This document shows, piece by piece, positions 1 to 64,000 of a stretch of DNA of 64,000 bases (position 1 is the stretch's first letter; each line of letters opens with the position of its first letter). Made by a program: the position numbers and the translations under genes. This DNA is from an uncultured delta proteobacterium (GTDB lineage: Bacteria; Desulfobacterota; Desulfobacteria; Desulfobacterales; B30-G6): the NCBI GenBank assembly GCA_963823335.1, contig CAWGLD010000002.1, positions 105,044 through 169,043 on the forward strand. The letters are read 5' to 3'. Below the pieces are notes generated by a model. That model had not been told where the DNA came from, did not search any database, and saw nothing but the letters and a program-made list of their open reading frames with translations.

Positions 1-398
1 CCCGAGTTGGCTTCAATCCCGGCGATGCTGACATCCGGGTGACCATGGGTGCCGCCGTGGCGTCTCAGATTAATGAACTGTTCTTCAGATATGATACCCA
101 TGGCATACAGCACCGCATAGTGTCCCGGCGCATCATGACCCTTGGAGGAAAAATAGATGTCCCGGTCAGGATGGGAGATACCGACCTCTGAAATATTCAT
201 TTCGGCGAAGTAGAGGGCGGTAACGATGTCCAGTGAACTGAAACTGGAGCCCAGGTGTCCGGATCCGGCACGTTTGACAGTGGAGATTGCATTGGCGCGA
301 CACATGTCGGCCAACAACTGCAGCTTCGTATACTTGTCAATGTCTGCCGCGCGAACGCGTTTAAATTCTTTTTCAGGAATCAATTTGATTTCGATCAT
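1..398 (-). CDS. Transketolase family protein, N-terminal TPP-binding part (runs off the window edge)
   Basis: Manual translation from ATG at 398 gives MIEINLIPEKEF...AGSGHLGSSFSSLDI...DRDIYFSSKGHDAPGHYA...LRRHGGTHGHPD...GIEANS, with the transketolase SGHxG, SKGH and GHP motifs. RBS AAAGGAG upstream. Not in the ORF track because it is truncated. Confidence 0.85.
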   Translation of the reverse strand, partial: MIEIKLIPEKEFKRVRAADIDKYTKLQLLADMCRANAISTVKRAGSGHLGSSFSSLDIVTALYFAEMNISEVGISHPDRDIYFSSKGHDAPGHYAVLYAMGIISEEQFINLRRHGGTHGHPDVSIAGIEANS

Positions 399-435
399 TA
401 TTGTCGGCGCTCCTTTTAAATTCTACCTAGAATAG

Positions 436-1194
436 TTATTTCGTGTATGCAGATTGACTGACGTGAGGCAACCTTGCATCACCTTTTTGAATCGTGTGCT
501 CGGCCAGTTGCCAGTCATATTCATTGTTGACGTCAAATCCTTCATAATCGGTGGTCAAAAACGGCATCACCACGTTTCCAGCGATGGTTCGATCTTCAAG
601 AACCACCCGCGACCATGCAATCTCCAGACTTGCATTTTGAACAAATATTTCCGGCAAAGAGGGGTATTGGCTGCTATGCCAGGGTTGTTCGGCCGGTCCC
701 AGCGGCAGCAGAGGCATCATCCGACGGCCCCGAACGACCCACATTTTTGCTGGATGCTGGGTACACTTTTCCACCGCCCGCAAAGAGTCGACTCCCTGTT
801 GGGACGAAAATTCCTGCCAAGCCCGCTGGATGGTTGCCGGCAGCCGAAACGGACTGGTTGGCCGCAATATGCTGAAACAGTCATACCTGTGATCCGCCTC
901 CTGCAGGCGCTCAAGGGTGAACGCCACCCATTCAATGTCGGGTGACTGATCGCCGGCCAACGTTGCAGGCCTCAGAAACGGAACCTGTGCCCCATAGTTT
1001 TTTGCTATGTCCGCGTAGTGTTCCGAATCCGTTGAGACGATCACATCGCTGAAAATGCCACTGTCGATGGCTGCTGCAATCGTATACGCGATGAGCGGAT
1101 GACCTGCCAGGGGTCGTATGTTTTTGTCCGGCACACGCTTGGAACCCGCCCGAGCCGGTATCAGTGCAACAACGCTGTAATCTTCCATAGTCAT
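436..1194 (-). CDS. neuA: Acylneuraminate cytidylyltransferase (CMP-nonulosonate synthetase)
   Basis: ALIPARAGSKRVPDKNI, IVSTDS, PFLRPATLAGD, LRPTSPFR and DVNNEYDW motifs. Start probably 1194 or 1188 rather than 1218. Confidence 0.88.
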   Translation of the reverse strand: MTMEDYSVVALIPARAGSKRVPDKNIRPLAGHPLIAYTIAAAIDSGIFSDVIVSTDSEHYADIAKNYGAQVPFLRPATLAGDQSPDIEWVAFTLERLQEADHRYDCFSILRPTSPFRLPATIQRAWQEFSSQQGVDSLRAVEKCTQHPAKMWVVRGRRMMPLLPLGPAEQPWHSSQYPSLPEIFVQNASLEIAWSRVVLEDRTIAGNVVMPFLTTDYEGFDVNNEYDWQLAEHTIQKGDARLPHVSQSAYTK

Positions 1195-1198
1195 TTCT

Positions 1199-2671
1199 TT
1201 AAAGTTTCTCGGGATCAATATTAATGATGATATTTTTCAAGTCAGAATAGACATCCAGGGCTTCTGTTCCGGGCTCCCGCGTGCCGTTGCCGGATTGCTT
1301 CAATCCGCCAAAAGGCATATGGGGTTCGCTGCCGAAGGTTCCGGCGTTGACAACAGCGACGCCTGTCTGAACCTTCCGGCAAAACTGCATGGCCCGGTGG
1401 AAGTCACGGGTGTGAATACAAGCGGTGAGGCCATAGGGTGAGTCGTTGGCCAATTGCAGTGCCTGGTGGAAATCAGCCACGCGGTAAAGACAGGTTATGG
1501 GTCCGAACAGTTCGGCGGTGGATATGTCGTCTTTGGGGTTGGCATTTTCAATCAGGGTGGGTGCCATGTAAAATCCACCCTTATGGGCATCATCGGTCAT
1601 CCGGTGGCCGCCGGATAAAACCACGGCGCCATTTTTCTGAGCATTCTGGATCGCGGTGAGCATGTTATTGAGCTGTTTTTCATTGATTACCGGGCCCAGG
1701 TCATTATCATTTCCGGGGCCGACACTGAGCGCCTGGGTACGTTCGATCAGCATGTCGCGAAATTGATCATAAACGGCATCAAAGATGATGATACGACTGC
1801 CTGACGCACAGCGCTGTCCGGCATTACTGAAAGCCGAAAGAAGCACCCATTTTGCGGCTGACTCCAGATCGGCATCGTCACAGACGACCAATGCATTTTT
1901 GCCGCCCAATTCAAGTGATACCTTGGCCAGTCGCTGGCCGGCAACTGTGGCGATATGACGACCTACTGCGGTTGATCCGGTGAAGCTGATAACATCCACT
2001 TCTGGATTGTCGACCAGAGGTGCGCCGGCTTCAAGACCGTATCCCTGGATAACATTGAGAACTCCCGGCGGCAGACCCGCTTCGTGAGCTAGTCGGGCAA
2101 AATACCAGGCTGTAGCAGGTGTATCTTCCGCAGCTTTCAATACTGCTGTGTTGCCGCAGATTAATGCGGGGAATACCTTCCAGGCCACGTTGGCAATCGG
2201 CGTGTTGGCTGCAATGATCAATGCTGCAACCCCCAGCGGCTGGCGCACGGTCATGGCATACTTGTTGGGTACTGCACTGGTGGTGGTACGACCGTAAAAC
2301 CGTCGGCCTTCGCCGGCTGCAAATTCTCCTTGAGCAATGGCGCCGCCGGTCTCACCAAGCGCTGCACCCAAAGACATGCCGGTTTCCATTGCAACGATCC
2401 CGGCGATCTCTTTTTGATGTCTGCGCATGGCTTGAGCGATTTCGTGAAGGATATCGCCGCGCTGCACCGGGGTTTGTTCCGCCCAAGCTGCCTGGGCAAC
2501 TCTGGCTGCCTGAATTGCATTTTGTACATCCTGTGACTCGGACCGTGCAACAGCACACAGTTTGCGACCGGTATCCGGTGACAACTTGTCAAAAGTTCTT
2601 CTTGATAGTGCAGCACACTCTTGACCGTCGATCCAGTTTGGAATCGTATCCGGGAGGTTGTTCGGTTTCAT
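1199..2671 (-). CDS. NAD(P)-dependent aldehyde dehydrogenase
   Basis: SFTGSTAVG, LELGGKNA, catalytic Cys in NAGQRCAS, ELFGPI and PFGGLKQSG motifs. Confidence 0.92.
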   Translation of the reverse strand: MKPNNLPDTIPNWIDGQECAALSRRTFDKLSPDTGRKLCAVARSESQDVQNAIQAARVAQAAWAEQTPVQRGDILHEIAQAMRRHQKEIAGIVAMETGMSLGAALGETGGAIAQGEFAAGEGRRFYGRTTTSAVPNKYAMTVRQPLGVAALIIAANTPIANVAWKVFPALICGNTAVLKAAEDTPATAWYFARLAHEAGLPPGVLNVIQGYGLEAGAPLVDNPEVDVISFTGSTAVGRHIATVAGQRLAKVSLELGGKNALVVCDDADLESAAKWVLLSAFSNAGQRCASGSRIIIFDAVYDQFRDMLIERTQALSVGPGNDNDLGPVINEKQLNNMLTAIQNAQKNGAVVLSGGHRMTDDAHKGGFYMAPTLIENANPKDDISTAELFGPITCLYRVADFHQALQLANDSPYGLTACIHTRDFHRAMQFCRKVQTGVAVVNAGTFGSEPHMPFGGLKQSGNGTREPGTEALDVYSDLKNIIINIDPEKL

Positions 2672-2710
2672 CGTAACTCCGTTTTATGTGTAAACGTATG
2701 TTCATTCTTT

Positions 2711-2848
2711 CCTAAGCTGAGCGATTGTCGAGGTTGCTGTAGCTACAAGAAAGATGCTGTTTCGCTATAGTGGACTATGCGGTATGGCATCTGACGCCGT
2801 AGATGCGGTAAGATCGGCAAACCCAACGGGTTTCAAATTTTAAGAATT
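2711..2848. repeat. 138-bp intergenic repeat, family A, copy 1
   Basis: Reverse complement of 33502-33639, ungapped, 12 mismatches by manual alignment. Confidence 0.85.
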
Positions 2849-2926
2849 CAAATGAATCAAATCCTTTGAAAATATTTCTAAATCCCATATACATAAAATT
2901 TGAATCGCTCATCTTAGGTATTTCTA

Positions 2927-3739
2927 TCACCATGCCGTGAAACCACCATCCACAACCAGTTCAGCACCGGTTACATAAGCGGATGCCCTTGAGGCCAGAA
3001 AAAGCAGTGGCCCACGCAGATCTTCCGCGACAGCCATTCTTCCCATGGGGACACGATTACAGAATTTGCGTTTGAATTCTTCGTCCTGGCCGCCTAAGAC
3101 ACCGCCGGGTGATAGCGCATTCACCCGCACGCCGTGTGGGGCCCAGTGTGTTGCCAGATAACGGGTCAGATTTATAACTGCGGCCTTGGAGGCACCGTAA
3201 GCCGGAGGTTTGAGAAACGGCAGTTCTCCGGAAAGGTGGTCGTAAAATCGCGCGTCAGGTGAAACGCCGGCATACAAAGAACCGATATTGATAATCGAAC
3301 CCCGGCCGGCATTGACCATCCGGGAACCAAATACCTGGGATACCTGAAATAGCCCCAGGGTATTGACCTCGAGAATCTCGCGATTTTCCTCCAGCGGTAT
3401 ATCTTCCAGACGATATGCTTTGGCCGAAAGGGCAGGAGGGCGGTCGATACCGGCATTGTTTACCAGAATGCTGGGTGTTCCAAAGGCAGAAAAACAACGT
3501 TGGTATGCGTCTTCCAGGGATCGACGATCCCTGACATCGGCGCGATCCAGCTTCAAGAGAGTTTTATCATAACATGCCTGCAGTCTGGCAAAATCATCGG
3601 AGATTTTTGATTCGGCCAGATCAAGTGCGAAAACTGAGGCGCCTGCACCCAGCAGGGCTTCTATCCAGATGGGACCTAACTTACCCAGCGCACCTGTTAC
3701 GACAGCAATTTCGGTCTCTAAGTCAAACAAATTTTTCAC
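2927..3739 (-). CDS. Short-chain dehydrogenase/reductase
   Basis: TGALGKLG, NNAG, catalytic YGASK and VRVNALSPGG motifs. Confidence 0.92.
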   Translation of the reverse strand: MKNLFDLETEIAVVTGALGKLGPIWIEALLGAGASVFALDLAESKISDDFARLQACYDKTLLKLDRADVRDRRSLEDAYQRCFSAFGTPSILVNNAGIDRPPALSAKAYRLEDIPLEENREILEVNTLGLFQVSQVFGSRMVNAGRGSIINIGSLYAGVSPDARFYDHLSGELPFLKPPAYGASKAAVINLTRYLATHWAPHGVRVNALSPGGVLGGQDEEFKRKFCNRVPMGRMAVAEDLRGPLLFLASRASAYVTGAELVVDGGFTAW

Positions 3740-4812
3740 GATGCCGACCCTGCTAGATGCTCGGAGCCGTTTAAAGCTTCAAAGGTGATGGCATCGTCTT
3801 CTTGCATGGCTGCACGGGTCACCCTGCCGACCACTTTATCGATATCGTAAGGCGGTAGACCATCACCTGGTGACTTGAAGGCAATGTCTTCCCGGCGTAT
3901 CATATGACCGGCCGGCAAATCACGCGCGGCGACCATTTTTTTGCTCATCTTGATGATGGGGTTTCTCTCGCTCTCATAAGTCTGCTTGACGCCGTCACCC
4001 ATGGCGGCTTTGGTACGTTGCAGGTCTCTGATCAGCTTTCGAAAACCAGTGGGTTCCAGTGAAAAGGCATGATCTGTGCCTTTCAGGGTATGGTTAAGGG
4101 TAAAGTGCTTTTCGATCACCCGGGCGCCCAGCATATAAGCTGCAACGGCCATGGCAATGCCGTTGTCGTGGGAAGACAGACCAACGGTGGTATTGGGAAA
4201 CCGCTCGCGGAAGGTCGTGATCACATTCAGATTGAGCTCTTCAAATTCTGCTGGATAACCTGCGGTGCACTGGAGGATACAGAGCTGCTGATTGATAGGC
4301 ATGATGGCATCATAGGCCCTGTTGACGTCCTCCATGGTACCCCCGCCGGTGCTGAGAATCATCGGCTTGTTAAACTTGGCAATGTGGGTCAGCAAGGGAA
4401 TGTTTTTTAAATCCCCGGAAGCGATTTTATAAATCGGGATGTCGAGTTTGGCCAGGAAATCGGCGCTGTCAAAATCAAAGGCGGTTGAAAACATCGTAAT
4501 TCCGATTTCATCAGCGTAATCCATCAAGGTTTTGTATTCAATTTCACCGAACTCCAAAAATTCCCGATGCTCGCCGTAGGTTGCACCATAGCTGTTGGGA
4601 TTGTCATAAGGTTTGTTATAACCGGCCTTGGTAAACAGGCTCCGATTGTGTCTTTTCTGGAGTTTGACAGCGTCAGCTCCGCTTTCTTTGGCTACCCGGA
4701 ACATCTCCTTGGCGGTTTCGAGCTCACCTTGATGGTTGTGCCCGATCTCGGCTATCACATAGCAATCACTATTGTCTTGAATGACCTTTCCATTTAGTGA
4801 AAGTTTACGCAT
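3736..4812 (-). CDS. neuB: N-acetylneuraminate/nonulosonate synthase family protein with C-terminal SAF domain
   Basis: IAEIGHNHQG, ADAVKLQKR, YKIASGD, GLSSHD and IEKHFTL motifs, plus an SAF-like tail (VAARDLPAGH...KSPGDGL). Confidence 0.9.
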   Translation of the reverse strand: MRKLSLNGKVIQDNSDCYVIAEIGHNHQGELETAKEMFRVAKESGADAVKLQKRHNRSLFTKAGYNKPYDNPNSYGATYGEHREFLEFGEIEYKTLMDYADEIGITMFSTAFDFDSADFLAKLDIPIYKIASGDLKNIPLLTHIAKFNKPMILSTGGGTMEDVNRAYDAIMPINQQLCILQCTAGYPAEFEELNLNVITTFRERFPNTTVGLSSHDNGIAMAVAAYMLGARVIEKHFTLNHTLKGTDHAFSLEPTGFRKLIRDLQRTKAAMGDGVKQTYESERNPIIKMSKKMVAARDLPAGHMIRREDIAFKSPGDGLPPYDIDKVVGRVTRAAMQEDDAITFEALNGSEHLAGSAS

Positions 4813-4891
4813 TGTTATTCCTCCTCAAAATCTCTATTTTAACTGCATTGAACTTTTTATAATGTCAAAACATTTTACTCGAACTTATTTT

Positions 4892-5059
4892 AGCTTGGAC
4901 GCCAGGAAGCTGGGATGCCGCTGTCCGCTGATACTGTCAGCCACCCTCCAACCCTGTATCCCCCTCGGACCCTTGAACCCCCTTTTAAGCTGGGACGCCA
5001 GGATGCTTGGAAGCTGGGATGCCGCTGTCCGCTGACACTGTCAGCCACCCTCAAACCCT
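4892..5059. repeat. Imperfect direct repeat, two copies of about 65-70 bp
   Basis: AGCT(T/G)GGACGCCAGG...AAGCTGGGATGCCGCTGTCCGCTGA(T/C)ACTGTCAGCCACCCTC(C/A)AACCCT at about 4892-4955 and 4988-5059. Confidence 0.8.
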
Positions 5060-5569
5060 TTTTTTTGCCAATGTTCTTTCAAACAAATCACAGACCTCTC
5101 TCACAGCGCCATGACCGCCCGGACGTCTGGTCTGATAGAGCGCGATGGATATCACATCCTGATACGCGTCCTGAACCACAATGGGCAAAGCCACAGATGC
5201 AAGACAGGGCAGGTCGTTGATATCGTTGCCCACAAAAGCGACCTCCCCCAGGGTGAGATTCTTTTCCTGAGCGATGTCGTTCAGCACTGCCAGTTTGTCC
5301 TGACAGTCCTGAATACAGCGAATTTTTAGTTTACGCGCCCTGGCTGACACCACAGGATTGGCTTCAGTGGATATGATAACCGTTTCAATGCCAAATTTTT
5401 TCAGTTTTTGCAAACCAATACCATCACTGCGAAAGCATCGCACGGCTTCGGTGCCGTCTTGGAATACAAAAACCATATTATCGGTAAAAACGCCGTCAAA
5501 ATCAAAGGCAATTAGACGGATACGACGGATAATCTCATCGATGCCAGGGTCTGTTCGTTTTTTGGGCAT
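5051..5569 (-). CDS. KdsC-family HAD phosphatase (KDO-8-P/KDN-9-P phosphatase-like)
   Basis: FDFDGVFTDN, SDGIGL, FVGNDINDL and GGHGAVREVCD motifs. Confidence 0.88.
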   Translation of the reverse strand: MPKKRTDPGIDEIIRRIRLIAFDFDGVFTDNMVFVFQDGTEAVRCFRSDGIGLQKLKKFGIETVIISTEANPVVSARARKLKIRCIQDCQDKLAVLNDIAQEKNLTLGEVAFVGNDINDLPCLASVALPIVVQDAYQDVISIALYQTRRPGGHGAVREVCDLFERTLAKKRV

Positions 5570-5586
5570 AGTGGGCTGTAAGTCTT

Positions 5587-7392
5587 TTACTCTTTACCAG
5601 GGGTTAAGTCAACGCAGCCGGTACCCGGGTTCGGTATCGATATCTGCTGTGGGGTGATCGGCTCCGGTTTATTTTCTTCCTGCAGGATTCTTCCATCCTG
5701 GATACGGTAGGTTTTATCGGCTATCGTAACCAGAGCCGACTGATGCGAGATGGTCAGAATGGTGAGCTCTCCGCGAAGCTGTTGCAGGGTATCGCATACA
5801 GCGGCCTCACTTTCCGGATCCAGACCGCTGGTGGCTTCGTCTAAAATCAGCAGTTTCGGTTTGTGCACCAGGGCCCGTGCAATGGCGATACGCTGTCTTT
5901 GCCCTCCGGAGAGTTTGCCTCCGCGCTCGCCGACCATACTCTCCATAGCCTTGGGCATTCTATTGACAAACTCCCACGCACCGGCGGCACGCAGGGCATC
6001 CTTTGCATCGGCTGCACTCAGAGCAGGATCTCCCAGGGTGATGTTGTTCAGCACCGTATCGTGCAGTAATATGGTTTCCTGGGGAATATAGCCGATCATT
6101 CTGCGCCAGTTTTTCAGATTTAACTCAGCCAACGGCACGTGGTCGATCCACACCTCTCCCTGCTGGGGCCGCAACAGACCGGTCACAATATCCACCAGGG
6201 TTGTTTTTCCCGACCCGGAAGGGCCCACAATGGCAATAATCTCACCCTTGGGAAAGGTGAGCGACACATCTTGCAGCACTGGCTGGGTGTCGTAAGCAAA
6301 AATCAACTGTTTCAGTTCAATGGCTCTTTCCAGCGAAGGTATCTGGGTACCACCCATCTCCTCGCGTTCGCTTTTCACCTTTTGAAGGGTTTTCTGTAAT
6401 GACCAGTAGGCGCTTTCAAAAATAATCATTTCTTGATAACGTTCTTGAACCCGGTTCAGTCGCTTCAATAATCGGGAAACAAGAAACGCCAGCACGATGA
6501 CGCTGGCCAGTGACATTTGCCAGTAAGTCAACAATACGTATACTCCGCCTGCCAGGAAGACCGTAACCAGTATGTGCTGGAAGGCCAAGAGAAATTCCCT
6601 GTTCAGAACTTCTTTTTGTAACGCCTTGTTCAGGTGGTGAGTCTTTTTTTTCATCAGGTGGTCGGATGCTTCCTCGCGCGCCATGGCCCGCAAAGGTTTT
6701 ATGGACTGCAAGGTATCGGTCAACAATGCAAACATCGATTTCCGGAGGCTTGTTTGACGATTTCCGGCATGGCGGGATTTTCTGAGAAATCGTTTTAAGG
6801 CGTACAGGATTAAAAGACCTACCGTGAGCGAGACCAATGTCGCTTTCCAGGAGACCAGAAACGCCATGATACAGAAAATAATGGCATGCAAAAACTCGGC
6901 GGTCATGATAATGCCGTTCTTATAGGCTTTCGATGTCCTGATTGTTTCACTCATGATGGAATTTGAAAGCTTTCCGATGGGTTGCTGGATGAAATACTGC
7001 CACCGGCAGACGCGCAGGGCGTGCAGCAATTCGAGTCGCAGATTCGTGGCGACCTGGGCGACGGTATATCCGATTTGTCTGTTAGCCAGCAGCATGATTC
7101 CGTTTCTCAGGGTTACGGTGGCGATAAGAATGATCAGGAGCAGGCCCAGGGTGGGTGTAATGCCCAGAAAAGCAAAGCCATCCGCAACCATCTGTTCCAG
7201 CACGGAAATTTTGGCACCATTTTTCGCCAAAGCATCCGATCCTGCCCCGGTGGGGTTGCCGACGGTAATGCCGATGATGGGCAAGAGCATCGTAAGCCCG
7301 ACACCTTCTATGATACCCGCTAACAACAACGACAGCAGCATGAGGATGCTTGCGAGTGGATAATTGCGGGAAAATGTTATAAAAAAACGCAT
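5587..7392 (-). CDS. ABC exporter, fused permease/ATPase (MsbA/PglK-like flippase candidate)
   Basis: N-terminal TM domain, Walker A GPSGSGKT, LSGGQRQR signature and LLILDEATSGLD. Confidence 0.88.
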   Translation of the reverse strand: MRFFITFSRNYPLASILMLLSLLLAGIIEGVGLTMLLPIIGITVGNPTGAGSDALAKNGAKISVLEQMVADGFAFLGITPTLGLLLIILIATVTLRNGIMLLANRQIGYTVAQVATNLRLELLHALRVCRWQYFIQQPIGKLSNSIMSETIRTSKAYKNGIIMTAEFLHAIIFCIMAFLVSWKATLVSLTVGLLILYALKRFLRKSRHAGNRQTSLRKSMFALLTDTLQSIKPLRAMAREEASDHLMKKKTHHLNKALQKEVLNREFLLAFQHILVTVFLAGGVYVLLTYWQMSLASVIVLAFLVSRLLKRLNRVQERYQEMIIFESAYWSLQKTLQKVKSEREEMGGTQIPSLERAIELKQLIFAYDTQPVLQDVSLTFPKGEIIAIVGPSGSGKTTLVDIVTGLLRPQQGEVWIDHVPLAELNLKNWRRMIGYIPQETILLHDTVLNNITLGDPALSAADAKDALRAAGAWEFVNRMPKAMESMVGERGGKLSGGQRQRIAIARALVHKPKLLILDEATSGLDPESEAAVCDTLQQLRGELTILTISHQSALVTIADKTYRIQDGRILQEENKPEPITPQQISIPNPGTGCVDLTPGKE

Positions 7393-7428
7393 AATGATAC
7401 CGTGATCGTTAACCCCTTCTTTTCAGAC

Positions 7429-8622
7429 TTACCTGGTCGTTGTCGTCGCTTTTTTCACGGCCGTAAATGCCTTGCAGATATGTGTTATCTGTTCCGGTGT
7501 GTGCCCGGCGCTGACACTGCTACGCAGCAGGTAATTGCCGTCCGGTGTGGCTGGTGGAAAAACCAGATTGACGTAGACACCCTGTTCCAGCAGACCGCTC
7601 CACAGGGCGAAGGCTTCGGTTTTGTCTTCCAGCCGCACGGTAACAATGGGGCTCAGTTCCGGTCCCGTCTCGAAATCCAATTCCTGTAGCGTGGTATACA
7701 ATCTCTCCGCGTTTTCCCAGAGTCGCTGACGCAGTTCGGGTCTGTTCTGTATGATTTCCAATGCTTTGCGGGTGGAGGCAATTACAGAGGGAGACGACGA
7801 GGCCGTGAAAATATAAGGGCGACTCGCGTATCGAACCAGGTTGAGTTCAGGATGATTGCTGGTGCAAAAACCGCCAATGGCTCCCAGGCTCTTACTAAAG
7901 GTGCCGACCACAAAATCGACACTGCTTTCCACACCGGCTTCCTCGGCAAGCCCGCGTCCATTGGTACCCAGCACACCCAGGGAGTGGGCTTCATCCACCA
8001 AAAGATAGGCCCCGTATTTTTCTTTGGCGGCAGCAATGCCCGCCAGAGGCGCGCGGTCCCCCAGCATGCTGTAAAGACCTTCCACCACAATCAGGACATT
8101 GGTGTTTCGTTTTTCAAGGCGCTGCAGCCGTTTTTCCAGGTTTTGAACATCGTTGTGGCGAAAACGATGGATCTCGGCATTTCCCATTCGACAGCCGTCA
8201 TAAATGCTGGCGTGGCAATCCGCATCCAGCAGGATGACTTCACCACTACCCATCAGGGTGGAGAGCATGGCCAGGTTAGCGACATAACCGGTGGAAAACA
8301 CAATTGCCTCCTGACAATTGTAAAAATCTGCCAGTTCGCGCTCCAATGCCACATGTCCTGAAAAAGTCCCGTTGGCCATTCTGGAACCGGTAGTGCCGGT
8401 ACCTTCTTCGCGTGCGGCATCACAAGCGGCTTTGATACAATCGGCATCAAAGGAAAGACCCAGATAATTATTGCTACCGGCCAGAATCATGGGACGACCG
8501 TCTACGATGGCCTCGGTTCCGGACACAATCTTTTGCATTACGATATTGAAAAAATTATCACAGCATTGCTCTAATTCCTGACGGGTCTCGGCCAGTTGCT
8601 GAAATTTATCAAAAATAGTCAT
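7429..8622 (-). CDS. spt: Serine palmitoyltransferase (PLP-dependent alpha-oxoamine synthase)
   Basis: IFDKF N-terminus typical of proteobacterial SPT, GSNNYLGL, GSRMANGT, FSTGYVANL, DEAHSLG and GTFSKSLG (PLP Lys). Adjacent to ACP, reductase and acyl-AMP ligase as in known ceramide operons. Confidence 0.82.
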   Translation of the reverse strand: MTIFDKFQQLAETRQELEQCCDNFFNIVMQKIVSGTEAIVDGRPMILAGSNNYLGLSFDADCIKAACDAAREEGTGTTGSRMANGTFSGHVALERELADFYNCQEAIVFSTGYVANLAMLSTLMGSGEVILLDADCHASIYDGCRMGNAEIHRFRHNDVQNLEKRLQRLEKRNTNVLIVVEGLYSMLGDRAPLAGIAAAKEKYGAYLLVDEAHSLGVLGTNGRGLAEEAGVESSVDFVVGTFSKSLGAIGGFCTSNHPELNLVRYASRPYIFTASSSPSVIASTRKALEIIQNRPELRQRLWENAERLYTTLQELDFETGPELSPIVTVRLEDKTEAFALWSGLLEQGVYVNLVFPPATPDGNYLLRSSVSAGHTPEQITHICKAFTAVKKATTTTR

Positions 8623-8624
8623 CA

Positions 8625-8873
8625 TCAATCATCCCCGTTTAGTTTTTGAATCTGTAATACAAAATCTTTCACGGTACACACGTCCGGCATTATATTTAAT
8701 GGTATGGAGATATCGAAACGGTCTTCCACCGATTCCAGGATTTTCATGACTTTCAGCGAATCCAGGTCCAGGTCGGCGACCAGATCCGTGTCTTCATGGA
8801 TATCCTGCTCCTGTGGAACGAACGTTCTTAGTATCTGTTCGAGCCCTTGCAATACATTTTCATATTCTGTCAT
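8625..8873 (-). CDS. Acyl carrier protein dedicated to sphingolipid synthesis
   Basis: DLDLDSLKVM phosphopantetheine site, acidic 82-aa protein immediately upstream of spt. Confidence 0.9.
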   Translation of the reverse strand: MTEYENVLQGLEQILRTFVPQEQDIHEDTDLVADLDLDSLKVMKILESVEDRFDISIPLNIMPDVCTVKDFVLQIQKLNGDD

Positions 8874-9829
8874 TCGATACCTCCCTGATTTTTCACTGTA
8901 AATACCGGCCCTAAAGTTTGCCGTAGCCCCTCCGGTAACAAAACGCGAGGTTCCCAGCCAATGGCGTTGCTCAAAGCGGTGTTATCACAAACCCAGTCGG
9001 AATGGCTCAATTCGCGCACTTTACCGGGGGTCAGCATGGGTGCATAGCCGAAAGTCCGGGAGGCAAGCAGATTCAATGCTGAGACCAGCCATACCAGAAC
9101 GATTGGTATTTTTATGCTGACCACGGATCTCGTGCGCAGATGTTTAAACGTATTGATAACATCGTGCCATGAATAGCCCCCGGAATACCCATCGTGCAGT
9201 TCAAAGGTGTCGGACATACCCTCATTACAATCCAACCATTGCACAATTGCTTCGGCAAGATCCTTCACATAGAGCAAGGAAAAACGCGCAGAGCCGGAGC
9301 CGAGTACCGGTGCGATGCCTTTTGCCATCCACTCAAAGACCGGTCGCAGTTCTCGATCACCTGGACCATATATGGCACATGGTCGATAAATGGTCCAGGG
9401 TAATCGGTGGGAATTCTCAACCAGCAATTTTTCCCCCAAGCGTTTACTGGCAGCATAATGCGACAGGTGCGGCTCCCTGGCTGCCAGTGACGATATCAGC
9501 AGAAAACGCGGCGCTGGCTGTTGCGCGGATGCCGCCCGGACAAGACGTGCCAAACCGTCTGTGTTGACCCTGTTGAATTGTTCACGCGTGGCGCCCCTTA
9601 CAGCACCAGCGCAGTGTACCACAGCCGTTACCCCGTTTACCAGGCGGTGCAGACTATCCAGATCTGCAAGGTCACCTTCAATCCATTTAACGGCAAGATC
9701 TGCCGGCCTTTTCCAACGTGACGCCGGTCGGATCAAAGCCTGAATCCTGTATCCTGTATTTGTCAACTGTTTTGCCAGTTCCGCCCCGACAAAACCCGTT
9801 GCGCCTGTTAGTGCAATCACCTCAGACAT
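8870..9829 (-). CDS. cerR: NAD-dependent epimerase/dehydratase family, ceramide reductase (CerR)-like
   Basis: TGATGFVG, ISSLAAREP and YAASK motifs. Position between acyl-AMP ligase and ACP/spt matches the Caulobacter arrangement. Confidence 0.72.
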   Translation of the reverse strand: MSEVIALTGATGFVGAELAKQLTNTGYRIQALIRPASRWKRPADLAVKWIEGDLADLDSLHRLVNGVTAVVHCAGAVRGATREQFNRVNTDGLARLVRAASAQQPAPRFLLISSLAAREPHLSHYAASKRLGEKLLVENSHRLPWTIYRPCAIYGPGDRELRPVFEWMAKGIAPVLGSGSARFSLLYVKDLAEAIVQWLDCNEGMSDTFELHDGYSGGYSWHDVINTFKHLRTRSVVSIKIPIVLVWLVSALNLLASRTFGYAPMLTPGKVRELSHSDWVCDNTALSNAIGWEPRVLLPEGLRQTLGPVFTVKNQGGIE

Positions 9830-9985
9830 GTGATTTTTCCGACAGCATCAATTTATTTCTTCATAAATTATGATGGCAACACTAATTGCCAACTTCAGCA
9901 AACACTCTTCCTCTATCGATCATCCAAAACGGCTTGATCGGTCTGTAAATTTTGTTTATATGTTTTTATGGTAATAAATGCAAGG

Positions 9986-11767
9986 TTAGACGGCCCGCCG
10001 ACGGAGCGTCGCAGCGTAAAAATCCTCCGCGGGGCCGCTGGAGTGCTCAGCAGCGATTTGTTCCAGATACTCTTTCTGCGCTCCGGAGCGAGACAGTTTT
10101 CCAGACGTCGTTCTATGTAAGGTGTTTCGGGGTACCAACTCTATCAGGCAGTCAATGCCAAACTCTTCTCGAATCTGGCGGTGCAATCGCTTCCGCAAGT
10201 CGGCGCGTTTTTCTTCATCGGATTCGCGGCACTCCACCATCATAACGGCTCTTTCTTCTCCATTGGCGCCGGTTATCGAGAATGCCGATGTATCTCCGGT
10301 GCGTACCTCGGTCTGCTGTTCCGCCAGGTATTCAAGGTCCTGGGGCCAGATATTGCGACCGTTGAGAATAATCAGGTCTTTTTCACGGCCTGTAATCACG
10401 ATACTTTTTCCAACGCGATAGGCCAGGTCTCCGGTGTTTAACCAGCCATCGGGAGATAAAACGTCACGGGTGGAAAGGAGATCCCCAAAATAGCCGGACA
10501 TGATACTGGGACCGCGGACATAGAGTGTGCCACAATGCCGTTCTGGTAAGACCTCTCCCTGCTCATTTCTTACTTCTACTTCATATCCGGGCAGCGGGGC
10601 ACCGCAGTTGGTGAAACTGCTTGTGTGCAGGGATTTGTTGTTCTGTGAAGGATGCAGCGGTATGGCTTTTTGCTCCGTTGCCAGTGTATCGGTATCCACA
10701 TGGTCGACATCAAGCCCCTGGCCGAGGGGTGAAAAAGTTACGGCAAGAGAGCACTCCGCCATTCCGTAGCACGGTGTAAACGCGTGCCGGTCAAAGCCGG
10801 CGGGCGCCAGAAGGTCGGCGAAACTGTCGAGCGGTTCGGTACGAATCGGCTCCGCTCCGACACCGGCAACCCGCCAGGAGCTGAGATCGAAATTTTGGAC
10901 TTCTTTCTCGCGTACGCGTCTGGCCGCCAATTCGTATCCGAAGGGCGGGCTGACGGAAAGGGTCCCTTTGTTTTGCGACATCAATGTCAGCCAAAGCCGG
11001 GGTCGCATGGCAAAATCCCGTGTGCTCAGGTAGTCCACTGACAACTGGGCAGCCATAGGAGCCAGTACGAGGCCGACGAGTCCCATATCGTGAAAGTAGG
11101 GAAGCCAGGAGACCGCCCGATCTTCCGACCGGACATGAATACCATGTTTAATAATGGCAAACAGGTTGTTGAGCACGGCTTTCTGGGTGATCATGACACC
11201 ACGAGGAAAGCGTGTGCTGCCGGAAGTATATTGCAGGTATGCTATCTCATGAGGTTCCGAGGGGTGCAAGGGGGCGCTGGATTCCGGAAGATCATAAAAC
11301 TCCTGGGGACTGCCTATGAAACGCATTTTCAGATCCTGGGCAGCTTCCTTTAAATAAGAAAGAAACCCCTCGGGTGCCATACCTATATCTGCCTGGCAGA
11401 TGGAGAGGAGCCTCCTCAGTTGAGAAACGTATGCTTTTCGCCCACCCAAGTGAACTGAAGCCGGCAGCGGTACGGGTATTAAACCGGCGTACTGGCAGGC
11501 ATAAAAGAATCGCATGAAATCAGGGTGGGTATCGGCCACGATCGCCACACGCGAACCGCGGTTTGTGCCTAGATGAATTAGGCGGCGCGCCAGCGCCTGC
11601 GCATCTCTTTTAAGTTCTGCGTATGGCAACCTGGCATATAATTTTAACGCGCTGGTATAATAGTTGTATCCTGTTTTTCCCTGAGCTGCATAATCGAGCG
11701 CTTCTGCTAACGTAGAAAAATCAGCGATCCGCAACGGCAGACCGCTCACGGCAGGTGTAGCATCCAT
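9986..11767 (-). CDS. Fatty acyl-AMP ligase / acyl-ACP synthetase
   Basis: YLQYTSGSTRFPRG, SWLPYFHDMGL, YGMAE, WLNTGDL, GREKDLII and TTSGKLSR motifs. Confidence 0.9.
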   Translation of the reverse strand: MDATPAVSGLPLRIADFSTLAEALDYAAQGKTGYNYYTSALKLYARLPYAELKRDAQALARRLIHLGTNRGSRVAIVADTHPDFMRFFYACQYAGLIPVPLPASVHLGGRKAYVSQLRRLLSICQADIGMAPEGFLSYLKEAAQDLKMRFIGSPQEFYDLPESSAPLHPSEPHEIAYLQYTSGSTRFPRGVMITQKAVLNNLFAIIKHGIHVRSEDRAVSWLPYFHDMGLVGLVLAPMAAQLSVDYLSTRDFAMRPRLWLTLMSQNKGTLSVSPPFGYELAARRVREKEVQNFDLSSWRVAGVGAEPIRTEPLDSFADLLAPAGFDRHAFTPCYGMAECSLAVTFSPLGQGLDVDHVDTDTLATEQKAIPLHPSQNNKSLHTSSFTNCGAPLPGYEVEVRNEQGEVLPERHCGTLYVRGPSIMSGYFGDLLSTRDVLSPDGWLNTGDLAYRVGKSIVITGREKDLIILNGRNIWPQDLEYLAEQQTEVRTGDTSAFSITGANGEERAVMMVECRESDEEKRADLRKRLHRQIREEFGIDCLIELVPRNTLHRTTSGKLSRSGAQKEYLEQIAAEHSSGPAEDFYAATLRRRAV

Positions 11768-11991
11768 AGCGACTATAGCCTCCTATATGCAATCAGGTCA
11801 GTGAAGCATCTTTCCATAACAGAAATAGCCTTACTAACCTAAAATCCGAAAATCAACACTGATATCGTTTTTTTTCATATCTAAATACAATTCATTTACC
11901 GACATGGCTTTTACCTGATTTAGACTTAAATGTCAAATGCTTGATGGATTAATTTTAAAAGCCGACTAAAATTAAGCTTACTAATATATAT

Positions 11992-12795
11992 TCAAGTTTG
12001 CTCTTTTGCAACATTTTTTTCTACCAATTCCCAGTCACTGACCGAATCGACGTCCACAGCAGCGTCGGCAAAAGGCATGATAACGGCACCCGCCTTAAAT
12101 CCAAAACGCTTTGAAATAATAGATAATATGTCATAAAGGGACAGCTTTCCCATCAGATAACGCAGCACCGCTACCCATCCAAATTTTCGAATCATACGAA
12201 AGGGCTTTTTGCGCTCGGACTCTACCTGCCGCCAGTAATTCGCTGCCAGACGTGCCTCCGGGGTCAGGAAAGCGAACAGGTTACATCCGCAATAAGCACC
12301 ATCCTGCAACCGTGTGGCGGTTCTACGCGTTTCGGGGTGGGCTTTCATCACATCCTCGTGCCGGGCAACGCCGACAACCACATCGCAATTTGTGGTCCTT
12401 GCCTCGCTACAAAAATAGTCCACCATCCGTGGGGTCAACATGGCATGGTCCGCCGTTGTCAATAAAACCGGAATGTCCTTGGGCAGGGTTTGCAGAACAT
12501 GATAGGCACTTGAACTTGGTGTCTCCCGGTTTTCAAACCAGGCGATTTTTCCGCTTGCAATCAGATCCAGAAGACCGGATTCCCGGTCTACAATGTGTTT
12601 GGGCGGGCCACACAAAATCCTCTGGTCGATTTCCCGGGATGCATCCAGCGCGCTTAAAACGCGAAAAACCATCGGGATGCCGCCAATGGGTGCCAAGGAT
12701 TTACATGGAACACCAGCGGCCTTGGCAACGGGGTCATCGGGGCTGCGGTCTGCGGCAAGAACCAGGGCCGTAAATTTATCTTGTGGCTGAATCAT
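11992..12795 (-). CDS. MobA-like NTP transferase, sphingolipid head-group pathway candidate
   Basis: ALVLAA...DPVAKAAGVPCKSL, LLTTADHA, YCGCNLF and AAVDVD motifs. Lies within the sphingolipid cluster. Confidence 0.78.
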   Translation of the reverse strand: MIQPQDKFTALVLAADRSPDDPVAKAAGVPCKSLAPIGGIPMVFRVLSALDASREIDQRILCGPPKHIVDRESGLLDLIASGKIAWFENRETPSSSAYHVLQTLPKDIPVLLTTADHAMLTPRMVDYFCSEARTTNCDVVVGVARHEDVMKAHPETRRTATRLQDGAYCGCNLFAFLTPEARLAANYWRQVESERKKPFRMIRKFGWVAVLRYLMGKLSLYDILSIISKRFGFKAGAVIMPFADAAVDVDSVSDWELVEKNVAKEQT

Positions 12796-12883
12796 CGTGT
12801 CGACGATTTTATTCCGTCATTTAAGACCTGGTCCTTTGGGCCGGGTCAGAGATATGTGGCTATGCCGATGGTGGCAGTTACAC

Positions 12884-13181
12884 AAATCCGAAGCACGAAA
12901 TTCGAAATCCTAAACAATATCGAATGATCCAAATTCGAATGATCAAAACAAGACCTTGGAAATAATCGTTCAAGCACTATGTTTGAACCGAAAAAGCGAG
13001 CGCATTCCCCGTAGGTTCTGCCGTTCGGCAGTGCTTCGCATGCTGCGGGGTTAGCGAGCGAATCTAGATTAGACAGAATTCCTTACGGTCGAACATTCCT
13101 CGTAGCTTGCTGCGAGCTTCAATCATTTGAGCATTTGATATTTGGATTTGTTTCGCATTTCGATATTTGGATTTAGAATTT
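12884..13181. repeat. Inverted heptamer-periodic arms enclosing an expanded family-B element (12983-13122)
   Basis: Left arm AAATCCGAAGCACGAAATTCGAAATCC..., right arm ...TTTCGATATTTGGATTTAGAATTT. Inner element TTGAACCGAAAAAGCGAGCGCATTCCCCGTAG...CGTAGCTTGCTGCGAGCTTCAA. Confidence 0.7.
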
Positions 13182-13259
13182 ATCACACCCTGAATATGCA
13201 TAATATTAATCCCTTATAGGGCCGAACCAGTGCCGGGCCCTTTGGACCCGGGTATCTAC

Positions 13260-14447
13260 TCAGCTGTCACTCCCTGCCAACTGCTTGCTGTAAATACGGT
13301 AGGTTTTATAGACCCAGCCGCCAATAGATTCGATTATGGCGCGCATTCCCTTATTGTCCTCCAGGATCCAGGAAAGTTCCACTTCTTTAATACCGCGGCT
13401 TACGCCATATTGCTGGGTACTGCTGATTACGCCGAATGCAAGGGCTGCCCCCATGAGGCTGTCGTGAAATCGGCAGCGAACGCCCATCAGGGGGATTCGT
13501 GCCGATTTCGGGTATCTTACTTTGAGACGCCATAATATTTTAAGCCAGCCAAAGGGCAAAAGCCTGCCGTTTAGATCCCGAATGACCTCATTTAAGTTCG
13601 GCAGGACAACTATGAAGGCGGCCGGTTCGCCATCGACTTCGGCGATTTTCACCAGTTTTTCATCGGCCAGCATTTTTAAATCCTTACCCAGGTGCTCGAA
13701 TTCCTTGTTCGTGAAAGGCACAAAACTCCAGTTCTGTGACCAGGCATCATTGAAAATATCCCTGATTATCTGTAATTCATCAGAAAAGTTAGACATGTTC
13801 AGGTTTCTGATGTGCATTCGATTCTTGGCCCTCGCCAGGATGGATTTAGCTGCCGCGGGCATCTCAACTGTCGAGTTTATGTTATACGCCAGCAGGTCTT
13901 TTGTTTTGCGATAGCCATTTTCTTCGATTCGGTCGCCGTAATAGGGACACGCATGGCCCATCATCATCGATGGTGGGGTGTCGAAACCGTCCACCAGCAA
14001 TCCCAGTTCCTGATTGATGGACAGGTTAAAAGGGCCGTAGATCCGTTGCATTCCCCGGTTGCGCAACCATGCTTCCGCCTCATTCAGCAAGGTTTGAAAA
14101 AGCCGGCTGTTGTCCGCTGCTTCCAACATCCCGAAAAAACCGGTGGCATCCTGATAGCGGTCAATATGCAGCTGGTCGATTTGAGCACTGACCCGTCCTA
14201 CAGGTTTACCATCCTGGTAGGCAACCCATGAACAAAATTTTGCATGTTCAAAATAGGGATTTTTGGGAGAAAGATGCATACGACGTTCAAGGAGCAGGGG
14301 CGGAACCCACATCGGGTCATTGGCATAAAGCGACCAGGGAAGGCGAATAAAGTCATTTAAGGTGTTACGGTTTTCCACCTTTACGATCTTTATTTTTTCG
14401 TCGGGATGCCCGGGTTGATGGCTCCCTGGCACTTTCGCAAAATTCAT
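13260..14447 (-). CDS. bcerS: GNAT-fold N-acyltransferase, bacterial ceramide synthase (bCerS)-like
   Basis: FIRLPWSLYANDPMWVPPL, VGRVSAQID, GPFNLSINQELGLLVDGF, FNDAWSQNW and ELSWILEDN motifs. RBS GAGG before ATG 14447. Confidence 0.78.
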   Translation of the reverse strand: MNFAKVPGSHQPGHPDEKIKIVKVENRNTLNDFIRLPWSLYANDPMWVPPLLLERRMHLSPKNPYFEHAKFCSWVAYQDGKPVGRVSAQIDQLHIDRYQDATGFFGMLEAADNSRLFQTLLNEAEAWLRNRGMQRIYGPFNLSINQELGLLVDGFDTPPSMMMGHACPYYGDRIEENGYRKTKDLLAYNINSTVEMPAAAKSILARAKNRMHIRNLNMSNFSDELQIIRDIFNDAWSQNWSFVPFTNKEFEHLGKDLKMLADEKLVKIAEVDGEPAAFIVVLPNLNEVIRDLNGRLLPFGWLKILWRLKVRYPKSARIPLMGVRCRFHDSLMGAALAFGVISSTQQYGVSRGIKEVELSWILEDNKGMRAIIESIGGWVYKTYRIYSKQLAGSDS

Positions 14448-14716
14448 GCAATTGTCCTCGGTCTGATTTCTGGGGGCATATGACGCCCAAATATCGTTTC
14501 GGGGCATGATACACAGGCAGTAAAACCAGGTCAATATTAAAAACGTACGTTGATATTGCCTATCTTTTTAGATATATTTCATTTTTAGCAAAGAACTCTT
14601 TACAAAAAAAATTAATTTTGTATTGTAAAGAGTTTTCGGCAGTGGGTAAAGTTATAGAAAATACCTTGGATTCTTCAATTGATGAACCTGATTATGTTAC
14701 AAGTGGAAATAACCCT

Positions 14717-15508
14717 ATGAAAGCAGTCATATTAAGTGCAGGGCAGGGGAAACGTCTGCTGCCACTGACAGCGGATCGCCCAAAATGCATTCTTCCCATT
14801 AGGGGACAGACTCTCGTTGAATGGCAAATTGACGAACTTGCCAAATGTGGAATCGACCAGGTGACCGTTGTCGTGGGGTATCGTGCGCACAAAGTCGAAG
14901 AAATTCTGCGCGCACGTTATAGTTCCAACCGGGTACGTACGGTTTACAATGAGGCTTTTGCTGTTTCAGACAACCTGGTGAGCTGCTGGACTGTCCAGGA
15001 CGAGATGGACGAAGAATTTATTTTACTGAACGGCGATACCTTGTTTGAGGCGGCTGTGTTGAAGCGTTTACTTGGCACAGGCGGTCATCCCGTAACCGTG
15101 GTCATCAACCAGAAAAATGCCTATGACGCGGACGACATGAAGGTCGAACTGGAAGGGTGCCGACTGGTCAAGATCGGCAAAGATCTATCGCCCGGTCAGG
15201 TTCACGGTGAATCCATCGGTATGATCCTGTTTCAAGACCAGGGCCCGATGTTGTTCCGCGACGCCATGGAGAAAGCCCTGCGCGATCCTGCTGCACAGAA
15301 AAAATACTATCTGTCGGTCATCGATGATCTGGCCCGGAAATTTCCGGTGTGGACCTGCTTGATTAACGGTCTGCAGTGGTGTGAAGTCGATTTTAAAGCA
15401 GACCTTAAACAGGCGGAAAAAGTCGTAGCGGCCTGTTGCCCCGACCGGCAGAGGAACGCCGGAGACGACACCTGCCAGTCAACCGGGGCAACCCTGTCGA
15501 ACCTCTAA
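14717..15508 (+). CDS. Nucleotidyltransferase (LicC/phosphocholine cytidylyltransferase family)
   Basis: MKAVILSAGQGKRL, PKCIL, LLNGDTLF, DADDMKV, GESIGM and WCEVDF motifs. Start at 14717 preferred. Confidence 0.85.
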   Translation: MKAVILSAGQGKRLLPLTADRPKCILPIRGQTLVEWQIDELAKCGIDQVTVVVGYRAHKVEEILRARYSSNRVRTVYNEAFAVSDNLVSCWTVQDEMDEEFILLNGDTLFEAAVLKRLLGTGGHPVTVVINQKNAYDADDMKVELEGCRLVKIGKDLSPGQVHGESIGMILFQDQGPMLFRDAMEKALRDPAAQKKYYLSVIDDLARKFPVWTCLINGLQWCEVDFKADLKQAEKVVAACCPDRQRNAGDDTCQSTGATLSNL

Positions 15509-15658
15509 CCCAGCTATGTTGCCGGCTCAACGAACGAACCTGTATCTGTATTTGACAGAATTCCTCACAACTCAAGACTCCTTGCAGCTTGTAGAAGATC
15601 CTGTTTTATCAGGCGGCCTGGAATCTTCGATCTAAAAATCGGATAGTTATAGGACAAA

Positions 15659-16735
15659 ATGATTATTGACCGTTATATAATGCGGGAAATCATCAAACCA
15701 ACGCTGGCGATCTGTGCGATCCTGATCTTGATTTTTGGGTGCTACATGGCAACGGGTTTCCTGATGGACGCTCTTGCCGGTCAATTACCGGGTACAACGA
15801 TCCTCCTGCTAATTCTGCTTAGAATCGTTATCGCGCTGGAGGTGTTGTTACCCACTACCTTGTATTTGTCGGTGGTCATCGCCCTTGGACGGCTGTATAA
15901 AGATTCAGAAATGACCGCTCTATTTGCTTGTGGTGTCGGTACCGGGCGCGTGTTACAGCCGGTCTTTTACTCCGCCCTGATCATTGCGCTGATTGTTGCC
16001 AGCCTGTCCCTTTTCATAAGACCCTTGGCTTACGACAGATATTACCGATTAAAGGCCCAGGCCCAGGGAACGTTCGATCTTTCTCGCATGAATGACGAAA
16101 CTTTTTATGAAACTGCGGACGGCAGACGCATCATCTACGCCCAAAAGGTAGACCACCAGCGAGATAGAGCCAAACGCGTTTTTATTCGAACTGAACGTGA
16201 TGATACGTTGCAGGTTATTCATGCCAGGCGAGCCAGTCAAACCGAAGATCCAGTATCCGGAAAAAAAATTATCGTATTCAGCGATGGCTATCTTTATGAA
16301 TTTTCGCGCACAGGAGACCATGGCAGGGTCCTTCAATTTGAAAAATCAGCAATGACCTTGGAGCCCACAGAAAATCTGCTGCTGCGGTACCGTGTCAAAG
16401 CGGCCACGACCAGATCTATTGCCCGGTCGACCGATCGTGAAGAAATCGCCGAATTCCAGTGGCGCCTTTCGACGCCGTTGGCCACTATCATGCTGGCGCT
16501 GTTGGGTGTCCCACTGAGCCGCTCATCCCCACGCCAGGACAAATATACCAAAGTCACCACGGCCGTGGTGATTTTTGCCGTTTATTACAATCTCAGCGCC
16601 TTGGCAAAGAAGTGGGTTGAAAAAGGTGTCCTCGATACCTTTCCTGGAATTTGGTGGGTTCAGTTTCTGATGGCCGGACTGTTGTTGTGTCTTTTCTGGC
16701 AGCCAATGCTGGATTTCTTCCGGCGGGGCAGGTAA
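15659..16735 (+). CDS. lptF: LptF-family (YjgP/YjgQ) lipid export permease
   Basis: MIIDRYIMREI, LGRLYKDSEMTA and AEFQWRLSTPL motifs with six-TM architecture. Confidence 0.88.
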   Translation: MIIDRYIMREIIKPTLAICAILILIFGCYMATGFLMDALAGQLPGTTILLLILLRIVIALEVLLPTTLYLSVVIALGRLYKDSEMTALFACGVGTGRVLQPVFYSALIIALIVASLSLFIRPLAYDRYYRLKAQAQGTFDLSRMNDETFYETADGRRIIYAQKVDHQRDRAKRVFIRTERDDTLQVIHARRASQTEDPVSGKKIIVFSDGYLYEFSRTGDHGRVLQFEKSAMTLEPTENLLLRYRVKAATTRSIARSTDREEIAEFQWRLSTPLATIMLALLGVPLSRSSPRQDKYTKVTTAVVIFAVYYNLSALAKKWVEKGVLDTFPGIWWVQFLMAGLLLCLFWQPMLDFFRRGR

Positions 16736-16742
16736 TACCTAA

Positions 16743-17810
16743 ATGAAAACCATCGATCGACATATCGGCAGCAGTTTCCTGCGCAGCTTCGGGCTGGTTG
16801 TGATCATTTTGGTCGTGTTGTTCAGTTTTCTGGAATTGTTGTCCCAGTTGGATGATGCCGGCAAAGGGAATTATCAGGTCCAGGATGTTTTTTTGTTCAT
16901 TGGTTTGACACTCCCGAAACGCATGCTTGACTTGATGCCTATCAGTACATTGCTCGGCAGCGTCGTCGCCCTGGGTTTACTGGCCGACCATGGAGAACTG
17001 CTCGCCATGCAGGCCGGCGGAATATCGGTTCAGCGGATTTGCTGGTCGATGTTTGCCACTGGAATGGTTCTGATATTTTTAACCGCCCTGCTGGCAGAAA
17101 TGATTGTGCCGCCACTGGACCAGCTGGCCCGCAAAAATAGAGCCCGGGCAATATCCGGCTCAGAATTCACATTAACAAAGCAGGGCTTCTGGGCGCGACG
17201 TGGTTCTACATATATCCATGTCGGTAAAACGCATTCCGGCGGTGTTGCCAACGATCTGGATATTTTCGAGGCGGATGAGACGGGCCGTCTAAAGACGTAT
17301 ACATATGCCCGCGAGGCGAACATCCAGAACAAGGATCAATGGGTACTCAGGGAGATTACCCGCAAAAAATTTACCGATGAGGGTATGGAAACAACACGCA
17401 TGCCCAGTTTGATACTGGATTCGTTTTTAAGCTCGGAACAGGTTGGATTTCTTGAAATACCGGCTGACAGTCTGTCTTCTTCCGATCTTTACCGGTATGC
17501 TGAGGCCATGCGTGCAAATGGACAAAATGTCGATCGTTATGCGTTGTCTCTGTGGCGCAAGTTAAGCGTGCCTTTGTCGACCGGTGCTATGGTGTTACTT
17601 TCGCTTACGTTTGTTTTCGGCTTCACGCGCAGGATCACAGCTGGTAAACGTATCATGATGGGTTCCTTTGTAGGGGTTATTTTTTATTCCGGCGACCAGG
17701 TTATTGTCCATCTGGGGCTGCTGTTGAGCCTCAGTCCCATGATTACCGCGATGACTCCGGTCGTATTGATTTCAGCAATTGCGCTCTGGAAATTGCGACG
17801 GGTGGTATAA
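16743..17810 (+). CDS. lptG: LptG-family (YjgP/YjgQ) lipid export permease
   Basis: IDRHIG, LGLLADHGELLAMQAGGIS and LWRKLSVPL motifs. Tandem with lptF. Confidence 0.88.
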   Translation: MKTIDRHIGSSFLRSFGLVVIILVVLFSFLELLSQLDDAGKGNYQVQDVFLFIGLTLPKRMLDLMPISTLLGSVVALGLLADHGELLAMQAGGISVQRICWSMFATGMVLIFLTALLAEMIVPPLDQLARKNRARAISGSEFTLTKQGFWARRGSTYIHVGKTHSGGVANDLDIFEADETGRLKTYTYAREANIQNKDQWVLREITRKKFTDEGMETTRMPSLILDSFLSSEQVGFLEIPADSLSSSDLYRYAEAMRANGQNVDRYALSLWRKLSVPLSTGAMVLLSLTFVFGFTRRITAGKRIMMGSFVGVIFYSGDQVIVHLGLLLSLSPMITAMTPVVLISAIALWKLRRVV

Positions 17811-17855
17811 TCCTTTTGATTCAACATTCGATGTTGGGCGTTCGATGTTCGATGT

Positions 17856-18869
17856 TCATTCGTTTTTTTGCACCGGGTTACTGAGCCGTTGCTCACTCTC
17901 TCTGATAAATCGCTTGTCAGAGGGTGAGTAAATGCGGATCTCACGTCTTACTATCCAACCAGTGTCGACGTGTGTTATACGATAGATATCGTAACGGGCG
18001 CGGCGTTCAGGTGTGCGGCTGAGAGCCGAAACCGAAGGTATGCCGACAACCGGCAGATTGCCACTCTGGGTTTGCAGGTTGTGCCGCAGGGCCTCATGAG
18101 CGTGACCATGCAGAATCAACTCGGCGCCATAACGCGCCAGAAGCGCCTGCAAGGCCGTCGCATCTGTCAGGCGTTTTCGCCAGCTGACCGAACCGGGTAC
18201 CGGTGGATGGTGGATCAGCACGACCCGGTAAAATCGTTTTCGGGCTGTTTGGGACAAGATTGTGGCCAGTTTTTGCAACTGGCTTATACCGACACTTCCC
18301 ACGGCCAAATGCGGTGCGCTGGGCCGGGCAGTGCAAACACCGATAATGGCAACACAGCCCCTGGTGCGTAAGCTGGGAAAGATGGCGTTGGTACCTTCTA
18401 AACTGTGGTCATCTTTTTGGAGGTTTTCCGAGAGCATATAGTCGGTCCAGTGGGCCATGGTTTGATGCCAGTCGGTTTTAACATAGGTGTCGTGATTACC
18501 GGGAATGACGGTAATTTTTGTCGGGGGGCCTAAGGACTGCAGCCATTGTCTGGCTTTTATAAATTCGGCCGGTAGGCTCAGGTGAGTCAGATCGCCGGTG
18601 ACGGCAATGTGATCGGGGTCCGTCCGGGCAAGGTCTGTTTTCAGGGCTGCCAAAACGTGATCTCCGTGCTCGGCACCGCGGTGCAGTTTCCATCTTAAAT
18701 ACCCCAACAGGCGTTTACCGGCCAAATCCCGGCCGGTAATCTCCTTCATGCAGGAAATATGCGGGTCGGAAAGATGGGCCAACGCAAACGTTTTAGACGC
18801 CACCTGTTTATCCGGTATGGGAGATCGATCATCGATCGTTTGGGATATGGTGAATTTTTTAGAAATCAT
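17856..18869 (-). CDS. Calcineurin-like metallophosphoesterase
   Basis: LSDPH, TGDLT, PGNHD, HHPP and HGHAH motifs. Confidence 0.88.
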   Translation of the reverse strand: MISKKFTISQTIDDRSPIPDKQVASKTFALAHLSDPHISCMKEITGRDLAGKRLLGYLRWKLHRGAEHGDHVLAALKTDLARTDPDHIAVTGDLTHLSLPAEFIKARQWLQSLGPPTKITVIPGNHDTYVKTDWHQTMAHWTDYMLSENLQKDDHSLEGTNAIFPSLRTRGCVAIIGVCTARPSAPHLAVGSVGISQLQKLATILSQTARKRFYRVVLIHHPPVPGSVSWRKRLTDATALQALLARYGAELILHGHAHEALRHNLQTQSGNLPVVGIPSVSALSRTPERRARYDIYRITHVDTGWIVRREIRIYSPSDKRFIRESEQRLSNPVQKNE

Positions 18870-18921
18870 TTGTGGTTGATATAGTAATTAGATATTTATT
18901 GCAAGCAGCCGGCCTTAACGA

Positions 18922-18997
18922 TTGAAGAACCCGGCAGCAAGATCCAGGTGAGCTCAGTCGTGCCACCACGGGGGCTGTGCTCGCTGCAGCGGCTCAA
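18922..18997 (-). repeat. Family-B short element, inverted, with an internal insertion
   Basis: Reverse complement reads TTGAGCCGCTGCAGCGAGCACAGCCCCCGTGG[insert]CTTGCTGCCGGGTTCTTCAA. Confidence 0.6.
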
Positions 18998-19014
18998 CGC
19001 CGATGGTCCAATGG

Positions 19015-19144
19015 TTGATTGTTCTACAAACCGCGTGCTTGGCCCGCGGTTCCGAACCTGAACTTACGGAGACGTGCCGTCTCCTTTGTTTTTCCCCCAT
19101 TTTGGGGGAAATCCAAGCCACCCGTTTCACGGGTGGTAGTTGAC
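19015..19144 (-). mobile_element. 130-bp four-hairpin element, family C, copy 1 (end resembles IS200/IS605 IscB-type ends)
   Basis: Near-identical to 33317-33447. Minus strand begins GTCAACTACCACCCGTGAAACGGGTGGCTTG. Confidence 0.72.
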
Positions 19145-19173
19145 TTCGATCTGTCCGAAAGAGGATACGATAT

Positions 19174-20370
19174 ATGTCTATTTCTGGTCACATAATCGGT
19201 GACAGTCCCGTAAAAATATGGGGATTGACATCTTACGAACGAAAATCTCGTGTTCTAAAAAGTGCTGGTGTGACACACATTGTGGATGATATTGCCGCTG
19301 TGCCGGAGGGCAGTTCGGTCCTGTTGCTCAGGGGCGATTTACTGTTTGATGACCGGGTGATCAACTACCTGGTGCAGACACCTGATACCCTGTTGAAGAT
19401 TCCGCAAGGGCCCACAGATGTATGTGTTGCCGCACATGTTGCCATGGACCAGGCCATTGAAGCCCGGAACGCGATTTCAGAACCATCCAGCACGGTATTT
19501 CCAGTGGGAATAAAGATCGAAACACTGGATAAGCTGTCCATCTCTTTTCAACAAAGGCTGCTCAAATTCGATCCACCCTTTGTGCTGCCGATCAAATCTG
19601 AGCACAAACGAGATTTAGAGCGTCGGCTTTTTGACTGGTCATATAAAGGGGTGACCGATTGTGTCACCAAGTGGGTCTGGCCGCGCCCGGCGCGATGGGT
19701 TGTCGGCCAATGTGTCCGCTTTGGATTTCGACCGAACCATGTAACCGTTCTGGGCTTGTTTCTGGCCATACTGGCAGGAATTTTATTTGCTTATGGCTGG
19801 TATGGCTCGGGCTTGCTGGCCGGCTGGCTGATGACATTTTTGGATACTGTGGATGGTAAACTGGCCCGTGTTACCGTTACGTCCAGCAAGTTCGGTCATT
19901 ATTTCGATCACATCATTGATCTGGTCCATCCACCCCTGTGGTACATTTTCTGGGGGTTGGGTATGTCCCAGGTCAATTTTGGCGGGTTGTCCCGTACCAT
20001 TGTATTCTGGATGATCGTGGCCGGCTATATCGGCGGTCGTCTTGTGGAAGGTGTTTTTCTGACCTGGCTGGGCAAATTCGGAATCTTCTGCTGGCGTCCC
20101 ATGGACGCTTATTTTAGACTGATTACGGCGCGGCGCAATCCGTGTTTGCTTTTGTTGACAGTCGGTTATCTTACGGGTTTTCCGGACTGGGGTTTGTTTG
20201 CGGTGGCCGTCTGGACCGTGGCGACCAGCATTTTCCTGCTTATACGCCTTCTGATGGCACTCAAAACACGGCTGGCGGATGGTCCCATACGGACCTGGTT
20301 TTTGGATATCGACCCGGGCAGGCGGCAGCAACCACTGGCAGTCAGATTGTTTACGCATCGCGTGGAGTGA
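19174..20370 (+). CDS. CDP-alcohol phosphotransferase family protein (CpgA-like)
   Basis: PNHVT and FLDTVDGKLARVT...FGHYFDHIID CDP-alcohol motif, N-terminal soluble domain and C-terminal TMs. Confidence 0.87.
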   Translation: MSISGHIIGDSPVKIWGLTSYERKSRVLKSAGVTHIVDDIAAVPEGSSVLLLRGDLLFDDRVINYLVQTPDTLLKIPQGPTDVCVAAHVAMDQAIEARNAISEPSSTVFPVGIKIETLDKLSISFQQRLLKFDPPFVLPIKSEHKRDLERRLFDWSYKGVTDCVTKWVWPRPARWVVGQCVRFGFRPNHVTVLGLFLAILAGILFAYGWYGSGLLAGWLMTFLDTVDGKLARVTVTSSKFGHYFDHIIDLVHPPLWYIFWGLGMSQVNFGGLSRTIVFWMIVAGYIGGRLVEGVFLTWLGKFGIFCWRPMDAYFRLITARRNPCLLLLTVGYLTGFPDWGLFAVAVWTVATSIFLLIRLLMALKTRLADGPIRTWFLDIDPGRRQQPLAVRLFTHRVE

Positions 20371-20399
20371 TTGAGAGATACGCTTTTGGAGAGGTATAG

Positions 20400-21386
20400 A
20401 TGCTGCCCGATCACATAAAGTCTCCTGGAACACCGAATATCGGCGTGCTGATGAACCCCCTCAGCGGTGGAAATCTTAACGGTCTGGATTCAGTGCGGAG
20501 TGTTATCAACCAGAATCCGCAAGTGCTTCATCGTGATGTTCAGACACCCCAGGATGTTTTAGAAACCCTGTTGGATTTTGCCCGCCGGGATGTGAATTTA
20601 TTGGCGGTCAATGGTGGTGACGGTACAGTACAGGCGGTGCTGACCAACCTTTTTCTTCATCGCCCATTTAGCGTCATGCCGCTGCTTGCCGTCCTGCAAT
20701 CCGGCACAACCAGTATGACCGCCAGGGATGTGGGGTTTTCAGGATCACGGGCTAAATCTTTAAGGAAATTGTTTAAATGGGCCCACAGCGGCGAAGGTGA
20801 ACCAAAGGTAATTCAGCGCCCGGTTTTGCAAGTTCAAGCACCCGGCCATCCGACCTATTACGGTATGTTTTTTGGTGCTTCGGCCATCTACCAGGGGATT
20901 GAATACTTCCATCGCAAGGTAAATACGAAAGGACTGCGGGGTGAGCTGGGCCCCGGTATAACCATTTTCCGCTTTCTGTGGTCTGCACTCCGACGACGCA
21001 GTGGCTTCATACCACCCATAAATGTGTCTGTCACGGTGGATGGCAAGCCGTCACAAAACTTCGATTCCTTTGTGGTTCTTGTCAGTTCTCTGGAACGGCT
21101 GTTCCTTGGAATTTACCCATACTGGGGTATGGAGTCAGGCCCGTTACATTACACTGCCGTTCGGGCGCATCCACGGCATCTGCTGATGGCGCTGCCAGGC
21201 TTGTTGCGTGGTCGTCGGGGTAAATTCGGCACCATTGAAAACGGCTATTACAGCCATAATGCCCATGAAATCAAGTTGAACCTCGACGGCGGTTTCACCC
21301 TGGATGGGCAGCTTTATACCCCTGAGAACCGGGAAAAACCCACCGTGGTGCGCTATGGCGGTGTGGCGAACTTTATACGGATTTAA
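20400..21386 (+). CDS. Diacylglycerol/sphingosine kinase family (ceramide kinase CpgB-like)
   Basis: NPLSG, NGGDGTV, GTTSMTARD and FTLDGQ motifs. Lies in the sphingolipid cluster. Confidence 0.85.
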   Translation: MLPDHIKSPGTPNIGVLMNPLSGGNLNGLDSVRSVINQNPQVLHRDVQTPQDVLETLLDFARRDVNLLAVNGGDGTVQAVLTNLFLHRPFSVMPLLAVLQSGTTSMTARDVGFSGSRAKSLRKLFKWAHSGEGEPKVIQRPVLQVQAPGHPTYYGMFFGASAIYQGIEYFHRKVNTKGLRGELGPGITIFRFLWSALRRRSGFIPPINVSVTVDGKPSQNFDSFVVLVSSLERLFLGIYPYWGMESGPLHYTAVRAHPRHLLMALPGLLRGRRGKFGTIENGYYSHNAHEIKLNLDGGFTLDGQLYTPENREKPTVVRYGGVANFIRI

Positions 21387-21390
21387 TGTT

Positions 21391-21495
21391 GACGGTTTCG
21401 TAAAAAGCCCAACTTCTGCGTTGCAGCTTGCTGCGAGGTTCTTCAATTTGAACTTATTACGAAACCGTCCAGTTCGGACTTTTTACGGGTTTATC
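21391..21495. mobile_element. 105-bp MITE with imperfect TIRs and a 6-bp target-site duplication AATGTT
   Basis: Ends GACGGTTTCGTAAAAAGCCC and GGACTTTTTACGGGTTTATC. AATGTT at 21385-21390 and 21496-21501. Confidence 0.75.
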
Positions 21496-21496
21496 A

Positions 21497-22453
21497 ATGT
21501 TGAAAATTCCCCCTCAATTGATCGACATCATCAGTCGTAAGACAGACCGCACAGCCTCGCCGGCGATCAATGTATTGATGGATGAAATCCTGGAACGCCA
21601 TGGTGAGTCCGCTAAGGCCATCCTGTTTTACGGCTCCTGTCTGCGCTCGGGGGACGACCTCGATGGACTGGTGGATCTCTATTTGCTGGTGGACGACTAC
21701 CGCAGGGCCTATAAAAGTCGTTTGCAGGCCGCTTTGAACGTGCTGCTGCCACCCAATGTTTACTACCTGGAGAAAAAATTCCAGGGTCACATGGTGCGGA
21801 CCAAGTATGCTGTCCTGTCCCTGGCGGATTTTCAAAAGGGAACGTCCATGGGCTGGTTTCATTCCTATCTGTGGGGCCGGTTCTGCCAGCCGACTGCTTT
21901 GCTGTTCGCGCGTAGCGACAAGGTGGCCCAGCTGGTATTCAAATGCTTTGCCCAGGCCGTTATGACATTTGTCCGGCGTGTGCTGCCGAGGATTTCGCCT
22001 GAATTTACCGCCCGGCAGCTGTGGGGCAGGGGTCTTAGCCTGTCCTATGGTGCCGAACTCCGATCGGAAAACCCGGAAAAGCAGGCCCGCCTCTTTGATG
22101 CCGCTGCAGCGTATTACGAGGAAATCACGGGTCTGGCAGTGGAAGCCCTTTCCTACCCCGTTCAAGTCCACAAAAGCGACGCTTTGCCACGCTACAGCGT
22201 GCACATTACAGCAGGAGAACGACACATCAGCCGACTGGCGTGGAAACTGCGATCATGGCAGGGCAAACTGCTTTCCATACTGAGACTCCTCAAAGCCACG
22301 GCCACCTTTGAAGGTGGCGTGGACTATATTCTGTGGAAGATCGAGCGTCACTCGGGGGTCACCGTCCATGTCGAGCCACGACTGAAACAACGCCCGTTAT
22401 TGGCCATGTGGGTGTTGGCTTGGCGGTTGTACCGCCAAGGTGGGTTTCGATAA
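21497..22453 (+). CDS. Nucleotidyltransferase-fold protein (Tam41-like cytidylyltransferase; CpgC-like)
   Basis: AILFYGSCLR...LVDLYLLVDDY pol-beta-type motif, LLPPNVYY and DYILWKIERHSG. Follows the CpgA-like and CpgB-like genes. Confidence 0.72.
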   Translation: MLKIPPQLIDIISRKTDRTASPAINVLMDEILERHGESAKAILFYGSCLRSGDDLDGLVDLYLLVDDYRRAYKSRLQAALNVLLPPNVYYLEKKFQGHMVRTKYAVLSLADFQKGTSMGWFHSYLWGRFCQPTALLFARSDKVAQLVFKCFAQAVMTFVRRVLPRISPEFTARQLWGRGLSLSYGAELRSENPEKQARLFDAAAAYYEEITGLAVEALSYPVQVHKSDALPRYSVHITAGERHISRLAWKLRSWQGKLLSILRLLKATATFEGGVDYILWKIERHSGVTVHVEPRLKQRPLLAMWVLAWRLYRQGGFR

Positions 22454-22621
22454 AAGCCCTCTCAAAATAGTATCTTGCATCAATCTCTGTGTTGGGATCA
22501 CGCTTCAACTCCTCAAAATACTGCAGTATTCACCCCAAGGGCACTTCCTGCTGGCGCCTGCGGGTTGAAACGATCGCCCGCCTTGATGTTGACCCAAAAC
22601 CCTATTCTGAGAAGGCTTTTA
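22451..22621 (-). mobile_element. TA-flanked MITE, family D, diverged inverted copy with a small insertion
   Basis: TAAAAGCCCTCTCAAAA...TTCTGAGAAGGCTTTTA. Interior matches the reverse complement of 40512-40657. Confidence 0.72.
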
Positions 22622-22641
22622 GTATTTTAGTAAATAAAAAA

Positions 22642-23130
22642 GGATCATCTCCAAAAGAGTTGATCTAAAAGAAGGATTCCAGGATTCCAGGATTCCAGGA
22701 TTCAAGTGATATGCTTAAAAATTATAAAGAGTTAAACGTTTGGCAGAAATCGTACGCCCTTTGTTTGCATATTTATAAAATCACGAAAGGTTTTCCAAAG
22801 GATGAAATATATGGTTTGACCTCCCAAATCAGAAGATCTGCTGTTTCCATACCATCGAATATCGCCGAGGGATACGGGAGAAAAACGACCATAGAGTATG
22901 TGAGGTTTCTTTATATAGCATATGGCTCAGTCTGTGAATTGGAAACCCAAATCATGATATCTGGTGACTTGAGTTATGTGGAAAAAGAGAGCCTTGGGAA
23001 ATTAAAAGGGGAGCTAGGGGATATAGAGAGAATGCTGAAAGCGTTAATCAAATCCCTGGAAAACAAACACTTGGATCCTTGAATCCTAGACTCCTAGAAC
23101 CCTTTCTCCCAACTGATTGGGAGAAGAGCC
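22642..23130 (+). mobile_element. Non-autonomous cassette carrying a four-helix-bundle gene; 21-bp imperfect TIRs, 8-bp TSD ATAAAAAA
   Basis: Left end GGATCATCTCCAAAAGAGTTG versus right-end reverse complement GGCTCTTCTCCCAATCAGTTG (16/21). ATAAAAAA at 22634-22641 and 23131-23138. Internal GGATTCCA octamer repeats. Confidence 0.8.
22711..23082 (+). CDS. Four helix bundle protein (23S rRNA IVP / bAvd-like family)
   Basis: YKELNVWQKS, FPKDEIYGLTSQIRRSAVSIPSNIAEGYGR and FLYIAYGSVCELETQ motifs. Confidence 0.93.
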   Translation: MLKNYKELNVWQKSYALCLHIYKITKGFPKDEIYGLTSQIRRSAVSIPSNIAEGYGRKTTIEYVRFLYIAYGSVCELETQIMISGDLSYVEKESLGKLKGELGDIERMLKALIKSLENKHLDP

Positions 23131-23152
23131 ATAAAAAATTCAAATTTATCTC

Positions 23153-23188
23153 TTGACAAACCAGTTTATTTGGGAATATAATCCCAAA
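23153..23188 (+). promoter_or_regulatory. Sigma70-type promoter with an overlapping palindromic operator
   Basis: TTGACA (23153) - 18 nt - TATAAT (23177). Inverted repeat TTTGGGA-N6-TCCCAAA (23169-23188) spans the -10 box. Confidence 0.7.
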
Positions 23189-23236
23189 AAAATGTGTTTT
23201 CTATTTGTCTCTATTCAATACGTGTGACGGAAATCC

Positions 23237-24064
23237 ATGAACCAAAAACACTTAAAACATTTGTCTGCAGCGGTCCTCAGACTGCTACGGCCGCTGGTGC
23301 GGATACTCCTTAGAAATGGGGTCTCCTACAGCACTTTTGCAGATTTTGCAAAATGGATCTACGTTGATGTGGCCAGTACGGAATTCGGCATCGAAGGCCG
23401 CAAGCAGACCACTTCACGGGTTTCGGTTATCACCGGGTTGTCCCGCAAGGAGGTCGTGCGGGTGCGGCAGTTGCCAAGACCGGATGATAGTGAAACCGCT
23501 GAAAAGTACAACCGTGCTGCCCGGGTAATTGCTGCCTGGCGGCGTGATAAGAAATATCTAGATCCTGAGGGAGCGCCGGCGCCCCTGCCAATGGCCGGTT
23601 CCGATGTATCCTTCACGGAGCTGGTAAAGCGTTTCAGCGGTGACGTGCCGGTACGGGCAACCCTGGATGAACTGGTACGTGTGGGTGCGGTCAAACGCCT
23701 GGAAGACGGCAGCGTTTGCCTGCTCACCCGGACCTACGTCCCCGCGCACAGCGATGCCGACAAACTCCACATTCTGGGAACCGATGTGGCCCTTCTTATC
23801 TCCACCATAGACCATAATTTGAACCCCGGTCCGACCGGGCCGTTTTATCAGCGCAAGGTCGCATACGACAATCTTCCCGATGAGGTTTTGCCGGAATTTC
23901 GGAAGTATTCCGCGAAAAAGGCGCAGTCATACCTGGAAAACCTGGACCGCTGGCTATCGCGGCACGATCGAGACGACACCCCCCTGGTTAAAGGTACCGG
24001 ACGAAATCAGGCCGGCATCGGCATATATTATTTTGAAGAACCCTGCTCGATCGAGGAAAAATGA
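23237..24064 (+). CDS. DUF6502-like protein with an HTH-like segment
   Basis: LLRPLVRILLRNGVSY, SRVSVITGLSRKEV and FYQRKVAYDNL. Directly upstream of a DUF5666-like gene, the usual context as recalled. Confidence 0.75.
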   Translation: MNQKHLKHLSAAVLRLLRPLVRILLRNGVSYSTFADFAKWIYVDVASTEFGIEGRKQTTSRVSVITGLSRKEVVRVRQLPRPDDSETAEKYNRAARVIAAWRRDKKYLDPEGAPAPLPMAGSDVSFTELVKRFSGDVPVRATLDELVRVGAVKRLEDGSVCLLTRTYVPAHSDADKLHILGTDVALLISTIDHNLNPGPTGPFYQRKVAYDNLPDEVLPEFRKYSAKKAQSYLENLDRWLSRHDRDDTPLVKGTGRNQAGIGIYYFEEPCSIEEK

Positions 24065-24065
24065 G

Positions 24066-25266
24066 ATGAAAACATATCCCTTAATAAAACTACTGATCGC
24101 ACTTTTTTACGTTTTGTTGTTGTTTTCCTGCGGCGGCAGCGGCGGGCCCAGCACCGGTGGCGGCATCGGCGGCACCGGAATTATCAGCAGCGGAACGGTT
24201 TCAGCGTACGGCAGTATTTTTGTCAATGGTACCGAGTTCGACACCAGTGATGCCGTCATCATCGTCAATGGTGAAAACGTCGGCACGGGTGATCAAATTG
24301 CGCGGGATTATCTGGATATCGGAAAGGTGGTGCTGGTGGAGGGTACGGGCGACATGGACGACTATCACTTGCCGTGGCGAATCGCGTGACATACACTGAC
24401 AATGTCGCAGGACCCGTCGAAAGCATTGTTGATGTCGACGCCACAAGCAAGGAGATCGTGGTTCTGGGTCAGAGCGTCATCCTGAATGTTCTTACAAAGT
24501 TTAAAGAAGACTGCCTTTGACACCATTGCCCAGGACGACCTGGTGGCAGTCAGCGGTCTGGTGGATGACACGGGTGCGATTCGGGCCACTTTCATCGAAA
24601 AAACCGGTGAGTTCATGCCGGGTAATATCGTCGGGGTTACCGGTTTTGTCGTCAACCTGGATCGAAACCTGCAAACTTTCCAGATCAACAATCTCACCGT
24701 GGACTATTCGGGGATCGATCCAGGCGACCTGCCGGAAGCCTTGTCAGAAGACCTTTGGGTGGAAGTGGAGGGTACCCTCGATGCTGCCGGTGGAGAAATG
24801 ACGTGCAACCTCAATCGAACCCGGGGATGAGATCGATGACGCGGATCAGATCGAAGTGCTCGGTTTTGTCACATACGTTGAATCGGTTATCGAGTTCATC
24901 GTGGGCAATCAGAGAGGTGCAAGTCGATGCAAACACCGAATTCGTGGACGGGGATCCAACGGATATTGTCATCGGGGCAAAGCTCGAAGCCGAGGGCTAC
25001 CTGGAGGGCGGCATTCTGTTTGCCGATGAAGTTGAATTCTGGGATCCGGATCAGATCGAGGTGGAAGGTGTGGTTACGGACATCGCTTCAGACTCGGAAT
25101 TTACCCTGGATGGACAGCACAGGTGGTGCAAACGGATGCGGGGACGGTATTTGAACCGGAGGACCTGGATATTGAAGTGGGTATGATGATCGAGGTCAAA
25201 GGCGTCCCGATGGATATCGCGTACAGCGTGATCGTTGCCGACAAGGTATCGCTTGAGGAAGACTAG
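24066..25266 (+). pseudogene. DUF5666-like repeat lipoprotein broken by several frameshifts (real or sequencing error)
   Basis: Lipobox LLFSC, GGGIGGTG, G.VSAYGSIFVNG, then repeated V.V.G units spread over ORFs 23880, 24486 and 24755. Ends at EED-TAG 25266. Confidence 0.7.
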
Positions 25267-25362
25267 ATGGACGGGTGAAGCGAGGAATCGTCAAACAACC
25301 ATTGAGGATTGGAGTTATGCTGAACAACATCGGAAAATTACGGCAATCTGCCGATAATATAT

Positions 25363-25440
25363 AAAAAAAGCCAGGCACGAGACTTTGGCGGGTCGGAGTG
25401 CCTGGCCGGGAAACCTGAGGGCCTTTCGGCGCACTCAAGT
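25363..25440 (-). ncRNA. Candidate ~80-nt small RNA with its own promoter and terminator
   Basis: Minus-strand TTGACA(25475-25470)-17-TATATT(25452-25447), GCC-GAAA-GGC hairpin, and a GCCAGGCAC/GTGCCTGGC stem followed by U7. Confidence 0.45.
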
Positions 25441-25478
25441 ATTGTTAATATATCAATACAATCAAGATGTGTCAACGG

Positions 25479-25510
25479 GCTCTCCCCTACAGGACGGAGA
25501 GCACTTTTTT
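25479..25510 (+). terminator. Intrinsic terminator-like hairpin, unit 1
   Basis: GCTCTCC-N10-GGAGAGC-AC-TTTTTT. Confidence 0.55.
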
Positions 25511-25616
25511 ATGCCGAAAGACAGTGGCCTCAGGTGTGCCTGGCTTGGAAAACCTGAGGGCCTTGCGGCCGCTAAGTGCGTTAATAATATATCAAAGCAT
25601 TTGCACGTGTCAAGGG

Positions 25617-25647
25617 GCTCTCCAGAATCATCCGGAGGGCTTTTTTT
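25617..25647 (+). terminator. Intrinsic terminator-like hairpin, unit 2, 27 nt before the next ATG
   Basis: GCTCTCC-N10-GGAGGGC-TTTTTTT. Confidence 0.6.
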
Positions 25648-25674
25648 GTTCCCGGAAGAAGAAGGGAGGCCATT

Positions 25675-26784
25675 ATGTTGACATCAACCATCAGTAGGAA
25701 ATCGAAAAAGGCGACCTTAAAAACGGCCGTTGCAATATTGGCGGTATTGTTTCTTGCCATCCCCGGTATGGGCCTGCTCTCTATCGACCTCAGTCAGGCA
25801 GGTGGTCGATCAGTGGAGAAACCCCAATCTTTGTTCTCAGACTGCAAAGGCCGCTTTCAGAGCCGGTTGGAATGAGATCAAAGACGATTACTGGATTGCG
25901 GTCGGCAACTGCAACAATGTGTCCGATGCCGGAGACCGGGCCGAGTGTATGGAAGACGCCAAGGCTGAATACAAGGAGGCAAAAGAACTTACCTGGGATC
26001 AACGGGAAGCGCGTCTGGAACTTTGCGAAGACCTGGGCGAAGCAGCCTATGACCCTGAACTCGATCCGAGGACTTTCTTGTTCCAGGCGACTATTGCACG
26101 TCGACAAATGCCAATCCATACTTCCCATTAGTTCAGGGAACCAAATGGATCTATTATGCATATGACGAAGATGGCGAGCTTGCTGAAAGAATTACGGTAA
26201 GGGTGATGTACGATATCAAGACCATCGAGTACCCGGAAGAATCCGGAAAATATGTTCGAATGCACCGTTGTCAACGATCTGGTCGAAGAGTGGAAGATGA
26301 TGACCTGGAGTGATTGGTTTACGATTGAAGACACCGATGACTGGTACATTCAGCATAAGAGCACCGGTGACGTCCTGTACATGGGTGAAATTGCCCGGGA
26401 TTACGAGCTGGATCTGGATGAGAACGCCGGAACTCGTGGAAATCGAGGGTTCCTGGAAAGCCGGCCGGGACGCTGACAAGCCCGGAGTTCTGATGTATGG
26501 AGCCCGATCCCACCGACGAAGATCAGGCAAAATCCCTACCGTCAGGAATTCTCTCTCGGTAATGCCGAGGATATCGGCGAAGTGATCAGTCTGGGTGATG
26601 GAAGAGGTGACGGTTCCTTATAACGGTGATACTACTATCAAGGACAGACGTTTTGAAAACCAAAGATTGGACACCAATAGAACCCGATGTTTATGAACTC
26701 AAGTACTATGCTCCCGGAATCGGCATGATCAAAGAAATAAATCCCGATACCGGTGAATATGTAGAACTCGATGAAATGGATTAA
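25675..26784 (+). pseudogene. Secreted hypothetical protein (DW..Q...G.V.Y.GE / KYYAPG family), frameshifted
   Basis: RBS GGAGG and signal peptide. Fragments read DDWYIQH..GDVLYMGEIARDYE, GSWKAGRD..PGVLM and LKTKDWTPIEPDVYELKYYAPGIGMIKE. Stop TAA at 26782-26784. Confidence 0.6.
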
Positions 26785-26930
26785 TCCCAATCTCCTCCTA
26801 AGGAGCAGGGCCGTATTGCAGCAATGCGTGCGGAACCGCAGCCTGTACACCATGGGTGCCTGCACCCATGATGTACAGGGTCCAAGATTTGCCAGGTGGT
26901 TTAAAAATGAACTATCAATAAGGGTATCGC

Positions 26931-27821
26931 ATGCTGCAGTTAAATAATTTTCAGTTGTCACAAATGTACGATGAATATCCGGTCAATCCGCGGGCGGTCA
27001 CGGAAAGCCTCGCCCGGATGGGAAGCGGTTCCTGTTCCGAGCTTTTGTCTGAGCTCCCCTCCTGGTTGCAGGACTACCGGCCGATCAATTTGTTGGATTT
27101 GTCAAAGGCCAAACTGATGCATCGTGTTGACACCAAATACATATTGCCCCTTTCACACCTTTCTGAAGTGCTGGAAAAGCTCAAACCGTATTATTCAGTT
27201 ATGGAAATCGAGGGGCATCGCATATTCAGCTACCAGACGACCTATTTTGACACCAGCGATCTACGATTTTACCACATGCACCACAACGGCGCGCGTCCAC
27301 GGTTTAAGGTTCGCCACCGCAGATATGTAGAGACCGACACATCTTATCTGGAGTTCAAGGTCAAGAACAATAAAAACAAAACCAGTAAAAAGAGAATCAA
27401 AGCCAGTCAACACCATGCAGATACAAAAGAAATACAAAAGTTTTCCAGTCAACATCTACCCGCAGCTATACAAAACATCTCACCTTCTTTGCAGGTGAAC
27501 TTTAATCGGATTACGTTGGTCAATGAATCATCTGCCGAGAGGCTCACGCTGGATACCTGTGTCCAGTTCCAGCTGCCGCACGGAAACTCGTCACTGAGGC
27601 TGTCTCCCGTTGTTATCGCAGAGCTCAAAAAAGATCGTGAATGCAAACCCGGTTCACCCTTTGCATCTCTTTTGCGTAGACTCAAGGTCCAGTCAAGTTC
27701 ATTCAGTAAATACTGTGTTGGCTGCGGCCTGCTCTACCAGGACAAGGTTAAAGCAAACATGTTTAAACCCATCTTCATGAAACTTCATAAAATATACCGG
27801 AAGGAGCAACCAGCGCTATGA
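26931..27821 (+). CDS. VTC (polyphosphate polymerase) domain protein
   Basis: LMHRVDTKY, TTYFDT, RFKVRHRRY, YLEFKVK, ERLTLD, IAELK and FSKYC motifs. Confidence 0.85.
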   Translation: MLQLNNFQLSQMYDEYPVNPRAVTESLARMGSGSCSELLSELPSWLQDYRPINLLDLSKAKLMHRVDTKYILPLSHLSEVLEKLKPYYSVMEIEGHRIFSYQTTYFDTSDLRFYHMHHNGARPRFKVRHRRYVETDTSYLEFKVKNNKNKTSKKRIKASQHHADTKEIQKFSSQHLPAAIQNISPSLQVNFNRITLVNESSAERLTLDTCVQFQLPHGNSSLRLSPVVIAELKKDRECKPGSPFASLLRRLKVQSSSFSKYCVGCGLLYQDKVKANMFKPIFMKLHKIYRKEQPAL

Positions 27822-27915
27822 TAACCACGTTGACCACTAGTTTCGTACTTCGTCTGTTGATCAACACCCTGTCACTTTTCGTGCTTGTGCGGTTCTGTTA
27901 TTTCCGCCGAACCGG
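27818..27915 (+). pseudogene. 5-prime fragment of a DUF4956-like membrane protein
   Basis: ATGA overlap with the VTC stop. MITTLTTSFVLRLLINTLSLFVLVRFCYFRR is followed by an abrupt switch to unrelated coding sequence. Confidence 0.5.
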
Positions 27916-27919
27916 TTGG

Positions 27920-28463
27920 GGCCGGCTGCTGGCCAGGGACTTACGGAACTGTTTGAGAGTGCCGAGCCAGATTTCGACGAACTGGCGCTGAAAGTTTTTT
28001 CTCCGATCTCCAGAGGGTGAATACGAAAGAGGGTTCACTGGACTGGGAGCTCTGAAAGCACGGATAGCTCACCCATCTGCTCCCGGCCCCCCCGGGCGGA
28101 ATTGAGATTTCGGGTGAGCCGGTGGATCTCGATGCGATCGATTGCGAAGGCGAAGATGGATTCGTTCCTGTAATTCCTACGCCGATCATCATCAGTTGGG
28201 ATCCGGTGAACCTCTCACACCCGGATCTAGGTCGCACCGATGAGCCAATCACGGTGGTGAATTACCAGGTTGTGGTGGAAGTAGAAGTGGACGAGACGGA
28301 AATGATCTACAGTGTCCATCTGCCGCCGGATGTGACGCAGGTCTGGTGCCCGCCAGAGTTTATCGCACTGGGCGACGAGTTCAAGTTCGAAATCCTGGTG
28401 AGAGAGCAAAGCGGCAACCAGACAGCTGTTGAAAGCTGCTTCACGGTTGAAGTTATAGATTAA
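27920..28463 (+). pseudogene. 3-prime part of a secreted hypothetical protein (GLTELF.ESAEP...REQSGNQTAVESCF)
   Basis: Intact C-terminal ORF 28122-28463 with frameshifted upstream remnants. No start or signal peptide. Confidence 0.5.
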
Positions 28464-29102
28464 TTGCTTGGGAGCCATGGAGACTCGCTTTGCCTTTACT
28501 CAAAAGCGATCAAAAAAGGTGAAGGGTATTCATCGTCCAGGGTCTCGAACATCGAATGATTTCAAAACCAGATGAAAAGGAGGCAATCATGAAACCACAC
28601 AAATTCATATTGACGACAGTGTTGGCTGTTTTTCTCATTTTCAGTTTTTCTGGGATGCAATAGCGGCGGCGGCGGGGGCGGCGGTGACGACGAAACCTGT
28701 CCGGAACCCACCCTGGATATTTCGGTGTGCGATCCTGAGGGCAGGGACATAGTCAATACTGTTCAAAAAATTGAACTGAATTAGACAGCTGTTGAAAGCT
28801 GCTTCACGGTTGAAGTTATAGATTAATTGCTTGGGAGCCATGGAGACTTGCTTTGCATTTACTCAAAAGCGATCAAAAAAGGTGAAGGGATCTCCAGGGT
28901 CCATGAATATTTCAAAACAAAGGAGGCAATCATGAAACCATACAAATACATATTCACTGCACAGTGCTGGCTGGACTTCTTTTTCGAGAATTCGGGCAAT
29001 GACAATAACGGAGGCGGTCATAAGGGGACGGCGGTGAGCGAAACCGAACCGACCTGGATATTTCGGTGTGCGATCCTGAGGGCAGGGACATAGCTCAATA
29101 CT
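28420..29102 (+). repeat. Imperfect tandem duplication (28420-28760 and 28783-29102)
   Basis: Both copies begin AGACAGCTGTTGAAAGCTGC, contain AAGGAGGCAATCATGAAACCA and end GATCCTGAGGGCAGGGACATAG.TCAATACT. Confidence 0.85.
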
Positions 29103-29233
29103 TTTCGACGAACATCGACAATGAATTCTTTCCGCTGAATTTACTCACGGAGCTGGTCTTGGAAGGGGAAGACGATGGCGAAACCGTCCTTGTCGAGATC
29201 ACGGTCCCCGGTGATACCGAAAGGAGAAACATA

Positions 29234-30614
29234 ATGAAATCAAAACGCATTATTCTATCCATGGGTGTGCTGATATGCACCCTGCTGCTGATATTGGGTG
29301 GCTGCAGCTCCAATTCTTCCAACAATTCCAATAATGACAAGGTTAAAGACACTGTCGAAGATCCCTTGTTCGCAGATGCGATCTTTTCCAACCCCACCCA
29401 GATCGACAACCAGTACCTGCCCCTCATACCTGGCACCGTGCATCTTTATAACGGGGTGGCGAGGGTGTTCGAAACGCTCGTTATGAGTACGAGACAACCA
29501 CAGAGGTCGACGGGGTGACCAGCGTCATCGTTCAGGACCGCGTATTCGAGGACGATTTGCTGATCGAGGATACCTATGACTGGTTTGCCCAGGATGACGA
29601 TGGCATTGTCTGGTACTTGGGCGAAGACGTGACCAACTATGAGTACGACGACGATGACATTCTTCTCGGCACCGATAACGAAGGCGCCTGGGAATCCGGT
29701 GTGGACGGTGCAATAGCCGGTATCGTCATGAAGGCCACCTTGGTTGTTAACGACTCCTACCACAGGAGTACGAAGACGGCGAAGCAGAGGACATGGGAAG
29801 GATTATAGCCCTGGATGTTCAGGTTGATCTCAAGGACGGCAGTGTCTATGCGAACTGCCTCAAAACCCTGGATTGGAACCCCTTCGAGCCGGATGACAAA
29901 GAGAACAAATATTATGCCCCGGATGTCGGCATGATTAGGGAAGAGCTCAAGGAAGACCCAAAAGAGGAGAACGCCGAACTGATAGGGATATTCCTCGTGG
30001 GTAGCGACCAGGTGCCTGACCTTGGCGCGGCTGCTTTCAGTGATCCCACGACCATCGACAACACCTATCTGCCGATGATTGTCGGAACGATACTTACGTA
30101 CGAGGCAGATACCGAGGACGGGGTAGAGACGATCACCACTGAGGTTCTTGACGAAACCCGGGTCGTTAACGGGGTCTTGTGCAGGGTATTTAATGACAAA
30201 GTAACCCTCGACGGCCTGCTGATCGAAATATCCTATAACTTCATTGCCCAGGCGGAAGACGGAACCGTATGCTATTTCGGGGAAGATGTGGACATATATG
30301 ACAATGATGTTCGTTGTGTCTAACGATGGCGCATGGCGTGCCGGTGAGAATGGAAATCTTCCCGGGATTTTGATGCCGGGGGCCCCCCAGGTGGGGGACA
30401 CGTTCTTTCAGGAATACTGCCCCAGGTGATGCTGAAGACATGAGCTCCATCGTTGCCTTCGGTGATCCCATCGCTGTTCCGGCGGGAGATTTTGATGAGG
30501 ACGTTGACAGCGGAAGATTGCAATCCCCTGGAAGACGCCGAAACAGATATCGGAAGGTTTATGTAAGTGGTCGGCCTGGCCATTGATGACGTTGCGGAAC
30601 TGATTGAATATTAA
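29234..30614 (+). pseudogene. Lipoprotein with two tandem copies of the DW.AQD..G.VWY.GE domain, frameshifted
   Basis: RBS AAGGAG and lipobox LGGC. Repeats FSNPTQIDNQYLPL / FSDPTTIDNTYLPM, TYDWFAQDDDGIVWYLGED / FIAQAEDGTVCYFGED, and KYYAPDVG. Confidence 0.65.
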
Positions 30615-30647
30615 AAATCTACGGGCCTATAACCCAAATGATGGACT

Positions 30648-30701
30648 GTGGGAGTGGTTTACAGCCGCGAGACCGACCTTCGCGGCTGTAAACCTGCCCC
30701 A
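30648..30701. repeat. REP doublet (REPIN-like inverted pair) between convergent genes
   Basis: GTGGGAGTGGTTTACAGCCGCGA-N9-TCGCGGCTGTAAACCTGCCCCA. Confidence 0.6.
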
Positions 30702-30902
30702 GGATCAGATACGGTTTAATGGTAACCCGGGCTTTCCAAATAGGCTCGATTAAACTGTCTGTTCCAGAGGATGCAACCCCATTCAAATACAGGAGGAAAA
30801 GATGAAACACACCTGGCTATTAACCATTTTTGTTTCAATTTTTATGATCAAGAGGCCATTCTGGTTACCGGCGGTGTGCTTTTTAGGTGGTAATACCTGA
30901 AT

Positions 30903-33227
30903 TTATCGGGTGTTGGAGGTTCCGCCACCCGGCACGGTGCCGGGGCTTTCGCCATTGACCCATTTCAACTCAAGCGGTTTCTGCGTATCCAGGTGAACAT
31001 CCCGCTGCGGAAACGCGATAACCAGCCCGGCTTTTCGAAACAGGTCGTCGATGCTGAAGCGCACACTACTTTCAATGGTACGCCGCTCGATGATTTTGTT
31101 GACCTGAATCCAGAAAAAGACGTCGAAAATGAGTGCATTGTCGCCAAAATCATGAAAAAGTACAAAAGGCTCTGGTTTTTTGATCACCCTGTTGTTTTCC
31201 TGGACCGCTTTGAGCAGCAGGCGTCGGGTTTCCTGGACCGGTGAGCCGTAGATCACGCCAACCCTCACGCTGGTTCGGATTTTGTGGTCTGAGAGGGTCC
31301 AGTTGGTGATGTTTTTTTCAAGAAAAGTGCTGTTAGGTACCAGGATGTGAATATTTTCACCAGTCCGGATACGCGTGCACCTGGCGCCGATTTCTTCGAC
31401 CTGGCCTACGACTCCCTCGATTTCGATCAAGTCGCTGAGACTGATCGGTCTTTCCGCCAGCATGATAAACCCGCTGATAAAATTGTTGATCAGGTTCTGG
31501 GCGCCAAAACCCAGCCCGATGGCGATAGCGCCACCCAGAAACGCAAATGCGGCAAGCGGGATGTTGACCATCCGCATGGCGAACAGGGCAACCAGCAGAT
31601 ATGTGAAGTAAGTGATTATTTTTTGAATCGTCGCCGCTGTCGTCTGTTTGATGTTGGTGATTGCAAAGAGTCTTTTCGTCAATGCTCGCAACAGGATTTT
31701 GGCAAATGCGATACCCACGAGCAGCACAAACAGGGCCACCGCAATTTCCCTGACGGTAACCGGGTTGTTGTCGATCACCCATATCTCGACCTCCCAGAGA
31801 CCATGGATTTGACGATACCAGCTCAGGATTTTTTGCGTAAAGCCCATAAGTTCGGTCTCGGGCGCCAGTTCTGCCATGGCGCGCCGGGCAAGCTGCTGGT
31901 TCGCCAGCAGCAGGGATGCATATGCCGACCGTTCTTCAGAGAGTTGGCGAAGCGCATCCACTTCGCTTTTCAGCTGCTGTTTGATAACCTCCGCCAGGGT
32001 GTCATCGTCGACTTGCCGGTCAAGAGCTGCGATGCGTGACCGGATCGCATTGGTATGCTGTTGTTCAAGGCTGATACGCTTGAACCACTCCTGCAACAAC
32101 TCCTGGATACGGAGTCTGTCTTTCTCCCGATCAGCCGGGTCGAGGCTTTCTTTTAACAAGCGGTAGCGTATCTGCCAGAGGTTTTTCTGTTCCAGCAGGA
32201 GCTGAAGCATGGCCCCGGTTATTTCCTGGGTGATCTGATGGGTTTCGAACCATGTTTTCCGGGCGGCAGCCGTCGCCTCCAAAACATCTGCTTGGGTCCC
32301 ACCAGCGGCCGCAGAGATGCTCTTGCGGATCGATTGCAGGGACGCGTCCGCTTTTTCACTGCGTCGAATCAGCGGTTCGAGTTTCAGTTCATATTCTTTC
32401 TGCTTTTCCTGGATGGCCGCAATCTGTTTTGTCAGATCTTCTTCGTCATACTGCAAATTTTGTGCTATCCACGCCACATTGCGGCGGGCGCTCTCCGACG
32501 TCTGTTCCAGTAAGGTGACCTGGTGCGAGATGTTTTCCAGGTTGACGGTTTCATACTGCAGCAGGGCGCGAAGATACTCCTCTTCCAGTTCCTGCATCGC
32601 CATCTCGTGCTGCTTCAGCGCATGTTCGTCTGCATCCGAGGATTTGGTCAGCTGTTCATTCAGGCTGCGCAAGTCTTTTTCAACGGCCTTGATCTGTTCC
32701 GTGAGTGCTTCCATGGTTTTTTTGGACAGACTTGCGGCCGTGTTTGCTGCGGATGTCTGTTCGGAGAGGATGGCCTGTGTTTCGAGATGCTCGTCGTAAA
32801 AGCTCAGATTATAGGGGGATTTGCTATGGATGTCGGTTTCCTGCTGGCGCAATTTGTCCCTTAAAACCGATACGTTCTCGACTCGTAACTGCTGTATGTT
32901 CAAGGCGTTTATCAATCGTTCCAATACCGCCTGGGTGGCTTCCAGTTTTTCTGCATTTTCCGATAGTTTTTCAACCGGTATCCCATTCTTTTGCGTAAGA
33001 GATTGGGTTTCGGCCTGTCTGGCGGCTGCCAGACGCAGGCCCACTGTTTCCAAATGCTTTTTTACATCCTCGATACTGACGGGGATCACCTTTCCAGGCG
33101 CCTGCTCTTCTTCGCCGGCCTGCAGATATCCAACCGATACGGTTAAGGAAATCAGCAGCGCAAGGCCGACCGCATAAGAGAGTCCCTTGATCGTGCCGTG
33201 AGACAAATAAAAACGTATTCTTTCCAT
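30903..33227 (-). CDS. Large MscS/MscK-type mechanosensitive channel with a periplasmic coiled-coil region
   Basis: GLGFGAQNLINNFISGFIML, ILVPNSTF, NWTLSD and IAFPQRDVHL motifs. True start likely ATG 33227 (RBS AGGAG); the longer ORF runs through repeats. Confidence 0.88.
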   Translation of the reverse strand: MERIRFYLSHGTIKGLSYAVGLALLISLTVSVGYLQAGEEEQAPGKVIPVSIEDVKKHLETVGLRLAAARQAETQSLTQKNGIPVEKLSENAEKLEATQAVLERLINALNIQQLRVENVSVLRDKLRQQETDIHSKSPYNLSFYDEHLETQAILSEQTSAANTAASLSKKTMEALTEQIKAVEKDLRSLNEQLTKSSDADEHALKQHEMAMQELEEEYLRALLQYETVNLENISHQVTLLEQTSESARRNVAWIAQNLQYDEEDLTKQIAAIQEKQKEYELKLEPLIRRSEKADASLQSIRKSISAAAGGTQADVLEATAAARKTWFETHQITQEITGAMLQLLLEQKNLWQIRYRLLKESLDPADREKDRLRIQELLQEWFKRISLEQQHTNAIRSRIAALDRQVDDDTLAEVIKQQLKSEVDALRQLSEERSAYASLLLANQQLARRAMAELAPETELMGFTQKILSWYRQIHGLWEVEIWVIDNNPVTVREIAVALFVLLVGIAFAKILLRALTKRLFAITNIKQTTAATIQKIITYFTYLLVALFAMRMVNIPLAAFAFLGGAIAIGLGFGAQNLINNFISGFIMLAERPISLSDLIEIEGVVGQVEEIGARCTRIRTGENIHILVPNSTFLEKNITNWTLSDHKIRTSVRVGVIYGSPVQETRRLLLKAVQENNRVIKKPEPFVLFHDFGDNALIFDVFFWIQVNKIIERRTIESSVRFSIDDLFRKAGLVIAFPQRDVHLDTQKPLELKWVNGESPGTVPGGGTSNTR

Positions 33228-33316
33228 GGGTACTCCTGACATGTTGTCGTTGCTATAACCTGAGATAAGCGTTTCAAATTTTAGGAATATGGGATTTAGA
33301 AATAATTTCAAGGAAT

Positions 33317-33447
33317 TTGATTGTTCTACAAACCGCGTGCTCGGCACGCGGTTCCGAACCTGAAATTTAAGGAGACATGCCGTCTCCTTTGGATTTCCCC
33401 CATTTTGGGGGAAATCCAAGCCACCCGTTTCACGGGTGGTAGTTGAC
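33317..33447 (-). mobile_element. 130-bp four-hairpin element, family C, copy 2
   Basis: Hairpins AACCGCGTGC/GCACGCGGTT, GGAGAC/GTCTCC, GGATTTCCCCC/GGGGGAAATCC and CCACCCGT/ACGGGTGG. Ends AGTTGAC. Confidence 0.75.
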
Positions 33448-33451
33448 TCAT

Positions 33452-33503
33452 TTGAACCGAAAAAGCGAGCGCATTCCCCGTAGCTTGCTGCGAGGTTCTT
33501 CAA
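33452..33503 (+). repeat. 52-bp family-B element
   Basis: TTGAACCGAAAAAGCGAGCGCATTCCCCGTAGCTTGCTGCGAGGTTCTTCAA. Confidence 0.85.
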
Positions 33504-33639
33504 TTCTTAAAACTTGAAACCCGTTGGGATTGCCTATCTTACCGCACCTACGGCGTCAGACGCTATGCCGCATAGTTCACTATAGCGGAACAGCATCTTC
33601 CTTGTAGCTACGGCAACCTCGACAATCGCTCAACTTAGG
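33502..33639. repeat. 138-bp intergenic repeat, family A, copy 2 (inverted)
   Basis: Reverse complement of 2711-2848. Confidence 0.85.
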
Positions 33640-33688
33640 TATAAGTGATTTGTTCAACCGACCTTTGTTTGGTGTATCGGTCCGTATT

Positions 33689-35122
33689 TCAATAACTGAC
33701 CTTGATCACCACCTCAACGTCCGGCCATCGTTTTTCGGAGGGTTGTATGGCCGGCGGGGCGATAATTTTGCAAAAAATACTGGTGTTGTTGTAAATGCTG
33801 TCCAGATAAATCGGTGTGGTGATCAGGCTGACGATTGGATCCTTGTTCGGTGTTGCAGGTGAAAGCACCATTACCTTTTCCGGTATCACTTTCATGGACC
33901 TGATCTTCATGTTACCGGGAAGTTTGCCTAACAGCTGTGGCTTGATAAAGACCTCATGCTCCACGATTTCCGCCAGGGTCAATTCAACGGCGGAGGGAAC
34001 CACATCCAGCAAACTGATTTTCCGCGGTAGTCGCAGATTGTCAGCCGTTATGACAAAGGCCTGTTTTCCGGAAACTGTTTTCGACAGGTCGATTTTCACA
34101 CTCAATTCTGACGGGTTGATTGCATCCAGATCTGATTTGGGCCCCGAAAGGTGCAACCGAATAGTTTTATCTTTATCACCCACCAACACGAGATTTTCTG
34201 GCGAAGCCGTGAATTCAACCGGAACAGAAACGACCTTTTCCAGCATTTCTCCCTGAGCAATAAGCAGGGTTGACCAGAAAAAAGTCGCCAGGCCTAAACT
34301 GACCGACATCTGCACAACTGTGCGCCAATGCACTTTCCCCTGCGGTAAATTAAGGGAAGAAGCGGCTGTCTTTTGCCCGTGTTCCGAAATCGAGACAGTG
34401 AGCAGTTCCCGCTTATCCATTACAAGCATTTTTCCTTCTTGAAAGACGGAAATTTTACCACGTTCCTCGGATACGACGATGATCAGCGCATCGGACCGTT
34501 CAGCAAGTCCCATGGCGGCATGATGACGGGTGCCGTAAACCTCGGGCAGCCGTGCACTCTGAGAGACGGGCAGGCGTACCCCAAAACGGGATAGCTTTCC
34601 TTTGGACACAATGATGGCGCCATCATGGCCGGGTGAGTTGGGGTCGAAGATGCTCATGATCAGGGGCGTGCTCGGCATGGCCTCCATTTCGTAACCGCCC
34701 GAAAGCCACTCCTGAATGGGTTCCTTCCCGGGCAGAACCACGATAGCGCCCTGGCGTTTGTTGGCCAGGGTCCAGAGGGCATCAACCAGCAGCCCTGTAA
34801 GCACATCGTCGGAATCGACCTTCTTCGATCTCCGCAGGGAGGCGGCCCTTTCGAAGATTTTGCGCAGTTCGGGCTGAAAAATAACGATCAGAGCAATCAC
34901 GGTGACCTGGCTGAGGTTGCCCAATACCCACTCGATGCCCTTAAGATCGAGTATACTGGCCAGGAAATAGGCGAACATGGCAACCAAAATGCCGGCTGCG
35001 ATACCCCAGGTCCCAAGACGCTGCAGGGTGCGATACAGAAAAAACAATCCGAACGACATCAACAGAATGTCGATCAGCGTGCGCCAGTCAAAAAACTGTT
35101 GGATCAGGAGGGTAAAATCCAT
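33689..35122 (-). CDS. cdaA: Diadenylate cyclase (CdaA/DisA_N) fused to a YbbR/CdaR domain
   Basis: N-terminal TMs, IVIFQPELR, SIFDPNSPGHDGAII and YGTRHHAAMGLAERSDA..VVSEERG, then one more TM and a YbbR-like region (VSVPVEF...LHLSGP...VKIDLS). Confidence 0.85.
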   Translation of the reverse strand: MDFTLLIQQFFDWRTLIDILLMSFGLFFLYRTLQRLGTWGIAAGILVAMFAYFLASILDLKGIEWVLGNLSQVTVIALIVIFQPELRKIFERAASLRRSKKVDSDDVLTGLLVDALWTLANKRQGAIVVLPGKEPIQEWLSGGYEMEAMPSTPLIMSIFDPNSPGHDGAIIVSKGKLSRFGVRLPVSQSARLPEVYGTRHHAAMGLAERSDALIIVVSEERGKISVFQEGKMLVMDKRELLTVSISEHGQKTAASSLNLPQGKVHWRTVVQMSVSLGLATFFWSTLLIAQGEMLEKVVSVPVEFTASPENLVLVGDKDKTIRLHLSGPKSDLDAINPSELSVKIDLSKTVSGKQAFVITADNLRLPRKISLLDVVPSAVELTLAEIVEHEVFIKPQLLGKLPGNMKIRSMKVIPEKVMVLSPATPNKDPIVSLITTPIYLDSIYNNTSIFCKIIAPPAIQPSEKRWPDVEVVIKVSY

Positions 35123-35323
35123 TTGTCATACCTTGTTATTCAGTGTTCAGGATGATCGGCGATTCGTCTTATATTCCAATCCCAGAACACAATAGCTTAA
35201 ATTAATATAAAAACATGTGAATGTAAAATCAATTCCATTATTATTGCATATTGCAACCCATTGACGTATTATAACCTATCTTAAGCCAAAAAAAATGAGA
35301 TGAACAACGCAAGGAGATACAGA

Positions 35324-35779
35324 ATGAAAACGATCAATAAAATTTTGGTTGCAATCGATTTTTCCGAAGATTCCCTTGCTGCAGCTGCGTATGCCGCGAG
35401 ACTTGCCAAGGATATGGGTGCGAAACTTTTATTTACCCACATATACAACAAAAGAAATATTGATACACTGAATATGGATGCGGCTCGAGTTCCCGAATTT
35501 TCAATAAAAGATTACGTGGACGAACTTATGGATGAGCGGAAAAGCAAACTGGAGGATCTGGCTAAGAAACTGAAGTGCGGCCGTCTTGAGGTTGAATTTC
35601 ACGTGGGCATCGGTGTTCCCTATGAAGCTCTCTTGCATGAAATAAAGGAAAAAATGCCGGATCTTCTGGTTATGGGAGCCAAGGGAAGATCGAACGTAAT
35701 GGATATCATCCTCGGATCATGCGCGCAAAAAATGTTTAAAGACAGCCCGATTCCATTACTGAGTATTCGGGGCAAGTAA
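35324..35779 (+). CDS. Universal stress protein
   Basis: KILVAIDFSEDS and DLLVMGAKGRSNVMDIILGSCA motifs. RBS AAGGAG before ATG 35324. Confidence 0.9.
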   Translation: MKTINKILVAIDFSEDSLAAAAYAARLAKDMGAKLLFTHIYNKRNIDTLNMDAARVPEFSIKDYVDELMDERKSKLEDLAKKLKCGRLEVEFHVGIGVPYEALLHEIKEKMPDLLVMGAKGRSNVMDIILGSCAQKMFKDSPIPLLSIRGK

Positions 35780-35801
35780 ACCAGACAGATAACAGGACAA
35801 C

Positions 35802-35852
35802 TGAACCGAAAAAGCGAGCGCATTCCTCGTAGCTTGCTGCGAGGTTCTTCAA
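35802..35852 (+). repeat. Family-B element
   Basis: TGAACCGAAAAAGCGAGCGCATTCCTCGTAGCTTGCTGCGAGGTTCTTCAA. Confidence 0.85.
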
Positions 35853-35897
35853 TCTATTTTACTTTGCGAAAAACTGTGAGACAACTTCGACATCACA

Positions 35898-37601
35898 TTA
35901 TATGGTCTTGAGCGTGATGTCCTCGGCATATTTCTTGAGCAGCAGTTTTTCCGCTTCATCGGTGCCGATCATAATCAGTTCGTCCTTTTCCTGGAAGCGA
36001 ACAGAGGGATCGGGATTGTTGATCATGACACCGTCGCGATTTATGGCGATGACGCTGCAGCCTGTCTGTACACGGATTTGGCTTTCCGCCAAAGATAGAC
36101 CCACAAGAGAAAGATGCATGCCGGCACGGAATACGTTCAATCCCTCGGCGAGCATCAAAACCTCATCGGGTTTGAGAAGATTGAGAATTGTATTGGCGGC
36201 CAGAGAGGCATATGACATCACTAAATCTGCACCTGCTGTGTGTAGTTTTGAGATGTTTCTGTCGAGGTTGGCCCGGCAGATGATCTGGATGTCGGGTTGC
36301 AGCCTTCGGCAGTAAATGGTCAGGTAGATATTCGTGGGATCATCATGGGTTGTGATGATAATGGACGGCGCCTCCTTAATCTCTGCCCTTGTCAGTATGT
36401 TGATATCCGCTGCACTTCCATGGATATACTTGTCATTTAGGATGAGATCCTTATTTTTTTCAATGATTCGATAATCAGTCCCCGCCTGTTCCAGTGCCTT
36501 TGCAGCGGCACGGCCAACCCGCCCACCGCCAAGGATCAGGACCGGCGCCTGGAAATGTTGATAACCGCCAATATGTTCATCATAATTCATGAACTGTTCC
36601 GATGATCCCGCCAATAAAAGGACCGTCGTAGAATTTATGGGTGTCGCAGCAGTGGGTATTTCAAACTTTCCCCTTTCCCAAACACCCACAACCGTAATGC
36701 CGGTTGTTTCTCGCAGCCTGCTTTTCTGGAGAGTCTTTCCTACCAGAGAAGTTCTCATGGCAGGGGCTTCGGCGATGAGAAGCGAGTCAATGTTTCCAAT
36801 GATGTTTGACCGTGTACTCGTCCTGATCACTCTTCTGGACAATGATTGTCCCAGCAGTTTCATGAACTGTAAAACATGAGTGCTTCCAGCCAGCTGTAAA
36901 ATGTCCACCGAGTCGAACAGATCGGCATTGGCAGCGATAGGTACCTTTTTGGAAATCTCCCGCACGGTGAAGGCGATATTGGTATTCATCATGTCGTTTA
37001 TATTGGCAACCACCAGCGCAGCCTCGTGCACATGAATGCGTTTATATGTTTCCGGGTCGCTCAAATCACCCACGACCACGTTATACTCCAGATCGAACAA
37101 TTCCAGCGCGCGCTGTAGATCCTCCGTGATGATAACGTATTCATACTGATACTGTTTCAGGCGCTGTATAAGATTCATGGTAATGGGATCATCGCTTGTC
37201 AGAATGACATGCCCTTTGGTTCCCTTGGGTAGCTCTCGAGGGGCCCTGGCCTTTGTCTGGGCTTCAAGCCAGGGGGCATAAAAGAACTGGATGAAAGTGA
37301 ACGGCAGCATAATGAGCAGAAGTATCAGCCCGGACAGGAGCACTAAGACTGAGAACAGTTTTCCCAAATCCGAGACGAATGTGATATCACCGAAGCCGAG
37401 GGTCGACATTACCGTAAGTGACCAATAAAAGCCTGTAATCCAGCTGAATTCTTGATTCTCCAATTTCATTATGAAGTGAAACAGGACGCTGTAGATGGAA
37501 ATCATCGTTGTCAGGATGAGGAAAAACTTCATCAGCATCCTGATATTTCTTTCTTTTCTACTTGTCAGGATATGGATGAACGGGCCTATGAGAAATTTCA
37601 T
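35898..37601 (-). CDS. Potassium channel, 2-TM pore plus two RCK (TrkA-N/TrkA-C) modules
   Basis: Selectivity filter TVMSTLGFGD, ILGGGRVG, and TrkA-C segments LVGKTL..SRLRETTGITVVG and LVGLSLAESQIRVQTGCSVIAI. Confidence 0.9.
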   Translation of the reverse strand: MKFLIGPFIHILTSRKERNIRMLMKFFLILTTMISIYSVLFHFIMKLENQEFSWITGFYWSLTVMSTLGFGDITFVSDLGKLFSVLVLLSGLILLLIMLPFTFIQFFYAPWLEAQTKARAPRELPKGTKGHVILTSDDPITMNLIQRLKQYQYEYVIITEDLQRALELFDLEYNVVVGDLSDPETYKRIHVHEAALVVANINDMMNTNIAFTVREISKKVPIAANADLFDSVDILQLAGSTHVLQFMKLLGQSLSRRVIRTSTRSNIIGNIDSLLIAEAPAMRTSLVGKTLQKSRLRETTGITVVGVWERGKFEIPTAATPINSTTVLLLAGSSEQFMNYDEHIGGYQHFQAPVLILGGGRVGRAAAKALEQAGTDYRIIEKNKDLILNDKYIHGSAADINILTRAEIKEAPSIIITTHDDPTNIYLTIYCRRLQPDIQIICRANLDRNISKLHTAGADLVMSYASLAANTILNLLKPDEVLMLAEGLNVFRAGMHLSLVGLSLAESQIRVQTGCSVIAINRDGVMINNPDPSVRFQEKDELIMIGTDEAEKLLLKKYAEDITLKTI

Positions 37602-37634
37602 GTCAGTATGTCCTTGGGAAGACTGAGCCCCATA

Positions 37635-37745
37635 TCAATTCTCAGTTTTTTTTATCTCCACGATATCTTTGTTGTCCATGGCGCGGTCAAAATCATTGAC
37701 CAGTTCCTGGGAAAGCAGCATGTCTTTCATGGTATTTAATGACAT
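37635..37745 (-). CDS. Small hypothetical ORF (36 aa; 48 aa if the A8 run is A7)
   Basis: RBS AAGGA and ATG directly after the mgtE stop. The alternative frame ends in an ATGA overlap with the K+ channel start. Confidence 0.4.
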   Translation of the reverse strand: MSLNTMKDMLLSQELVNDFDRAMDNKDIVEIKKTEN

Positions 37746-37755
37746 GTTGATTCCT

Positions 37756-39069
37756 TCAACCGATCAGAACATTCTGGAACATCACGGCAAAACCGAGAAA
37801 AGCCAAAAAACCGAGCACATCCGTTACGGTTGTCAATATGATGCTGGAGCTCTGGGCCGGATCGATGCCGATTTTTTTCATAATCAGCGGGATAGAAGCC
37901 CCTGAAAGACCCGCGAAAACCAAATTCACCAGCATTCCGAGACCGATCACCAGGCCGAGGAAAGGGTTGCCGTACCACAGCCAGGCAACCACCGCCGTCA
38001 CTATACCGATAACAACTCCGTTAATGGCGCCGATTTTTCCTTCTTTCAACACCAGCTGAAACATCTTGTCCTTGGGGATCTCACGCATGACGATACCACG
38101 CATGACCACCGCCAGCGATTGGGCACCGGCGTTCCCGCCCTGTCCGGCCACCACAGGCAGAAAAACTGCCAGAATAGTCAATTTGGCAATGATGCCTTCG
38201 AACATGGCCACAACACCGGCAGCCATAAAGGCGGTCACCAGATTGATGTGCAGCCAGGGTAAGCGCTTCTTCAAAGAAAATATTATGGTCGAAGAAACAC
38301 GTTCATCACCACCGGCACCGAACATCCGTTGAATATCCTTGGTGGCTTCATCTTGAACACCGTGAATCATACGCTCGGCCTTGATAATACCGAGAACATG
38401 GTTTTCACTGTCCACAACCGGTGCGGCAAAAAACTTGCGTTTGGCAAGTTCGTTGGCAGCCTCCTGCTGGTCGATAAAACAATGCAGGGCAAAAAAATCT
38501 TTACGGCTGATTTCATCCAGCTTTTTTTCGGGTGCCGCGAGCATTAGGTCGCGCATATTCAACACACCCATGAGACGATTGTCGTCGTCAACAACATAGA
38601 CATATGATGACGGGAAACGTTTTTTTGCCAATGAGCGTATTTTATCAATTGCTTCTTCGGCAAGGCTGTCACCCCTCAAGGTGATGAAATCGGTGGTCAT
38701 GGTTCGGCCGATGCTGCCTTCCGGGTATTCCAGGAGTTCCCTGATCTGTCCCTTGAGTTTTTCAGAAATATGCTTGGTCATTCGCTCCCGGGCGTCCAGA
38801 GGCAGACGCATCAGTATCGAGGCCGCGAAGGAAGGATCGAGATGAGATGTCATTTCGCTGAGAAATGCATCATCGGCATCCTTTAGCAGTGTAGCGGCAT
38901 AACTGATTTGCAGAACCTTCACAACACGCACAACCAGCGTCATGGGAAGCGCCTTTAAAACCTCGACGGCTTCCTCTTCGGACATGCTCTCGAGAAGATG
39001 AACAGCGTTCTCCAAATCATGCTCAAAAAATTTATTTACAATGGGCTGCAATACATTGTTTTCTGTCAT
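37756..39069 (-). CDS. mgtE: Magnesium transporter MgtE
   Basis: YPEGSIGRTMTTDF, CBS pair, RLPWLHINL, GGNAGAQS and DPAQSSSIILTTVTDV motifs. Confidence 0.93.
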   Translation of the reverse strand: MTENNVLQPIVNKFFEHDLENAVHLLESMSEEEAVEVLKALPMTLVVRVVKVLQISYAATLLKDADDAFLSEMTSHLDPSFAASILMRLPLDARERMTKHISEKLKGQIRELLEYPEGSIGRTMTTDFITLRGDSLAEEAIDKIRSLAKKRFPSSYVYVVDDDNRLMGVLNMRDLMLAAPEKKLDEISRKDFFALHCFIDQQEAANELAKRKFFAAPVVDSENHVLGIIKAERMIHGVQDEATKDIQRMFGAGGDERVSSTIIFSLKKRLPWLHINLVTAFMAAGVVAMFEGIIAKLTILAVFLPVVAGQGGNAGAQSLAVVMRGIVMREIPKDKMFQLVLKEGKIGAINGVVIGIVTAVVAWLWYGNPFLGLVIGLGMLVNLVFAGLSGASIPLIMKKIGIDPAQSSSIILTTVTDVLGFLAFLGFAVMFQNVLIG

Positions 39070-39181
39070 GCTAACGTTCCTCTCTGCTTTCCAGAAACTG
39101 CTTTGGACAGGTCAATTTCCGCATGTAAAACCGACGGGCGAATGGCATAAAGGTCATAGTCACCGGAGAACTGCTGATTTC

Positions 39182-40372
39182 TCAATCCTTTGGTCTTTCG
39201 GGCAGATCCAGAACCTTCGGACGTCTTATTTTGCGAATATTTTTTGGGATCAGGTTGCGCATTAAATCCATTTTTCCAAAGCAAAGCAGCCGGTCACCCG
39301 CTTCAATTTGTCGCTGCGGTCTGGGGTTCGGGATAACGGTCGTTTCTCGATTAAGCGTCAGTACCAAAATGTCTTTTTCACGTAAACCAGACTCTTGGAT
39401 GGTTTTGCCGACGTACTCAGAGCCCTCTGGAATGGCTATTTCTGCAACACCATACCCACGGCTCACAGTAAGACGCTGGCGCAGGTCAATCTCTGGAAAA
39501 TTTATTTGAGCCGCTATGTAATCGATAACGGAGCCGGCAATGTCAAGCTGGGTGCATCCTTCAATACCTTCCAGGCCGGGAGAGGAATTTATTTCCATGA
39601 CTTGAGGGCCGGACTTTCCCTCGAGCATGTCAACACCTGCAACGCGAAGACCTACTATTTGGGCTGCTCGAACAGCGGTTTCACTATATGATTTGTCAAG
39701 AGAGATCGGCTCGGCTATGCCGCCCCGGTGAACATTACTTCGAAACTCCTGACCTTGTGCAACACGACGCATTGCTGCAACCACCTGATTGCCGACGACA
39801 AACGCTCTGATATCCCGGCCTTTGCTTTCAGCAACAAACTTCTGGATCAATACGTTTTGTTTTTGGCTCTGCAACAATTCGATTATGGCCTCGGCTGATT
39901 TTTCAGATTCGGCTAAAAGAACACCGATCCCCTGCGTTCCTTCAAGTAGTTTGATGACGACAGGCGCTCCACCGACTCTTTCTATTGCGGGCATCACGTC
40001 TTTCTTGTCGCGCACAAACGTTGTTTTAGGAATGCCGATTTGGTGTCGACTGAGGATTTGCAGGCAGCGAAGCTTGTCTCGTGAATTGGAGATGCTTGCT
40101 GACGAGTTTGCACAGAACACATCCATCTGCTCAAATTGCCTTACAACCGCTGTTCCGAAGTAGGTAATCGACGATCCGATCCTCGGCAATACGGCGTCAT
40201 ATTGCGAGAGGACTTTCTGATGAAAGTAAAGATTTGGCATGCCCTGTTCTAGGTCGATTGCGAACTTGATCGTATTGAGCACCTTAACGTTGTGCCCACG
40301 TTGCACGGCTGCTTCACGAAGCCGGCTTGTGCTGTAGCTCTTTGGACTGCGTGAAAGAATCGCTAGTTTCAT
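39182..40372 (-). CDS. rimK: RimK-family alpha-L-glutamate ligase fused to a C-terminal RCK_C (TrkA-C) domain
   Basis: YSTSRL, VLPRIGSSITYFG, KLLEGTQGIGV, FRSNVHRGG and EINSSPGLEGIE. Tail AEIAIPEGSEYVGKTIQESGLREKDILVLTLNR...IPNP...IEAGDRLLCFG. Confidence 0.9.
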   Translation of the reverse strand: MKLAILSRSPKSYSTSRLREAAVQRGHNVKVLNTIKFAIDLEQGMPNLYFHQKVLSQYDAVLPRIGSSITYFGTAVVRQFEQMDVFCANSSASISNSRDKLRCLQILSRHQIGIPKTTFVRDKKDVMPAIERVGGAPVVIKLLEGTQGIGVLLAESEKSAEAIIELLQSQKQNVLIQKFVAESKGRDIRAFVVGNQVVAAMRRVAQGQEFRSNVHRGGIAEPISLDKSYSETAVRAAQIVGLRVAGVDMLEGKSGPQVMEINSSPGLEGIEGCTQLDIAGSVIDYIAAQINFPEIDLRQRLTVSRGYGVAEIAIPEGSEYVGKTIQESGLREKDILVLTLNRETTVIPNPRPQRQIEAGDRLLCFGKMDLMRNLIPKNIRKIRRPKVLDLPERPKD

Positions 40373-40511
40373 TTAATCTCCTCTCTTTACGCTCACATTT
40401 CCATTTTTTGATACCTGTGAATAATACAACATGGAGAATGCCATTGCAATGGAGCAATCCGAACAAAAGCATGATAAATGCGTTCCTGCAGGGTTAGATG
40501 TTGCTCTATTC

Positions 40512-40657
40512 TAGAAGCCATCTCAAAAAAAGGGTTTTGGCTCAAGTTCAAGGCGGGCCCGAACTTCAACCCGCAGGCATACACAAGTATTCAGAGGAGT
40601 TGAAGCAAGGGACCAACACAGAAATTGGGCTAAAAAACTTTTTTGAGATAGCTTCTA
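40512..40657 (+). mobile_element. 146-bp TA-flanked MITE, family D
   Basis: TIRs TAGAAGCCATCTCAAAAAA / TTTTTTGAGATAGCTTCTA. Near-identical to 45485-45629. Confidence 0.85.
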
Positions 40658-40770
40658 ATAAAAGTGAAATTTCCGGTCACATACAAATTGGCGGACACGA
40701 CAACGATTATAGGGTTCCCCTTGAAATGTTCTCCCACCTGCTATAGTGTAAAAAAAATACGTACACTACC

Positions 40771-40821
40771 TGAACCGCAACAGCGAGTGCATTCCCCGTG
40801 GCTTGCTGCGAGGTTCTTCAA
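40771..40821 (+). repeat. Family-B element, diverged
   Basis: TGAACCGCAACAGCGAGTGCATTCCCCGTGGCTTGCTGCGAGGTTCTTCAA. Confidence 0.8.
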
Positions 40822-40848
40822 ATCATATCAAAAACAGGCTGGATAACA

Positions 40849-42189
40849 ATGAAACCATGGGCAATCGATGTATTGAAAATTTCAGCGGCCCTCCTGCTGG
40901 TACTTGTCAACGGATTTTTCGTGGCCGTTGAATTTGCCTTGGTAAAACTCAGGGAAGGGCAGCTTAACGACCTTATTCAAAAACAGAGGCCGTTCGCCAA
41001 AACAGCCTTATGGCTTCAACGCAGACTGGATGCCTCTTTATCTGCCTGTCAGTTGGGCATCACCATGGCCTCACTAGGACTTGGATGGATCGGTGAGCCG
41101 GCCATCGCCCACCTGCTGCGACCGGTATTGATGATGCTGGGAATTGAATCCGACTTCTGGCTGCATGGTATTGCCTTTGTTGTGGCATTTACGCTTATAA
41201 CCTCCGCCCACTTGGTTATCGGCGAGCAGACACCCAAGATCTATGCTCTCAGGCGACCGGAGACGGTAGCTTTAATGTGCGCCATGCCGTTAAAAGCTTT
41301 TTATTACTTTTCATACCCGTTGATGGCCGCATTGAATGCCAGCACGTCATTTTTGCTCACCCTGGCCGGTGTCGATCCCAAAACGTCGCACCACGAGGTT
41401 CCCACTGAGGCGGAACTCCGGACCCTTCTCCAACAGGCAAGAACACACGGTCATCTCAGCCGATCGGAACATCGTCTGATCAGCGCGGTTCTTGAATTCG
41501 ACGACCTGGTGTGCCGGAAAGTCATGCAGCCTCGTATCGATGTCGTTTATCTTAATATTGACAAACCCCTGGATGAGAACCTGGCCCTCATCTTAAAAGA
41601 CACGCATTCACGTTACCCGGTATGTCAGGGGTCATTGGACAGTGTACTGGGAATTGTTCACATTAAAGATTTAATCAGTCTGGCAGGCGATGAAAAAATT
41701 GACCTGCGATCGATCCTCAGACCATGTCAGTTTGTGCCTGAAACCATACCTGTCAGTCGACTGCTACGCAAGTTCCAGGCCTCCCATCAACATATGGCTT
41801 TTGTGGTGGATGAATACGGTATCACCGTCGGTGTGGTCACGTTGGAGGATGTCATCGAACAGATCGTCGGTCCGGTGGAGGATGAGTTCGACGAAATTGT
41901 TCCGCAAATTACACCTGAATCGGAGAATAGTTTTGTTGTTCTAGGCAATACACCCATTGAAACGGTGAACCAGGCATTGAACCTCAGCCTGGATGCCAAG
42001 CTGGCAGATACTTTTTCGGGCTTTTTAATGTCGTCAAGCGAGCAAGTTCTTTCCCGTGGTGACACCATCAAACTGCCGGGTGCCCAGGCTGAAGTTCAGG
42101 AGATTGATGGCCTGCGTGCAAAGAAAGTCCGGGTGATCATTGATGCGCCAATCCAGGACATCGAAACGAAGGATGCTGAAACAAATTAA
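40849..42189 (+). CDS. Hemolysin/CNNM-CBS-CorC family membrane protein (Mg2+ export-like)
   Basis: NGFFVAVEFALV, LSACQLGITMASLGLGWIGEP, HSRYPV and VVDEYG..VGVVTLEDVIEQIVG.VEDEFD motifs. Confidence 0.9.
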   Translation: MKPWAIDVLKISAALLLVLVNGFFVAVEFALVKLREGQLNDLIQKQRPFAKTALWLQRRLDASLSACQLGITMASLGLGWIGEPAIAHLLRPVLMMLGIESDFWLHGIAFVVAFTLITSAHLVIGEQTPKIYALRRPETVALMCAMPLKAFYYFSYPLMAALNASTSFLLTLAGVDPKTSHHEVPTEAELRTLLQQARTHGHLSRSEHRLISAVLEFDDLVCRKVMQPRIDVVYLNIDKPLDENLALILKDTHSRYPVCQGSLDSVLGIVHIKDLISLAGDEKIDLRSILRPCQFVPETIPVSRLLRKFQASHQHMAFVVDEYGITVGVVTLEDVIEQIVGPVEDEFDEIVPQITPESENSFVVLGNTPIETVNQALNLSLDAKLADTFSGFLMSSSEQVLSRGDTIKLPGAQAEVQEIDGLRAKKVRVIIDAPIQDIETKDAETN

Positions 42190-42333
42190 CATACTGAGTA
42201 AAATGATCTTGGGAATTGTGTTTGCTGTCGCGGTTCAAGTTGAAGAAATTTTTATTGGGTTCTGGTGTTGGGTTGTGTATCATAACTGAGAGGACAGGGG
42301 ACAGAAAGCCATTCTACCGGAGGGGCTAACACC

Positions 42334-42834
42334 ATGAAACAGAACAAAATCACCATCGGATGGCGGGAGTGGCTGGCATTACCAGATCTGGGTGTCCGGG
42401 CTATAAAAGCCAAGATCGACACGGGTGCCCGAACATCGGCTTTGCACACCTTTGGGCTGAAATCCTTTGAGGAAGATGGAATTCTCAAAGTGAAGTTCAG
42501 AATACATCCGCTGCAGCTTCGAAAGGATGTTAATATCACCTGTGTAGCAGATGTAATAGATCGGCGACATGTTACCAGCTCCGATGGCAAAAGAGAGATG
42601 CGCTTTGTTATAATCACATCTGTCGTTTTGGGAGATACTACCTGGCCGGTTGAAATGACATTGACAAACCGGGATTCCATGCGATTTCGCATGCTGCTGG
42701 GCCGTGCCGCCGTCAGCGGTCGGGTGGTTGTCGATCCCGGAAAATCTTATCTTTGCGGCCGCAGGCTCACCAAGATTTATTCCAAACACAAGAAAAAAAC
42801 TAAAGGTATCATCATGATAAAGGAAAGAGACTGA
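42334..42834 (+). CDS. RimB-like retropepsin-fold protease (annotated ATP-dependent zinc protease family)
   Basis: IGWREW, AKIDTGARTSALH and TLTNRDSMRFRMLLGR motifs. Confidence 0.88.
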   Translation: MKQNKITIGWREWLALPDLGVRAIKAKIDTGARTSALHTFGLKSFEEDGILKVKFRIHPLQLRKDVNITCVADVIDRRHVTSSDGKREMRFVIITSVVLGDTTWPVEMTLTNRDSMRFRMLLGRAAVSGRVVVDPGKSYLCGRRLTKIYSKHKKKTKGIIMIKERD

Positions 42835-43847
42835 TGCAATCAGCGATAACCGTGGCCGGCAGCAAGATCAAGCCGGGACAACAGATAACGGTGCGGGTTC
42901 CTGTTGCCCGTTTATACACCCATAACGAAATGGCCATGCCGGTGCATGTGGTGCACGGCCGGCGTGAAGGCCCCCGTATGTTCCTTTGCGGTGCCATTCA
43001 TGGTGACGAAATCATCGGGACGGAGGTCATCCGGCGTCTGATAAAACTGAAAAGACTGAAGTCGATTATCGGCACACTCCTTGCGGTTCCTGTTGTCAAT
43101 ATTTATGGGTTTCTGCAGCAGTCGCGTTATTCCCCGGATCGCCGTGATCTTAACCGGTTTTTCCCGGGATCGGAAAAAGGATCGTTGACCTCGCAGCTGG
43201 CAGACACCGTTATGAAGGAAGTGATTCAAGGGAGCACCCACGGGATCGATTTGCATGCCGGTTCCAACCATCGGGCAAATCTGCCTCAGATCAGGGCGGA
43301 CATCGATAACCCTGAAACGCTTCGGCTGTCCAAAGCCTTCAAAGTGCCGGTGGTTATTAATTCAAGAACGCGTGAGGGCTCCTTGAGGCATGCCGCCGTC
43401 GCCATGGGGGTAACGGCGCTCCTGTACGAAGCCGGTGAGGTACTGCGGTTCGATGAAATGGCGATCCGGGCCGGAGTGCGCGGTGTTGTATCGGTCATGG
43501 AAACGCTGGGAATGCTGAAACCAAAACGATCGGGCATCTCCGACATCGACCCCTTGATTGCGGATACAACCTCATGGGTTCGGGCCCCGCTAAGTGGTCT
43601 TCTGCGAATGCTGGTTCCGCTGGGGGCGCGGGTGACCAAGAATTCCAAGATTGGCATAATCGCCGATCCTTTTGGCGGGGAGGAAATGGATATCCGTTCG
43701 CCCGTATCCGGGATGGTCATCGGCCGTTTGAACCTGCCTCTGGTTCACCAGGGCGACGCTGTCATCCATATCGCGCATCTGGATCGGCTCACGGGTATCG
43801 AGCCCATCATCGAAGAATTCAGGGAAGAAATTACCGAAGACAGTTAA
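42834..43847 (+). CDS. Succinylglutamate desuccinylase/aspartoacylase family (M14-like) hydrolase
   Basis: GAIHGDE, RRDLNRFFPG, IDLHAG and YEAGE motifs. TGATG overlap with the upstream gene. Confidence 0.9.
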   Translation: MQSAITVAGSKIKPGQQITVRVPVARLYTHNEMAMPVHVVHGRREGPRMFLCGAIHGDEIIGTEVIRRLIKLKRLKSIIGTLLAVPVVNIYGFLQQSRYSPDRRDLNRFFPGSEKGSLTSQLADTVMKEVIQGSTHGIDLHAGSNHRANLPQIRADIDNPETLRLSKAFKVPVVINSRTREGSLRHAAVAMGVTALLYEAGEVLRFDEMAIRAGVRGVVSVMETLGMLKPKRSGISDIDPLIADTTSWVRAPLSGLLRMLVPLGARVTKNSKIGIIADPFGGEEMDIRSPVSGMVIGRLNLPLVHQGDAVIHIAHLDRLTGIEPIIEEFREEITEDS

Positions 43848-43926
43848 TCAACTTGCTTTTCGATCTATCATTCAAGCATCTGATTCGGATGCATTGGGGT
43901 GTATTGCTATATTGTTTAATGGTGCT

Positions 43927-45144
43927 ATGAACCAGTCAATAACCACGACACTCCGGGTGTTCGTTCCTTTTGCACTCGGGTACTTCCTCTCCTACCTCTA
44001 CAGGGTCGTCAATGTTGTACTAGCGCCGGATCTTGTGAATGACCTGGGTATCGGGCCCTCGGCGCTTGGGCTGCTTACGGCTACCTACTTTATTTCATTT
44101 GCGTCTGTACAACTGCCCCTGGGTGTTCTGCTGGATCGATTCGGGCCCCGAAAGGTGCAGGCATTTCTTTTGATTTTTGCGGGTCTTGGCGCCTTTGTTT
44201 TTGCCAGATCGGTCACACTGACCGGTCTTGTCATCGGCCGGGCTTTCATCGGTTTCGGGGTAGCGGCCTGCCTGATGGCGGCATTCAAAGCTTATGTGCT
44301 GTGGTTCCCGAAACAGCAGTGGCCCCTGGCAAACGGCTTCCAAATGGCCGCAGGGGGACTTGGGGCACTGGCCGCAACTACCCCTGTGGAGGCGGCCCTG
44401 CAAATTACCGACTGGCGCGGAATATTCACCATACTGGCGCTCATCACCCTGCTGGTTGCAGTCATCATTTTCCTGGTGGTTCCTGAAAAATCTGAGCGTG
44501 AAAAGGGGCAAAGCTTCGGCGATCAAATGCGCGGGGTCCGGAAGGTATTTTCCAGCCGGGAGTTCTGGCGAACAGCACCACTGACCACAATGTCCCAGGC
44601 GAGTTTTCTTTCCATCCAAGGACTCTGGACAGGCCCATGGCTGAGGGATGTGGCTGGAATGGATCGTACAGCCGTGGCCAGGTCGTTACTGTGGATAGCG
44701 GTTGCCATGGTCGCGGGTTTCATCTCACTGGGCACACTTGCAGAACGCTTGAGTCGGATCGGCATCAGTGCCCTGGCCACAGCCGTAACCGGTACATGCC
44801 TTTTTATGATAGTCCAGACCGCCATTGTCCTGGAGTTTAGCGACAGGCACATGTTGTTATGGGTCTGTTTCGGCTTTTTTGGTACCTCCAATATCATCAC
44901 CTATGCATCACTTTCACAAAATTTTCCGGCGTACCTCTCCGGCCGGGTAACAACCGGCCTTAATCTGCTGGTGTTCGTCGCTGCGTTTGCAGGCCAGTGG
45001 ACCATTGGGGCCATTATCGGTATCTGGCCGGTCGGTGAGAACGGCAGCTATGCCCTGCCAGGTTATCAGGCCGGATTTGCCGTCATGCTGGGCACCCAGG
45101 TGGTATGTCTCATATGGTTTGTCATACTTTCTCTCAGGAAATGA
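43927..45144 (+). CDS. MFS transporter
   Basis: About 12 hydrophobic segments and the GVLLDRFGPRK MFS motif A. Confidence 0.88.
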   Translation: MNQSITTTLRVFVPFALGYFLSYLYRVVNVVLAPDLVNDLGIGPSALGLLTATYFISFASVQLPLGVLLDRFGPRKVQAFLLIFAGLGAFVFARSVTLTGLVIGRAFIGFGVAACLMAAFKAYVLWFPKQQWPLANGFQMAAGGLGALAATTPVEAALQITDWRGIFTILALITLLVAVIIFLVVPEKSEREKGQSFGDQMRGVRKVFSSREFWRTAPLTTMSQASFLSIQGLWTGPWLRDVAGMDRTAVARSLLWIAVAMVAGFISLGTLAERLSRIGISALATAVTGTCLFMIVQTAIVLEFSDRHMLLWVCFGFFGTSNIITYASLSQNFPAYLSGRVTTGLNLLVFVAAFAGQWTIGAIIGIWPVGENGSYALPGYQAGFAVMLGTQVVCLIWFVILSLRK

Positions 45145-45209
45145 TTCCCTCCCACGCGGGTCTGTTTTGTCGTAGGCCCAATCCTCAGGATCTAAATATG
45201 GATGCAGAA

Positions 45210-45480
45210 TTCTCCCAATTAGTTGGGAGAAAGGGTACAAGGTGTCCAGGATTCAAGGATTCAAGTGTTTGTTTTCCAGGGATTTGATCATCGCTTTGAG
45301 GATTCGCTCGACATCCCCTTTTGGAAAACGTTTCGTATCTTTATATATATGCAAACAAAGGCTTATGTACGATTTTTGCCAAACATTTAACTCTTTATAA
45401 TTTTTAAGCATTACACTCGAATCCTGGACCCCTGGAATCCTGGAATCCTTAATTTGGATCAACTCTTTGGAAGATGATCC
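45210..45480 (-). pseudogene. Internally deleted copy of the four-helix-bundle cassette
   Basis: Retains both end regions and octamer repeats. Translates MLKNYKELNVWQKSY..LCLHIYK..K.FPK fused directly to GDVERILKAMIKSLENKHL. Confidence 0.85.
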
Positions 45481-45484
45481 ATAA

Positions 45485-45629
45485 TAGAAGCCATATCAAA
45501 AAAGGGTTTTGGCTCAAGTTCAAGGCGGGTCCGAACTTCAACCCGCAGGCATGCTCAAGTATTCCGAGGAGTTGAAGCAAGGGGCCAACACAGAAATTGG
45601 GCTAAAAAACTTTTTTGAGATAGCTTCTA
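45485..45629 (+). mobile_element. 145-bp TA-flanked MITE, family D
   Basis: TAGAAGCCATATCAAAAAA...TTTTTTGAGATAGCTTCTA. Confidence 0.85.
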
Positions 45630-45655
45630 AATGGCGACAAATGAAATAACTTAAC

Positions 45656-46993
45656 TCATCCGTTATAATGCTTTAGCAATTCATAAATGGCCTTTGCTCC
45701 AAAGTCCATTGCTTCAACTGGTATCCGCTCATCGGCAGCATGGATCACCTCAAAAAAATTGAATCCAACCGGCAACTTCATTGGGGTAAAACCATACGTT
45801 TGAATCCCCAATCGTGAAAAAACACGAGCATCGGTAAACGCAGGGAGCAACATGGGCATAGGTATTCCATCCGGATCTGCTTCCCGCAATATACCTGCCA
45901 ATGTGTTGAATAAACCCATGTCAGGCTCAGCAGGGTTAGGTTCATATCTTAGCAATTCAAGCTCCACCTCTTCTCCAATGACTTGCTGTAATTCAGTCAG
46001 CATATCCTCAGAACTGAAACCGGGCAGCAAACGTCCATCCAACTCAACGGTTATTTCACTCGGGATAACATTAATTTTTTTTCCACCTCGAACGATGGTA
46101 GCGTTAATAGTGTTATGGAGCAGAGGATCAAAGTATTGGCTGACATCTCCTAAGAGCTTCAGGATGCTGTTTGTAAGAAAAGGGTTTAGAAGCTGACGGA
46201 AAATTAGCCCTTTTGGAAACGACAAGTTAGATGCAATTATTTCAATCATCTGACGTGGAACAGGTGTTATGTGTACCGGAAGGCGGTGTTTCTCCAGCCG
46301 TTGCAATAAATCTGCTAATTTTGCCATGGCACCACCTCGCATGGGACGGGCGCCGTGCCCACCAGGTCCGTGTATGGTCACTTTTATCCAGCAGACTTGC
46401 TTCTCTGCAATTTGAATAGGATAAAACTTTTTCGTCCCCACATGAGCGGTATAACCTCCGAATTCTCCTATGGCATATCGGATTCCTGCAAATTGATCCG
46501 AGTGGTTCTCCACTAAATACTTGGCTCCGTATTCACTTCCTGCCTCCTCATCACATAGAATTACGAGCACTATATCTCCCGAGGGAGCGAGGCCTTCGGC
46601 TTTGGCACGCAAGACTGCCGCCAACATCATGGCGATACCGCCTTTCATGTCCAGGGCCCCACGACCCCATATAAAGCTATTTACTATTTTTGCCTCAAAC
46701 GGTGGGTAGGTCCATGTCTGTTTTGCCGTTGAGACCACATCCACATGTCCATATAACATGAATGGAGCAGCTTTGCCTTGTCCCTTTAAGCGAGCAATCA
46801 AATTGGGTCGGTCCTTGTCTTTGGCAAAAAACGCTGTATCAAAACCCGCTTTTTTCAGAAGTTCATTAATGTAAGTAATGCACGGAGTCTCATTTCCAGG
46901 TGGGTTTGTCGTATCAATGCGGATGAGGTTCTGCAACAATTCTACTGGACGCTCATAAATTGGTCTGTTTTCTGCAGACAATAAGGTAGCCAT
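45656..46993 (-). CDS. M20/M25/M40 family metallopeptidase
   Basis: YGHVDVV, WGRGALDMKG, DEEAG and IHAADERI motifs. Confidence 0.9.
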   Translation of the reverse strand: MATLLSAENRPIYERPVELLQNLIRIDTTNPPGNETPCITYINELLKKAGFDTAFFAKDKDRPNLIARLKGQGKAAPFMLYGHVDVVSTAKQTWTYPPFEAKIVNSFIWGRGALDMKGGIAMMLAAVLRAKAEGLAPSGDIVLVILCDEEAGSEYGAKYLVENHSDQFAGIRYAIGEFGGYTAHVGTKKFYPIQIAEKQVCWIKVTIHGPGGHGARPMRGGAMAKLADLLQRLEKHRLPVHITPVPRQMIEIIASNLSFPKGLIFRQLLNPFLTNSILKLLGDVSQYFDPLLHNTINATIVRGGKKINVIPSEITVELDGRLLPGFSSEDMLTELQQVIGEEVELELLRYEPNPAEPDMGLFNTLAGILREADPDGIPMPMLLPAFTDARVFSRLGIQTYGFTPMKLPVGFNFFEVIHAADERIPVEAMDFGAKAIYELLKHYNG

Positions 46994-47441
46994 TTCTTAC
47001 CTCGTTTTGGGAGGTGAGTAGAAATTACGTTTGAGCAGTGGTACAGATACATTGAGATCATCATGCCCTGATATTCTGAAAATCCTGCCAGAAATTTAGT
47101 GTTCCGGCAAGCGAAAAAGGTGCGATACTCTCAAATCATGGAGAACAGGCGGCCTTGGAATACCGATAATATCTCTGGTGATCACCCAATTTTAAGATCG
47201 TTTCATCACCAATAATTCGAATGCATAATATTCTTGACCTGGTACCCCGCAATGATGGTATCTGTAATTTTAGCGGGGTGGCGATGGTCCATGTATCTGT
47301 AATTTCGATGATACTGCTCTAAGTATATGGTATTACCTTGCATTGCAAGCTATCAGGTTATTTTGTGTTCCATATGGAATGTCAATTAGATGTCTATTTA
47401 ATATTTCTAATTGGAACAAAAACAAGATGTCTTTATAATAT

Positions 47442-47606
47442 GGATCTTCTCCCAATCAGTTGGGAGAAAGGGTCCAAGGGGTCCAGGATTCTAGGATTCA
47501 AGTGTTTGTTTTCCTGGAATTTGATCTTTGCGTTCAGCATTCTCTCGACTTCACCGTTTTGTATATATGCAAACAAAGCTTATATGATTTTTGCCAAACG
47601 TTTAAT
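47442..47606 (-). pseudogene. Second deleted/truncated copy of the four-helix-bundle cassette
   Basis: Starts GGATCTTCTCCCAATCAGTTGGGAGAAAGGG, with octamer repeats and remnants of both gene ends but a different internal deletion. Confidence 0.8.
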
Positions 47607-47903
47607 TTCATTAGATAGTTCAATTGATAGATCAAAAATAATATCGGCAACCGTTCGCATGTCGATAATTTCATTCTCTTGACAAGTCTGCATATTTCAC
47701 AATTATTTTAGTAGGATAATATTTAATATCTAATATATCGATTTAAGCGTGCTGCAGCATTATGACGAACACCAATTTATTGGAAATTACTCCGTCACTT
47801 TGTCTGTTCTGGGAAATATGGGAGCATGGTATGCAATTTGGATATTATGGTGGAGGGAAAGATCGACCGGTTTAAATATTTGTCTATTTTGTCTTATGAA
47901 ATG

Positions 47904-50444
47904 TCACTGCAGCAGTTCTTTTAGTAATGTCTGGCGCTGACTGGAATCTTGATTCTTAACGGACATGGCTAATGCCTTACGCGTTCCAACCAGGACAGCC
48001 AGTTTTTTTGCCCTGGTCAGGCCAGTATAAATCAGGTTCCGAAACAGCATTTTGAAATGTTGTGTCAGGACCGGGATGATAACCGCTTCGAACTCGCTCC
48101 CCTGTGATTTGTGAATTGTAATGGCGTAGGCCAGATCCAGTTCCGGGATAGCATCTCGTGTGTATTCCACTATCCGGCTGTCAGGGAAAAATGCAACGGA
48201 TAATGTCAGTTCCTCAGTGTCGATTTCTCGAATAATTCCGATATCGCCATTGAAAACGTTTAGGTCATAATTGTTCCGGCGGTGAATCACACGGTCACCA
48301 ATCCGGAAGATTCTCTCACCGACACTTAATTGACCTTTTCCCTTCTGTATAGGATTGGCCGATTCCTGGATCATCTTATTCAAGCTGACCGTACCAAGAC
48401 TGCCCCTGGTCATGGGGGAAAGAATCTGAATCTCTGTCTTTTCCCCGAAATATTTAGGAATCCATTCCAGATAAAGCTTTCCGACCACATCGAATGCCGA
48501 CAGGCCATAATGCAGCGATGACCATGGATGGACTTTTTTCAAAACCGCCAACAATTCATCAACGCTGCCTTTTGCCTTGGATACCTTTTCCAGGTTGACG
48601 TGCTGAAATTTCTTGGGAATGGTCAGTTCTGTTTCATAGGGAGCAACAGGTTCATTTATTCTGAACTCATACAGATTGATCCCTGATTTGGTTGCATTCA
48701 CTTGTTCAGACGGCGCAGATTCATGGAACCTTTTGACCCTGGCAATGAAGTTGAGTTGCTCCTTGGTTGCTTCATCCGAATCCATAAACAGACAATCCGT
48801 TTTTTGCTGCCATATTTCAGGGTTTTTAAACGGCGAATCAATGTAAGGCATGTCACCATTGTTGATCTGATGGGCATATCGGATGATAAGTGATTCCTGT
48901 GCCTGCCGGAAAACTTTTTTCAGTTTAAAACAACATACGGCCCCAGAGGCGATAATATCCCGAAGGACGTTACCGGCGCCAACAGACGGCAACTGGTCCG
49001 CATCACCAATAAAAAGGATCTGGCTTTGCGGTGGAATCGCTTTGAGCAATGAAGCCGTCAGGCTGATATCCAGCATGGAGCATTCATCAACGATGATAAA
49101 ATCCACATCGAGGGGATTTTCCTCATTCTTCTTGAACTGACCAATTTGCCACTCCAGCAGGCGATGGATTGTTTTGGATTCGTTTCCGATGACATCCATC
49201 ATGCGCTGAGCAGCCCGGCCGGTTGGGGCGGCAAGCAGGATTTTCCGTTTCATCGCTTCAAGCAATTTAACGATTACCTGGGTTATCGTTGTTTTTCCGC
49301 AGCCGGGACCGCCTGTCAGGACAGAAAACATTTCACACACGATGCCTTTGACGGCATCAACCTGCTCATCACTCAAGGAAAAGTCTTTTGTTTCGCAGTA
49401 CCGATTGATCCAGATCTCAACCCGTTCCTTGTCAACAATTGGGTGATTCCTGGTATTGGAAATTCTCTTGGCAACATACAGTTCATCAAAATAAAGGGAT
49501 TTGGAGTAATAGCAGGATTCGGTTGCTCCCTCTATGTTGCTGAGTTCACGGACCATCACAAGCCCGTCTTGCTTCATCTGATGGAGATAATCGGACATCC
49601 GGTCATCAAGTTTCAATTCCAGAAGTTCATTCACCTGTGCGCTGATTTGCGATTCTGTCAGGTAACAATGACCGAATTCCCTGCTGGCTGCCAGGACATG
49701 ATTGATACCGGCCCTGATCCTCTGGGGGCTGTTTCTTTCGAGACCGATGCTTAACGCAACCTTATCTGCCGAAAAGAAGCCGATGCCGTAAAAATCCTGA
49801 GCCAGCCGGTACGGATCTTCATTCACATATTCAATGGCATTGTCACCGTACTCCTTGTAGATCCGAACGGCGTAAAGGGTGCTGATGCCGTGGGATTGCA
49901 GGAACATCATCACTTTTCTGATCGCTCGATGCTCAACCCAGGCGTCCCTGATCATGGTTAGTTTTTTCTGAGCTATCCCTCTAATCTCGGTGAGCCTTCC
50001 GATCTCATTTTCAAATACCTCAAGGGTTTCATTCCCAAAGTATTTTACAATCTTTTTGGCAGTCTTTGGGCCAACACCTTTGATAAGCCCTGATCCAAGG
50101 TATTTTTCCAGTGCGGCGGTTGTGGCGGGTTTTTTTTCAACCGCTTTTGTGGCTTTGAATTGGCGACCAAACTTCGGATGCACGGTCCATGACCCATGGA
50201 ATTCCATTGTGGCACCGGCAAAAACTTTTGTCTGATGGACGGTGACTGTTTCCTGCTGGTGGGGATTGTCGAAGGGTAAAACACGAAGAACTGACCATCC
50301 ATTATCCGGATTGTGGTATGTGACCCGATCCACGATACCACGGATGGATTCGATAATTGTTCCTGAACGATAGATCTGTTGATTTTTCATATCGAGATGT
50401 GGTTTTTTATCCGTTACGACATTGCCTTGCCCACGGCATAACAT
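47904..50444 (-). CDS. recD2: RecD2-like SF1B DNA helicase
   Basis: YLGSGLIKGVGP HhH, GGPGCGKTT, LAAPTGRAA, IVDECSM, GDADQLPSVG and AYAITIHKSQGSEF. Start may be 50390. Confidence 0.92.
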   Translation of the reverse strand: MLCRGQGNVVTDKKPHLDMKNQQIYRSGTIIESIRGIVDRVTYHNPDNGWSVLRVLPFDNPHQQETVTVHQTKVFAGATMEFHGSWTVHPKFGRQFKATKAVEKKPATTAALEKYLGSGLIKGVGPKTAKKIVKYFGNETLEVFENEIGRLTEIRGIAQKKLTMIRDAWVEHRAIRKVMMFLQSHGISTLYAVRIYKEYGDNAIEYVNEDPYRLAQDFYGIGFFSADKVALSIGLERNSPQRIRAGINHVLAASREFGHCYLTESQISAQVNELLELKLDDRMSDYLHQMKQDGLVMVRELSNIEGATESCYYSKSLYFDELYVAKRISNTRNHPIVDKERVEIWINRYCETKDFSLSDEQVDAVKGIVCEMFSVLTGGPGCGKTTITQVIVKLLEAMKRKILLAAPTGRAAQRMMDVIGNESKTIHRLLEWQIGQFKKNEENPLDVDFIIVDECSMLDISLTASLLKAIPPQSQILFIGDADQLPSVGAGNVLRDIIASGAVCCFKLKKVFRQAQESLIIRYAHQINNGDMPYIDSPFKNPEIWQQKTDCLFMDSDEATKEQLNFIARVKRFHESAPSEQVNATKSGINLYEFRINEPVAPYETELTIPKKFQHVNLEKVSKAKGSVDELLAVLKKVHPWSSLHYGLSAFDVVGKLYLEWIPKYFGEKTEIQILSPMTRGSLGTVSLNKMIQESANPIQKGKGQLSVGERIFRIGDRVIHRRNNYDLNVFNGDIGIIREIDTEELTLSVAFFPDSRIVEYTRDAIPELDLAYAITIHKSQGSEFEAVIIPVLTQHFKMLFRNLIYTGLTRAKKLAVLVGTRKALAMSVKNQDSSQRQTLLKELLQ

Positions 50445-50548
50445 TCAATCTTTACAGTGGGTTGTCAAAAGATTATCCGTCTTATTCGTGAGGTCTTGTT
50501 TCAGTCTGGCAATATAATCTTAATTCGTCCATTCGGATAAATTTATGG

Positions 50549-50971
50549 TCAGGAGATTAATTCTGCATTCATTTTAACCACGACATGTCCCCACCCACCA
50601 CATGAAGGGCCTGTATCGAAACACCCGCTCGTGTTGAACATTACCTCATTTGGATTACGTCCGTTCAAAAGATTCTCGAAGAAAGCATTAATCAACACCG
50701 TCAGGTTCGGCATCAAAAAGGAACATACCCGATCCGGGTTCTCTTTTGTAAGTAAATTGCCTGAATTATCAAATATCAGCCTTTGCCCAACAACATGGCC
50801 TGAGTGACACCCCTTTGATTCGATGACTTCAGCAATCAATCTGTATTTCGATGCTTCGATAGCGTTCTGAAACAGCTTTTGAAATTTAGGATTTTTTTCA
50901 ATCATTGACCAGTCCTGGTCTTCAAGATTCAGTCTTTTCCGGATTATTTCTGCGATTTGGCTCTTATCCAT
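50549..50971 (-). CDS. Hypothetical Cys-containing protein
   Basis: RBS AAGGAGG. Sequence EVIESKGCHSGH.VG, VCSF and GCFDTGPSCGGWG. Operon-like position after polB. Confidence 0.7.
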   Translation of the reverse strand: MDKSQIAEIIRKRLNLEDQDWSMIEKNPKFQKLFQNAIEASKYRLIAEVIESKGCHSGHVVGQRLIFDNSGNLLTKENPDRVCSFLMPNLTVLINAFFENLLNGRNPNEVMFNTSGCFDTGPSCGGWGHVVVKMNAELIS

Positions 50972-51006
50972 ATTGCCTCCTTATCGTTTTTCAAGGTAAA
51001 GCAGCG

Positions 51007-53403
51007 CTAAAACAAACTCAACTGCCTTTCGTTCCTGATAATGGAGCGATAGTCCATATCAAAAAAGCGCAAAACCATATCTGCGACCGGGGCTAGTTGC
51101 TTTTCGCTGTAATGGTCATAGTCATAAGCGCTGTCAGAACGTTTTTGGATAGGTTCTGGACCGGCGGTTGTTATCACATAACTGACTATCCTGCCATCAA
51201 AATGATCCAGCATACGGGCTGCCCGGACATGTGGCGGGACATTTTTGGTATAATCTTTCAATCGCTTGCTGATTCCTTTTCTGTAGACAAGCTTATCATC
51301 TAACTTGCCATCATATAGTTCTTTATGACGGCAGCGAACCAGCTCAATGAGTTTTTCCTCGAACTCAAGCGTTTCGTCCTGATTAAACAGGAGAGTAAAA
51401 AGGTCTGCCTGGAACTCCTTGGCAAGATCGGTCCAATCACGACGGCTCGATTCCAGCCCCGCGAAAAACAGTTCCTTTTCACCATCCTTGTTGACAACTA
51501 AGCCGGCATAACGTTTTTTGGAACCTGTATTTTGACCCCGGATGGTGGGCATGAAAAAACGGAGAAACAGTTTTTCAAATTCAACCTCAAGCTTGCTTTC
51601 CACATTAAAACGATGGGTTAATTCTTCGGCCAAATGACGATTGAGTTTTTTAGAAAGGCCGCTGACAATCTTATGGGCTGCTTTGTGATTGTCTTTGCCC
51701 AGATTAACAAACAGGGAATCTGTATCGCCATAAATGACCCGATAACCTTCTTGTTCAATGAATTTACGGGAAAAGTTTAAAATCCAGTGACCAATCCGGG
51801 TAATACTTCCTGCTAAACGCGGATCATAAAAACGGCATCCGGTGCTTCCCAAAACACCGTAAAATGAATTCATAATGATTTTGATAGCCTGGGATAATGT
51901 GGTGTCGTTGGATTGTTTTGCTTTTTCACGGGCCTGCCACAGTTCCTGAATAATTGAAGGCAGAATGGCATAATCTTCGGCAAATTCGAGCCCGGCCGGA
52001 CCTTTAATAATTCTTCCGGGCTCACTTGAGTTGGTTTGCTGATCATTTGTTGGGGCATGTAAAAGGATGTTTGCAGCAAGAGGATCTATACTGAAGGTGA
52101 GAATGATACTGGGATAAAGACTTTTGAAGTCAAATACCGCAACATTGTGATAAAATCCGGGTGTGCTTTCAAAGACCAGACCACCGGGTGCTGCTTGTGC
52201 ATCGGCAGGCGGCTTTGGATATGTGTCAGCAACGTATCCATATCGGTGCAGGTGGGGCAGGTATAAAAAATCAAAGGCTGCCACACTGCCACCTACGCGA
52301 TCCAACGGCAGCCCGGTCAATTGTGAACGCCTGAGAGCAAGCTGGGAAAGGTTCAGCTTTTCAAAGATTTCATAAACCAGCCTGGTGTCCTGAAGGTTAT
52401 ACGCCGCCAGGTGTTTTTTGTCCTCTTTAAACAGACGGGTGATTTCTGCCACTTTTTCCAAACCGGTTGTTTCGATGAGTTTCTTGCTGCCGAGCACATT
52501 TTCGGCAACCGCTGCCAAGGAATACCCTTCTGTTTGAACATAAGCGCCTCGAAGCATGGTGATGCCATCGAAGGCGGCTCTGCCAGGGATGCGGGCAATC
52601 CACTGATTGTATAATTTGCCCGGCGAAAGGATTTGAGCCTCGCCATCGCAACCGATATCAAACTTTATCCCCAGCATTTGACATTTGCGTGCCAGCCATT
52701 GAAGGTCAAAACCAATCAGGTTCCAGCCGATCAAGGCATCGGGGTCGTATTCTCGAACCATATTGAAAAAGGAAAGCAGCAGTTCCTTTTCGGTTTTGAA
52801 GCTCTGAAAGATATCCGTGTTCGATTTTTCACCACGGTTCTCATCCACCATGAGTACTACCTCAAGATCTGTTCCGAAAAGTGCAATCGAATACAGATCC
52901 ATCCCCATTGAACACTCGATATCGATGGACAGAAGTTTTAAACTGGGTAGATAGTCTGACGGCGTGACAGAGGAATCAACAAAATAGAGCGTGTTGTTTT
53001 CTATCTGGACTGGATCGCTTTTAAAAGAGATCGCGCCTTTTATAAATCGTTCCATTAAAAAGCGTGCAACAAGATTGACGTCACCTTCAAAGGTGGAAAT
53101 ATTACGAGCATCGCACTCCTTGCGAGCCCGATTCAACTCCAACGTGTTTCGAAAATACAAGGCATCAACCGATTTTCCGCGCATATTACAAAGTTTAACA
53201 TCTTTGCGCACAGTTCCAGGTGGCGTCCAGGATTCATCATGGTTAATGAAAAAGACGATGCCGGGTCGGATAATGGTCCAGTGAAATCGCCGGCCATCGG
53301 ATAACCGTCCCTGAAAAACCAGGCGGGTTTGGTTGTCCTCAATTATCTGATTGCTGGATAAAATAAAACCTGTGAACATAATTTCTGCTTGCCTATTTAT
53401 CAA
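51007..53403 (-). CDS. polB: DNA polymerase II (family B)
   Basis: Exo I SIDIEC, GWNLIGFD, DFKSLYPS, KIIMNSFYG, YGDTDS and KKRYAG motifs. Confidence 0.93.
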   Translation of the reverse strand: MINRQAEIMFTGFILSSNQIIEDNQTRLVFQGRLSDGRRFHWTIIRPGIVFFINHDESWTPPGTVRKDVKLCNMRGKSVDALYFRNTLELNRARKECDARNISTFEGDVNLVARFLMERFIKGAISFKSDPVQIENNTLYFVDSSVTPSDYLPSLKLLSIDIECSMGMDLYSIALFGTDLEVVLMVDENRGEKSNTDIFQSFKTEKELLLSFFNMVREYDPDALIGWNLIGFDLQWLARKCQMLGIKFDIGCDGEAQILSPGKLYNQWIARIPGRAAFDGITMLRGAYVQTEGYSLAAVAENVLGSKKLIETTGLEKVAEITRLFKEDKKHLAAYNLQDTRLVYEIFEKLNLSQLALRRSQLTGLPLDRVGGSVAAFDFLYLPHLHRYGYVADTYPKPPADAQAAPGGLVFESTPGFYHNVAVFDFKSLYPSIILTFSIDPLAANILLHAPTNDQQTNSSEPGRIIKGPAGLEFAEDYAILPSIIQELWQAREKAKQSNDTTLSQAIKIIMNSFYGVLGSTGCRFYDPRLAGSITRIGHWILNFSRKFIEQEGYRVIYGDTDSLFVNLGKDNHKAAHKIVSGLSKKLNRHLAEELTHRFNVESKLEVEFEKLFLRFFMPTIRGQNTGSKKRYAGLVVNKDGEKELFFAGLESSRRDWTDLAKEFQADLFTLLFNQDETLEFEEKLIELVRCRHKELYDGKLDDKLVYRKGISKRLKDYTKNVPPHVRAARMLDHFDGRIVSYVITTAGPEPIQKRSDSAYDYDHYSEKQLAPVADMVLRFFDMDYRSIIRNERQLSLF

Positions 53404-54574
53404 TTAGCGTGCCCGGACGCACAATGTTTTCCCCGAATCTGTCTTGTAACGAGTCCAGGGTGGTGTTTAAATTTTTTCTTTTATTATCCAATCCAATGGG
53501 GCGGAACAGGGAAAGCTGTTCTTCGCCGCCGTGAGTGCTGAGCTGTGAGACAGAGATCCCTAAAAGTCTGACGGGTCTTCTCCCAGTTTCAGTTTTTTTC
53601 AATAACCCACATGTTGTTTCATATATTATAGTCCCATCATTTGTGAATTTATTAAGTGTCATCGACCTGGTTATCAGAACAAAATCGTTGTATTTCACTT
53701 TTAAAGTGATGGCTTTGCCTTCGACACCCTCACAGCGCAGCCGGCGGGCCACTTTAGATGCAAGCGCCAGAAGTTCCTTTCTTGCCAGGTCGATATCGAG
53801 GATATCCTCGTAAAATGTCTCTTCATTTCCGATGGACTTTGCCTCTTGATATGTCACCACGTCCCTATCATCTATCCCCATGGATAATTCATGCATCCTG
53901 GGACCGTATTTACCGAATTTTTTCTCCAAGATCTCAACTGGAACCCGGCTCAGATCCCTGAAAGTATGGATGTTGAGCTGAGCTAAAGTTTTTTGCGTCA
54001 CCTTGCCAACTCCCCACATTTTACCAATCGGAAGCGGATCTAAGAATTCCCTCACCTTTTCAGGGGGTACAACCGTCAACCCGTCAGGTTTGTCTATATC
54101 GGAAGCAATCTTGGCAACAAATTTTGAAGGCGCCACACCGGCTGAAACCGTCAAACCGGTCTCTTCCCGGACCACTTGCTTAATCTTTTTCGCCATCTCG
54201 ACCGGATCGCCAAAAAGACGGGTGGACCCGGTAACATCCAGAAACGCTTCATCTATGGACAAGGGTTCTACCAGCGAGGTGAAACGATGGAAGATTTTAA
54301 ATATCTGGTCGGAGAGTTCAGCGTATCTTGACATTCTGACCTGCAAAAATATTCCATGTGGGCAAAGGCGCTGAGCCTTGGCCATCGGTTGGGCGGAATG
54401 GACACCGAATTTTCGTGCTTCATATGAGGCAGATGAGACCACGCCTCTACCTTTGGTTCCACCGACAATAACCGGCTTACCCTTTAGGCCGGGGTTATCC
54501 AACATTTCAACTGCTGGATAAAAGGCATCCATGTCCAGGTGGATAATGGTTTTATGCTTCACATCGCTATTCAT
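53393..54574 (-). CDS. dinB: DNA polymerase IV (Y family)
   Basis: IHLDMDAFY, SYEARKFGV, SIDEAFLD and AKIASD..KPDG motifs. Confidence 0.94.
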   Translation of the reverse strand: MNSDVKHKTIIHLDMDAFYPAVEMLDNPGLKGKPVIVGGTKGRGVVSSASYEARKFGVHSAQPMAKAQRLCPHGIFLQVRMSRYAELSDQIFKIFHRFTSLVEPLSIDEAFLDVTGSTRLFGDPVEMAKKIKQVVREETGLTVSAGVAPSKFVAKIASDIDKPDGLTVVPPEKVREFLDPLPIGKMWGVGKVTQKTLAQLNIHTFRDLSRVPVEILEKKFGKYGPRMHELSMGIDDRDVVTYQEAKSIGNEETFYEDILDIDLARKELLALASKVARRLRCEGVEGKAITLKVKYNDFVLITRSMTLNKFTNDGTIIYETTCGLLKKTETGRRPVRLLGISVSQLSTHGGEEQLSLFRPIGLDNKRKNLNTTLDSLQDRFGENIVRPGTLIDK

Positions 54575-55061
54575 GTATATTTCGCATATTCGTCTTTGCT
54601 CGGAAAAAACATCGATAAATTTAAAACAATGTGACCGGATCTGTCAAACCCATGTGGCAATTATCGTGTAAACATTTAGAAAAAAACGTTCTTGTAACCG
54701 AAGAGGGGGATCTAATATTTTATTTAGATTTAAAATTAAATTTTGCCTGGAATTTGCCGAGTGGCTGGAGGTAAACCTTAATCACCTACAAGCGCGGATT
54801 CGTCAGACATATCTATGGTTTTTGAGATGGATGATATTTTTACTTTTTGGCTGACTATCACAGGGAAAATTAGCTGTTAAACGCCAGAATTGTACCTTGA
54901 AGATTTATTGGATTATGTAAACCAATTTTATCGATTTCAGATTCTACCTTGTGTTACATAATCACAACCAAAGGGATGTCTCTGGGGATGATGTGATCAC
55001 CGCTTTTCGGTAGTGGTCAATAATCGAAGGCTTCTTTCGTCAATCCTAATAGGAGGCGTTT

Positions 55062-55439
55062 TCAATACATTGCGACAAATAAACCTATAAGTATTGACCA
55101 ATGATAGGCAGGTTTCTTAATACAACCCAGCGACGCCGCAAATCCTACAACAACAGCACAAAAAATATTGAGCACTATGAGGCGTTCTGGGGTAATCAGC
55201 AAAAAATCCGCAGTAACTATTGCTGTGATTACTGAGGACAAGAGTACTGATGCTAAAATCAAATTTATAGGTTTACAATTCTCAAGATACTGTTGTTCCG
55301 ATGACCTCGTGGAATTAAAGTCCAAGCTTATGAGTTCCGCACTCATTGCAAGTGTTATGGTGGGTATCACCGTTAAAAGGAAAAGTGGAATATTCCAAGT
55401 TACTTCGAGTGGTGCCGAAAAATCCCAAAGCCACGTCAA
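55062..55439 (-). CDS. Hypothetical membrane protein, possibly a 5-prime-truncated remnant
   Basis: Several hydrophobic segments, low GC, weak TTG start without a clear RBS. Confidence 0.35.
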   Translation of the reverse strand: MTWLWDFSAPLEVTWNIPLFLLTVIPTITLAMSAELISLDFNSTRSSEQQYLENCKPINLILASVLLSSVITAIVTADFLLITPERLIVLNIFCAVVVGFAASLGCIKKPAYHWSILIGLFVAMY

Positions 55440-55461
55440 GATAAAAATAAAAATGCAGGTT

Positions 55462-56232
55462 CTACATCGAGCGATTGAACAGGGATGCTTTTAAAAACTC
55501 CCGATTAAAGCGGGCGATATGAGTAATCGAAACTTCTTTGGGGCATGCATATTCACACACACGATGGTTGGTGCAATTGCCGAACCCGCAGTTGTCCATT
55601 TCCTTGAGCATGGCCAGCACACGCTGGGTTGCTTCCGGTTGCCCCTGGGGCAGTAGGGCAAACTGGGACACCTTGGCACTGACAAACAGCATGGCCGAGG
55701 CATTGGGACAGGATGCCACACAGGCACCGCAACCGACACAGGCCGCGGCATCCATGGCCTCTTCCGCCTTTTCCTGGGCAATCGGCAGGGCATTGGCATC
55801 CGCTGCCCCGCCGGTATTAACCGAAATATAACCCCCAGCCTGGATAATTTTATCCAGCGCGCTGCGATCCACGATCAGATCTTTGACCACTTTAAAGGCC
55901 CTGGATCGAAACGGCTCCACCACAATAGTATCGCCGTCGTCAAACTCACGCATGTGCAACTCGCAGAGGGTCATGGCTTTGCGGTGACCATGGGGGATGC
56001 CGTTGATCACGGCACCGCAGGTGCCACAGATGCCCTCCCGGCAATCGTTATCAAATTCAATCGGTTCTTTGTCTCCCAGAATCAATTTTTCATTTAAAAA
56101 ATCCAACATTTCCAGAAAGGAGCTGTGGGTTTCGACATCATTGACGGCAATGGTTTCGAACCGACCGGGATCTTGCGATCCATTCTGGCGCCAAACTTTT
56201 AGGGTAATATTGATGGTCTCTTGTGCGCTCAT
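55462..56232 (-). CDS. sdhB: Succinate dehydrogenase/fumarate reductase iron-sulfur subunit
   Basis: CREGICGTC, CVGCGACVASCP and CTNHRVCEYACP clusters. Confidence 0.94.
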   Translation of the reverse strand: MSAQETINITLKVWRQNGSQDPGRFETIAVNDVETHSSFLEMLDFLNEKLILGDKEPIEFDNDCREGICGTCGAVINGIPHGHRKAMTLCELHMREFDDGDTIVVEPFRSRAFKVVKDLIVDRSALDKIIQAGGYISVNTGGAADANALPIAQEKAEEAMDAAACVGCGACVASCPNASAMLFVSAKVSQFALLPQGQPEATQRVLAMLKEMDNCGFGNCTNHRVCEYACPKEVSITHIARFNREFLKASLFNRSM

Positions 56233-58148
56233 TATTTATAGCTCCTTTGGGTGAGCCCGACGTTTTCGAAAACAAGGGATTCTTTATGAAGTTCGGGCGT
56301 TGTATCATCACCCTGGTGCCCCCAGGCCGACACGTGGCAGAAGTTTTCATCATCCCGAATGGCTTCGCCTTCTTCGCTTTGTGATTCCTCACGCAAATGG
56401 CCCCCGCAGGATTCTTTGCGGTCCAGGGCATCGATGGCCATCAATTCGCCGAGTTCGATAAAATCGGCCAGACGACCGGCTTTTTGAAGATTCAACCGAT
56501 AAGTATCAGCCGGCCCCGCGACCTTAACATTTTGCCAGAATTCTTCACGCAAAGCGCGGATCTGCTCAATTGCCTCTTTCAGGCCGGTTTCGGTGCGAGA
56601 TAGGCCAACCTTGTCTTCCATGATCCGCCCCAGTTCCCTGTGAATGTCCTCCACCGTGCGCTTGCCATTGATGGATAGAAGGCTGTCAATGCGGCTTTGA
56701 ACCGCCTGAATTGAGTCGTTAAAGGCGGCATGGTCCTCACCCACATCGGAATTGCCGGCATCACCCAGAAAGCCGGCCATGGTGTAGGGAACCACAAAGT
56801 ATCCGTCCGCCAGACCCTGCATGAGCGCATTGGCCCCCAGACGATTGGCGCCATGGTCCGAAAAGTTAGCCTCACCGAGAACAAATAGACCGGGAATGGT
56901 GCTCATCAGGTTGTAATCGACCCACAACCCGCCCATGGTGAAATGGGCCGAGGGGTAAATCATCATCGGTGTTTGATAGGGATCTTCAGCGATGATATTG
57001 CGGTACATGTTAAAAAGGTTGCCGTATTTGCGGGCAATGGCATCTTTGCCGTCACGTTTGATGGCTTCCATAAAATCCAGGTAGACCGCGCGTCCCGTGG
57101 GTCCCACGCCTTTGCCGGCATCGCACTGCTGTTTGGCATTGCGCGAGGCCACATCCCGTGGAACCAGGTTGCCGAAATTCGGATATTTTTCCTCCAAGTA
57201 ATAATCGCGTTCATTTTCCGGGATGTCGTTGGCCGCACGCTTATCCCCATCATTTTTAGGAACCCACACGCGCCCGTCATTGCGCAGGCTCTCACTCATC
57301 AGCGTCAGCTTGGTTTGATGACCACTGATGTGCGGCAGGCTGGTCGGATGGATCTGGGTGTAGCAAGGATTGGCAAAGTAGGCCCCTTTTTTGTAAGCCT
57401 GCCAGATGGCGCTGACGTTGCAGGAGATCGCATTGGTAGACAGGTAAAACACATTGGAGTAACCGCCGGTAGACAGCAAAACAGCATCGGCGGCATGGGC
57501 CTCTAACTCCCCGTTGATTAAGTTGCGGGCGATGATGCCCCGGGCCCGGTCATTGTCCACCACCAGGTCCAGCATCTCGTGACGCGGATACATTTTGACC
57601 TGGCCGGCGGCGATCTGGCGGGACAACGCTCCATATGCGCCCAGCAACAACTGCTGACCGGTCTGGCCCCGGGCATAAAAAGTACGCGAGACCTGAGCCC
57701 CGCCGAAAGATCGGTTGGCCAGCAGTCCACCGTATTCTCTGGCAAAAGGCACACCCTGGGCCACACATTGATCGACGATATTGTTGCTGACTTGTGCCAG
57801 GCGGTATACATTGGCTTCCCGGGAACGATAATCACCACCTTTGACGGTGTCGTAAAACAGTCGCCAGATGCTGTCGCCATCGTTGGCGTAATTTTTGGCC
57901 GCGTTGATGCCGCCCTGAGCTGCAATGCTGTGGGCCCGTCGCGGGCTGTCCTGGATACAGAAGGTTTTAACATTATAACCCATCTCGGCCAGGCTGGCAG
58001 ATGCCGCGGCGCCTGCCAGTCCGGTACCCACGACGATAATATTAAAACGCCGCCGGTTGGCCGGGTTGATCAGCTTCATGTCCATTCGATGGCGGTCCCA
58101 CTTTTCAGCGATTGGGCCGTCCGGTATTTTTGCATCAAGTTGTTGCAT
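56232..58148 (-). CDS. sdhA: Succinate dehydrogenase/fumarate reductase flavoprotein
   Basis: [19 protein letters not shown] (FAD His), QIHPT, HFTMGG and HGANRLG motifs. Confidence 0.95.
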
Positions 58149-58254
58149 GGTTGATCCCCTTAGGAATGATGAATGTCGAATTGTGGAAGTTGCTTCGCTC
58201 TGTCATACAAAAGTAAAATCAATAGAGTTTCTTAATTCTTCCTTCGTCATTTGG

Positions 58255-58896
58255 TTAAGCAATAATCAATAAATAAATCGGCAACACCCCGAACCCAATT
58301 CCAAACACCAATGTTATCACCAGACCCAACTTCATGATCAGCGGCATGTAGCGCGGGCTATTGATGCCAAATGTTTGAAACAGACTCCAGAAACCATGAC
58401 TGATATGCACAGCCACTATGACCATTGCCACCACATACATGACAACCCAGATCGGATTGGCAAAAGTTGCCGCCATCTGCTGGTAGATAGGTGTGACGGC
58501 TTTGTCAACAAAGGTAAATTTGAGCAAATGGAAAATGATAAAGATAAGGATCAATCCACCGGTGTATGGCATGGTCCTGGATCCGAATGTGCGCCCTCCT
58601 GGGTTTTGGTACACTTTGTATCTTTTCGGACGCGCTTTAAGGTTTTCGAAAAAGAGAATAACGCCGACAACCAGGTGAACCAGTCCCAGCGTTGCCAATC
58701 CGATGTTAAAAACGGTCAGATACGGCTGCAACGAATGCAGCTTGGCCGCATATCCATTGAATGCTTCAGCCCCGGCAAAGGCCATAACATTGCCGAGCAG
58801 GTGCACCGCTAAAAATCCGATCAGACACAGCCCTGTCACCGCCATCAGTATTTTCTTGCCAACGGATGAACAGAGTATGAAAAGATACCAGTTCAT
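58255..58896 (-). CDS. sdhC: Succinate dehydrogenase/fumarate reductase cytochrome b subunit (single 5-TM anchor)
   Basis: SSVGKKILMAVTG, HLLGN and HISHGFWSLFQT motifs with four TM His residues. Confidence 0.9.
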   Translation of the reverse strand: MNWYLFILCSSVGKKILMAVTGLCLIGFLAVHLLGNVMAFAGAEAFNGYAAKLHSLQPYLTVFNIGLATLGLVHLVVGVILFFENLKARPKRYKVYQNPGGRTFGSRTMPYTGGLILIFIIFHLLKFTFVDKAVTPIYQQMAATFANPIWVVMYVVAMVIVAVHISHGFWSLFQTFGINSPRYMPLIMKLGLVITLVFGIGFGVLPIYLLIIA

Positions 58897-58975
58897 GGGA
58901 TACTTCCTTTCTGTAAAAAGTTGGTAGAATCTATCTCAAAAACGTCTTTTGTTCCAATCTTTGTGTTGCTCTTGG

Positions 58976-60292
58976 TTAGTCTGTGGCTGATTCTGCCGGT
59001 TGTCCAACCGACTTATCTTCTTTTTGCCAGTAGGAGATGTCCATTTCGTTTTCGGTTTTGGCCACGATACAGGTGACGGCCAGATCTCCGGTGACGTTGC
59101 AGGCGGTACGCCCCATGTCCAGCAAGGCATCGATGCCGAAAATCATGGCATAGGCCAAGGCTACCGGGGATCCCGGCTCCACTTTTAATCCCACCGATTC
59201 AAGCACCATCATCAGCATGATGGCGCCTGCGCCTGGCACACCGGCTGTGCCGATGGAGGCCAGCAGCGAGGTCGCGATGATAGTCAGCTGTTGCGAGAAA
59301 GTTAGCGGGCTGCCAATGGCGAAGCCTACAAATATAGCACAGACCCCCTGATAAATGGCCGTCCCGTCCATATTAATGGTTGCCCCTAACGGCAGGGAAA
59401 AGGAGTACACCCCCTGGGAGATGCCCATTTTGCTGTCGGCAGTCTCCATGCTCACCGGCAGGGTCCCTCCGCTGCTGCGGGTCACAAAGGCAGTGACGAT
59501 GGCCTCCTTGGCTTTGCTGAAAAAGGCCAGCGGAGATAACTTATAGATTAGCAGCATACCGCCGTAGACCAACAACATGTGCCCTAAAAATGCCAAGTAT
59601 ACCGCCAAAGTCGTCCAGCCCAGCGGGCCGAAGGCTTCGGGGCCTTGTTGGCCGAAAACATCGGCAATCAGAGCAAACACACCGATGGGCGCGTACTCCA
59701 GGATCCAATGTACCACCCGGTACATAATTTCGGCGCCGCCATTGAAAAAGCGGAACACAGTTTCTCCGGACTGGCGAATCTGCTCGTCCTCGCTGTTCCT
59801 GGCATAGGCCAGGCCAATACCAAAAAGGAGGCAGAAGAAGATCACCGGCAGCACATTGCCCTCGGCAATGGCACCGAAGGGATTTACCGGCACCACATTG
59901 ATCAGGGTGTCCACCAGTGACGGTGCCGACACGTCCGCCTTGATGCCTTCGGCAGCTGCGGCACTGATCTGCATGCCCTTGCCGGGCTGAAAAATATTGC
60001 CGCAAATCAAGCCGAAGCTTACAGCAAAACAGGTGGTTATCATATAAATGACCAAGGCCTTAGCGCCCACACGCCCCAACTGAGACGGATGGACACTGGC
60101 AGCCCCCACTGTCAGGGTAAACAGGATCACCGGCATAACAATCATCTTGAGCAGTCGAATGAAGATCTCGCCGAACGGACTGACCCACGCCATGGCCGGC
60201 CCAAAAACCAGTCCACACACCGCGCCCAGAATTAGTCCGATGAGAATGCGCACCAGCAGGCTAAATTTGAAGTACCACCGGAGCTGCTTCAT
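58976..60292 (-). CDS. Dicarboxylate/amino acid:cation symporter (GltP/GltPh-like, Asp/Glu)
   Basis: FIRLLKMIVMP, AFVTRSSGGTLP, GATINMDGT, ASIGTAGVPG and LDMGRTACNVTGD. RBS AAGGAGG before 60292. Confidence 0.92.
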   Translation of the reverse strand: MKQLRWYFKFSLLVRILIGLILGAVCGLVFGPAMAWVSPFGEIFIRLLKMIVMPVILFTLTVGAASVHPSQLGRVGAKALVIYMITTCFAVSFGLICGNIFQPGKGMQISAAAAEGIKADVSAPSLVDTLINVVPVNPFGAIAEGNVLPVIFFCLLFGIGLAYARNSEDEQIRQSGETVFRFFNGGAEIMYRVVHWILEYAPIGVFALIADVFGQQGPEAFGPLGWTTLAVYLAFLGHMLLVYGGMLLIYKLSPLAFFSKAKEAIVTAFVTRSSGGTLPVSMETADSKMGISQGVYSFSLPLGATINMDGTAIYQGVCAIFVGFAIGSPLTFSQQLTIIATSLLASIGTAGVPGAGAIMLMMVLESVGLKVEPGSPVALAYAMIFGIDALLDMGRTACNVTGDLAVTCIVAKTENEMDISYWQKEDKSVGQPAESATD

Positions 60293-60346
60293 AGAAACCT
60301 CCTTTTCCCGGATTGTTTCCACGGAGTTGACATCCAGCAGTCTGTT

Positions 60347-61268
60347 TTACTCATAATTGTCTCCTTTCCCCTGAAACGCTTTGCGACGCTTTTCGATCAT
60401 GGCTTTCTGGTTGGAGATAAACCTGTTTTTGAGGAACTGGGCCCGGGTTAACCGTCCTTCCGGTTTCACTATTGCGGTAGTCCCGGCAATCTTCTCGAAA
60501 TACTCATATTTTAGCAGCTCCAGGGTGCCGTCCGTGCGGATCTGATCCACAAACAAGTTGAGCCAGTTTAAAAAGTCCGGGTCTCCTGGACGAATGGCAA
60601 AGGCATAGAACTCCCGTGTCACAGGTTCAAGCAGGGCGGCAATTTCCTGGTAGTACTCAACGTGTGTGTTGCGCCATATCTGTACAAAGGGCGAATCCGC
60701 CACCATAGCGTCTACGTCACCTTTTAATAATGCTCCGGCAGCAGCTTCCGCCGTTGGATAGAGCTTGATCGCCTTGGCGGGGAACAACTGGCGGGCAAAT
60801 TTTTCATGGGTGGTGCCGGCTTTGACACCCAGTCGTAGCGTCTTGATCTCAAGCAGATCAAAGTAAGCGTTTGCGTCGGCAGGCAGCAGATTCCGCCGAA
60901 CCAGGGCCGCCTGGCTGACTTCAAAATAAGGCTCGCTAAAATGGACCTGCAGCCCTCGCTCAACCGTTCGCGTCATGGCAGCAATGATAATATCCGATTC
61001 GCCGACCAGCAGTTTGGGAATTTGCAGATCATAGGTTTGCGGTCGAATGAATTTCACCTTCACATTGAGATAATCAGCCAGTAAAATGGCAAGGTCGATA
61101 TCCAGGCCAAAGAGTTTGCCGTCTCTTTCCATGGAAAAGGGCGGATATCCACGGTTAAGGGAAACCGTGATCTCACCCTTTTTTCTGAATGCGTTCGATC
61201 TCACCGGACCAGCATTGGGTTGCTAGCAGTAGCAGTAGCGCTAAAGCAAATACAATAATTCTTTTCAT
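60347..61268 (-). CDS. Polar amino acid substrate-binding protein (family 3), one frameshift near the 5-prime end
   Basis: Signal peptide MKRIIVFALALLLLL from 61268, then YPPFS, GLDIDLA and AAMTRTVER..VHFSEPY. Confidence 0.8.
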
Positions 61269-61399
61269 AACAGTACACCTCGTACAAGGCTCTATTTTTG
61301 GGTGTCAGATTTAGTGCCAGAATGTCTGACAAACAAAGCCTGACACCAGAACACCGAAACCTGCTGCCCTCCACAGCCTGGAAGACGAAGGAGAGAAAC

Positions 61400-63265
61400 C
61401 TATTTGGGCATTTCCCGTGGGGTCCGTCATGTTTTCCGGCCGCAGCATGTCATCGAGTTTTCCTGGCGATCAGGCCTTTTTCTAGCACCAGGGAATAGAC
61501 ACTGCCACCGGTTTTGAGGGCCTCCTTGGCAATGCGGCCGACTTTTTCGTAACCGATCACCGGAACCAGAGCGGTGACCAGGCCGATGCTGTTTTCGACA
61601 TAGTCGACGGCAGATATCCCGGTTGGCCTCAATGCCGACGATACAACGGAGGCAAGGGTTATACAGGCATTTTTAAGGATCATCATTCCGTGTAGCAGGT
61701 CGAAGGCGATGATCGGTTCGGCCATGCAAAGTTCCAGTTCACTGGCTTCGGCCGCCATGGAGACCACGACATCGTAACCCATGACCTGGTAGCATATCTG
61801 GTTGACCAACTCGGGAATAACCGGGTTGACCTTGCCGGGCATGATCGATGAGCCCGGCTGCATGGGTGGCAGGTTGAGCTCGTTAAGACCGCAGCGTGGT
61901 CCGGATGATAGCCAGCGTAGATCGTTGCAGATCTTGGAAAGTTGAACCGCACTCCGTTTCAGGGTGGCCGACATCTGGGCAAAAGTTCCGGCGTTTTGGG
62001 TTGCTTCGACAAGGTTATCGGCTCGGCGTAGTTCGAAACCACTGACTTCGGAAAGCTTTTCTGTCACCAGGTTGGCGTACCCGGGCGGACTGTTGATTCC
62101 GGTCCCGATGGCTGTTGCCCCCATGTTGATGGCGAGAAATTCGTAACAGCTCTTTCCATTGCGGCAATGGCACTGTCGACCATCACAGCGTAGGCACCGA
62201 ACTCCTGGCCGAGGGTCATCGGAACGGCATCCTGATTCTCTGGTCCGCCCCATCTTCAAAACATCGCTGAATTCTTCAGCCTTCAACTCCAGGGCTTGAC
62301 GAAGCTCCTCCATCGCCCTGGCCAGTTCTCGATTTGACAGCAGAACAGCAAGTTTGATCGAGGTCGGATAAGCGTCGTTGGTTGACTGGGAACAGTTGAC
62401 ATGATCATTGGGGTGCAAGTGTTCATATTCCCCCTTGCGATGCCCCATGATCTCGAGACCGCGATTAGCGATCACTTCATTGGCGTTCATGTTGGTTGAT
62501 GTTCCGGCTCCGCCCTGAAACATGTCGACGGTGAAATGCTCCCGCAATTTGCCGTCCAGAAGTTCGTCACAGGCACTGCAGATCGCTTGTCCTTTTCCCT
62601 CGTCGAGAACTCCCAGTTGCTGATTTGCCAGTGCCGCAGCCTTCTTTGCATGGCAAGACCCTCAACCAGATGCTCAAAATTACTGACAAAAACACCTGAA
62701 ATAGCGAAATTCTCCATAGCCCTCTGGGTCTGGACTCCGTAGTAAGCATGGTCTGGAATTTCGCGTTGGCCCAGAGAATCGTGTTCCAGGTGAAAATCCC
62801 CCACCAAATGCGCCGGACTTTCAACACTGACCTGGTGCTGTGAAAGCATTCGCAAACGCTCGCTGATACCCGCGGCCACGCGGGCCATAATCCTATAAAA
62901 AATGTCCGGCTTCTCCTCCCGAAAGGCCTCGATCTCGATCGCGCGACATCTGCCAGACCGTTGTTCCCTGGCGGGTGAATGCGCCGTTGGCGTGCGCCTG
63001 GTCATCAAGGAATGCGCCTTCACTGATCATGGCGCCAGGTGCCAGGACAACGAGATGTTTCGTGGCGCCATGCAGGCCGCGTACGATTTCCACTTCTCCT
63101 TCCACAACCAGGCCGGCCCATTGCCGCGGGGTGGATTCGTGAAACAGCCATTCTTCGGCATCATACGTTTTCTGCTCACCACGGGAAAAAAAAATCCTGC
63201 AAATCAGACATGGGTGCCCCCATTCGTTTGGATGCCCTTTGAAGTACTTCATCGATTTTGTTCAT
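61400..63265 (-). CDS. aspA: Aspartate ammonia-lyase with an N-terminal cyclic-nucleotide-binding domain (several frameshifts)
   Basis: cNMP-like WLFHEST..AGLVVEGEVEI...LAPGAMISEGAFLD, then EHDSLG..YYGVQTQRAMENF, QGGAGTSTNMNANE, SQSTNDAYPT and GSSIMPGKVNP. Split over ORFs 62893, 62487 and 61450. Confidence 0.85.
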
Positions 63266-63366
63266 GATTTTTGCTCCTTTTAAATCACTGCTACGTTTTC
63301 CAATCAGGAATATTGATTGTTGCTCCAAACGTTTAAAGGTTAATTACGAAAACATGACACTCACAC

Positions 63367-64000
63367 TCATAATACAAGCGGCGCCAACAGGAAACCGAAA
63401 GTCACTGCCAGAGTAATGCAAATAACACCGGGGATCAAAAAAGGATGATTGAACACATATTTACCGATGCGGGTAGAGCCGGTATCATCGAATTCGATGG
63501 CCGCCAGCAGCGTCGGGTAGGTCGGCAATACGAACAAGGCGCTGACAGCTGAAAAGTCTGGCCATCGCGGCTACTGGGCTTACGCCCAGTGCGATGGCTG
63601 CGGGCATTAGAGCCCGGGTGGTCGCCGCCTGGGAGTAAAGCAGCATAGCAGCGAAAAACAGCACCACAGCGAGCATCCACGGTTTGGACTCCAGCAAATT
63701 TCCGGCAAATACGTTGATCTCATCGATATGGGCGGCCACAAAAGTGGTGCCGAGCCAGGCAACCCCCAGGACACACACACAGGCACTCATACCGGATTTG
63801 AAAGTCGCAGCGTTCAGGACTTGATTGCAGTCGATCTTGCAAAACAGGGCAATCGCAGCAGCGGCCGCCAACATAAACGTCATAATAGCCGCATCGCGTT
63901 CCAGGACCGGATCTTCGATCAGGCCACAGTGCTGCTGATGGCCATTGCATAACAGACCACAGCGATAATCGCGATCAGAAAAATCAGCACCGACGTTTTG
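63367..64000 (-). CDS. Anaerobic C4-dicarboxylate transporter, DcuA/DcuB family (3-prime part, frameshifted)
   Basis: FKSGMSACVCVLGVAWLGTTF, LLYSQAAT, LFVLPTYPTLLAAIEFDDTGSTRIGKYVFNHPF. Confidence 0.88.

Follow-up and report, generated by a model that had tools for sequence, protein, structure and literature searches.

Bacteroides thetaiotaomicron makes Kdn by a phosphate route consisting of a Kdn-9-P synthase, a Kdn-9-P phosphatase and a CMP-Kdn synthetase; KpsS and KpsC build a poly-Kdo linker on lyso-phosphatidylglycerol; and the ceramide of Sphingomonas carries uronic acids. For bacterial sphingolipids themselves, the Caulobacter crescentus CC_1152-CC_1168 region has been described, in the excerpts of PMC11324152 at hand, in connection with ceramide, ceramide phosphoglycerate (CPG/CPG2), LptF2/LptG2 and a putative flippase, and the region as set out in those excerpts is without an ulosonic acid cassette, TIGR04396 transferases or sulfotransferases. 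Caulobacter retains LPS and a second, canonical LptFG, both of which the bacterium analysed here appears to lack. In the available sections of a preprint on Sphingomonas (bioRxiv 10.64898/2026.04.12.717747), which has an LPS-less outer membrane, LpxC, LpxB and WaaA are likewise reported missing while Lpt components remain, and spt has lptFG-like genes as neighbours, as here. Sphingomonas, however, belongs to another phylum, and in our bacterium the predicted lipid combines a phospho head group with ulosonic acid and sulfate.

The left 22 kb of the window (the whole stretch of DNA analysed, 64,000 nucleotides, G000:C2:105044-169043) belong to a locus some 36 kb long in the genome of a Desulfobacterales bacterium, and our judgement leans towards reading this region as the downstream half of an outer-membrane sphingolipid locus. 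Family-level counterparts of every component described in the excerpts of PMC11324152 were found, assigned by protein family and published description. For making the lipid these are Spt, ACP, an acyl-ACP synthetase-type ligase, a reductase, an acyltransferase and a DAGK-type ceramide kinase; for the head group, a CDP-DAG-synthase-like protein (a weak match), a CDP-alcohol transferase, a phosphoesterase and two nucleotidyltransferases; and for transport, LptF/LptG and an exporter. The features of the window are as follows.

3..398, minus: transketolase-like ThDP enzyme, N-terminal 132 of 646 residues (PF00456/PF02779/PF02780)
436..1218, minus: putative CMP-ulosonate synthetase, a NeuA/KdsB-type CTP_transf_3 cytidylyltransferase (PF02348, 86.9 bits)
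1199..2671, minus: aldehyde dehydrogenase, ALDH (PF00171, 503 bits)
2672..2926, no strand: intergenic gap of 255 bp between SDR and ALDH with a dispersed repeat (24 blastn-short matches genome-wide)
2927..3739, minus: short-chain dehydrogenase, SDR (PF13561, 140.9 bits)
3736..4812, minus: NeuB-family ulosonic acid synthase with SAF domain (PF03102, 266 bits, and PF08666)
4813..5050, no strand: intergenic gap of 238 bp between HAD and neuB with two REP-like dispersed repeat copies (83 blastn-short matches genome-wide)
5051..5569, minus: KdsC-type HAD phosphatase, putative ulosonate-phosphate phosphatase (TIGR01670, 111.7 bits, cut-off 106.95)
5587..7392, minus: MsbA/PglK/HepA-like ABC exporter, candidate lipid flippase (PF00664 and PF00005)
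7429..8628, minus: serine palmitoyltransferase, Spt (NF047599, 623.1 bits, cut-off 500)
8625..8873, minus: dedicated acyl carrier protein, ACP (PF00550)
8870..9829, minus: NAD-dependent epimerase/reductase (NAD-epimerase/SDR), CerR candidate (PF01370, 102 bits)
9986..11767, minus: fatty acyl-AMP ligase, FAAL, in the acyl-ACP synthetase role (NF006624, 785.2 bits, cut-off 600)
11992..12795, minus: MobA-like nucleotidyltransferase (PF12804, 44.6 bits)
13260..14534, minus: GNAT protein of 424 residues, bCerS candidate (PF00583, 29.5 bits)
14618..15508, plus: sugar/alcohol-phosphate nucleotidyltransferase, CC_1152 counterpart (PF12804 and PF00483), kept in spt loci L118 and L121
15659..16735, plus: LptF, sphingolipid-locus type (TIGR04407, 334.8 bits), the genome's only LptF
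16743..17810, plus: LptG, sphingolipid-locus type (TIGR04408, 333.7 bits), the genome's only LptG
17856..18869, minus: metallophosphoesterase, CC_1158 counterpart (PF00149, 50.3 bits), kept in spt loci
19174..20370, plus: CDP-alcohol phosphotransferase, CC_1159 counterpart (PF01066, 40.3 bits), kept in L118
20400..21386, plus: DAGK_cat lipid kinase, ceramide kinase (CpgB/CC_1160) candidate (PF00781, 40.3 bits)
21497..22453, plus: protein of 318 residues, weak Tam41-type CDP-DAG synthase match (PF09139, 21.6 bits, E 1.6e-4, below the cut-off of 24), possible CC_1161 counterpart, kept in L118 and L120

The eleven open reading frames between positions 3 and 11767 all lie on the minus strand in the order given by the initial annotation, and the gaps of 36 bp between spt and the ABC gene and 17 bp between the ABC gene and the KdsC-type phosphatase gene, a cassette gene standing on the spt side, were borne out. 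At the level of sequence families, the core matches the Caulobacter ceramide/ceramide-phosphoglycerate region family by family, including the bCerS-like GNAT, the ceramide-kinase-like gene and LptF/LptG. The ACP gene overlaps its neighbours by 4 nt, and the CerR candidate keeps its position across all spt loci examined. The MobA-like nucleotidyltransferase, kept alongside FAAL in related loci, is by family the counterpart of CC_1153, whose role is taken from the excerpts of PMC11324152. The bCerS candidate is kept in spt loci and its nearest Atlas clusters are PF00583 proteins of 380-420 residues; all five related genomes have a DAGK_cat homologue at a distance of 11-17 kb from neuB.

Appended to this core is a cassette for a NeuB-like synthase, an SDR, an ALDH, a CMP-transferase and a transketolase-like enzyme, for which a sialic-acid-like pathway had been proposed. 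The NeuB and NeuA families stand, but the synthase (TIGR03569, 312 against 399.65 bits; PseI, 245.9 against 340.25 bits) and the cytidylyltransferase (PseF TIGR03584, 143.1 against 205.7 bits; one copy in the genome) score below the Neu5Ac and pseudaminic acid NCBIfam cut-offs, and genes for an amino-sugar precursor are absent; a true sialic acid is an unlikely product. Homologues of the synthase, 68-93% identical, occur in 80 loci, and its gene overlaps that of the SDR by 4 nt at the neuB stop. The KdsC-type phosphatase is the sole copy in the genome, belongs to the cassette in loci without spt too, and scores 93.4 bits with the Kdn-9-P phosphatase model (cut-off 180). The transketolase-like gene, which the ALDH gene accompanies in related loci, continues left of the window (full span L002:8458-10398); its product falls under every NCBIfam transketolase cut-off (405.5 against 488 bits) and conserves the catalytic and ThDP residues but not the four phosphate-pocket positions of human TKT, with residue numbers that we take to be those of the human enzyme. 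The phosphatase, SDR, ALDH and a transketolase-like enzyme whose phosphate pocket is not conserved point to a phosphate-route ulosonic acid that is further tailored. With the Kdn and sialic acid phosphate routes the cassette shares a NeuB-family synthase, a KdsC-family HAD phosphatase, a cytidylyltransferase and a lack of UDP-GlcNAc-processing genes, whereas the SDR, ALDH and transketolase-like enzymes are additional.

LpxC, LpxB, LpxK, WaaA and KdsA gave no match in this genome (a draft of 11 contigs, 93.9% complete), LptD is present, and the sole LptFG pair is of the kind that accompanies spt in relatives and not of the kind that accompanies WaaA. The missing lipid A and Kdo-transferase genes, together with a sole LptFG of sphingolipid type, are a new finding. 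LpxC is absent in 9/20 spt genomes of the order compared with 13/181 others; WaaA was absent in all five further LpxC-less genomes and present in all five LpxC-positive controls, one of them from the same genus. This bacterium of sulfate-reducer type has apparently lost LPS, the customary lipid of the outer membrane, and, since this apparent loss coincides with a cluster for a ceramide lipid, its export and an acidic sugar, an undescribed acidic glycosphingolipid probably forms its coat in place of LPS. Against this count family f29 (G028 and G107), whose sole LptF match is of a distant type, and G159, in which a search for LptF gave no match.

The whole is best explained, with slightly better than even confidence, by an LPS-replacing sphingolipid with a phospho head group, a CMP-derived ulosonic acid and sulfate (drawing on parts of PMC11324152, PMC10331486 and bioRxiv 10.64898/2026.04.12.717747). 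Ceramide would be made by FAAL, ACP, Spt, the bCerS-like GNAT and CerR, and an anionic phospho head group would be assembled, as in Caulobacter ceramide phosphoglycerate, by the CpgB-like kinase, the Tam41-like protein, the CDP-alcohol phosphotransferase, the two nucleotidyltransferases and the phosphoesterase. The cassette would yield a CMP-activated 3-deoxy-2-ulosonic acid by the phosphate route, through the NeuB-like synthase, the KdsC-type phosphatase, tailoring by the SDR, transketolase-like and ALDH enzymes, and the NeuA-like activator. A TIGR04396 transferase pair encoded just left of the window most likely moves this acid to the sphingolipid on the cytoplasmic side, and sulfate would be added by sulfotransferases that are also encoded left of the window. 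The ABC exporter encoded between spt and the phosphatase, which scores under every NCBIfam equivalog cut-off and whose gene lies directly downstream of spt in 17/19 other spt loci of the order, would then flip the lipid, and the sphingolipid-type LptFG would pass it on to LptD, the final product replacing LPS. We infer the structure of the sugar, its attachment and the order of steps from the observed gene identities, synteny, co-occurrence and LptFG type and from the lipid A genes not found, and we hold a bond between sugar and lipid to be slightly more probable than not. The earlier proposal, that a CMP-sugar is transferred onto ceramide or phosphoceramide and flipped by the ABC exporter, has gained from the conserved gene coupling and the nearby transferases, the attachment itself staying conditional. 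Its description as ganglioside-like holds only as a loose analogy, because genes for a phospho head group like that of Caulobacter are already part of the locus. Animal gangliosides would share with the proposed lipid a ceramide anchor and a CMP-derived acidic keto-sugar, but they are made by unrelated enzymes. Here phosphate and sulfate probably decorate the head group, and a sugar other than Neu5Ac is likely, so that the resemblance is at most functional.

A transferase had been guessed to lie beyond the left edge, and reading the contig there revealed two intact, paired GT-B transferases (TIGR04396). Among the 50 structural matches listed for the predicted transferase model (pLDDT 88, GT-B fold), the closest are CDP-alcohol phosphotransferases and 2-epimerases, with Z-scores of 19.6 for CDP-ribitol phosphotransferases (TarL) and 16.3 for CDP-glycerol phosphotransferases, and none of the 50 is a sialyl- or Kdo-transferase; Glyphos_transf occurs in 19% of the members of one Atlas neighbour cluster. 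This would suit phosphotransferases acting on CDP-activated head-group precursors, the CMP-ulosonate being used by another transferase or acceptor. We consider such a role improbable: 2-epimerases and further GT-B enzymes come within 1-2 Z-score units, and in all loci seen, spt-distant gammaproteobacterial ones included, the pair accompanies neuB/neuA and not the phospho head-group genes. As proposed for the sphingolipid reading, the pair would resemble KpsS/KpsC in attaching CMP-ulosonate to a lipid on the cytoplasmic side before ABC export, although the lipid differs and no KpsC/KpsS structure is among those 50 matches.

The transferases also show similarity to polymerases of the TagF/TarL type and to TagF-like capsule polymerases, and the cassette and transferases could decorate something else on the cell surface, for instance a glycoprotein or a capsule-like polymer anchored by a glycerolipid, with adjacency to spt arising only from envelope-gene co-regulation and a shared exporter. 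The cassette is indeed portable: spt is absent within 10 kb in 17 of the 48 loci in which 5 kb or more of upstream sequence precedes a neuB homologue, an Anaerolineales locus places the cassette amid ordinary polysaccharide glycosyltransferases, spt and cassette are on separate contigs in 15/15 gammaproteobacterial genomes, and neither cassette nor transferases were found in the spt genomes G049, G179, G092 and G094. However, the other 31 loci have FAAL-CerR-ACP-Spt-ABC-(HAD or transferase pair)-NeuB on one strand, with the pair between ABC and neuB in four loci. Among 201 genomes of the order, an spt orthologue occurs in 20, the cassette in 14 and both in 11, and in 10 of these 11 the two lie at most 4 kb apart on the same strand (2 Mb apart in G065), so that the synteny put forward for checking proved conserved. 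This adjacency outlasts internal rearrangements and about 35-40% protein divergence, and one gene of the cassette is interspersed with those of the spt operon. The close TIGR04396 subfamily occurs in 15/201 genomes, all 15 with spt (base rate 20/201), and six further carriers (G201-G204, G390 and G552) bring this to 21/21 tested; the cassette genomes G205 and G555, without these transferases, also lack spt. The genomes are related, so these counts overstate independence. Moreover, three Pfam scans covering 46 proteins of the locus and flanks found no Wzx, Wzy, Wza or priming phosphoglycosyltransferase family. We therefore regard another surface molecule as a doubtful, if serious, alternative, and a conserved ceramide-sugar coupling, not a chance neighbourhood, as supported; literature searches returned no description of it. 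It is very improbable that the sugar decorates lipid A or the inner core of LPS, with spt merely nearby. In the gammaproteobacterial loci L053 and L036 the cassette does face an LpxL-like acyltransferase and an MsbA-like ABC gene and precedes an O-antigen-ligase-like gene, in genomes carrying LpxC, but the lipid A pathway genes were not found here, nor in several relatives, and positive controls from the same order worked; an LPS locus, which the initial annotation had named as a possible home for the neu genes, is thus no rival in this genome.

Neither the 238-bp nor the 255-bp gap, both absent from the initial annotation, contains a terminator-like site on the coding strand. The former is spanned, in a shorter variant, by one RNA-library contig, and the latter is deeply covered in RNA-library contigs, with joints to the gap at 12.8-13.3 kb.

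The eleven genes that the initial annotation described at the left end of the window were all found to be real open reading frames on the minus strand at the coordinates it assigned, and its gap sizes, 36 bp between spt and the ABC exporter gene and 17 bp between the latter and the HAD phosphatase gene, were confirmed, making it near certain that the genes are as described. Family cut-offs were exceeded by the fatty acyl-AMP ligase (FAAL; NF006624, 785.2 bits against 600), the serine palmitoyltransferase (Spt; NF047599, 623.1 bits against 500) and the KdsC-type HAD phosphatase (TIGR01670, 111.7 bits against 106.95). The acyl carrier protein (ACP) beside spt matched PF00550, the ABC exporter is MsbA/PglK/HepA-like (Pfam, NCBIfam), the NeuB-family synthase matched PF03102 (266 bits), the CMP-transferase of the sugar cassette matched PF02348 (CTP_transf_3 cytidylyltransferase, 86.9 bits), and an SDR, an aldehyde dehydrogenase (ALDH) and the start of a transketolase-like protein complete the run (Pfam, NCBIfam). 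The candidates for CerR, an NAD-dependent epimerase-family reductase, and for bCerS, a 424-aa GNAT protein, are family-level matches whose positions are conserved among spt loci; comparison of the GNAT protein with PDB sequences gave matches at chance level only. The window corresponds to G000:C2:105044-169043, where G000 is a draft genome of 4.37 Mb in 11 contigs with 93.9% completeness. Glycosyltransferases had been guessed to lie beyond the left edge, and reading the contig past position 1 revealed two TIGR04396 genes there. The genes flanking the run are as follows.

Left of position 1, same strand: remainder of the 646-aa transketolase-like gene
Left of the window, same strand: TIGR04396 "surface carbohydrate biosynthesis" protein, 373 bits
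Left of the window, same strand: PLD-like protein
Left of the window, same strand: second TIGR04396 protein, 341 bits
Left of the window, same strand: sulfotransferase
Farther left: degraded TIGR04396 copies, two more sulfotransferases and a weak GT4 match
Right of the run: MobA-like nucleotidyltransferase, 424-aa GNAT protein, second nucleotidyltransferase
Right of the run, continued: LptF, LptG, metallophosphoesterase, CDP-alcohol phosphotransferase
Right of the run, end: DAGK_cat lipid kinase, then a protein with a sub-threshold match to Tam41-type CDP-DAG synthase

The degraded TIGR04396 copies (G000:C2:90351-90875, 94831-95571 and 95511-96197) are split or carry in-frame TGA stops and adjoin the extra sulfotransferase genes and the weak GT4 gene, a pattern suggesting that the decoration module has undergone duplication and decay.

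The lipid part of the locus resembles the system that makes ceramide phosphoglycerate in Caulobacter. The Caulobacter set, as far as the available parts of two papers describe it, comprises a ceramide kinase, a CDP-DAG-synthase-like protein, a CDP-alcohol transferase, a phosphoesterase and two nucleotidyltransferases, together with LptF2/LptG2 and a putative flippase (PMC11324152, PMC10331486). Head-group families of the locus include, at the family level, PF00781 (DAGK-type), PF01066, PF00149 and, twice, PF12804, and the candidate for a CC_1161-like protein matched Tam41_Mmp37 with 21.6 bits, below the cut-off of 24. The likeness is one of family to family, drawn from the domain content of the window, and on this basis the locus very likely encodes a Caulobacter-like core for ceramide and its phospho-head group. 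Furthermore, of 19 other spt loci, 17 have an ABC gene directly behind spt, and some of these have no sugar cassette; therefore, the exporter belongs to the lipid core, with the cassette appended behind it. In one such cassette-less locus (L118, G049:C1:1503000-1522999), two CDP-alcohol phosphotransferase genes flank the Tam41-like gene.

The association of spt with the cassette, on which the initial annotation had built its proposal, is conserved beyond this genome. The nearest homologs of neuB are in metagenome-assembled genomes of Desulfobacterales and Desulfosarcinaceae, one of them labelled as an Olavius-associated "Delta 1" proteobacterium. When the NeuB-like protein was used as a query against species genomes, 245 relatives were found and 80 loci were kept (68-93% identity). 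Sequence of 5 kb or more upstream of neuB is available for 48 of these loci, and 31 of the 48 have FAAL-CerR-ACP-Spt-ABC followed by the cassette on one strand. The phosphatase gene lies between the ABC gene and neuB, as in the window, in 16 of the 80 loci, and in four others the TIGR04396 pair takes its place, so that this junction has been rearranged yet not broken. In 201 genomes drawn evenly from the order of the window's genome, an spt ortholog (at least 62% identity) was found in 20, the cassette neuB in 14 and both in 11, and in 10 of these 11 the two lie within 4 kb on the same strand. The exception (G065) has spt and the cassette 2 Mb apart, with ABC and phosphatase genes beside the cassette and no ABC gene after spt. 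Two genomes that might have been counted as cassette-less (G030 and G109) were rejected as such, because their contigs break where neuB is expected; they carry the SDR gene, neuA, the transferase pair and a sulfotransferase gene. Matches to Spt in the range of 32-42% identity were treated as BioF/Kbl-like and not counted. In three loci (L104, L106 and L110, in G085, G141 and G150), an Spt-like gene of 38-42% identity adjoins a homolog of the 424-aa GNAT gene (33-40%), and two of the three also contain a CerR-like fragment. Judged from gene content, these may represent another sphingolipid or sulfonolipid-type cluster with a second type of Spt in LPS-positive Desulfobacterales.

Fifteen of the 201 genomes carry the close TIGR04396 subfamily (50% identity or more), and all 15 have spt, against the base rate of 20 in 201. 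Including other lineages, all 21 transferase-bearing genomes examined have spt, a count that overstates independence because few lineages are represented. It could be argued that the cassette serves a different surface glycan, and its context outside the order is indeed varied. The 17 of the 48 loci that lack a nearby spt comprise ten from gammaproteobacteria (Thiohalobacter, Thiogranum and others), two from Geobacteraceae, one from Anaerolineales and four of Desulfobacterales type. In two gammaproteobacterial loci (L053 and L036), whose genomes have LpxC, the cassette and an LpxL-like acyltransferase gene are divergently oriented, with an MsbA-like ABC gene also present in L053 and an O-antigen-ligase-like gene after the cassette in L036. 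In the Anaerolineales locus, the cassette lies among GT1, GT2 and GT4 genes and methyltransferase genes. The Anaerolineales genome (G205) and a cyanobacterial one (G555) have the cassette, no TIGR04396 gene in view and only BioF-like matches (33-36%) to Spt. These contexts indicate that the sugar module is portable and may be used with different acceptors in different settings. On the other side, three gammaproteobacterial genomes and one Geobacteraceae genome with the cassette away from spt all have an spt ortholog elsewhere, as do a second gammaproteobacterial carrier (G390) and a genome of Desulfobacterales type (G552). In one gammaproteobacterial order, the cassette is present in 15 of 45 genomes, all with spt, but spt is present in 37 of the 45 as a whole, and none of those 15 genomes has the two on a single contig. 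In the sample of the gammaproteobacterial class, 13 of 300 genomes have spt and 2 of 301 have the transferase subfamily, too few carriers for a test of association.

What the transferases are predicted to be bears on the same question. Their alignment (32 sequences) has a mean column identity of 65%, and the predicted model of a TIGR04396 protein (pLDDT 88, pTM 0.87) has a GT-B fold, for which the top structural matches were TarL (Z 19.6), UDP-GlcNAc 2-epimerases (Z 17-19) and TagF-like capsule polymerases (Z 17.4), followed by MGD1 (Z 16.8) and TagF (Z 16.3). The match to the BFO_1060 glycosyltransferase domain scored 47-64 bits, below the cut-off of 200, and searches of PDB sequences gave matches at chance level only. 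KpsC, KpsS and sialyltransferases were absent from the 50 structural matches listed, though kinship with them may still exist. The modelled fold supports a nucleotide-activated donor and would be compatible with a membrane-proximal acceptor, neither of which it specifies. With the synteny and the co-occurrence, transfer of the cassette sugar onto the sphingolipid, as proposed in the initial annotation, is slightly favored.

The identity of the sugar had to be revised in part. The annotation had called the pathway sialic-acid-like, and this holds in that a NeuB-family synthase and a CMP-transferase are present; it is not supported for Neu5Ac or pseudaminic acid in particular. The NeuB-like protein scored 312 bits with TIGR03569 (cut-off 399.65) and 245.9 bits with PseI (cut-off 340.25), the NeuA-like protein scored 143.1 bits with PseF (cut-off 205.7), and the precursor families NeuC, PseB/C and LegB/C were not detected in three Pfam scans of the 46 proteins of the locus and its flanks. 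The phosphatase of the locus is the only KdsC-type one in the genome. Taken together, these observations point to a deaminated ulosonic acid of the Kdn/Kdo kind made by a phosphate route, and the product is likely a CMP-ulosonic acid other than Neu5Ac, Pse or Leg.

The remaining cassette genes may modify this sugar. In the transketolase-like protein, the ThDP-binding and catalytic positions of human TKT (His37, His77, His110, Asp155, Asn185, His258 and Glu366) are conserved in a HMMER alignment. Its best NCBIfam score of 405.5 bits is below the 488 of canonical transketolase, and the sugar-phosphate pocket is not kept, with Arg318 opposite a gap and Ser345, His416 and Arg474 replaced by Asp, Tyr and Pro, respectively, in a pairwise alignment that is uncertain for the last position. 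The ALDH and transketolase-like genes are missing from a set of loci that keep neuB-SDR-neuA. No ALDH match was found in the short-cassette loci (L019, L024, L030, L035, L044, L056, L063, L065, L074, L122 and L123), nor a transketolase-like match, save for L122 and L123, where the transketolase query was not hit, and the transferase pair comes next wherever the locus reaches far enough. The short variant suggests that the ALDH and transketolase-like step is optional tailoring. It is plausible that the SDR would oxidize the tail of the sugar, that the transketolase-like enzyme would then remove two carbons, and that the ALDH would form a second carboxylate.

The genome of the window appears to lack a lipid A pathway. 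LpxC (two models), WaaA, LpxB, LpxK and the Kdo-8-P synthase KdsA each gave no match in this genome, while the named control genomes were positive; the searches covered a 93.9%-complete draft, and the genome probably encodes no lipid A. Across the order sample, 179 of the 201 genomes have LpxC. Nine of the 20 with spt lack it (these are 85-100% complete), as do 13 of the 181 without spt, four of these 13 being at least 90% complete; of the 22 genomes with no match, two were not itemized and were taken to be G194 and G196. WaaA was absent from all five further LpxC-less spt genomes and present in all five LpxC-positive controls. Eight of the nine LpxC-less spt genomes have the cassette or the transferases at least in part, and in the ninth (G107) the cassette phosphatase is at the start of a contig. 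A control from the same genus as the window's genome (G198) has LpxC and WaaA and lacks spt, the cassette and the transferases, so that envelope programs appear to have been swapped within one genus. Sphingomonas is the textbook natural diderm without LPS. The window's genome resembles it in missing LpxC, LpxB and WaaA while keeping LptD (132.6 bits), LptF and LptG, the same genes being lost and the Lpt system kept in Sphingomonas according to the available part of a preprint (bioRxiv 10.64898/2026.04.12.717747).

The LptF/LptG genes agree with this picture. The pair in the window is the only one in its genome, since tblastn at E < 1 returned just the mutual matches of the two genes. Relatives with both LPS and spt (G010, G049 and G066) have two kinds of LptF: a close kind, 47-68% identical to that of the window and beside the spt locus in the one genome checked (G049), and a distant kind, 24-26% identical and beside waaA in G049 and G066. 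In G049, each of two WaaA-like genes adjoins an LptF-type gene of the distant kind. The window's genome has the close kind alone, as do three LpxC-less genomes of family f31, and its LPS-positive congener G198 has a distant match alone. Two genomes of family f29 have only a distant kind, approximately 50 kb from spt, and the LptF search of G159 gave no match. The sole LptFG pair of the window's genome is thus, with good confidence, of the sphingolipid type. This distribution fits the role of LptF2/LptG2 of the Caulobacter sphingolipid locus, which the available part of the same preprint reports to be required for sphingolipid transport (bioRxiv 10.64898/2026.04.12.717747).

Among bacteria, sphingolipids whose head groups are sugars or phosphoglycerate have been described. 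As a tentative reading, which we consider possible though less likely than not, several Desulfobacterales lineages, including that of the window, would have lost lipid A and would carry in the outer leaflet an anionic phospho-glyco-sphingolipid with a new ulosonic acid, possibly chain-shortened and doubly acidic, and sulfate. The ABC exporter linked to spt would flip this lipid, and an Lpt system with the sphingolipid-type LptFG as its only LptFG would move it, and the cassette would play the role that Kdo has in LPS and may permit the loss of LPS. If so, abundant sulfate reducers of marine sediment would be a second, unrelated lineage with a sphingolipid in place of LPS, and would offer a natural setting in which to test the recently proposed role of LptF2G2 as a sphingolipid carrier; a novel acidic-sugar pathway would be indicated, and lipid biomarkers missed by standard lipidomics would be predicted for anoxic sediments. 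The finding can be tested directly by lipid chemistry. In the literature searched, we found no description of a sphingolipid bearing ulosonic acid and sulfate, nothing on a bacterial sphingolipid together with a nonulosonic acid, and, among the matches listed, no paper treating lpxC, Desulfobacterales and sphingolipids together. Desulfobacterota have been reported to carry Spt-like genes, and 1-deoxyceramides with sulfono or sulfate groups have been reported from the Black Sea (PMC11334938); the accessible part of that paper does not describe a locus of this type. The accessible part of a lipidome study of Desulfatibacillum alkenivorans (PMC11181052) does not mention sphingolipids or ceramide, which has no bearing either way on the locus.

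Within the locus, the 238-bp gap before neuB and the 255-bp gap before the ALDH gene contain copies of dispersed genomic repeats (83 and 24 blastn-short matches in the genome, respectively). No terminator-like site was found on the coding strand of either gap, and the promoter/terminator scan, which returned no site in these two large gaps, has no bearing either way on an internal promoter. In the contigs of four estuary metatranscriptome libraries, 27-28 of the 30 bins of window 1-15000 were covered, and single contigs span the neuB/HAD, CerR/FAAL and FAAL/nucleotidyltransferase junctions; the spt/ABC junction was unbridged among the contigs listed. This shows presence in RNA libraries rather than one transcript, and carry-over of DNA is possible. 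At window positions 12796-13259 and 2672-2926, depth in the four contig sets reached 353, against approximately 10 nearby, with many loose contig ends and joints connecting both gaps. A repeat or small RNA, dispersed and well represented, seems to be present in both; an Rfam scan of window 1-22000 gave nothing at E up to 0.1.

Two genes after the lipid locus have no apparent link to it, one of the 23S rRNA-intervening-sequence protein family (PF05635, window 22711-23082) and a DUF6502 gene (window 23237-24064). Left of the window, on the plus strand (L001:522-1907, G000:C2:85565-86950), is a gene for the dimethylamine methyltransferase MtbB (PF09505, 482 bits), in which an in-frame TAG at codon 349 is followed by an open frame to codon 461, the pattern of a pyrrolysine-containing enzyme.
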